A program made the translations under genes and the position numbers. Source: Trichodesmium erythraeum IMS101 (GTDB lineage: Bacteria; Cyanobacteriota; Cyanobacteriia; Cyanobacteriales; Microcoleaceae). From it: a stretch of DNA of 32,000 bases. Location: the NCBI RefSeq assembly GCF_000014265.1, contig NC_008312.1, positions 6,660,001-6,692,000 on the forward strand, given 5' to 3'. Positions within the stretch are counted from its first letter, which is position 1, and the number at the start of each line of letters is the position of its first letter. Positions 1-32,000 of the stretch are shown here, in pieces. The notes below the pieces were generated by a model, which did not search any database, was not told the DNA's origin, and worked only from the letters and a program-made list of their open reading frames with translations.

Positions 1-166
1 CGTTTCTTATAATACTCAAATTAATTCGCAGATTTGATATCAAACCTTGCCCTTAGAATTAAGAAAAAATAATATTAGCCATACATCTTTGAAGGCTCTA
101 ACTAAGGGCAGTCAGTGCTAATAACTGATAAGGTTTAATGGTGATAACTGATAACTGGAATAACTT

Positions 167-745
167 ATGGGTTTATTTGACGATTTCAGCCAATTTCTCG
201 AAAACAGACTTGAAGAGTTCCTGCAGAATAACCCCCATTTAGAACTACAGGCACTTGAAGAGCAACTTCGCCAACAGGAAGAAGACACCCTGCGTCTCAT
301 TGTACAACTCCAGCGCCAAGAAAAAAAATTAGAACAAGATATTCTCTCAACGGCTCAAGAAGTTAAGCTTTGGCATAACCGAATTGAAAAGGCACAAACA
401 GCTAATAGAATAGATTTAGTTCAAGCGGCTCAGGAAAGAGAAGCATCTTTTTTACGACAAGGTAATCAACAGTGGGGACAGATGCAAGGATACAAGCAGC
501 GTATTCAGCAGGCGACAGAACTATATCATCAGATTAAACAACGTCGTAAGGAGGTACGAGCAAAAGCTACTCAAGCTGAGACTAGTAGTTATACTGCTAG
601 GAATGAAAAACGTTGGGAAACTGATGGCTGGAATCAAAACAGCTCCTATAATTTTGATAATTTATTCGACGACTTAGAGGAACAGTTTAAAAGCATGGAA
701 ACAAACGAAGAAATTGAAAGAATGAAGCGGAATATGGGAAAGTAG
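167..745 (+). CDS. Conserved cyanobacterial coiled-coil protein (TIGR04376-like; PspA-like heptad-rich architecture)
   Basis: 192-aa ORF starting at ATG. The N-terminus MGLFDDFSQFLENRLEEFLQNNPHLELQALEEQL matches what I recall of the cyanobacteria-specific TIGR04376 family. The sequence is Q/E/R-rich coiled coil. A strong hairpin terminator follows the stop. Confidence 0.8.
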   Translation: MGLFDDFSQFLENRLEEFLQNNPHLELQALEEQLRQQEEDTLRLIVQLQRQEKKLEQDILSTAQEVKLWHNRIEKAQTANRIDLVQAAQEREASFLRQGNQQWGQMQGYKQRIQQATELYHQIKQRRKEVRAKATQAETSSYTARNEKRWETDGWNQNSSYNFDNLFDDLEEQFKSMETNEEIERMKRNMGK

Positions 746-760
746 TTGGATCTTTAGTAG

Positions 761-792
761 GTCAGGAAATTTAATGATTTCCTGACTTTTCT
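761..792 (+). terminator. Rho-independent terminator of the 167..745 gene
   Basis: Perfect 10-bp stem gtcaggaaat/atttcctgac (761-770 and 777-786) with a 6-nt loop, followed by TTTT. It starts 16 nt after the stop codon. Confidence 0.7.
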
Positions 793-952
793 ACCCAGGA
801 AAAATACAGTCATTATGTCAACTAGGCATGTAAATGCTAACGTTATCCCAGAGATGAAAACCTCAGAAGGATGAGAAAAGTAGGAGGCAAAAAATGAAAA
901 CGTGAATTTGGCTAGTAGCTACTCTCGTTGTCATAAACCACAATGAGATGAC

Positions 953-1450
953 TTAAAGCCCTATTTGGAGGTGACGACGATGAAAAAACGAGCAAGTCGA
1001 TTTATATTGGCGTTGCCAATATCCTTGATAGGATAAGATGGAATTGACTACAGAAGAAATGCTATTTAAATACAAGGGAAAACAATCTGTTGAAAAAGAT
1101 TTTAGTTTTTTTACCCCCCTAGAATTAACTGATAGCATATTTCTTAAATCCCTTCATAAAGTAGAAGCTTTAGGACTAATTATGAGCTTATGTTTATTAA
1201 TTTATACTTCAGGCCAACCTCAAGTACGTCAAACTTTAAACTGAACTAAATCTACTGTAAAAAATTAACTAGGCTTTTCTACTAATAAACCTACAAAATG
1301 ATTAGACATTTCAGTGTTTTCAGTTGATTTATTGATTGATTAATTATTGATTAATTGTGGAGTTAGGAGTATCTCTAATCTAACTTATTGGCCCTGAGAA
1401 TTATTGAATTTTTTTCCTCTAAGTTGTCAAAGATACTATCTACTCAGTTG
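953..1450 (+). pseudogene. IS1634/IS4-like transposase, C-terminal remnant with frameshifts and stops
   Basis: The translation ..SRFILAL.. / ELTTEEMLFKYKGKQSVEKDFSFF..FLKSLHKVEALGLIMSLCLLIY.. resembles the YKGQ-VE-FRFLK...RIEAL..LLVY C-terminal signature of IS1634-type DDE transposases. The reading frame is broken several times. Confidence 0.55.
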
Positions 1451-2736
1451 AGAAACTTGATACAAGAACAGGTACAACGTGAAAATCATCAATGATTGAG
1501 TGGCTTGACCAGCAAGTCAAGTGATAGAGAGACTTTGGCTATTTTTGCAGATGTTTATTGGCGATTTAGAGTAACTGATCTCATTCTCAAAGCTGTGTAG
1601 GAGGAGTTAAGGGAGTTACAAGTAAGTTAAAAAGCTGAACCCAAAAACTTTTTCGTCTACGTCCCTCAATAAAAATTTAGGGTAGGGAATAGGTCATTGA
1701 TGTATTGGTTTGGGTTGTTGGAGCCTAGGGGTAGCGATATCACCTCCTACTACTTACTATAAATTTAAGTACTTACTCAAGTTTTCTCGTCTTTTTATAC
1801 TACATTTTATAGTGTAACATGTATGCTAAATGATTTTGAAGATAAATGAGGTATCATGAAAAAGTATAATTGTTTAGCAAATCTGATTTGACTACATATG
1901 ATAGATACTTTTTCTAATATAATGATAAATTTCTATAAAACCAAAACTAATTTTGATAGAGATAAAAGTAGTGTATGTACCATAATCTTTACTAAAGGGA
2001 AGCAAAATATAGGTAAACTTAATTTTTTTAAGGTGAAAAATCTTTGTAAGTGGGTAAATAAAATAAATTACAGACTTAAAAAGCTAAAATCTAATCCTTG
2101 TGTAAATAATTTTGTGTAGGTACTTATATGTTTTCGAAGACTTTCAGATTAAGTTGGTTAGGAAAAATGAGCAGATAATTTGGATATTTGTACGATTTTA
2201 TCCACTGATATTAATACAACAATATTTTCAATAATTTAAATCAGACAATTTATATAAGAATGCTATAATTATAAATTTAAACAGCTTAATTAGTTGAGGA
2301 TTGAGGGAATACCACTATTTTTGGTAATGATTTCAGGTATGGCAATCTTCTGAGTCAGATGTTCTATCTGTTTGTTTTAGCAGGGATTTTATATGGAGTG
2401 TCCTTAAGGCTTTATATGTAATTTCTGTAAAGATTAGTAGCAGGTAAACAAAATAAATTACACATTGAGTGAAGCTAAATTTATTACTGTATAAACATCG
2501 TGTTTTGTAAATATATAAATAATTATGTGTAGGTGCTAAATTTGGTAAACAGACAATAAAAAAGAAGAAAAATAACTGTATCTAAGTAACTTAGAAAATG
2601 CTCTAAAATTGACTTTACCTAAGTTATGTAGTTGATGAAATTGTTATTATATAATTGTTATTATATTATTATTTATATAATAATTAGTCCATTTTTAAGA
2701 CGATTCCAAACCCAGATATTTATAGAAGCAAAAAAA

Positions 2737-2988
2737 ATGTCAATTAACGATGATTTTCTATACCCTCGCAGTCGCTATTATGGTAATTTTAGTCCGGAAA
2801 ATTTAGTATTTAATGCTAACTTACAAGAATTTTCTCAGGAAGTTAGTTTTATCTGTGGCTTAGAAACAGGTGGGAAAATTTCTCAACAAGAAGCTTACTG
2901 CCAACTGAAGAAGCTTTGGAAAAAGTTAAAAAAGTCTAGGAAAAAGTTAGGTATCGGTGAAAATGATCAGAATAGTTCGGAGGAATAA
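2737..2988 (+). CDS. Small conserved cyanobacterial hypothetical protein
   Basis: I chose the internal ATG at 2737 (MSINDDFLYPRSRYYGNFSPENLVFNANLQEF..ETGGKISQQEAY..). The upstream part of the 2632 ORF is an AT-rich low-complexity read-through. The sequence resembles small cyanobacterial proteins I recall with FLYPR..Y.G.F.PENL.FNANLQEF. Confidence 0.5.
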   Translation: MSINDDFLYPRSRYYGNFSPENLVFNANLQEFSQEVSFICGLETGGKISQQEAYCQLKKLWKKLKKSRKKLGIGENDQNSSEE

Positions 2989-3037
2989 AATATTTGAAAT
3001 AAGTAAAAATGTTGAGGAAAAATATGTAATATAATAT

Positions 3038-3137
3038 GATCAGGACTTACGCACTGACTGCCATATCAAGTAGGGGATACAGACAATTTACTACCTACAG
3101 ATAGCGTATTATCTATGAGTTTGCCTAAGTCCTGATC
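3038..3137. mobile_element. MITE-like ~100-bp element with 16-bp terminal inverted repeats
   Basis: gatcaggacttacgca (3038-3053) pairs with tgcctaagtcctgatc (3122-3137), 15/16 complementary. The terminal CAGGACTTA motif is shared with the 20771..21512 element. Confidence 0.5.
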
Positions 3138-3613
3138 ACAAAAAATCAAAACTTATAAACCATAATGTAAAGATATAGTAATTTCCACAGTTTCACAGTT
3201 TACTGGTATAATAATAACGATGGGAAAACCATTTGCGGATATCTTTTTGGGTGACTTATAACATAGTAGAGATAGAGGAATAAAAGCCTGATTTTAACAT
3301 ACCCTTTTACCAATAACATGTTTAATTGGTTAATCTGCAACAAAAGTTTAACGTTCATGATATATTCTCAGCAAGTCTTCACTTTTGAACAGAGCGATCG
3401 CTTGAAGCAAAGTATGAGGTTTAACAACAAAATATTTCCACTTGCTTATCTTCAGTCTGTCACTTCTCTGATATTTAATCAATTCCTTGATGAATATTCT
3501 GGCATAACTCTTGTTAAATTTGAATATAAACTGATGTAGCATTACGAGGCAAGATATTAGCAGGTTAAGGTGGAATAAGAGAGACAAGAACAGAGTAGAT
3601 AACCAGATACCCG

Positions 3614-3960
3614 ATGCCAGCAACCTATAGCCATTATTGGCGACAAAAAGCGATGGAATTTGTTGACAATGGCCAAAGCTAGAGGGAAGTTATCCGGAAT
3701 TTCGGTATCAGTAGAAATACTGGTAGTGCATGGATAAAAGGCAGAAAAGCAACAGGAGAATACAAAGCTTTGACAAGATTTTAGAAAGGATGTCACCGGA
3801 AAATCAAAGACTTAGAACAATTCGGAGAGTTTGTGAAATATAGTGGTCACATTATCCAGGAGAAATAGCTCAACTGTGGGAAGAGAAACTCAGACAGCAG
3901 AATGGTGGCGATGATCTGAAAAATTTGGGAATAATTTTGGAAAAAAAACTTGGTAGTTCT
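3614..3960 (+). pseudogene. IS630-family transposase, N-terminal HTH part with in-frame stops
   Basis: MPATYSHYWRQKAMEFVDNGQS*REVIRNFGISRNTGSAWIKGRKATGEYKALTRF*.. resembles the MPAPYS.DLRQK....G......FGISRNT...W IS630 N-terminus. There are at least 4 stop codons. Confidence 0.6.
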
Positions 3961-4268
3961 GATATATGTAGTGATAAGTTAATATAATTGATTAGTTCTT
4001 GACATTATTAAAAATTTGAAGATTCAATTATTGGCGATCGCTACATATAATCAGCTATCAAATTATCAGGAATTAACCCCAGGTATTCGGACTTAAATAT
4101 ACTATTATCTCATCATAGTAATTGTCAAAAAAATCTCTATAACTCAAATGTCAAATCACCAACTAATCTATACTATGTTTAATAGTAATATTATGGTCAA
4201 AAATGGTACTATTCACAACAAAAAACCAAAATATTAATCTCAAAATTGTCAAAGAAATCATATTAGTA

Positions 4269-5240
4269 ATGAAACCAAAGAATTCCGAAAATAAATTACT
4301 GGCAGAAAAAATTAGTGCAGTGGTGCTTCCTCTTAAAAAATTGGAAGCTTCAGAGATATGATGAGTTTAAGGACTTTTGGCATTGTGTTGATGCTTCTTT
4401 CAAAAAATGCCACAACGTATCTTCGTAATGCTTAATTTTTCTGGTTTTAGCGTTTTGAGAATCAATTCGGTCTATGTGAGATAGAAATATTAACGTTTCA
4501 ACCTCTTGAGTGTAGAGATATTCTCACTGCTCAAAAGTTGATCACCATACCAGATGAAATTCCAAAATGTTACTAAAAGCTGAATACAAGCTAGTTGACA
4601 TCCTCCCAGACCAGGCTGGAGGAATTTAGCAGATTTCAATCCTAAACCAAGACAAAACTCCCTTTATGAGTAGTAAATACGTCAGTGTTTTCATCTAATA
4701 CTAATTTCCTAAAGTCAAACTAAATATACCTTGACATTTTGGTTTTAAAGCTTAATAAATTACTTTTACAAATGTTGTTTAAATTTATGAAAAAAGCTCA
4801 AAAAATCAAAAAAGAATACCCAGGTGCTGAATATCTATATGGTTTTGTTAGACCGAAAACAGAAAAAATATATTAGCTATTTAATTTCAACAAGTTAATA
4901 CTGAATGGCTAAATTTAGCCTATAAAATTTTGGCTCGATCTCTAATAATTTCTGAAAACAAAGTAATTTTAATCCAAGATAATGCAGGTTGGCACCGTAA
5001 CAAAAAAGTTAATATACTAGAAGGAATGATAGTATATTTTATTCAGGCTTATTAATCTGAATTACAACCAGCATAAATATTATGGAAATTAATAGATGAA
5101 CCTCTGGTTAATCAAAGCAAAGCCTTGAAACTATAGAGGAAATAGAATAATTTTTAGTAAAAAGATGTCATACTCTGATCAATCTGAAAGAAGATATAAA
5201 AAATTTGACTAATTACGATTGGTTTGATTTTGTTGAATTT
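4269..5240 (+). pseudogene. IS630-family (Tc1/mariner-like) transposase, heavily decayed
   Basis: Recognisable blocks are MKPKNSENKLLAEKISAVVL.., ..GFVRPKTEKIY.., ..QDNAGWHRNKKV.. (DDE region) and ..KEDIKNLTNYDWF.. (typical IS630 C-terminus). Many stops and frameshifts separate them. Confidence 0.55.
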
Positions 5241-5758
5241 ATAACTAAGTTTTATGAAATAGATTTAGGATGATAACTATTCTCTATATTTAGTCTTTTT
5301 AGCTTAAGTAATAAACTGTTTTTTGTAGCGAGTAAGTTAACAGACTTTTTCTCTCCTAATTTGTAATTTTTAGTAGAAATGAAGCTAAATTATAATTCCA
5401 GACAACACGGACACAACCATGTTTATTTTTAGGCTATCGGTCTTTTTGCACCTGGATAGATACGATACTTAAATCTATCGAGTCATAATTTGAATTTTTA
5501 ACTAATATTTAGGATCATAGGATCACATATTTATTAAAACAAAATCTACTAAAAATTACCCCGATTATGGATGGGTCTTTAAACTCAACTTTTTGCTAAA
5601 TACTTACCTTAAATTTTTCTTAAAGAGTAGTTAATATACTTAAATTAAAAATCAATTAGTATAATTTTTTTATAGTATTCTAAAAAACCATCTAAAGTCT
5701 GCAAATAAATTTAGTTTATGTCCTTTTTCCTTCCGGCTTTTTCCTTTTACCTTACTCA

Positions 5759-6274
5759 TTAATATTCTGCTTTTTCTATTTGGTAACGAATATCATTTAA
5801 GTCCACATATTGGTCTGTAGCATTTCGTAATTCTCTAGCAATCATTCCTTCAGTTGATACAACTGTAATATGAGTATTTTTAGAGCGCAATAGCTCAATA
5901 GCTCTTTCAAAATCTCCATCTCCACTAAACAAGACTACTTCATCATATTGGTCTACTGTATTAAACATATCTACAACAATTTCAATATCTAAGTTAGCTT
6001 TTTGAGAATAGCGACCTGAAACATCATCATAATATTCTTTCAAAATTTTAGTCCGTACTGTATAACCCAAACTAATTAAAGCATCTCGGAATCCTCTTTG
6101 ATCTTGTGGGTCTTTTAATCCTGTATACCAAAAGGCATTTATTAATTTTACTTCTGGTTTATTGAAGTATTCTAATACTCTTCTTGGGTCAAAAAACCAA
6201 CCATTTTTTTGTTGAGCATAGAACATATTGTTCCCGTCAACAAATATAGAAAGACGGTTCATGGAAATTTTCAT
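5759..6274 (-). CDS. NYN-domain (LabA-like) predicted RNase/RNA-binding protein
   Basis: 171-aa ORF containing RLSIFVDGNNMFYAQ.. and ..VVLFSGDGDFERAIELLR.., which are typical NYN/LabA motifs (the acidic residues of a PIN-like fold). Confidence 0.85.
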   Translation of the reverse strand: MKISMNRLSIFVDGNNMFYAQQKNGWFFDPRRVLEYFNKPEVKLINAFWYTGLKDPQDQRGFRDALISLGYTVRTKILKEYYDDVSGRYSQKANLDIEIVVDMFNTVDQYDEVVLFSGDGDFERAIELLRSKNTHITVVSTEGMIARELRNATDQYVDLNDIRYQIEKAEY

Positions 6275-6902
6275 AGAAACTTAATTTAATATTTATTTTA
6301 GATAATTTAGACTCAACCTATCAATGTATCAATATTTTTATCATTTATGCAATATTTAGCTGATCAAAACTTACTTTTTTTCTAGTATATTTCATATTCA
6401 TACTACTAAAAATTACCCTAATATTTATCAAGGGATAAAATAATATTTTTCTGTACCTATAATTTTAATTAAGCTAGCAATCAGTTATTCTATATTTTAG
6501 GCTTTTTTTTATAAAAGAATATTATTTTTATACGGAAAAATTTTTAGTTCTCCTCCTATATTTCAATACAATACCTTTATTTTTTTATTAAGATAATAAG
6601 ATAATAAGTTAATACTTGATTAACCTAATGGCTAAATTTAGCTAAATCCAAAATAATTCACATAATAAGTACCTTAGCCAGATTATTTACCTATTTTAAT
6701 TATCTATGCTTTGTAGAAGGCAAATAATTCGGCTTGTATAAATAAAATATGTAATTAATTTTGCACGACAACTTAAAAGCTGTGTATGCAGAATTCTAAA
6801 TATAGAAAATTGTGGGCAGTAGAAAATTACAGCCCTATAATTCAGAAATTAGATAGATAAAAACTTAAATCCTGATAGATTCTTGGAAACTTATATCAAA
6901 AC

Positions 6903-7550
6903 TTAAGCCTTCTTACTTTCAATTGCCCAACGAGCTAACTCGGTCCGATTATGTAGACCAGTTTTACCAAGCATATTGCTCACATGACTTTCGATCGTTC
7001 TTTGACTAACTTCCATAATTTCTGCAATGTCACGATTAGCCATTCCCTGGGCTACTAATTTGACTACTTTTAACTCTCTGGGAGTCAACTCTACGTTTCG
7101 GCGTACCTTAATTGTTGGCCTATCGCTAAAACTGGAATTGTGATGTTTAATTAGGCGAGAAGCTTGTTTAAGAGAAGATTCTACTTGAGCCACAAGTTCT
7201 TCAGGTTCAAATGGCTTGACAATGTAGACGTCAGCTCCAGTATTAAGACCCTTAACTCGATCCTGAATTTGACCCTTTGCAGATAAAAATAGAACTGGAA
7301 CCCATTCTGTAGCTAAATTTTCTCTGATATGCTGCACTAGGTTGTAGCCATTCATTTGTGGCATCATCACATCACATATAATCAGGTCAGGAATTTGTTC
7401 TTCTAAAAGTTCTAGAGCTTCTCGGCCATTTTCTGCTGTTATTACCTGATATCCGCGAAATTCTAAATAATCTTTCACTAATAAGATTAAATTAGGGTCA
7501 TCGTCAACTAACATTAAATGTTTTGTATTTATAGCGTTTGTTTCCTTCAT
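6903..7550 (-). CDS. Response regulator, REC domain plus LuxR/NarL-type HTH (Ycf29/Rre1-like)
   Basis: REC motifs are LMLVDDDP, DLIICDVMMPQMNGY and VKPFEPEEL. The C-terminal part LTPRELKVVKLVAQGMANRDIAEIMEVSQRTIESHVSNMLGK is a LuxR-type HTH. The ATG at 7550 is preferred, and a GTG at 7565 is possible. Confidence 0.85.
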   Translation of the reverse strand: MKETNAINTKHLMLVDDDPNLILLVKDYLEFRGYQVITAENGREALELLEEQIPDLIICDVMMPQMNGYNLVQHIRENLATEWVPVLFLSAKGQIQDRVKGLNTGADVYIVKPFEPEELVAQVESSLKQASRLIKHHNSSFSDRPTIKVRRNVELTPRELKVVKLVAQGMANRDIAEIMEVSQRTIESHVSNMLGKTGLHNRTELARWAIESKKA

Positions 7551-9473
7551 AATTGAAGAACTCACTTTTTTGATTCCTAAAAATATTAACTTTACAGAGG
7601 GGTGAGCCCACTTATTTCATAAGATACAGTTGGAAGTAGGACAGGTTTACATCTTTCCTTGAAATTAATAATATATATTTTTACCTAGAAGGGTTGGACA
7701 GTATCTAATGCTGAAAGGAGGTTTATCCCCTATTTATTATAGATTATAGATTTTATATTCAATCAATAGTTCTATAATTTAGGTAGATATAGCTAGATAA
7801 TAGTTTTATAGTTGTGGAAAATAGCTCCTACTACTTTTAATAATAAATAAAATATGATAATTCAACTATATTCCCTACTAATAGTATCATAAATATTATA
7901 TATAAATATAGTTTTTATTAACTAAAAAGTAACCCTGCAATGTAAATATTTAGACATATTTTTTCTATAAATTTTAATAATTTACTAAGTCACTATCTAT
8001 TTTGACAAGAGTATAAAAAACTGTTGGCAAAATTAATTAAGTATCAAGAAAGTGTTTAGTAACTAAATCTTTCCGCTGGAATAAGCCTATTGTTCTTCAT
8101 ATCCCTCAAGTTATAATAAAAAAAAATTAACAAGTAATTATGTCTTCAGTTATTACCTAATATTCCTCTTACATATCTCCAAATTCTACATTTTCTTTTG
8201 GCAAAGGATGAGTTATAAAAAAATATTTATCTACAACTTGAGAGCCGATGATAGATTTTTGAATAATTCTTTCAATTATAGGGTTAGTTGCAGAATAGTA
8301 GGATACTTCTTTAGGAAAAATAACCATAGTTGCACCATGAAACAAACTCGTAAACAGTTAGCTTTAGCGTGAAATATATAACCTTAGCTGTTAAGGCCAG
8401 GGTCATTAAGGTTTAATTTTTTCACAAGTTTTTTGAGATAATTTCATGCTTCTAAAACAACTTTTTTTAAGCAAAATTTTGGTTTAGTTTGGTAAGCACC
8501 AATAAAAATATGTCTCTGAATTTTACCTAGTCTGAGAAATTGGACACAAATATCTAGGGACTCTTGACAAATATCTGAGTCAATATTCGACTGTTGAAAA
8601 TATCCTTGGGATATGGCTAGCTGAACGTCAGTCCCATGAGCTTTTTCTCCTGTGTTAAATATATTAACTCTCATCAACTTTCAAGACGCTTTGAATCTGG
8701 TTCTACTACAATAGTCCCTAGTGAGTTAAATGTCTAATGGAGAATGTCAAATGACTTACATTTCTAGAAGATCAAAAGTTTGACTCCCATAATTTTAGTT
8801 TATAGTCTTCTGAGATTAATTTTTGCTCCACCGTTGTTAAGTCAAAAGTTAAAAGTTAAGACTTAATAAGTATACCAAACCCAGTGAGCGAAAAGCTAGT
8901 TTTTCCAAATCCTTCCAACCCTTCTGCTTTCTGCCTTGCTCTTTTAATAAAGCTTCCAGATTTAGTATTACGGCATGGGATCAGACATTATAACTATAAG
9001 GTTTGAATAGTAAAGCTCTTGTAGTGCTAACATCTTGCTCAGTAAATCTTTGCCTTATAGTAGAAGGAAGTGCTGTCAAAGTAATTTCTGAAAAAGTAAA
9101 GGCAATACTCAGGTTAAGTAGCAGGCAGGAGGAATTGATCCTGACACTGAAGGAAGTAGCCTTGTGACAATCTTAGGAAGCAGGCAGCCAGTCTATTTCA
9201 ATGGTTCCTTTTCAGGAAGTCCTAAAGGTCAACTTCAGCTAAAGCGCCTCCTATCTCTTGTCTTTTCAATGAGTTTTCAGTGCCAAAATGTGGAGCAAAC
9301 AGAATTTATCAATGTCCTTAATACTAACTGCCAGGCAGCTTAAGACATTCTTACTACTCTCAGATTTAATACGTGCTGTGAATTTAACTTCTGATTTTTA
9401 AGTTATGACCTTAGCTTATACTTTAGACTTTTGACTATTATATTATAACTTTTGGTAAATACCCAAATCCTCA

Positions 9474-9489
9474 GTTCGGGAACCCGTAC
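9474..9489 (+). promoter_or_regulatory. K-box-like element upstream of groESL
   Basis: gttcgg-gaac-cc-gt-ac fits the GTTCGG-NNAN-CCNNAC consensus that I recall being reported for cyanobacterial groE promoters (light/heat response). It lies 40 nt upstream of CIRCE. Confidence 0.55.
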
Positions 9490-9500
9490 AGCTTAGTTAG

Positions 9501-9529
9501 TTGCCATTGCCATAGTAATTCGGCTAAAT
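9501..9529 (+). promoter_or_regulatory. Putative groESL sigma70-type promoter
   Basis: TTGCCA, then 17 nt, then CTAAAT. The -10 element abuts and overlaps the left arm of CIRCE, as is usual for HrcA-controlled promoters. Confidence 0.4.
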
Positions 9530-9555
9530 TAGCACTCAGATAGTAAGAGTGCTAA
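9529..9555 (+). promoter_or_regulatory. CIRCE operator (HrcA binding site)
   Basis: Perfect consensus TTAGCACTC-N9-GAGTGCTAA, 78 nt upstream of the groES ATG. Confidence 0.92.
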
Positions 9556-9632
9556 AAAAGAACATGAAACTGAGAAATTTGTTTCACCCTTAAGGCTCTC
9601 AACAATAACAAAATATATTTGGAGGTAATGTA

Positions 9633-9944
9633 ATGGCAGCTGTAACACTGAGTGTTTCCACTGTTAAGCCGTTGGGCGAACGTGTATTCGTCAAGGTTAG
9701 CGAATCTGAAGAAAAAACAGCAGGTGGCATTCTTCTACCTGATTCTGCAAAAGAGAAACCCCAAGTAGGAGAAGTTGTCTCAGCAGGTCCTGGTAAACGG
9801 AACGATGATGGTACCCGCGCAGAAATGGAAGTCAAAGTAGGAGACAAAGTTCTCTACTCCAAATATGCTGGTACCGATATCAAGCTCGGTGGCGATGAAT
9901 ACGTCCTACTAGCAGAAAAAGATATTCTTGCAATTGTTAACTAA
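9633..9944 (+). CDS. groES: Co-chaperonin GroES (Cpn10)
   Basis: 103 aa with ..[59 protein letters not shown]... A GGAGG Shine-Dalgarno sequence lies 8 nt upstream. Confidence 0.97.
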
Positions 9945-10059
9945 TAATTCTGAAGTTATTCTCCAGCATGGGCAAACTTTTTCTTCATACTTGATGTTTG
10001 CTAAACTGCTAAAACAACTAACTATCAAAATACAAAAAATAAGTATCCACAATTACTAA

Positions 10060-11712
<1,653 letters not shown>

Positions 11713-13176
11713 GTTTTTTGAGATTGGGGACAATTTGAGAATTGTTCCCATCCTGTTTATTTGTGTAAATAGTGTGTATTATTATGTCAGTCACTTCCAT
11801 TTTTTTGGAGGTGGCTTTGCTGTTTGACAGCGGTTTTTTATCCCTAGACTATACTCAGCGGTATTAAGAGCAAATCCAGGTATAACAATAGACTTGCCAC
11901 ATCGCCAGATATGTTAGCTATAGCAACGGCTATAACTTTTACAAATACTCTCTTACACTTGATGGATTTCGTATAGTATAGCAATGAGTTGAGGTTATCA
12001 AAATTCAAAAACTAGAAAGAAAGTCCGAAACTCTTACCTATTCATTGCCCATTTTTTATTTCTCATACCTAAAAAGCAGCAATATTAGATAATAAATAAG
12101 TTACGGACTACCCTCAGTGGTTATCATAGAAACGGGAAGCTATCTCCAAAGATTTAATGAAGAACAACTCATGGGGATGTATAATAGAGTTTTGACTAAA
12201 TAGAGGGAAAAATTACTCCAACCTAGACAGAGCAATAATTTCAATTCTTTTTACTTACCAATAGTTACTACCAATAGTTATAATCTTTACACAACAAAGT
12301 TTTTTGGTGATTTTTTAAGTTATGAAGCGGTAAGTCTAATGAAATTGCTAAGGAAATGGGTATGACGGTTGGGGAATTAGATGACTATGTAGTGAGGAAA
12401 GGTGATGATTAGATATGGAGGGATAATACAAGAAACGAAAAAGCTGACTTGAAAAGGTTTACATTTCTTCTTCCTGTCTGATAACTGAGTCTTTTTTAAT
12501 TATAATTGGCCATGATTTTGGTGGACAACCCATTCACTAACAATCGAAAACCATAAAGTTTCAAATTTCATTTGATCCAAAGATAAAAACCTTTGTCAAA
12601 CACGAGGACGACTTTCAAATTTAGTATATTTTGGTATTTGATTAGCTAAGGTTTTGAAGTGTACCTATCTATCGTTTTGTATCAGGGTGATAAAAATTTT
12701 TAGCATGACCCAGATATTCAAGCTGAACTGATTGATTTTCTGTGTGTTAATGGTGCAATTATGGTAATTTATTCATTTTTATTAAGATGTTCATAAGCCG
12801 CTCAGTAGATATATAAAAACTAAAAGGCTTTTGTCTTCGGAGGTTTGTGAGAAGGCTATCACCTAGGCTTGAAGAAACCCTCTGGAGGTTTTTTTTCAAG
12901 TTAACAATTCAAACATATTAAAAATAGATAAAAATTCTTAAATCGGAGGATAAATAGGGTAGAATTTTGCTTTTTTTATAAACCTATTATATATGTAGCA
13001 ATCCTAAATAGGTTATGGTAATTATTATGATAATTAATTTTAACTGAAATCCTGCGAAATTTTGACTTCTAACTACCATCAAAATATTCAAACATATTAA
13101 AAAGAATTGCTATACAGTATTACCTATTGAGATTACAATTATACTAACTGATTCTTAAGAATAGAGGAGTGTTTTG

Positions 13177-13482
13177 ATGCCAGAAGCAGTAGGTGTCATA
13201 GAAGCTATTGGTTTTCCAGGAATCTTAGCTGCTGCAGATGCGATGGTCAAAGCTGCACGAGTTACCTTAGTTTACTATGGTATAGCCGAAAGAGGCCACT
13301 TTTTAGTGGCAGTTCGGGGACCAACCTCTGAAGTTCGTCCTTCAGTCCAAGCTGGTATTGAAGCAGCAGAAAAAGTTTATGGTGGTATAGTGGACAGTCA
13401 TTATATTGTTCCTAATCCCCCGGAGAATGTAGAATCTGTATTACCACTAGAATATACAGAAGTTAGCGAACAGTTTAGATGA
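13177..13482 (+). CDS. ccmK3: Carboxysome shell BMC-H protein CcmK3
   Basis: BMC domain with GFPGILAAADAMVKAARVTLVYYGIAERGHF.VAVRG...HYIVPNPPENV. These substitutions are diagnostic for CcmK3. AGGAG lies 7 nt upstream of the ATG at 13177. The TTG at 13174 is the ORF-track start. Confidence 0.85.
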   Translation: MPEAVGVIEAIGFPGILAAADAMVKAARVTLVYYGIAERGHFLVAVRGPTSEVRPSVQAGIEAAEKVYGGIVDSHYIVPNPPENVESVLPLEYTEVSEQFR

Positions 13483-13601
13483 ATTTTGTCCTAAATTATA
13501 TTATAGTTTGGCTTAATAATAGTTGATTTATGGCAGACATCTAAAATTTTTACAATTAATTGAGAGAATTTAATTCTTAACTGAAATTTAGGAGAAATAT
13601 A

Positions 13602-13958
13602 ATGGCGCAACAAGCTGTTGGAGCACTGGAGACTAAAGGTTTTCCTGGTATCTTAGCTGCTGCAGATGCAATGGTCAAAGCTGGTAGAGTTACTTTAGTT
13701 GGTTATATTAGGGTTGGTAGTGCGAGGTTTACTGTTCAAATTAGAGGTGATGTTTCGGAAGTAAAAACTGCTATGGATGCCGGAATTGCAGCAGTAGATA
13801 AAGCTTATGGTGCTACCTTAGAATCTTGGGTAATTATTCCTCGTCCTCACGAGAATGTTGTGGCAGTTTTACCAATAGACTTTAATCCAGGTGTAGAAGA
13901 GTTTCGCCAACAAGTAGAAGGAATAACTGTACCAGGATTGCGTAGTAGTAGTATATAA
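13602..13958 (+). CDS. ccmK4: Carboxysome shell BMC-H protein CcmK4
   Basis: The sequence ..GFPGILAAADAMVKAGRVTLVGYIRVGSARFTVQIRGDVSEVKTAM...WVIIPRPHENVVAVLPIDF.. is typical of CcmK4. It sits immediately downstream of ccmK3, as in the known satellite locus. Confidence 0.85.
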   Translation: MAQQAVGALETKGFPGILAAADAMVKAGRVTLVGYIRVGSARFTVQIRGDVSEVKTAMDAGIAAVDKAYGATLESWVIIPRPHENVVAVLPIDFNPGVEEFRQQVEGITVPGLRSSSI

Positions 13959-14748
13959 GTTTTAATTAGCTAAAATATATACTAATTTTTTTTAACCGTC
14001 CACATTACTGTTGTATTGCTAAGAGTTATCCTCAGTATAATTTCAGTTAGTATTAACTAGATGGACGGTAAATATAAATATAAATTTAAGACCTTAATTT
14101 TGATGTCGCTATCTGTTATGATTTACCTTTTAACTATTGGGTGTAAAAGATTCAAAGTAAGCATAGCAAAATAAACTGTAATTGAATAAAATAGACATAT
14201 TTTTATATAATAAATACCCAAAAATAAATTAACTGTAAGTATTAAAATCGGCAAAAAAAGTGATTAGTAAAAACTTTATGTATATGAAATACATTATGTT
14301 TTTTTTGTTAAAATAATAAAAATAATAAAAATAGTAATGTAGTTGCTGAAAATTGAAGCTATGCTAAAAAATATTATGGCTACTATTATGGACAGTTAAA
14401 TATAAATCAATAGAACCTTGAATTAAAATGGCTAAAATCAACAAAGACTATCCTACTGGCATAGTCTTTATTTGTTTTAGATAAATTCTCTAGACTAAAA
14501 CTTATCTATAATAGAGCCGAAAAATATCACTATTAATTTGCTATTAATTATATAGAAATCCTAAATGGATACTAGTATAATTAATAATTTATACTTAAAT
14601 AAAGCAATCTATTGATCATTTAGAATGAATCAAATACTTTCTTAAGATAATAACTCTAACTCCTGTTTATTTTGCCTTCTGCCTCCTGCCTTAAAGTAGT
14701 ATATCCTATTTCTTTTACCAATCAGATAGGATTATTATAGATAACTTA

Positions 14749-15789
14749 ATGTTTGCCTACCTAACTAATTCTCATTTCCTGATATTTAATCTTATATCTG
14801 AAGTTATGAACACTTGGATTATACAACTACACAACTCTACGAATGAAACTACTTTTGTGACAATTACTGCTTTGATAACAGTGGTTTTTTGCTTTGGTTT
14901 GATTCCTACTGCTACAGATATTATGGTAAATTCTGCCGCAGGTTTAGCAGGTAAATATTTAGACAAAGACAAACGCACTATAGTAATCAATTCCAGTACA
15001 AATAACCCGGAATTATTTTTGATGTTGCTATCATTAATTCTTCGACGACTAGGTGGTATAGCAACTCCTCTAGGCTCAAATTTGGCTAATATTTATCTCA
15101 TGTTTATTGTGGCGCCAATAATTGTTATTAGTAAATGGATATTGATGGGCAAAATATCTGCTATTAAAAATTTTATCGAAATTTTTAACAAAGAAAAAAT
15201 GTTGTTTTTATGGCATCTTTTTATGTCATTATTGATGTTTACTTTTGCTACTACAGCTTACTGGTGTATTACAGGTAAATCTCAGTTTGCACCTTTGCCA
15301 GAAGGAATTAGTACTCGCACTTGGCCTTGGGTGGTTTTTGGTGGTTTAGTTTGTTTAATAGGGGTGTTAATTTTCTTATTTTATGAAAAACAATTTCAGA
15401 AAGAAAGACCAGAATTGTTTGATGATATTAGTACAGATGATTATACAGCAAGCTGGTTACAGTTTATTCTAGGGACAGCTTTATTAATTTTATTATCCTA
15501 TATATTGAATACATTCTTTATCGCCTGGACGGAAATTTATGATGATTTACTTAGTAGATTATTTGGTGATGCAGTTTTTGCAGCGCTGCATTATTTTTTG
15601 GGAAGTTTAATATCATCTTTACCAGAAACAATTGTAGCTGTAAAAAATTATGAACGTTTAACTTCGCCAGATTTGAATACTGCAATGGCATCTGCAAGTC
15701 AGTCAAATATGACAAATTTGGGCATAGGATTTTTTGGTAGTGTTTTAGCAAGTTTGCTGTTAGTTATGGGGATGAATTATCAGTTATAA
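14749..15789 (+). CDS. Polytopic membrane protein, divergent Na+/Ca2+ exchanger (CaCA/YrbG-like) fold
   Basis: The protein has about 10 hydrophobic segments. It has an alpha-2-like motif GSLISSLPETIVAV and a degenerate alpha-1-like motif INSSTNNPELF. An alternative start is MNTW at 14806. Confidence 0.7.
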   Translation: MFAYLTNSHFLIFNLISEVMNTWIIQLHNSTNETTFVTITALITVVFCFGLIPTATDIMVNSAAGLAGKYLDKDKRTIVINSSTNNPELFLMLLSLILRRLGGIATPLGSNLANIYLMFIVAPIIVISKWILMGKISAIKNFIEIFNKEKMLFLWHLFMSLLMFTFATTAYWCITGKSQFAPLPEGISTRTWPWVVFGGLVCLIGVLIFLFYEKQFQKERPELFDDISTDDYTASWLQFILGTALLILLSYILNTFFIAWTEIYDDLLSRLFGDAVFAALHYFLGSLISSLPETIVAVKNYERLTSPDLNTAMASASQSNMTNLGIGFFGSVLASLLLVMGMNYQL

Positions 15790-16129
15790 AAATAAAGCGA
15801 TCGCTATTTTTAGGGAGTAGAAATTAGCAATTAGGGAAATATAGCTACTTGAGCAAATAATCAAGTCACTATAAACTAATACCATCTCCCTTTTGAATTA
15901 ATTATTGGATCTCCTTAGTTGATTTAGTTATTTTTTTTGAGTATTATTCTTGGTAATTTGCATTAGTAAATACTACTTTATCAACCATAAATGTTGAATT
16001 TATATAGAAAAGTTTCTTGATGTATTTATAGTAATTTTATCAAGTGCAAAAATTAAAATTAATTATATTCACGGGATATAAATATAATTAATTTATTGAC
16101 ACATACAGGCTTGAATATAGGGAAATTGA

Positions 16130-17060
16130 TTTAACATTTTATTACTTCATTGTTGGATAATGAGTAGAAGTTTTAGAATTAGGTAAGCCATGAGACTAGA
16201 ATAGATTTGTCTGCTAATACCATTGACATTTTTGGTAATTAATCTATTTAGTTTTAAATGTATCTTTGAAAATTTCCATAGCAATTATACTTCCCACTTT
16301 TTTAGTTTTTCGGACTTATATCTCTGATATTTATTATTTAACTGCTGCCTCGACCTTCTCTAATAAATTCGCGACTAAGGTAAATTCTATTTTAGTCTCT
16401 ACATCACAAAAATTAATTACTCTATAAGCAAGATTATCAGAGAATAAACTAATTTTACCTAGCCAGATTAGAATTGAAACTCTAGTTTTTAATTATTCTT
16501 AGTTCGTACTATAAAATATTTGTCTTTTTGTCGTAATTATGCCATAAATCTGAGTCCGGCAAATCCCTTATCCATTACTACTACTGCATATAGTGGTAAA
16601 TTAGACATCATAGTTGCACCCTCTTTGTAATCATGATTATATCCAAAATTTAGAAAATTATCTTCGGGACTTTCTGTAGATAGATTCAGGGAACTAAAAA
16701 GTTTGACTTCATGAATACCTCAAACCCATAGCAACTTAATTGTTAGGGTAATTACTGTTGAATCTATTAGACAAATTGCATACTTGTAATATAAATTTTT
16801 ATGATTATTTGTATGGGATAATTGATATAATTTGCCATAAGTTTTTGGAAATATATATTGATAATTCTATCTATATTGGCTGATTAAAATGTTGAGATTA
16901 TAAAGTTAATTTATGTGTTATTTATATTTTCAATAAGTCTTTCAAACTTGTTAAGTTCATATCTAAAACTAGAACTCAATCTAAATACTGATATTAAATA
17001 CATAATCATCATTTTTGGGGAATGCTTTGAGAATGTATTTGAGAATCTTAGGATAATAAT
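16130..17060 (-). pseudogene. IS4-like DDE transposase relic
   Basis: Minus-strand fragments: ..AICLIDSTVITL.. (first D region), ..YAVVVMDKGFAG.. (second D region, 16540-16585), ..YRVINFCDVETKIEFTLVANL.. and ..KKWEVIIAMEIFKDTFK.. (RW-IE-FFK block). Stops and frameshifts interrupt them. Confidence 0.55.
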
Positions 17061-17429
17061 TAAAATTATTATTGACTAATTTATTCTAATTATTTGGCTA
17101 AAGTTTATGAGATTAAAAATATTTGTTGTAATTTTTGTTATGATTACTGTAATCTAGATAATAGTTTAATTTTTAAATAATTATTTGGAGTAAATTATTG
17201 ATGATTTTATAGCTGATTATATGCAGCAATAGTCTAGACAATATTTTTGATTTTTTTTAAGTAATAAAGCCATAATTTTTTGCAAATTTAATATTAATCA
17301 CTAATCATTTATATTAATTTATTACTAAATATATATAACTACCAGTATTTTTCCCAAAAATTTACAAAATAAGTCAAGCATATACCAGGTTGTAATGTGA
17401 TATTAGCTGATATAATAAAAACATCAATT

Positions 17430-17498
17430 GTAATAAATTGAGGAAATAGTAATAGTAAATTAGAGGTAATAAATTGAGGAAATAGTAATAGTAAATTA
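17430..17498. repeat. Perfect 33-bp direct repeat x2 (period 36 bp)
   Basis: gtaataaattgaggaaatagtaatagtaaatta occurs at 17430-17462 and again at 17466-17498, separated by gag. Confidence 0.9.
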
Positions 17499-17814
17499 AC
17501 TCTGATTGAAATTATTCACTTTGATTTAGCTTCAAGCACAAGAATAATTATAGGTATTTCATTATCAGTATTTTGGGACTAACTTTCAGATATAGCAACA
17601 TGGGTATCTATTAAGACAATACCAATTTTAGTAAGCACACAAAATTAATCATATATCTATAGTTAAGCTAATTTTTTTGCTTTCTAAATATGCTAGAAAA
17701 TAAGAATACTTAAATAATGAGTATAATGGTACTTATTCTAGTTTTATTTACTAACCTTATTTATACTTATATAATTACTAAATAACGGTTTTATAGAGAT
17801 AAATCATTAATTAT

Positions 17815-17840
17815 GGTGCGTTAACTTGTTTCAACGCACC
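17815..17840 (-). terminator. Hairpin immediately downstream of the TrpD-like gene
   Basis: GC-containing 8-bp stem ggtgcgtt/aacgcacc with a 10-nt loop, 9 nt after the stop codon. The trailing sequence is A/T-rich but has no clean U-run. Confidence 0.45.
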
Positions 17841-17848
17841 TACTAAAC

Positions 17849-18901
17849 TTATATCTCAATTTTTGCTTTAATTTCTCTCAACTTATCCCTAACTTTACCA
17901 CTATTTAATAAACTTTCCGCTTTCAACAAACCTTCATTAATATCAGAGCAAATTCCACAACGCCACAAATAAAAAGCGCCATTCCAAATAACTGCTGACA
18001 TTAACTTACTGGCTTTACCCTGTAGTATTTTTTGTATCTCTTCTACTAACTCTGCAGTTGAACCCAATACAACTTCCTTCCCTCCACAACTATAGTCACT
18101 CGGATGTAACAATAGACGTTCAAATGTGGCATCATTCCCAGATGACAACGATACCCCAATAATAGCTGTCCGATCGCGGGGCAAGTCACAACTTCCCTCT
18201 AACCCCTTCACCGTTGTATAATTCCTCAAACCATGTAATTCCAATACTTCACGAAACATACCTTCTGTGGGAGGATGAACATACCCTGCAGCTAAATGAA
18301 CTTCTCCCGCCAAGGGTACCCAAATTAATTCCATTATTGCGATAGGAGGTCGTTTACCAATATCTCGACGATGTTTTACTAAAGCATCTGCTTGAGGAAA
18401 ATGTCTTGGTAAATAGACGAACCCTAGACCAGTTTCCTCAAATACTCGTTGAACCTCCACCAGCGATAATTTTCCCCACTCAACCCCTAGTCCTTGCCAG
18501 ATATCAATAAAAGGTATGCCTTCTTTTGTCGGCATCCGCCTTCCACCGTGGATGACAACAAATACTCCTGCTGTTGCCAAAATTAAAGCTGTGAGTAAGG
18601 TGACAGGTGAAGTCCGCGATCGCCCATCATAAGGACAACCTAAGACGGTTACTGTACCCATAGATGGTTGACTTTTAAGTTTTGGCCCCAATTCATTATA
18701 GGTATCTAACATTCCTGCTAACTCCTCACCAGTGGGGCGTTTAATACGGTGAGCAATAAGAAAAGCACCTATTTGTGTAGGTGTTGCTTCTCCTAATAAC
18801 ATCATGCGCATTGCTGCTGCTGCTTCTTGGCGAGTTAAATTTTTACCTGTGTGGGTTCCACTGCCAATGATTTTGAGTAATTCTCGAAAGCGATCGCTCA
18901 T
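17849..18901 (-). CDS. Anthranilate phosphoribosyltransferase-like (glycosyltransferase family 3) paralog, non-canonical
   Basis: 350 aa. The N-terminal helical domain (..LTRQEAAAAMRMMLLGEATPTQIGAFLIAHRIKRPTGEELAGM..) is TrpD-like. VLGCPYDGRSRT replaces the canonical GTGGD PRPP-binding motif. Confidence 0.85.
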   Translation of the reverse strand: MSDRFRELLKIIGSGTHTGKNLTRQEAAAAMRMMLLGEATPTQIGAFLIAHRIKRPTGEELAGMLDTYNELGPKLKSQPSMGTVTVLGCPYDGRSRTSPVTLLTALILATAGVFVVIHGGRRMPTKEGIPFIDIWQGLGVEWGKLSLVEVQRVFEETGLGFVYLPRHFPQADALVKHRRDIGKRPPIAIMELIWVPLAGEVHLAAGYVHPPTEGMFREVLELHGLRNYTTVKGLEGSCDLPRDRTAIIGVSLSSGNDATFERLLLHPSDYSCGGKEVVLGSTAELVEEIQKILQGKASKLMSAVIWNGAFYLWRCGICSDINEGLLKAESLLNSGKVRDKLREIKAKIEI

Positions 18902-19383
18902 CTAACTTCTCTCTCCAGTTAATTAGTTAGTAGTTCTACATATAGTTAAGAATACCAAAACTGTTCTCGATCATTACTTTTTTTATGACTGAGACTTGAG
19001 GAAAAAATAGATGTTTTTCTTTTTCCAAACCTAAAATTAACTGTTTTTTTGATATCTTTAGGTTTGAGTTTTTTTGAGCTTTTTGGCAGTATTTCCTAAT
19101 TTAACTGGATTATATCAAATCTGCTTAATTTGGTGTGAAAAAATATTTCATTTTCAGCCCAGCCTGTAAATATTCCTAAATTTTTGACTTCTGAGCTTTG
19201 AGTACTTACTCCTAATTAACTATCTAATTTTATCAATGCTACCGAATTTTATGTAAAAAACCTCAAAGTAGCGCTAAGAATTAGTTGATCAATAAAAGTG
19301 CTTATGGCAATGCTAGGGAGGCAGGCTTTCCTCTCTGTTTCAGTTGTTGCGGAGTTCTCAATAAGTAGTTATCAGGATTTTAG

Positions 19384-20361
19384 TCAGAGATGACTTTGAA
19401 CTTTTAACTTTGAACTTTTAACTTGAGTGACTCTTGGTGGAATTATTTCTTTAACTAACTTGCAAAAATATTTTATTGGTGGAATTTTCATCCTATCGCT
19501 AGTTGTGACTAAAACTACATCACGACTCCAAACAGAATCTTTAGTTGAAGAGATCTTAGAAATGTTAGGAGTTTTAGCTATTGTTCTAATTGCTAGAGTG
19601 GGATCAACTCTGGCATCTAGTAGAGCTGAACTGGGCAGTAAAGCAATTAAATTTCCTTGTCTAACTACTCCTCGGAAAGCATCAAGGGTATTTAACTCTA
19701 ATGTTGCGTTCAGTTTTGCCCCTAATTGCTCAAATTGTTCTTTGACTAATCTCTGCATTCCATACCCATCTTTGAAGATAACTTGAGGGTAGTAAATAAG
19801 TTCTGCCCAGGGTATTTCTTTGTATTTAGCAAGGGTATGGTTTGCTGCCATTAATACTTCTATGGTTTCAGTGTATAGATGATGTACTATCATTTCTGAA
19901 GTGGGGGTAAATAAGTCATTATTCATAATGATCGCTACATCTACTAGACCGTCTTTGAGAACTTTGAGGATGCGATCGCTTCCTAGGGCAGTTACTCGTA
20001 ATTTAACTTCTGGATAGTGGCGACCAAATCTTTGCAAAACTGGAGGTAGGTAGTTAGCACAGACAGAGTGAATAGTTGCAATACATAATTCTGGTTGTTT
20101 TCCGGTGAACATTTCTGCTATTTCTTGAGTAGCATTTTCCCAAGCTTGACAAATTTTTCTAGCATGAGGCCACAAACATTCTCCTGCTAAGGTTAGTTTA
20201 GCTTGGTTGCTACGGTGAAATAAGATAGCACCTACTTCTGCCTCTAAGGCTTGCACTTGCCGACTGACTGTTGATTGGGTGACATTACATTTTTGTGCTG
20301 CTTCTTGAAAGCTACCCGTTTCTGCAACCCATAGAAACGCTTGCAATTGCTCTAGACGCAT
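19384..20361 (-). CDS. LysR-type transcriptional regulator (possibly CcmR/NdhR-CmpR clade; not verifiable here)
   Basis: 325 aa. The N-terminal wHTH is MRLEQLQAFLWVAETGSFQEAAQKCNVTQSTVSRQVQALEAEVG, followed by an LTTR substrate-binding domain. The C-terminal tail is encoded by an STRR-like aacttt(t/g) heptamer run. Confidence 0.9.
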   Translation of the reverse strand: MRLEQLQAFLWVAETGSFQEAAQKCNVTQSTVSRQVQALEAEVGAILFHRSNQAKLTLAGECLWPHARKICQAWENATQEIAEMFTGKQPELCIATIHSVCANYLPPVLQRFGRHYPEVKLRVTALGSDRILKVLKDGLVDVAIIMNNDLFTPTSEMIVHHLYTETIEVLMAANHTLAKYKEIPWAELIYYPQVIFKDGYGMQRLVKEQFEQLGAKLNATLELNTLDAFRGVVRQGNLIALLPSSALLDARVDPTLAIRTIAKTPNISKISSTKDSVWSRDVVLVTTSDRMKIPPIKYFCKLVKEIIPPRVTQVKSSKLKVQSHL

Positions 20362-20482
20362 GGAGTTTTTTATGTGTTATTTTATACAAATATTATCATA
20401 ACTTACGCAGGAGCACTGTATAGATTACCAAAAATATAAATATTTCATTTACATGACAATTAGAACCTTTAAGTAAGTTCTG

Positions 20483-20538
20483 TTATTGCCTAAACTTTTC
20501 TATAAATGCATTATTACCTAAACTTTCTTATAAATGCA
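20483..20538. repeat. Tandem 28-bp repeat x2 upstream of the LysR gene
   Basis: ttattgcctaaacttttctataaatgca followed by ttattacctaaactttcttataaatgca (25/28 identical). The junction reads ATAAATGCATTAT, i.e. ATA-N7-TAT, which fits the T-N11-A LTTR-box format. Confidence 0.8.
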
Positions 20539-20677
20539 AGGGTTTGAACAACTTAAAATTGTACCTAATTGAAACAATTATGTCTCAAATTTCACAGGTA
20601 AAATGGTCCATTTTCGTCCATTTTAAGTAAAAATTAGCTAAAAGGAAGTTGATTTAATGTAAACAGATAATTTTTGA

Positions 20678-20707
20678 AGACATAATTCACACAATTATGT
20701 CTTTTTT
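20678..20707 (+). terminator. Orphan Rho-independent terminator (candidate sRNA 3' end)
   Basis: Perfect 10-bp stem agacataatt/aattatgtct with loop cacac, followed by TTTTT. No annotated plus-strand CDS lies upstream of it. Confidence 0.65.
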
Positions 20708-20770
20708 GATTTTCTGATGGTATTGAACCACAATAAAAGCAACAAAAAAATAGGCCCATAGTTTAATGGA

Positions 20771-21512
20771 CAGGACTTACACAAATACACTATATATAGT
20801 GCATGCTAAATATAGTGATGTAGCTCCGGCCACCATTCTCCGCCAACGCTTAAAAATATAGAGGGATATAGCTGCCTAGCTGCTCCGCCAAGACCTCAAT
20901 ACAAGTACCATTGTTAAAACTAAATAAATTACCTTGAAAATAAAAACAGCCCTGAATTTTATTGTAAGCTTCTTGAATTCTTTCCTCGGATAACCTGAGA
21001 GTAATTTGTGTTTGACTTTATAAATAGTTTTTCCTATTTTCACTGCTTTTCACTGCTAATATTTTGAAAAAATTCTAGACTAACATAACACAGGCTACAA
21101 GATTTTTTTTAGTTTGCCTAAGACAATATTGACAAAATTATCTTGCCTTTAATTGTTTAATTGTGGCGTGAAATTGCTCAGTATTCTATCTACTATGAGA
21201 CTCAAATTATACAGTATCTACTGAAGATTAACTTCAGTCATTAGTAACAACATATTCTGCTGAGGTTGGTAGAAACACTTACACATAAGGAGATTAACTT
21301 TTTTATTTCCAAGAAATTACTTTTATTTTAATTATTTTACCTGATATTTTTTATGATTCATTCTCAGTTAATTCTCCAATCTTTTTATACTTTTCTACAC
21401 CACCAGTGTCGTCTACTAAATGATTAATTTTTAAGCGTTGGCGGAGGATGGTGGCGGCAGCTACATCGCTATATTTGTCTACACTATATATAGTGTCTTT
21501 GGATAAGTCCTG
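20771..21512. mobile_element. 742-bp non-autonomous element with ~88-bp imperfect terminal inverted repeats
   Basis: 20771-20858 is about 85% identical to the reverse complement of 21425-21512 (caggactta...cactatatatagtg...gatgtagct.c.gccaccat.ctccgccaacgcttaaaaat). The interior has no intact ORF. Confidence 0.6.
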
Positions 21513-21515
21513 ATT

Positions 21516-21665
21516 ATGTAATAGAGTTGTTTGGTGTGGAAAATTTTAAAATACTCAAAGGTTTACCATGTAATATTTTCAGCATTTTAGAACTCAAAAG
21601 CAAGCTGAAACTTCAACTGATAAAGGCTTTAACCATTTTTTTTCTTTAATTTCCAACAACAATAT
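21516..21665 (+). repeat. Dispersed ~150-bp repeat, copy 1 (paralog of 27458..27610)
   Basis: ggaaaattttaaaatactcaaaggtttacc.tgtaatattttcagcattt.ag.actcaaaagca... aligns with the copy at 27458. About 88 nt are ~78% identical, then a ~22-nt block is dissimilar, then ccatttttt..c.ttaatt.c.aacaa is conserved again. Confidence 0.6.
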
Positions 21666-22092
21666 CAGCAGATTAGTTATTTTAATTTTGTCAGTTATAG
21701 TAAATATTGCTAGTATTAATTATAAGTACCTCTGGCTAAATCAAAGGGTTAAAATACTGAAATTATTTTTTTTGATGACTTTCTTTATAATAACATCAAG
21801 TGATTAGAGATATAGGAATGGTTACTGATATTTATTTTCATTAAAAAAATGAACAATTTTGGGGAAAGCTTTTCCGAAATAACAGCTATATTTATCCCTT
21901 GATTTTTCCTTTCTTATTTGCTAAAAATACTAATATGTGTGAGTAAATAAAACTGAAAAACCGAATTTTTTTTTAACTTTTTTGATGGTTTTAACCTTTA
22001 TTTTTCAGCCCTAACTAATCATAAATTATTATATTTTGATCAGTAGTGGGAAAAGCACAGTTAAACATAATAAATATAATTAAGATCAGCTT

Positions 22093-22311
22093 ATGAATAA
22101 AAATCTAATATTGTTATTTTTCATTGTGGCTATAGTTTTTGTCAGTTTTGGAGATAGTTTAGAATTTATTCCTGAACCAATCCAAAATGCCAGTTTCAAA
22201 AGCCGTAAATTTGCGGTTGGGTTATGGCCTGATTGGTTGAAACCTAAAAATAGGAATGAACGTACGGAAGAAGCTTTAGAAAAGTTAGAAAATCCTGATC
22301 AAACAGAATAG
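22093..22311 (+). CDS. Small hypothetical protein with N-terminal transmembrane/signal segment
   Basis: 72-aa ORF with ATG start. LILLFFIVAIVFVSF is a hydrophobic N-terminus and the C-terminus is charged. I recognise no homolog. Confidence 0.4.
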   Translation: MNKNLILLFFIVAIVFVSFGDSLEFIPEPIQNASFKSRKFAVGLWPDWLKPKNRNERTEEALEKLENPDQTE

Positions 22312-22391
22312 TATTTATAAAGATAAGGGAAGAGGAAAATATAAGTTGTATCTTGACCAGAAAGTTAGATCTCAAGTTTCCAGTTGGAAGT

Positions 22392-22428
22392 AAGAGGTAC
22401 TGATAACTAATGACTGGAATTACCTCTT
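22392..22428. terminator. Hairpin between convergent genes (22093..22311 and ilvC)
   Basis: 8-bp stem aagaggta/tacctctt with a 21-nt loop, followed by cccttttcc on the plus strand. An alternative long-range pairing is gggaagagg (22327-22335) with cctcttccc (22423-22431). Confidence 0.35.
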
Positions 22429-22447
22429 CCCTTTTCCTAGAAAATTT

Positions 22448-23443
22448 TTAGCGTTTCTTTAACCAGCTAAACATAGCGCGTAAGTCTTTCCCAACTTCTT
22501 CAATAGAGTGTTCTGCTTCTTGGCGGCGCATGGCAGTAAATACAGGTTTACCGGTTTGGTTTTCCATGACAAATTCCCTGGCAAACTGACCAGATTGAAT
22601 TTCACTTAAAATTTTCTGCATCTGAGCGCGAGTTTCATCTGTAACGATGCGAGGCCCGCGAGTGTAGTCGCCAAACTCAGCAGTATTGGAGATACTGTCA
22701 CGCATATTAGCTAGACCACCTTCGACAACTAGATCGACTATAAGTTTAACTTCATGGAGACACTCAAAGTATGCTAGTTCTGGTTGATATCCAGCTTTTA
22801 CTAAGGTTTCAAATCCAGCTTTAATTAATGCACTGAGGCCACCACAGAGAACAACTTGTTCACCAAAGAGGTCTGTTTCAGTTTCTTCCCGGAAGGTAGT
22901 TTCTAGGATACCAGCGCGAGTACCACCAATACCTTTAGCATAAGCCATAGCGCGATCGCGTCCTTGACCAGAAGCATCTTGGAAAATGGCAAATAGACAG
23001 GGGACTCCTTCTCCTTGTTCATAAGTACGCCTGACTAAATGTCCAGGGCCTTTTGGTGCTACCATTACTACATCCACATTTTCTGGGGGAATAATTTGGC
23101 CAAAGTGAATATTGAAACCGTGGGCAAAAGCTAAAATTTTTCCTTCTTTGAGATGGGGTTCAATTTGATTTTTATAGACGGTTTTCTGCACTTCGTCTGG
23201 TAATAGAATCATGATTAGGTCTGCTTTTTCCGCAGCTTCATCTACTGGGTAAACATCTAGACCTGCGTCTTTGGCTTTGGTAGCAGATTTACTACCTGAA
23301 TAGAGGCCTACAATTACCTTTGAGCCACTATCTTTGAGATTAAGGGCGTGAGCATGACCTTGAGAACCATATCCAATGATAGCGATCGTTTTGTCATTTA
23401 AGATGTCCAGGTTAGCATCAGAGTCATAGTACATTCTGGCCAT
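22448..23443 (-). CDS. ilvC: Ketol-acid reductoisomerase (NADP+), class I
   Basis: 331 aa with [33 protein letters not shown] (Rossmann GxGxxG) and ..[17 protein letters not shown].., which are canonical IlvC motifs. Confidence 0.97.
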
Positions 23444-23810
23444 TATTTTTTTCTCCTATTAGCAACTGTTATCATATATGAGAGATTTTTATCATATCAA
23501 ATATAACTTTAAGCATTTAAATATCGACAATATAGCCAAGACTCTTGGCTGTAAAGGGAATAATCACTGGTATTTTTGTCCTCACACTTTTTTTGCTAGC
23601 ACCTTTCTTAAGTAAGAAGGAAGAAAAAATATTAATTATTTGTTACCTTAATTCAAGACTTTTACTATTAGCATGGCTCTAAATTTATATATCTGATTCC
23701 AGCCTTAATATTTTGTTGTTCAACAGTCTCTAAAATATCCTCACTCTATGAAAAATAAATATTTTATTTTTAGCCAAAATTAACCTTATAGCTAATACCT
23801 TTTTCAACCA

Positions 23811-24323
23811 TCAATATCCATTAGGATTGATAGTAGTATGATCGTATTCTGCCATTGATAAATCAACAATTCTTGCTCTAAATAAATTACACCATCCCAA
23901 TTTAGCATTATCTAACTTAGCTTTTTCTAGGTTAGTTCCTCTCAAATCTCCATACCTTAAATCTGTATCTCTTAAGTTTGCATGGTATAAGTTTGCACCT
24001 TGTAAATTAATTCCCCTCAAATTTGCACCTTGAAGATTAGCATGACGCAAATTAGCTCTTGATAGATGTCCCTGTTGAATATTAGTATTTGATAAGTTGG
24101 CTTTATAAAGTTGAATATCTCCCATTTTTACTTCTAGTAAATTACATCCTTGGAGGTTAGCTTGATTCAAATTTGCATAAGGAAGATAAGCTCTTGTTAA
24201 ATTACAACCTTCTAAATTAATTCCTTCTAAATTAGCTTCAAATAACTCTATATTACTTAAATCAATACCAGAAAATTCTCTTTGACCCTCTGCATATCTC
24301 CATAGTAATTCCTCTGCATTCAT
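23811..24323 (-). CDS. Pentapeptide-repeat protein
   Basis: Long run of A(D/N)LXX pentapeptides (ANLEGINLEGCNLTRAYLPYANLNQANLQGCNL...). The start MNAEELLWRYAEGQREFSGIDL at 24323 matches typical N-termini of this family. The ORF track extends to 24374. Confidence 0.85.
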   Translation of the reverse strand: MNAEELLWRYAEGQREFSGIDLSNIELFEANLEGINLEGCNLTRAYLPYANLNQANLQGCNLLEVKMGDIQLYKANLSNTNIQQGHLSRANLRHANLQGANLRGINLQGANLYHANLRDTDLRYGDLRGTNLEKAKLDNAKLGWCNLFRARIVDLSMAEYDHTTINPNGY

Positions 24324-24539
24324 ATTCTCTATCTTAATATTTTTAGAGCTAATCTCGATTCGGTTGATAATCATAATTTATTGAATAAATGATGATTATT
24401 TATGTATTGTATTTTTATAATAAGTTATACTAATATTGTTGGGCAAAAATTACTACTATCCTAATCCTTTTTTAAGATTTGTAAAATTTTCATTTTTGAT
24501 GTTCTCTTGACCCTGACTCTACTCTAGGAGAAAGTATGG

Positions 24540-25100
24540 TACTCGAAAATTATTGATAGGGGCTTTCTACTTCAATGTACCTGCTTTGAGAGACCTATTC
24601 TCCTCAAATATGCGATCGCTCCACAAACTGATACTGGGAGAGTCCCCCAACCAAAATATTAGTACTTAGGTATATATCGCAATGATAGTAAATACCAAAT
24701 TCTGGGCTATCTCACCCTCTGATACTTAAGGGTAATTTTGCTACTATGTAGCTATAATTAGAGTAAAACTTAGAACTGGAGAAATATCTGTCAATTTTGA
24801 TTAACTTATACCCCTAATTTTTTACTTTATATTCTAACTATCATTTTCTCTTGTAAGGGGATAGAGGTACTACTAAGCCTGAACCACAATCAATTAATTT
24901 TCTCTGATTATTTAAGTTTTCAGTTTATGGGCATCCTCAAGTATTAAATCTTTAATTTTTGCATGTATTGTTGCTAATTTGAGTCGTAGTTTATGATAAT
25001 TACTAGAGCTTTTTGTTTTTATGAATAGAGACTTTTGAACTAATCTTAAATTTTTGTTTAATACCAAACCTGATAAATGTTTGGTACAAATAGCTAGAAG
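24540..25100 (-). pseudogene. TnpB (IS200/IS605 OrfB, RNA-guided nuclease) relic
   Basis: Minus-strand fragments: ..KSSSNYHKLRLKLATIHAKIKDLILEDAHKL.. (the KN..K....LA..H.KI.N.R.D..HK block), ..ENLLIVVQA.. (the IVVEDL block) and ..IDRYFSSSKFYSNYSYIVAKLPLSIRG*DSPEFGIYYHCDIYT... The last fragment corresponds to IDR.FPSSK.CS.CG...L.LS.R.W.CPECG..HDRD with the Zn-finger cysteines lost. Multiple stops are present. Confidence 0.65.
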
Positions 25101-25741
25101 ATTTTTTTAGAATTAATAATTTTCAAGGTGAATGGCTATCATCCTGTACAGAAGTTATGAATAAATAGCTTTTACAGCAATAATAGTTCATAAATTATCT
25201 GATTTTTAAAAAATATATCTTGTCAAATGTTTTGATATTTATAGCCAAAATCAATTGAAATATATTCTTTTTTTACCCTCTTGTTTTAATTCTATATAAT
25301 TTTTATTATTAGCAAATACTGATAGTTAATAAACTAGTATTTTTCAAATAAATATACAGATAAAAAAATAAAAATTAAGCTCAAATAGTAATAATATATT
25401 ATATATTTAAATGAACTATTAGAGTATATTTATAAATATAAATTAATCAAAAAAAGACTTATTATTTTTCAATACAAACAACTAATACTACTAATATAAA
25501 TTGCTCAAAATTTTGCTAGCTGTAGATTAAGGTTGCACAACCTATTATTCTCCTTATTTCTCTTGTTCTGGAGTCGCACAAAACTTAAGTTTTTCAGTTC
25601 AATTAAGGATATAGAATACTTGCTTATTATTTTCTATACAGTTTAATATGTTATGTGTAAAACCACAATATTGCTTGCGATTTCTTGATGACGCTTCCTT
25701 GTAGGAAAGTAGTGGTCTACTCGCAACATTTAGATAAAAAG

Positions 25742-27259
25742 ATGGCAGAAGTTAAACAATCTATCGCTCAATATTATCATGAACAGACAAAATATGACCC
25801 AGAAACCATTGGGAGGAAAAATCACCAACTAGACTGGGAAAATCAACCAATACAATTTAAAGAGTATAAATTTGGGACAACTATTGACCTGAAACCTTAT
25901 CTACAAGAAAAAATTCAACAAAAAGATCCTAAAGAAGAAGAAAATCTATCCAACTTACTTGTATGTACTTATGGCTTAACCGGTAAGATACCAACAATGA
26001 TGGGGAATCATTACTTAAGGGCGGCTCCTTCTGCTGGTGGGTTGTACCCAGCAGAGGTTTACTTAATTTCCCGTGGCACACCCCTATTACCTACAGGATT
26101 ATATAACTATCAGGCCAAAACTCATTCCTTGCTCAAATTTTGGGACAATAGAGTCTGGCCAGAATTGCAGGATGCTTGTTTTTGGCATCCTGCTCTAGAA
26201 AATACAAAATTAGCGATCGCCATCACTGCCATATTCTATCGTTCTGCTTGGCGTTACGAAGATCGGGCTTATAGACGAATATTTTTAGATGCAGGTCACT
26301 TACTAGGTAACGTTGAACTAGCTTCTAGTTTCAGTAACTACCGATCACATCTAATTGGGGGGTTTAATGATGAAGCAATAAATCAAATGCTTTATTTAGA
26401 TAATCAGGAGGAACAGGCGATCGCCATTGTCGCCCTTGCAGACTTATTAGATATTGAACAACATCTGCCCCACTGGCAAGCTGCTTTACCTTCTGGGACT
26501 CAAACAGATTATCCGAAAATTCAAGAGGGTGACCTCTTAAAATATTTACATAAAGCTACTCATATTAACTCAAATTCTCCAAAAGTATCTGCTTGGAAAA
26601 CAAGAGCAACCCTAGAACATTCAGAAGATAAATATAACTTTCCATTTTGTACAAAAATTTCAACTGTAACTCCTCCCATTTCATGGGGTCAAGACTTACA
26701 AGGTCTCAGAAAGACAATTCTCAAACGACGTTCAACTCGCAGCTATTCGGGAGAAACTATTGCTTTGAATAAACTCTTGGCTGTCTTAGATTTTACTTAT
26801 CAACCCCACCATTACATTAATCAAGAATTAGATCGTAATCCTGATTATTTTGATATAAGTTTGATTGAGACTTTTATTGCAGTTTCTGGAGTAAATGACT
26901 TAGAAGATGGTTGTTATTATTATGCCCCAATAGCTCAAGAACTACGACAAATTAGGTTTAAAAATTTCCGAAAAGAATTACATTTTATGTGCTTAGGGCA
27001 AGACTTAGGTAGAGATGCTGCTGCTGTTTTATTTCATACTGCCGACTTAAAAAAAGCTGTAAGCAAATATGGCGATCGCGTTTACCGTTATCTCCATTCA
27101 GACGCAGGCCATCTAGGGCAAAGACTAAATTTAGCAGCTATTTATCTAGGTTTAGGTGTTAGTGGTATCGGCGGTTTCTTTGACGATCATGTGAACCAAG
27201 TTTTAGGTATTCCTGTAGATGAAGCAGTTATTTATATAACAACTTTAGGTTCTATTTAA
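25742..27259 (+). CDS. SagB-type dehydrogenase / tandem nitroreductase-fold protein
   Basis: The N-terminus YYHEQTKYDPETIGRKNHQLDWENQPIQFKEY plus RAAPSAGGLYP is the SagB-type signature. A second nitroreductase-like half has KRRSTRSY... and ..GIGGFFDD... The ATG at 25742 is preferred. The ORF track starts at TTG 25685. Confidence 0.85.
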   Translation: MAEVKQSIAQYYHEQTKYDPETIGRKNHQLDWENQPIQFKEYKFGTTIDLKPYLQEKIQQKDPKEEENLSNLLVCTYGLTGKIPTMMGNHYLRAAPSAGGLYPAEVYLISRGTPLLPTGLYNYQAKTHSLLKFWDNRVWPELQDACFWHPALENTKLAIAITAIFYRSAWRYEDRAYRRIFLDAGHLLGNVELASSFSNYRSHLIGGFNDEAINQMLYLDNQEEQAIAIVALADLLDIEQHLPHWQAALPSGTQTDYPKIQEGDLLKYLHKATHINSNSPKVSAWKTRATLEHSEDKYNFPFCTKISTVTPPISWGQDLQGLRKTILKRRSTRSYSGETIALNKLLAVLDFTYQPHHYINQELDRNPDYFDISLIETFIAVSGVNDLEDGCYYYAPIAQELRQIRFKNFRKELHFMCLGQDLGRDAAAVLFHTADLKKAVSKYGDRVYRYLHSDAGHLGQRLNLAAIYLGLGVSGIGGFFDDHVNQVLGIPVDEAVIYITTLGSI

Positions 27260-27390
27260 TAACAAGAATAACAGTTTTCATAGTTATGGCTGGCTAATTA
27301 ATTCTTAAAGCATTGACAGATAAAAGCTAGTACAAATTCTGGGGGGGGGTTGAGCAAGGGTAATAACCATTTTTAGGGCCTTGACATCTA

Positions 27391-27416
27391 GGGGAGCAAA
27401 AAAGCCCCCTTTCCAT
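27391..27416 (+). terminator. Possible terminator downstream of the SagB-type gene
   Basis: ggggagc-aaaaaa-gccccc (6 bp with one bulge) followed by tttccattt. It lies 130 nt after the stop codon. Confidence 0.4.
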
Positions 27417-27436
27417 TTAAAGAGAAAGCGATCGCT

Positions 27437-27465
27437 TTGTCAAAGTCAGGGAATCTGTATATAAT
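27437..27465 (+). promoter_or_regulatory. Near-consensus sigma70 promoter with no CDS downstream
   Basis: TTGTCA (27437-27442), a 17-nt spacer, then TATAAT (27460-27465). It reads into repeat copy 2, and no plus-strand ORF follows. Confidence 0.45.
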
Positions 27466-27610
27466 AGTATTGTCTGATATAGGAAAATTTAAAATGCTCA
27501 AAAGTTTACTCTATAATCTTTTCAGGATTTCAGTTCTCAAAAGCACGCCCTCCTGGACTTGTGTTAGATGTTAGCCATTTTTTCCCCTTAATTCCTAACA
27601 ATTTTAATAT
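27458..27610 (+). repeat. Dispersed ~150-bp repeat, copy 2 (paralog of 21516..21665)
   Basis: See copy 1. Conserved 5' and 3' blocks flank a dissimilar core of about 22-28 nt. A T6 run lies at 27578-27583. Confidence 0.6.
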
Positions 27611-27851
27611 CAAATTCCCTTAATTCGGTGAAAAAAATATTTTATCTTCAGCAAAGGTGCAAATCTTCTTAAACTCTCTTTTCTCGTATCTTCCTGAATC
27701 CTAATTTTTTAACATTTATAAATTTCCATCTACTCATTTGGCAATCATCTTTCCCTTTCTTTTTTGGAATACTTTTTTCCAACTAAACCAGTACTTACCC
27801 ACCTATATGAAATTATACCCAAATGTAGAGTTAAAAAGCTATTAACCCTTA

Positions 27852-28076
27852 CTATATATAGTAGTTATAGTTAAGTTCTATAAACCTGGTATTTTCCAAA
27901 GTGTAAGTAATATCATGCCCGGTTGAATATTTAAAGGTAGGATAATTATGGCATAAGGCTCTCTGGCTCTCGGCAGGAGGATAGAATTGGCGCTTGCCAC
28001 CAGAATTTTTTTTTGATGAGTAATTATCCGGACATGATATAACCAAAGGGAAAAAAGGATAAAGTTTTTTGATCAC
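27852..28076 (-). CDS. Hypothetical 74-codon ORF overlapping the stop of the kinase-WYL gene
   Basis: The GTG start overlaps the upstream TGA as GTGA (28073-28076), an arrangement typical of translational coupling. I recognise no homolog, and the composition is not obviously protein-like. Confidence 0.3.
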   Translation of the reverse strand: MIKKLYPFFPLVISCPDNYSSKKNSGGKRQFYPPAESQRALCHNYPTFKYSTGHDITYTLENTRFIELNYNYYI

Positions 28077-30226
28077 TGATCATAAACTTCAACAATACCT
28101 AACCCAATTTCATAAACACTATCGATTAATTCATCTGGTTTTTTTACTTTTACATGACCGCCAAACCCAATAACCCAACTTAAAAAACTCACATCTTCTA
28201 TACACCAACAAGGTAACTCTACTCGAAACCGATAAGGAAAATGTTTATTTTTTGTACCTTCCAAATCAAAAATTTTTTCATATTCCTTCTTCTGGATAAA
28301 ACTACTACCTTGAGGAGGAGGTGACATTTTCAATGTTCCTGATGGAAACAGTTTAGTTTTTTCACATACAAACTCAAATTTCTCCTGATTAAACCACAAC
28401 TCAACTGTTACTATTACCTCCTTTTTTTTCTTCTTGTCTTTACTTAAAAATTTACTTTGATCCTCAGCTTTATAACCTAAAAATATCCCAAAGCTGGCAT
28501 CTAAAAGTTTTTGTAACCGTTCTAATTTTGAGCGCTGTTTTTCTGGGCAAGACTTTCCTAAATCTTGACTAATACGTAAGCGATCTAAACGTTCAAACCT
28601 GAATAAGCCATTGAAAGTACCCCCCTCATATTCAAAACCTAAATACCAAGCATTATTAAAAAATACTATCTGTAATAACCGAACAGAAAACTTTCCTTCT
28701 TCACCTCCACTAAATTTTCCTTTGCCTTTTAACCGCTCTAACTCGACTAATTTTCCATGAATAATAAATTCTTCAATTTGATCAAGTTTCCGAGATAATA
28801 CATTCTCATCAACGAACTCTAAGTCGATCATTGATTTATGAGCGATCGCTCTAATTGGATAAGGTTTTTCAATGTTAATTTTAGAAGAAATCATCCGTTG
28901 ACAAAACTGGTCATAAGTAGATAAAGCCATCGGATCTTCTATACTTTTAACTTGCCCTTGTAATATATCCTGCAAACGTTTTAATTGCTCCTGGGACAAA
29001 ATTCCTGTCCCGGCAAAATAACCACGTCGCATGGGAAATTCTGGCAATATATGAAAGGGTTTGAGAATATATTCCACATCCTTGCGAAATTTGTCTCGAC
29101 AGTTGCCTCCTATTCCTGGTTGTTTGGATAATTCTTCTGCAAAAATGTCTAAACTTTTTTGATCGTCGTTTCTGAGAAATGGTCGGTTTAAGATCAAACG
29201 AATGGCGGTTATTAACCTTTTAAACGGAGCAATATCTGAATAAGGATGGGGAATGATGTCTTGCTCTGAATTGTTTTCACTTCTCGCTTTTATCTCCTTC
29301 CCTTTTTTTCTTTTAAGGGGAAGATCAGATGTTCCATTTTTCTTTTTCCCCCTTTTTGTCAGGGGTTGGGGGGATATTTCCTGACGTAATATTGCCGGAG
29401 TAACAGTTTGTCCTTCTGCTACGATGCCGTTTTTTTCTAACCAAGCTAAGTCAGTAGCGATCGCTTCTCTGTCTGCATAAACTTCTCCTTTTAATAAGGC
29501 TATAACTGCTACTATTTCTGCTAAAGCATCTGGAAATTCTGGTACTTCTTTAAATATAGCAATTAGTATATCGGGTTCTGTTTGTTCTAAATTGCCAAGG
29601 CCTGGATATTTAATGAATAGGGCAATTAAATGCATGAGGCGCTCGAAGTCTAGGAGTCGGGAATAGGAATGAAATTCTAGGCACGAGAGACGGTTTTGGC
29701 GGTTAACGCTGCTGCGGGTTAGGGAGTCAATTTTTTCCTGTATTGTTTTGGGGTTAAAGTTAGGTTTTTGAAGAGTATGTACTGCTGCAAAGCCTTCTGC
29801 TATTATGGGCTGAAAGTTTTTCAGGGATAGAAACATTTTTTTGACAGTAGTTTCTGGTACTTTACGAGTCCGTTGTTTATTCCATTTTAGGCAGGTAGGG
29901 AGAGAGGTTTTTAGATGCCATGCTATCCATGCACAGTTTTTTTGGGGTAGTTTCTTTAGTAAGGCTATGCGATAGGGGCGTATGGCATTGGTGGCATCGT
30001 AAATGATGGGGATACCTGCTTTGATGCTTTGGGTAATTTGCTTGAGTAAGGTGGCTTCTATTTCCCTCCATTCTCCTTGGATGGTTTCGTTGCCATAGAG
30101 TTTGGAGCGTATTGTGTCTGTAGAAATGATGGTATAATCTCCTAATGTTGACAGTTTGGTGGCAAAGGTTGATTTCCCTGATCCTGGGGGACCGATGAGG
30201 AAGTGACATATTAAAGGTTTGTTCAT
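28073..30226 (-). CDS. Fusion protein: PNK-like P-loop kinase (AAA_33-type), wHTH, Lys-rich linker, second wHTH-like region, WYL domain, WCX-like C-terminal domain
   Basis: Residue numbers are from the TTG at 30253. Walker A GPPGSGKST is aa 21-29 (nt 30167-30193). IIYDATN is at aa 83-89. The lid RTRKVPETTVKKM is at aa 128-140. A wHTH-like segment ..ADREAIATDLAWLEKNGIV ends at aa 278. The linker KRGKKKNGTSDLPLKRKKGKE is at aa 300-320. The WYL core ..FSVRLLQIVFFNNAWYLGFEYEGG..FRFERLDRL has WYL at nt 28640-28648. The C-terminus ..FRVELPCWCIEDVSFLSWVIGFGGHVKVKKPDELIDSV resembles a WCX domain. The ATG at 30226 (MNKPLICHFLIGPPGSGKS) is preferred, and the ORF track starts at TTG 30253. Confidence 0.85.
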   Translation of the reverse strand: MNKPLICHFLIGPPGSGKSTFATKLSTLGDYTIISTDTIRSKLYGNETIQGEWREIEATLLKQITQSIKAGIPIIYDATNAIRPYRIALLKKLPQKNCAWIAWHLKTSLPTCLKWNKQRTRKVPETTVKKMFLSLKNFQPIIAEGFAAVHTLQKPNFNPKTIQEKIDSLTRSSVNRQNRLSCLEFHSYSRLLDFERLMHLIALFIKYPGLGNLEQTEPDILIAIFKEVPEFPDALAEIVAVIALLKGEVYADREAIATDLAWLEKNGIVAEGQTVTPAILRQEISPQPLTKRGKKKNGTSDLPLKRKKGKEIKARSENNSEQDIIPHPYSDIAPFKRLITAIRLILNRPFLRNDDQKSLDIFAEELSKQPGIGGNCRDKFRKDVEYILKPFHILPEFPMRRGYFAGTGILSQEQLKRLQDILQGQVKSIEDPMALSTYDQFCQRMISSKINIEKPYPIRAIAHKSMIDLEFVDENVLSRKLDQIEEFIIHGKLVELERLKGKGKFSGGEEGKFSVRLLQIVFFNNAWYLGFEYEGGTFNGLFRFERLDRLRISQDLGKSCPEKQRSKLERLQKLLDASFGIFLGYKAEDQSKFLSKDKKKKKEVIVTVELWFNQEKFEFVCEKTKLFPSGTLKMSPPPQGSSFIQKKEYEKIFDLEGTKNKHFPYRFRVELPCWCIEDVSFLSWVIGFGGHVKVKKPDELIDSVYEIGLGIVEVYDQ

Positions 30227-30412
30227 TTGTGGTAGCGGTGTTAAAAATATCAAGTTTTACACTATTAAACTTTTGTTTGAAAGAGTCTGAAGACATAGAC
30301 TCACCCCTAATTTTTTCCCTTGAGGGAGACTTTGTTTGGAATGTCCTTAAAACATTTATACAATTAATACTCTTTTAGCCTGCTAATTATCAAGAAAAGC
30401 TATCGGCTAGTG

Positions 30413-31064
30413 TTAATTGCTTAATTATTGAAGTTTTACCTAGATTTAAAAAATTTTTTTTATTTTTGGTATAACTAATTCTTTGGCAATGGGCATAATT
30501 TTTACAGAAAAATAGATAGTTGTCACTCGCATAATTTTACATAATAATGATTGCGGTTGTCAAAAAAAATATGCTATTTTAAAAATGTCAAAAAAATTAA
30601 GCAAATTATCAAATATGTAATCTAAGAATAGAAACTTTTCACTCGCATATATTGTCAATTCCTTAATTATTGAGGTTTTAGCTAGATTTAATTTTTTTTT
30701 ATTTTTGGTATAACTAATTCTTTGGAAATGGACGTAATTTTTACAGAAAAATAGATAGTTATAACTCGCATAATGATACATAAAAATGGTTGCGGTTGTA
30801 AAAAAAGTATGGTATTTTAAAAATGTAAAAAAAGTCAAGCAAATTATCAAATATATGATCTAAGAACATAAACTTATCACTCGTATAACTTTACATAATA
30901 ATGATTGCATTTATTAAAAAATGATGCTGCTTTCAGAATATTGAGAAAAAAATTAGCAAATTATCAACGACATTATCTAAGAATAAAAAACTTGTCTCCC
31001 GCATAAAATTATATAAGAAGAATTGTGATTCTCAAAAATGATGCTATTTTCAGAATATTGATAG
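30413..31064. repeat. Tandem repeat array: about six units of 115-124 bp, organised as a 242-bp super-repeat
   Basis: 30421-30662 aligns with 30663-30900 at high identity (ttaattattga.gtttta.ctagattta...ctaattctttgg.aatgg.c.taatttttacagaaaaatagatagtt...). Sub-units begin with (c/a)actcg(c/t)ata at about 30524, 30640, 30764 and 30878, and a degenerate one begins at about 30996. Confidence 0.85.
30534..30563 (-). promoter_or_regulatory. Putative sigma70 promoter in the proximal repeat unit, facing the kinase-WYL gene
   Basis: On the minus strand: TTGACA (30563-30558), 18 nt, TAAAAT (30539-30534). The predicted start is about 275-300 nt upstream of the kinase-WYL start codon. Weaker versions recur in the distal units. 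Confidence 0.4.
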
Positions 31065-31098
31065 TTTAGTTCGGGGTTTATACAATTTATTTGGGATA

Positions 31099-31452
31099 GA
31101 AACTCTGAGCAATGAACAGTTTCATCAGGCTCTAAAAGAGGGTCGAGGAGATTTTATAAAAACTTGATTAATTAACCCTAATTTAGCGAAGAAAAATTTA
31201 GATGGTATTAACCTAAGTGGAGTTAATTTAAATAAGGTTAATCTTAGGGAAGCGTCTTTAATTAAAGCGCAGTTACATAGGACTAAAATGGTAGGAGCTA
31301 ATTTAGATTCGGCTAATCTCAAAGGAGCTCATCTTAGCCGAGCTAATTTAAAAGATGCTCAAGCATCTTGGGCAGATTTAAGAAATACAAATATGAGCAA
31401 TACTGTACTTCATAATGCTAATTTAACCGGTGCAGATCTGGATAAGTCATAA
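31099..31452 (+). pseudogene. Pentapeptide-repeat gene with no start codon and a premature TGA
   Basis: The frame reads ..LSNEQFHQALKEGRGDFIKT*LINPNLAKKNLDGINLSGVNLNKVNLREASLIKAQL...ANLTGADLDKS*. An in-frame TGA lies at 31165-31167, and there is no in-frame ATG before 31288. Confidence 0.6.
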
Positions 31453-31458
31453 TCAATT

Positions 31459-31836
31459 TTGGAAGCTAAAACAATGTTTGCCAGAGAAACAATATTTAAG
31501 GATTATAAAAGCGCTGCTTATAACCTAGAAGCATCTAAGGCTATTGAAAACAGACTGAAGAATCTAATTTTATTAATAGCTATTTCTTATGCAATTAGTT
31601 CATTTCAAGGAAAAAAAATTAAAAATAAAGGGCTTCAAGAATATATATCAAGAACTAATGAAAGAGGTAGAAAAGAAAGAAGACATAATAGTTTTTTTGT
31701 GGGATTATCTAGGATTTATTGGGCAATAAATGATAATTTTATCTGGGAATTAGTAGAACATTTAATGAGTCTTAATCCTCATAAATTTCTCTATTATCGT
31801 AGGGAAATAAAAGCGATGAATACAGTGGTTAATTAG
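31459..31836 (+). pseudogene. IS4-family transposase, C-terminal fragment only
   Basis: ..ETIFKDYKSAAYNLEASKAIENRLKNLILLIAISYAISSFQGKKIKNKGLQEYISR....RHNSFFVGL.. matches the C-terminal block of cyanobacterial IS4-type transposases. The catalytic N-terminal two thirds are absent. Confidence 0.7.
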
Positions 31837-31930
31837 ACTGTAATTTTTGATTAACTATCAATTAATAAAAGTGATTTTTTTCATAATATTATTCTCTAGT
31901 ATAACTTGAATAATGATTCAACAATTTTAG

Positions 31931-31969
31931 GGGGTGCAGTGCGAGCACTCTGCCCTGGCACTGCACCCC
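31931..31969. repeat. GC-rich perfect 12-bp hairpin
   Basis: ggggtgcagtgc (31931-31942) pairs with gcactgcacccc (31958-31969) around a 15-nt loop. It lies in an otherwise very AT-rich context, 95 nt after the transposase fragment. Confidence 0.6.
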
Positions 31970-32000
31970 TTTCCCAGTCCAATAAGGATTTTCTTTTAGT

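Follow-up and report, generated by a model that had tools for sequence, protein, structure and literature searches.

A polynucleotide kinase-like domain fused to a WYL regulator-like module in Trichodesmium belongs to a cyanobacterial family linked to type III-B CRISPR-Cas loci

Introduction

To our knowledge, no WYL regulator of a defence system yet studied carries an enzymatic domain, and most of the type III CRISPR accessory proteins yet studied are effectors of the CARF or SAVED kind that cyclic oligoadenylates activate. In defence regulators, WYL domains serve to sense nucleic acids or nucleotides (PMC4012209, PMC10693628, PMC9503650), and in Synechocystis the WYL protein sll7009 represses a type I-D system (PMC4012209). 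The listed WYL fusions comprise Cas3, an exoRNase, a REase, HNH, an SF1 helicase, a nucleotidyltransferase, BRCT and TerB, with no kinase among them (PMC4012209). A III-Bv system without cas6 has also been described (PMC12464536).

Here, we analyse a 32,000-nt stretch of the Trichodesmium erythraeum IMS101 chromosome (NC_008312.1:6660001-6692000; the window). A first-pass annotation had proposed that one of its open reading frames joins a polynucleotide-kinase-like head to winged helix-turn-helix (wHTH)-like segments, a WYL domain and a WCX tail, and knew of no characterised member with this architecture. Profile searches and the predicted fold confirmed the architecture, and the literature agrees on the second point: no characterised member of the kinase-WYL family was found there.

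Results

The 726-aa reading frame at 28073..30253(-) is present in the mechanical ORF list, where it reaches a TTG at 30253. The ATG at 30226 is very probably the true start, giving a product of 717 aa, because the family alignment begins there, the length of 717 aa agrees with public gene call P0001 and ACCACAAATG is conserved (7/7 sequences of the Trichodesmium/Okeania clade in the upstream-region alignment). All motifs quoted in the first pass were found in the translation (GPPGSGKST, aa 21-29; IIYDATN, aa 83-89; RTRKVPE, aa 128-134; FFNNAWYLGFEYEGG, aa 531-545; FRFERLDRL, aa 551-559; GGHVKVKKPDELIDSV, aa 697-712). The segment directly before the ATG is conserved within the same clade (n = 7 upstream regions aligned) and probably represents a 5'-UTR or core promoter. 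Coordinates of all features are collected in Table 1.

Table 1 Features of the kinase-WYL gene and its upstream region (residues in ORF numbering)
Feature	Position in window	Strand	Evidence
Kinase-WYL coding sequence, 717 aa + stop	28073..30226	-	Family alignment, P0001, conserved ACCACAAATG
Polynucleotide-kinase-like P-loop domain, aa 11-165	29759..30223	-	Pfam, NCBIfam, Foldseek, PDB profile alignment, conservation
Helical connector and first wHTH-like module, aa 166-283	29405..29758	-	Predicted helices, conserved motif
Lys-rich linker, predicted disordered, aa 284-333	29255..29404	-	pLDDT below 50; gapped/variable alignment columns
Second wHTH-like module and helical linker, aa 334-480	28814..29254	-	Alignment, predicted structure, Foldseek
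WYL beta-barrel, aa about 481-590	28484..28813	-	PADLOC profile, predicted strands, DriD C-domain match
WCX-like C-terminal domain, aa 591-726	28076..28483	-	Sub-threshold Pfam WCX, relatives' matches, PafC region
Proximal upstream region, CAAAAGTTyAAtacTGtAAAACtt...ACCACAA before ATG	30227..30278	-	Seven upstream regions aligned
AT-rich tandem repeat, 2 x about 239 nt, about 117-nt sub-repeats	30411..31061	.	Periodicity; related arrays in L055

The kinase head carries a Walker A motif (G26-K27-S28), D46-x-x-R49, D86-A-T-N and the lid arginines R128 and R130. Pfam AAA_33, which had been expected at about aa 15-160, matched aa 18-141 above its gathering score (E = 3e-21), alongside KTI12 (2e-8), while the NCBIfam matches were PSTK (8e-15) and the kinase part of bacterial Pnkp (5e-11). 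Kinases of the AAA_33 type also take tRNA-bound serine (PSTK) and small molecules as substrates. The predicted structure of the head (pLDDT about 90) matched the kinase of Clostridium thermocellum Pnkp (CthPnkp, 4gp6) in Foldseek with E 1e-9, TM 0.77 and an rmsd of 2.2 A over 159 columns. In the PDB profile alignment with CthPnkp (E 2e-14), all motifs were aligned, namely GSGKST, SSD..R, DATN and NRxxRQV; S44-T-D46-x-I-R49 falls on SSDFCR and N125-x-x-R128-x-R130 on NKNRTDRQV. D46 and R49 are the equivalents of CthPnkp D38 and R41, which we take, from the catalytic roles in T4 Pnk and CthPnkp, to be the general base and the arginine of the D-x-x-R phosphoacceptor motif. The protein was also considered as a full bacterial Pnkp RNA-repair enzyme (kinase-phosphatase-ligase) and this was rejected, as the TIGR04075 match covers positions 12-159 of 851 and scores 41 bits against a cutoff of 750.

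In the family alignment, K27, D46, R49, D86 and R128 do not vary among close relatives, and across 53 divergent representatives, whose identity to the query is 25-46%, each of them is conserved to at least 90%; G26 is likewise invariant or at least 90% conserved across relatives, and the lid residue R130 is invariant among close relatives only. The Walker A lysine and the DATN aspartate, whose loss across the family had been named as the sign of a dead domain, are thus among the retained positions. Judged by these alignments, the head is a polynucleotide 5'-kinase domain of the Pnkp type whose active site is complete and conserved, and it is apparently an active enzyme.

Downstream of the head, helices were predicted over aa 168-274 (pLDDT mostly 80-93). 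The first module contains a conserved H-x-Y-S-x4-F-x-R-L motif at aa 195-206, in which H195, Y197, S198, F203, R205 and L206 are invariant in the family alignment, and the motif is repeated at aa 336-347 in the second module. Between the two lies the linker, with its Lys-rich stretch at about aa 300-325; its length varies and it is absent in some relatives. Where the first pass had seen one or two wHTH-like segments, two helical modules are predicted, but no Pfam HTH model matched; the two putative wHTH segments (aa about 195-280 and 336-400) take their identity from the predicted structure alone.

The WYL barrel holds W536-Y537-L538 together with R555, D557 and R558, and five strands were predicted at aa 501-568. 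Among the 53 representatives, W536 is invariant and the other five residues are at least 90% conserved. Of the WYL and WCX matches expected near aa 465-720, the former was borne out by the cas-associated WYL profile of PADLOC (aa 480-717, E = 1.6e-18), while Pfam WCX stayed sub-threshold here (aa 690-715, E 2e-3; 18.7 bits, below the gathering score of 23.9). The relatives matched WCX at E<=0.01 in 32/36 cases and Pfam WYL (PF13280) in 7/36, and the WCX region of PafC was matched in a PDB profile alignment (E 8e-3).

The comparison with PafBC, DriD and BrxR suggested at first pass yielded Foldseek matches over aa 166-726, extending to full-length DriD, PafBC, CapW and BrxR (E 5e-8 to 7e-3). 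The alignments to full-length DriD (8tp8) and PafBC (9fnd) span about 400 columns; the TM values to these whole chains are only 0.36-0.45 because domain orientations differ, and the WYL-WCX part reaches 0.70 against the DriD C-domain 7tzv. By its predicted fold, this part of the protein resembles wHTH-WYL-WCX regulators of the DriD/PafBC/CapW/BrxR class, and with such a fold the kinase-WYL protein may bind DNA.

The kinase-WYL family is spread across at least 257 species genomes of cyanobacteria, to which it is apparently limited. A survey of homolog neighbourhoods, proposed in the first pass, revealed co-occurring cas genes: cmr genes were present in 55/80 loci and CRISPR arrays in 49/80, and of the 41 loci in which each flank extends for 7 kb or more, 38 contained cmr/cas genes or CRISPR arrays. 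PADLOC identified the neighbour clusters as Cas10b (2e-227), Cmr3, Cmr4, Cmr5 (2e-65), Cmr6 (5e-224), Csx1 (1e-187), Csx18, Cas1 and Cas2. The homolog typically lies between the cmr operon (cas10b-cmr3-cmr4-cmr5-cmr6-csx1) and the CRISPR arrays with csx18-cas1-cas2, and is often divergent from cas10. The arrays often flank it directly, with a repeat orientation implying transcription towards the gene. Lineages with this linkage include Nostocales, Oscillatoriales, Trichodesmium MAG_R03/R04, Okeania and the plasmids of unicellular species, among them annotated plasmids of PCC 7002, C. aponinum and Euhalothece. Okeania SIO2B3 and Nostoc FACHB-110 each have two gene copies, each with its own cmr locus. 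In Synechocystis, SGL_RS01075 on pSYSA (171 aa) is a stand-alone homolog of the head located just past the III-Bv CRISPR3 array.

The intergenic promoter or leader regions of the homologs' CRISPR loci share a conserved 26-nt motif with inner dyad symmetry, whose ATGCGAATGA core is enriched 14-fold upstream of the kinase-WYL gene. A position weight matrix (PWM), trained on the same loci that were scored, found 130 sites in 63/80 loci versus 0 in shuffles; 126 of these sites are intergenic, upstream of the kinase-WYL gene, cas10 and csx18. No covariation indicating RNA structure was found in the motif. Sites were also missing from Synechocystis, whose homolog is without the wHTH/WYL part, and none of at least 16 bits occurred in the loci of Okeania, which hold close relatives of the window gene. 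Within the window no site was significant: shuffled sequence reaches scores as high as those of its motif-like sequences, and the top three matches, all inside the upstream tandem repeat, do not rise above chance. From its distribution we infer that the motif is a candidate operator for the kinase-WYL protein; alternatively, another factor may bind it as an element of a CRISPR leader or promoter.

The window copy is intact but orphaned. Neither a cas homolog (tblastn) nor a CRISPR array or CRISPR repeat match was found in the 28 kb to one side or in the 1.7-2.5 kb to the other, the upstream sequence in view being 1.7 kb in the window and 2.5 kb in L081, a contig from an independent Tara Oceans assembly that carries a near-identical copy of the gene. 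The nearest relatives are otherwise 73-75% identical. Further cas-free copies occur at L001, L053, L059 and L064 and on Microcystis and Stanieria plasmids, so the protein can persist without an adjacent cmr operon. If active, the window copy must act in trans or on other targets. The type III-B linkage of the homologs is invisible from the window sequence.

The mobile-DNA debris described in the first pass is confined to the 1.7 kb upstream, where the C-terminal part of an IS4 transposase (31459-31836) lies together with a pentapeptide fragment. The remaining 28 kb is normal chromosomal sequence that includes groES/EL, ilvC, genes for a LysR regulator and a SagB-like dehydrogenase, and a trpD-like gene. 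The upstream repeat array is a real tandem repeat, each unit of which carries ATGCGAGTGA-like sequences on the strand of the gene, but it is lineage-specific, with related arrays in a Trichodesmium MAG_R03 locus (L055, 4257-4728). Its periods are 239 and 117 nt, and it is not a CRISPR array. The supposedly coupled downstream ORF (74 aa, 27852-28076) did not hold up, having no homolog in related loci except the near-identical contig L081. An accessory or defence role is supported for the family, because its members are tightly linked to type III-B CRISPR-Cas loci, but not by the grounds originally given, as the small ORF is unconserved and the window is no defence island.

Discussion

We read the family as accessory to type III-B (Cmr) CRISPR-Cas loci: its members would regulate the Cmr and CRISPR genes, sense single-stranded nucleic acid and act as kinases of 5'-OH ends, a reading to which we give a probability of about 0.55. 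Both ideas of the first-pass annotation are plausible, namely that a ligand gates the phosphorylation of 5'-OH ends and that ATP controls DNA binding.

Within this reading, such a protein might work as follows. Cmr4 and HEPN cleavage yield 5'-OH products, and the kinase head would phosphorylate those left by Cmr4 target cleavage and by the Csx1 HEPN RNase. The WYL barrel would sense single-stranded nucleic acid arising from interference, either ssDNA, by analogy with DriD, PafBC and CapW, or RNA fragments. Phosphorylation could channel the fragments to RNases E and J, which prefer 5'-monophosphate RNA in cyanobacteria (PMC10939160), or lend the sensor specificity for 5'-OH ends. A dimer bound to the 26-nt motif would control its own transcription as well as that of the cmr genes, the adaptation genes and the CRISPR arrays. 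A bolder version, possible rather than likely, makes the family a new class of CRISPR accessory device that reads the end chemistry of fragments from type III interference: the head would recognise as well as phosphorylate the 5'-OH ends made by Cmr4/Csx1, the WYL barrel would bind these same strands, and the two would exert feedback through the operator on the cmr genes, the arrays and the adaptation module. An enzyme-coupled sensor would then join RNA-end chemistry to immune gene expression, and orphan copies such as that of the window would be rewired to other targets.

Several other explanations have to be weighed. The protein could be an enzyme that heals or marks nucleic-acid ends and no transcription factor, with the wHTH-like, WYL and WCX parts holding ssRNA or ssDNA, as do the WYL domain of the PIF1 helicase and WYL1 of Cas13d, and with the kinase repairing or tagging host or invader RNA cut by Csx1 or Cmr within a repair module. 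The complete Pnkp-type active site, the stand-alone head at the Synechocystis III-Bv locus and the failure of Pfam HTH models to match all fit this picture, as does an AlkB gene after the Synechocystis kinase and a SAM methyltransferase plus AlkB after the full gene in PCC 7002. Such neighbours are reminiscent of Pnkp/Hen1 RNA repair. However, AlkB or the methyltransferase was seen in just 2/7 annotated loci inspected and in no recurrent cluster of the 80 loci, and no phosphatase or ligase partner is conserved. Moreover, Foldseek aligns the last 560 aa with DNA-binding regulators in their entirety, N-terminal domains included, and the divergence from cas10 and the palindromic intergenic motif suit a regulator, which leaves end-healing rather unlikely. 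The converse proposal, raised already in the first pass, keeps only the regulator: the P-loop head would be a nucleotide-binding switch gating dimerisation or DNA binding through ATP/GTP with no phosphotransfer. NTP-binding modules are common in regulators, but here D46 and R49, which serve only to activate and position a phosphoacceptor, are as conserved as the Walker A lysine and the head exists alone in Synechocystis, so that we regard a pure switch as quite unlikely.

A role in crRNA biogenesis, the kinase setting the 5' ends of pre-crRNA fragments for RNases E and J, would suit a III-B system devoid of cas6. Neither Cas6 nor Cmr1 forms a recurrent cluster in the +/-8 kb around the gene, and the Synechocystis III-Bv system matures its crRNA with RNase E and RNase J (PMC12464536). 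The arrays that often flank the gene directly would, by repeat orientation, be transcribed towards it. RNase E products already bear a 5'-phosphate, so there is no obvious need for a kinase; together with a WYL/wHTH module left unexplained, this makes the helper role highly improbable. That the window copy is a relic of a lost cmr partner, non-functional or drifting and of no consequence here, is very unlikely. It has no cas genes, cas remnants or CRISPR repeats beside it in the window, has the IS4 fragment and tandem repeats immediately upstream and, L081 aside, shares only 73-75% identity with its nearest relatives; yet its reading frame is intact, every invariant and nearly invariant family residue is kept, the Tara Oceans assembly holds a near-identical copy and orphans recur in other lineages.

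If the accessory-protein reading holds, the kinase-WYL fusion, found mostly in type III-B loci, points to an unexplored step of type III immunity, in which 5'-OH cleavage products would be handled or sensed or expression would be subject to a new kind of feedback. The family can be tested directly: Picosynechococcus PCC 7002, which is genetically tractable, has an ortholog (pAQ6, SYNPCC7002_RS14880), Synechocystis 6803 has a natural kinase-only version, and a candidate operator motif is now defined. For the window alone the result is more modest, an orphan copy in Trichodesmium.

Among known systems, RtcR (CARF-AAA+-HTH, RNA-repair operon RtcAB) offers a functional analogy only, as a damaged-RNA sensor coupled to transcription control in a nucleic-acid stress system (PMC4012209); its domains (CARF, sigma-54 AAA+) are unrelated, include no kinase and are not homologous to the query. 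Like sll7009 and other CRISPR-associated HTH-WYL regulators, the family's WYL protein is encoded in a cyanobacterial CRISPR-Cas locus, but regulators of the sll7009 type are without a kinase domain and the query family goes with III-B, not I-D. SGL_RS01075, annotated as 'AAA family ATPase', is 42% identical to the query head over 149 aa and has all motifs; it is the kinase alone, without wHTH, WYL or WCX. The best structural and sequence match of the head is the CthPnkp kinase at 28% identity (also T4 Pnk, mammalian PNKP and Pnkp1), yet in place of the phosphatase and ligase domains of CthPnkp the query has a regulator module fused to it. The predicted fold of aa 166-726 is like that of DriD (Caulobacter), PafBC (actinobacteria), CapW (CBASS) and BrxR (BREX), at an identity of only 9-18% and with no HTH profile match. 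As with these regulators, the family gene adjoins a defence operon, often divergently, with a palindromic intergenic motif; unlike them, the query carries a 165-aa kinase head and a second wHTH-like module.

Domain architecture and conservation

The first-pass annotation had described a 726-aa ORF that joins a polynucleotide-kinase-like head to a WYL-WCX sensor module. The ORF exists as described, and all motifs quoted there are found in the translation. Family alignment, the 717-aa public gene call P0001 and the conserved ACCACAAATG point to the ATG at 30226 as its very probable start codon. The head matched Pfam AAA_33 (aa 18-141, E = 3e-21) and KTI12 (2e-8). Its NCBIfam matches were partial: PSTK at 8e-15, and bacterial Pnkp, in the kinase part, at 5e-11. 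The predicted WYL region was recovered by the PADLOC cas-associated WYL profile (aa 480-717, E = 1.6e-18), while Pfam WYL was matched by 7 of 36 relatives. The proposed WCX tail held up across the family, with Pfam WCX matched in 32 of 36 relatives, and stayed below threshold in the window protein itself.

An AlphaFold model of the full protein, built with 36 homologs, reached a mean pLDDT of 74 (near 90 in the head). Its top PDB match was the kinase domain of C. thermocellum Pnkp (4gp6; E 1e-9, TM 0.77, rmsd 2.2 Å, 28% identity), followed in order by PafBC, mammalian PNKP, PSTK, Pnkp1 and DriD. In a profile search of PDB sequences, the family aligned to CthPnkp across GSGKST, SSD..R, DATN and NRxxRQV. 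A separate model of aa 166-726 (pLDDT 79) matched full-length wHTH-WYL-WCX regulators, namely DriD bound to ssDNA and DNA (8tp8, E 5e-8), PafBC (9fnd), CapW (7tb6, 9c5g) and BrxR (7qfz, 7t8k), with a TM of 0.70 to the WYL-WCX C-domain of DriD. Two helical modules separate the head from the WYL barrel; each starts with a conserved H-x-Y-S-x4-F-x-R-L (aa 195-206 and 336-347), and a disordered Lys-rich linker that varies across the family splits them. Because no HTH profile matched either module, 'wHTH' is used here as a putative, structure-derived label. Variant architectures, checked for functional hints, carried no extra domains.

Conservation was assessed on 53 representatives of the 50%-identity clusters; their identity to the query is 25-46%, with a column mean of 29%. 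Non-conserved catalytic residues, which the earlier annotation had named as the sign of a dead domain, were not seen: K27, D46, R49, D86-A-T, R92, N125 and R128 were each at least 90% conserved. Given such conservation at 25-46% identity, the kinase active site is under selection family-wide. In the WYL core, W536 was invariant and Y537, L538, R555, D557 and R558 were at least 90% conserved. The window protein retains every one of these kinase-site and WYL-core residues.

Linkage of the family to type III-B CRISPR loci

The family comprised 351 matches at 90% clustering and 254 clusters at 50% identity (E ≤ 1e-30), with relatives in 257 species genomes. Named members all came from filamentous cyanobacteria, under the public annotations 'WYL domain-containing protein', 'AAA family ATPase' and 'predicted kinase'. 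We called and clustered the ORFs of 80 fetched loci, almost all cyanobacterial, and identified the clusters by PADLOC. The recurrent neighbours were Cas10b/Cmr2 (2e-227), Cmr3, Cmr4, Cmr5, Cmr6 (5e-224), Csx1 CARF-HEPN (1e-187), Csx18, Cas1 and Cas2; together they make up a type III-B locus plus adaptation module. The cmr genes were present in 55 and CRISPR arrays in 49 of the 80 loci; where at least 7 kb was available on both flanks, 38 of 41 loci held cmr/cas genes or arrays. Genomes holding two such loci hold two kinase-WYL genes.

In the typical Nostocales layout, csx1-cmr6-cmr5-cmr4-cmr3-cas10 lies on the opposite strand, followed by, sometimes, an array, then by the kinase-WYL gene, an array beginning 2-400 nt past its stop, and csx18-cas1-cas2. 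The cmr operon is upstream and co-directional in Lyngbya/Limnoraphis and Okeania, and downstream and convergent in Trichodesmium MAG_R03/R04. The same linkage occurs on annotated plasmids of PCC 7002, C. aponinum and Euhalothece, with a cas10-to-kinase-WYL gap of 209-273 nt in the latter two. Arrays often lie on both sides of the kinase-WYL gene. Going by the ...ATTAATGGAAAC repeat end, each of the two would be transcribed towards it, and with this orientation the upstream array could read through into the gene.

In Nostocales, Cas10b is a short protein of about 530 aa, with Cmr2_N and palm domains, a GGDD motif and no HD domain match. Neither Cas6 nor Cmr1 formed a recurrent cluster among the neighbours. 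The absence of a recurrent Cas6 cluster resembles the state of Synechocystis III-Bv, a cas6-less system in which RNases E and J carry out maturation (PMC12464536). Close behind the CRISPR3 array of III-Bv, Synechocystis pSYSA carries SGL_RS01075, a 171-aa stand-alone head homolog (42% identity) with all motifs kept. AlkB is encoded two genes after it, and PCC 7002 pAQ6 has a SAM methyltransferase and AlkB behind a full kinase-WYL gene. A general link to AlkB or the methyltransferase was rejected, as only these two among the loci inspected have it; the neighbours may reflect a theme of nucleic-acid repair or modification.

A candidate operator in the III-B loci

When the short regions between cas10 and the kinase-WYL gene were aligned for 13 Nostocales loci, a conserved block emerged about 65-125 nt before the ATG. 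It contains the inverted repeat CATGCGAATGACGAAATTT - N18-30 - AAATTCGTGATTCGCTTGA. RNAalifold found 10 pairs, 0 compensatory changes and -4.7 kcal/mol; an RNA structure was rejected, and the lack of compensatory changes indicates that the repeat behaves as a DNA site. Its core ATGCGAATGA was 14-fold enriched within 400 nt upstream of the kinase-WYL gene, and 55 more exact copies, against about 2 expected, occurred elsewhere in the loci (51 of 55 intergenic).

The conserved motif, which labels intergenic promoter/leader DNA in the III-B loci that hold a kinase-WYL gene, spans 26 nt (TTTTCATGCGAATGACGAAATTT / CCTTTTCATGCGAATGACGAAATTTT) with an inner dyad TCAT-N4-ATGA. A PWM trained on the same loci as it was scored on gave 130 sites at ≥16 bits in 63 of the 80 loci and 0 in shuffled loci. 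All but four of these sites (126/130) are intergenic; they cluster upstream of the kinase-WYL gene, cas10 and csx18 and are directed at CRISPR arrays, and 13 loci carry the motif as an inverted pair. PCC 7002 has a 21-bit site, and no site was found in the Synechocystis locus, which is without the wHTH/WYL part. In the 273-nt cas10/kinase-WYL intergenic region of Euhalothece pEu1 we found a perfect 12-nt inverted repeat, TTTCCACGCGAA-N19-TTCGCGTGGAAA, whose half-site is similar to TTTTCATGCGAA of the Nostocales motif and looks like a lineage variant of it. This likeness suggests co-variation of operator and regulator between lineages. We infer that the 26-nt motif is a candidate operator of a locus-specific regulator, and tentatively attribute it to the kinase-WYL protein, the sole conserved predicted DNA-binding protein of these loci.

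The window copy is an orphan

Tblastn with all Cmr, Csx1, Cas1, Cas2 and Csx18 clusters gave only chance matches, none better than E 1e-3, in the window, so cas genes or remnants were rejected; neither a CRISPR array nor the Trichodesmium CRISPR repeat is present in it. A lone 20-mer, GTTTACATTAAATCAACTTC, 8 kb from the kinase-WYL gene, differs by 3 mismatches from the CRISPR repeat GTTTCCATTAATTCCACTTC of family loci; it is expected 0.02 times per window, occurred in 2 of 100 shuffles and is probably due to chance. The defence setting suggested in the first-pass annotation was not borne out for the window, as PADLOC gave just a LabA/NYN-like ORF, 22 kb away, and the 74-aa 'coupled' ORF was dropped as a gene: it overlaps the kinase-WYL stop codon and has a homolog in no related locus.

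Over 28 kb on its 3' side, the gene is neighboured by groES/EL, ilvC, trpD-like and LysR genes and by genes for a BMC shell protein, a SagB-like dehydrogenase and a pentapeptide protein. In the 1.7 kb available on its 5' side there is a tandem repeat together with two fragments, one of a pentapeptide protein and one of an IS4 transposase; both fragments are signs of rearrangement directly before the gene. The nearly identical Tara Oceans contig L081 extends the upstream sequence by about 0.8 kb only. Positions 1-27300 are AT-rich (GC about 26-42%) with long ORF-free stretches, as is typical of Trichodesmium-like genomes.

The closest relatives of the window protein are 73-75% identical. One, in MAG_R02 (L001), is also an orphan amid unrelated housekeeping genes; another, in MAG_R03 (L055), is cmr-linked. 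Synteny with L001, the closest ortholog, was rejected, its neighbours being an FAD oxidoreductase, DegT, a glycosyltransferase and a molybdopterin oxidoreductase. Other orphan copies lie on Microcystis and Stanieria plasmids. The absent CRISPR context and the kept residues together mark the window gene as an intact, conserved, orphaned family member. A 121-aa piece of an additional kinase-WYL gene, spanning the linker and the second wHTH-like region, also lies in L055, 7 kb upstream of the intact copy there; being 92-95% identical to that copy, it is a recent partial duplication.

Upstream of the window gene, the AT-rich tandem repeat has periods of 239 and 117 nt, no spacers and, as throughout the window, no Rfam or tRNA match; both readings of it, CRISPR array and known RNA, were rejected. 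A 70-73% similar array likewise lies upstream of the kinase-WYL gene in L055, and none does in the MAG_R02 locus. The units of the window repeat hold ATGCGAGTGA-like sequences that differ from the operator-like core by a single mismatch; these are the three best PWM matches in all 32 kb and lie on the strand of the kinase-WYL gene. The best score, 8.2 bits, equals the mean maximum of shuffled windows; the family's candidate operator was therefore rejected for the window, and these motif-like sequences are a lead only.

Coordinates of features in the window and in related loci
Feature	Locus	Position	Detail
TIGR04376-family protein	window	167-745	
LabA/NYN-like protein	window	5759-6274	
Response regulator	window	6903-7565	
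groES/groEL	window	9633-11712	
BMC shell protein fragment	window	13602-13958	
ORF	window	14749-15789	346 aa, no recognised family
Tandem duplication	window	17430-17498	perfect, 36 nt, 1.9 copies, GTAATAAATTGAGGAAATAGTAATAGTAAATTAGAG, intergenic
trpD-like gene	window	17849-18901	
LysR regulator	window	19384-20361	
Repeat-like 20-mer	window	20645-20664 (-)	
ilvC	window	22448-23443	
Pentapeptide protein	window	23811-24374	
SagB-like dehydrogenase	window	25685-27259	two-domain
Kinase-WYL ORF	window	28073-30253 (-)	
Tandem repeat	window	30411-31061	
Best PWM matches	window	30514, 30630, 30986	
Pentapeptide-repeat fragment	window	31288-31452	54 aa; DNA 92.5% identical to part of L055 pentapeptide gene region
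IS4-family transposase remnant	window	31459-31836	C-terminal; profile positions 238-338 of 340
Similar tandem array	L055	4257-4728, 7375-7435	
Kinase-WYL fragment	L055	533-898	
CRISPR arrays	L019	7389-7784, 10217-10914	
CRISPR array	L075	10081-11024	
CRISPR array	L003	5996-7795	
SGL_RS01075	L082 (pSYSA)	11992-12507	
Kinase-WYL, methyltransferase, AlkB	L083 (pAQ6)	10016-13683	
PWM site	L083 (pAQ6)	12073	
Inverted repeat	L085 (pEu1)	8883-8925	
26-nt motif sites (examples)	L010	7229, 11198	
	L013	7874-7941	
	L019	7001	
	L006, L007, L024, L026, others		

Proposed mechanism and alternatives

The WYL regulators DriD, PafBC, CapW and BrxR switch upon binding single-stranded nucleic acid, and cleavage by Cmr4 and by HEPN RNases yields 5'-OH and 2',3'-cyclic phosphate ends. 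Among the defence loci regulated by WYL proteins are those of CRISPR (PMC4012209, PMC10693628, PMC9503650), and RNA with a 5'-monophosphate is the preferred substrate of RNases E and J (PMC10939160). In the reading we prefer, the kinase-WYL protein would bind the 26-nt motif and control expression of cmr, array and adaptation genes, its WYL barrel would sense single strands arising in interference, and its head would phosphorylate 5'-OH ends. This phosphorylation might direct fragments into decay or into repair, or make the sensor specific for such ends. We have high confidence in the identity of the protein as a Pnkp-like kinase joined to a WYL regulator module, in a family associated with type III-B loci; the specific mechanism of motif binding, single-strand sensing and 5'-OH phosphorylation is tentative and may well prove wrong. 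For identity and mechanism combined we estimate a probability of roughly 0.55.

Three alternatives concern the family as a whole. The protein could heal nucleic-acid ends and have no regulatory function, a role that the stand-alone head homolog of Synechocystis would suit and beside which stand the match of aa 166-726 to full-length regulators and the intergenic motif. It could be a nucleotide-gated regulator without phosphotransfer, and here the selection on the kinase active site has to be weighed. It could also help in crRNA maturation; the lack of a recurrent Cas6 cluster would fit this role, and so would adjacent arrays, next to which the predicted DNA-binding modules call for an explanation. 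For the window copy only, a relic is a further alternative, consistent with its orphan state and to be set beside its intact kinase-site and WYL-core residues.

Comparison with known systems

In the literature, we found no description of a kinase-WYL fusion or of its III-B linkage. The fusions listed in the founding WYL survey include no kinase (PMC4012209), and cluster 36 of Shah et al., given there as 'HTH-WYL' and mainly III-D, is set beside the family by its description only. The cas-associated WYL profile already picks up the family, and both halves are named in public annotations. The family is therefore not categorically new, and the window copy itself is an orphan; for specialists in CRISPR type III and WYL proteins the family is of real interest and directly testable. 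Compared with the wHTH-WYL-WCX class, it has the WYL domain, a WCX that is borderline in the window protein and present family-wide, and putative wHTH modules recognised from structure only. Unlike bacterial Pnkp, the kinase-WYL protein has no phosphatase or ligase domain and is therefore not a bacterial Pnkp. In its working, it would resemble both a WYL defence regulator and a Pnkp-type kinase.

Follow-up and report, generated by a model that had tools for sequence, protein, structure and literature searches.

A tandem array of two unit types upstream of the kinase-WYL gene of Trichodesmium erythraeum IMS101, a candidate duplicated promoter region

Directly upstream of the kinase-WYL gene on the chromosome of Trichodesmium erythraeum IMS101 we found a tandem array (30399-31064) which we interpret, with moderate confidence, as a fixed and slowly decaying tandem duplication of the promoter or regulatory region of this gene, the unit designated B1 being the likely working promoter. 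All coordinates refer to the window, i.e. the whole stretch of 32,000 nucleotides that was analyzed. The kinase-WYL gene (28073..30226, minus strand; 717 aa, ABG53330 / WP_011613656) encodes a Pnkp-like kinase and a PafBC/DriD-like WYL-WCX module. Between the gene and the array lies a unique proximal upstream region or 5' leader (30227..30398, minus strand), of which the last ~60 nt alone align with distant orthologues. The window also encodes ilvC (ABG53327), GroEL2 (ABG53320) and a LysR regulator (ABG53325); like kinase-WYL, these three proteins are identical to IMS101 entries.

The presence of a tandem array directly upstream of the gene had been claimed in the original prediction and was confirmed by Tandem Repeats Finder and by a separate repeat search, which returned the same repeat families. 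Tandem Repeats Finder reported a period of 239 with 2.0 copies and 87% matches at 30411-30887 (score 745) as well as a period of 117 with 1.9 copies and 76% matches at 30838-31061. The start of the array at about 30399 was determined by profile search. The larger copies had been described as near-identical and ~242 bp long; in fact the 239-242 bp copies are 87% identical. GC content of the array is 23% compared to 32.7% in the window. A period of ~120 bp is indeed present, however the array is composed of two unit types and not of one: type A with a length of 116-124 bp and type B with a length of 114-118 bp. Homology between A and B is undetectable, as a profile of the B units misses the A units, and global alignment gave z values of 2-4.6 for A versus B in comparison to 10-13 for B versus B. 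Identity among units ranges between 62-91%.

The layout is A1-B1-A2-B2-B3-B4 with B4 being truncated, and all units are assigned to the minus strand, which is the strand of the gene. The gene-proximal unit A1 (30399..30523; A-profile match 30522-30399) shows 81-91% identity to A2 (30640..30763), which was recovered in repeat, motif and A-profile searches. B1 (30524..30639) is the B-type unit nearest to the gene and matched the B profile at E = 1e-24. It is separated by A2 from B2 (30764..30877), which is followed by B3 (30878..30995) and by B4 (30996..31064), of which only the gene-side 69 nt are retained. As predicted, units are led by a short motif. This junction motif, CACTCGCATA on the plus strand (30524..30533) and TATGCGAGTG on the gene strand, also occurs at 30640-30649, 30763-30772, 30878-30887 and 30996-31005. 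Its pattern [CA][AT]C[TC]CG[CT]ATA has no other copy in 32 kb, and the core of the motif occurs once more outside the array. It is the sole sequence common to A and B units and is missing at the gene-side end of A1. At the distal side a 5'-truncated pentapeptide-repeat pseudogene (31178..31452, plus strand) abuts the truncated array end. This boundary marks one end of a deletion of ~2 kb that is peculiar to the T. erythraeum clade.

Promoter-like sites were defined as pairs of sigma-70-type -35 and -10 hexamers at a spacing of 16-18 nt and scored out of 12. At a threshold of at least 9/12 the region has 12 sites with 8.3 +/- 2.6 expected, which is unremarkable. Sites scoring at least 11/12 are found on the gene strand twice in the T. 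erythraeum clade and three times in the T. thiebautii-like clade; the mean in shuffled sequences is 0.03-0.05 and the observed count was attained in none of 300 shuffles. No site of at least 11/12 is located on the non-gene strand of the array. Since the units are copies of each other, this excess corresponds to about two independent observations, one for the B1/B2 type and one for the B4 type. In IMS101 the B units carry sites of 9-11/12 at homologous positions, and the A units lack sites of such quality. The predicted TTGACA-N18-TAAAAT is present in B1 (30534..30563, minus strand) with a score of 11/12. The weakened distal versions that had been proposed were also recovered, a decayed TTTACA-N18-TATCAT in B2 of IMS101 (30773-30802) and a weak TTAATA-N18-TAAAGT in B3 (30888-30917). 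A further 11/12 site, TTGAGA-N16-TATAAT in the truncated B4 (31008-31035), had been missed earlier. Among the B units B1 and B4 have diverged most; nevertheless each harbors an 11/12 site at the homologous place. A displacement of the -10 element by two accounts for the different spacers, which measure 18 in B1 and 16 in B4. The B2 site of the T. thiebautii-like clade is a perfect TTGACA-N18-TATAAT (12/12).

The start predicted from the B1 site falls inside the junction motif, ~300 nt upstream of the ATG (30226). On the gene strand the promoter scan detected no promoter-like site within 30227-30412, and between B1 and the ATG it found only two sites of 9/12, one at the B1/A1 junction and one within A1. 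This makes B1 the closest of the strong promoter candidates, and a leader of ~300 nt would follow from it. A single terminator-like site was found in 30100-31500, at 30314-30329 and thus outside the array; the same scan gave none within the array. The following speaks against our preferred reading: across the B-type units of all lineages conservation is highest in the spacer columns CAATCATTATT and in TTATGCGA, whereas the hexamers are variable, a pattern unexpected for a plain promoter.

We analyzed the variation of the array among 40 Trichodesmium contigs obtained from exact-protein look-ups. The T. erythraeum clade comprises 16 distinct upstream haplotypes, and the same six-unit architecture was found in 16/16. 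These haplotypes are colinear with length differences consisting of single-base indels only, and of 20 variable positions in 1250 nt 12 are located within the 652-nt array, half of them (6/12) in B2. With one architecture across all haplotypes the array is not a fast VNTR; within T. erythraeum this contradicts the proposal of a VNTR that expands or contracts. Differences in copy number are confined to deeper lineages. The T. thiebautii-like clade (L039-L042) possesses an orthologous array, B4-B3-B2-A2-B1-A1, in which B4 is complete with 118 nt. Each unit resembles its orthologue more than its paralogues, so the array is older than the split between T. erythraeum and the T. thiebautii-like clade and concerted evolution has been limited.

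Divergence between the two clades amounts to 6.0% in the array, 3.1-3.6% in other intergenic regions and 0.9-1.5% in coding sequence, with a dS of 0.04 at synonymous sites. The array as a whole is thus without detectable purifying selection and diverges at or above the neutral rate; selection on it is unproven by these values. The gene-side ~45 nt of B1, which include the promoter-like site and the junction motif, show no differences between the clades, and the remaining ~70 nt show 7. The retained part of B4 is likewise free of differences. B2 has 11, including changes in both hexamers in IMS101.

B-like units in the same orientation are also located upstream of kinase-WYL orthologues on three marine metagenome contigs. 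Two such units are present in lineage X (L054) and one in lineage Y (L055), the protein being 69% identical to that of the window in both cases; the third contig (L003; protein 74% identical) begins inside a B-like unit. The upstream sequences of IMS101 and L054 align with 68-74% identity (blastn E = 2e-20). This alignability does not support purifying selection on the B units, a reading we rejected, as dS to the distant lineages is only 0.41-0.44 (pS 0.32-0.33) and ~67% identity is expected at neutral sites. Retention is nevertheless differential: alignment is still possible for the B units and for the final ~60 nt ahead of the ATG, whereas other intergenic sequence has been replaced. The B-like units of lineages X and Y contain no promoter match of at least 9/12, and the kinase-WYL genes of these lineages have proximal promoter candidates of their own at -108 and -166. 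An inverted copy of the motif, CATTCGCATAA, is located at -123 in lineages X/Y and Z beside the proximal promoter candidate. The single unit of L055 has the junction motif on both flanks, which suggests that amplification was mediated by short direct repeats. The junction motif is absent upstream of all Okeania-like orthologues. The association of the units with kinase-WYL homologues extends to two more distant marine lineages and not to the Okeania-like orthologues. Profile searches of the 32-kb window and of the other loci covered detected no extra unit copies. Scans of genome, metagenome and viral contigs with CTTAGAN8TTGATAATTTGCT gave single chance matches; the genome scan also did not recover the locus of IMS101 itself.

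The following course of events would account for the array. An ancestral B segment may have been bounded on both sides by a direct repeat of ~10 nt resembling TATGCGAGTG, and unequal recombination or slippage between these short repeats would have amplified it. B units would have been amplified initially, followed by a block of B+A of ~239 bp, yielding the order B4-B3-B2-A2-B1-A1-gene. Each B unit would then carry a sigma-70-type promoter at the same position aimed at kinase-WYL, and transcripts starting from any of them would be expected to continue across A1 and the unique leader as far as the gene, since no terminators were found inside the array. B1 is the most likely working promoter because it is the closest of these units, has an 11/12 match and its site is unchanged between the clades. 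The distal copies would be redundant and drifting; in IMS101 two consensus positions have been lost from B2. Firing of the promoters, the assignment of B1 to the gene and the mechanism of duplication are inferred. Tandem promoters and duplicated upstream regions of bacterial genes offer a comparison: there too a series of sigma-70-type sites on one strand leads into the same gene, with the most proximal one best preserved. The kinase-WYL series differs in that it stems from a recent duplication of blocks of ~117/239 bp and that its distal copies are apparently decaying.

We also assessed the features of the encoded protein and its orthologous loci. The kinase-WYL designation holds. Over its N-terminal ~160 residues the protein resembles, at the sequence level (E = 2e-7), the polynucleotide 5'-kinase domain of Clostridium thermocellum Pnkp, and a predicted model (mean pLDDT 81) matches the fold of the Pnkp kinase domain in Foldseek with a TM of 0.78 and an rmsd of 2.0. 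The remainder matches PafB/PafC over ~400 columns (Foldseek, E ~ 3e-7) and also DriD, i.e. it is of the PafBC/DriD type. Pfam assigned AAA_33 and a weak WCX domain, and no helix-turn-helix was found by Pfam in residues 173-717. The PADLOC model for CRISPR-associated WYL proteins matched at 1.6e-18. At the loci of Okeania-like orthologues, whose proteins are 66-73% identical, a CRISPR array of type III type is located upstream on the same strand in 6/6 cases. Its repeat is CTCTAGTGCTTCACCCGAAGCGGAATTAATGGAAAC, and a distance of ~200 nt to 1.4 kb separates the array end from the gene. Repeats of this type are missing from all Trichodesmium-like loci; these have B units instead, and there is no overlap between the two groups.

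Which other explanations could account for the array? The original prediction listed the possibility that it represents a tandem array of small RNA genes. Every B unit would then form a small gene under a promoter of its own, and the resulting RNAs, unstructured or processed to unit length, would act in trans or on kinase-WYL. Promoter-like sites in the individual units on one strand only are consistent with this, as is an adjacent protein whose polynucleotide-kinase and WYL domains both act on nucleic acids and whose orthologues follow CRISPR arrays, which are likewise transcribed repeats. Cyanobacteria offer precedents. In heterocystous species NsiR1 is present upstream of hetF as 12 tandemly arranged copies, every one under a promoter of its own (PMC4030482), and it resembles the array studied here in having tandem units on a scale of ~100 bp beside a regulatory gene of a filamentous cyanobacterium, with promoter-like elements that lie here in the B units. 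The kinase-WYL array occurs in another group of organisms beside a different neighbor gene, consists of two unrelated unit types and lacks an Rfam match, the DIF motif TCCGGA, a hairpin and a terminator. T. erythraeum IMS101 itself harbors a very highly expressed array of 7 units and >6 kb beside Tery_0080; these units of 736-973 bp are >96% identical, contain a duplicated gene fragment and give rise to the most abundant RNA in the cell (PMC4143802). Both arrays of this genome are non-coding, lineage-specific tandem repeats adjoining a gene, and the one promoter per unit of the larger array is paralleled by the candidate promoters of the B units, but the kinase-WYL units measure 114-124 bp, are 62-91% identical and contain no gene fragment. 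Furthermore, start sites of the kinase-WYL region are absent from the 23 most highly expressed ones listed in Table 1 of PMC4143802. Searches for RNA features also gave negative results. No Rfam family reached the gathering score in the window, and permissive searching (E <= 10, 30200-31300) returned chance-level matches only, to CRISPR-DR51/DR66 and snoRNAs with E values of 1-5. The two strands of the array fold no better than, or even worse than, dinucleotide shuffles (z = +0.81 and +1.80). RNAalifold on 12 B-type units from four lineages yielded no consensus structure for the gene strand and for the other strand only a 4-bp helix without compensatory change; covariation, which had been suggested as a check, was not found. 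The DIF motif is absent from 30399-31064. Together with the lack of a terminator-like site in the array and a divergence at or above the neutral rate, these results leave the small RNA reading without positive support and render it unlikely. Coding or structural features of the DNA were rejected as well. A small ORF starting from the junction ATG in the A units (MRVTTIYF..., 27-28 aa) is not conserved, with four non-synonymous changes to one synonymous change between A1 and A2 and a frameshift by a 1-nt deletion in the sister clade. A 96-aa ORF at 30560-30850 is of low complexity. The likeness of CAATCATTATT / GATAAT to a Fur box is not significant (two matches of at least 13/19 versus 1.2 expected, P = 0.3), and curved DNA from helically phased A-tracts is not indicated as there is no periodicity of 10-11 bp.

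An iterated operator was considered as well. Here TTATGCGAGTG, present in five copies and acting either alone or together with the CAATCATTATT block, would bind a transcription factor, possibly the PafBC-like part of kinase-WYL itself in a cooperative autoregulation. The motif is repeated five times at a spacing of 115-124 bp and hardly occurs elsewhere in the window, and together with the block upstream of it it forms the most conserved columns across lineages. These columns and the inverted copy at -123 in lineages X/Y and Z, adjoining the proximal promoter candidate, keep a protein-binding role alive, and the alignment with PafB/PafC and DriD relates the fold of kinase-WYL to DNA-binding WYL regulators. 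Nevertheless we regard such an operator as distinctly unlikely, given that Pfam found no helix-turn-helix and that the motif lacks dyad symmetry and is not found upstream of the Okeania-like orthologues. The motif also overlaps the predicted start and may therefore be conserved for no other reason than that it forms the duplication junction. An operator would be compatible with a duplicated promoter region, and the two do not exclude each other. Alternatively, the array might be functionless DNA that arose by neutral tandem duplication, the promoter matches being copies of one chance or ancestral site. The genome of T. erythraeum is 40% non-coding. The species is known for abundant non-coding repeats (PMC4143802), the array diverges at or above the neutral rate, B2 accumulates changes in its hexamers and holds half of the SNPs of the array, and a deletion has truncated the distal unit without visible consequence. 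However, the two B units that differ most have both preserved strong matches at the homologous site, with compensating spacer lengths, the promoter part of B1 is unchanged between the clades and B units were kept upstream of orthologues at a dS of ~0.4 while other intergenic sequence was replaced. Moreover, some promoter has to serve the gene, and no nearer one was seen. Absence of any function appears improbable to us. A variable-number repeat acting as a contingency locus, or a decayed CRISPR array, is largely refuted and extremely improbable. B-unit copy number does differ between lineages, with one in Y, two in X and four together with two A units in Trichodesmium, and the CRISPR array of the Okeania-like orthologues occupies the same place. 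Against this stand a unit number identical in 16/16 haplotypes and units that are at most 91% alike. The array has the position and orientation of the Okeania-like type III array, is repeated and would be transcribed towards the gene. Yet it contains no 36-nt repeats and indeed no repeats of 24-48 nt alternating with unique spacers, since whole units of 114-124 bp are repeated. Similarity to the Okeania-like repeat is also lacking: even with 3 mismatches allowed CTCTAGTGCTTCACCCGAAGCGGAATTAATGGAAAC is matched nowhere in the window, and its local score against the array is 16 compared to 17.1 +/- 2.5 in shuffles. A decayed CRISPR array was rejected on these grounds, in agreement with the earlier statement that this is not a CRISPR array.

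In summary, a duplicated promoter region remains our preferred reading of the array. It would explain ~650 bp of the unusually large non-coding fraction of Trichodesmium and provides B1 as a concrete candidate promoter for an uncharacterized polynucleotide-kinase/WYL regulator. The array itself is fairly ordinary and carries little weight beyond annotation. The gene family is the more interesting by-product. According to published work T. erythraeum has no cas genes, whereas type III-B systems are present in T. thiebautii, Hydrocoleum and Okeania (PMC9950141, PMC4143802). Because its orthologues in Okeania-like cyanobacteria are located at the trailer end of type III arrays and the gene survives behind a different repeat in Trichodesmium, including CRISPR-less T. 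erythraeum, kinase-WYL is a candidate CRISPR-linked or nucleic-acid-sensing factor. From the shared position one may even speculate that the B-unit array is a functional stand-in for the Okeania-like CRISPR array with its transcripts serving as ligands or substrates of kinase-WYL, which we consider very unlikely. Both arrays would then be transcribed in the direction of a gene whose product joins an RNA/DNA 5'-kinase to a WYL regulator that senses nucleic acids. If true, a module of repeat RNA and kinase-WYL would have persisted in T. erythraeum, a lineage without cas genes.

At the distal end of the array the Trichodesmium erythraeum and T. thiebautii-like clades differ in length: positions 31062-31177, a stretch of 116 nt in the T. 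erythraeum clade, correspond to a segment of 2009 nt with two ORFs in the T. thiebautii-like locus L039 (1161-3169). The difference is a deletion in the T. erythraeum clade, which took away the distal half of B4 together with the start of a pentapeptide-repeat gene at its 5' end. The pentapeptide-repeat pseudogene at 31178-31452 is the remnant; extending its frame back to 31093 meets a TGA stop. One Trichodesmium contig (L006, GCA_023356555.1, MAG_R01) shows mixed affinity. Its kinase-WYL and nitroreductase genes are 0.1-0.2% different from those of IMS101, whereas in the array and in the far intergenic region it agrees with L039 (3.6-6% different), so that the contig looks chimeric or recombinant.

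Within the kinase-WYL leader a hairpin is found at 30309-30342 on the plus strand (TTTCCCTTGAGGGAGA followed by CTTTGTTTGG), which weakly matches CRISPR-DR66 (E = 1.3). The region has no other terminator-like site, and this one lies on the strand antisense to the kinase-WYL gene. In the T. thiebautii-like clade the hairpin is broken up, and it therefore probably has no function. Elsewhere in the window we noticed a perfect 12-bp GC-rich inverted repeat at 31931-31969 (GGGGTGCAGTGC ... GCACTGCACCCC) in a genome of 33% GC. It occurs once in the window, about 95 nt past the end of the ORF at 31459-31836, and may represent a terminator or the end of a repeat element. An AT-rich intergenic region of 2 kb, with 24.5% GC, contains at 17430-17498 a perfect tandem repeat with a 36-bp unit (GTAATAAATTGAGGAAATAGTAATAGTAAATTAGAG) present in 1.9 copies.

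In two Okeania orthologues the upstream region is filled with GC-rich tandem and palindromic repeats (CCTCCAGTCCCCCCCTTTCCAAGGGGGG...) with periods of 33, 36 and 108 bp, at 4306-4975 in L049 and at 4120-4330 and 4776-4990 in L050, where a duplicated fragment from the 5' part of the kinase-WYL gene sits between them. Repeats thus seem to expand readily upstream of genes of this family. In lineage X (L054) the stretch that separates the B-like units from the kinase-WYL orthologue contains a perfect 16-bp hairpin at 2196-2240 (GGACGCTTGCATAACA ... TGTTATGCAAGCGTCC). A U-tract is absent on both strands, and Trichodesmium has no equivalent of this hairpin.

Just upstream of every Okeania-like kinase-WYL orthologue (6 loci), and on the same strand, we observed a type III-type CRISPR array with the repeat CTCTAGTGCTTCACCCGAAGCGGAATTAATGGAAAC: at 3990-5790 in L002, 3498-3591 in L049, about 2950-4095 in L050, 18-332 in L051, 114-2150 in L052 and 1-106 in L053. 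RAMP genes lie past the array in L002. The polynucleotide-kinase/WYL fusion may be a so far unrecognised CRISPR-associated gene.
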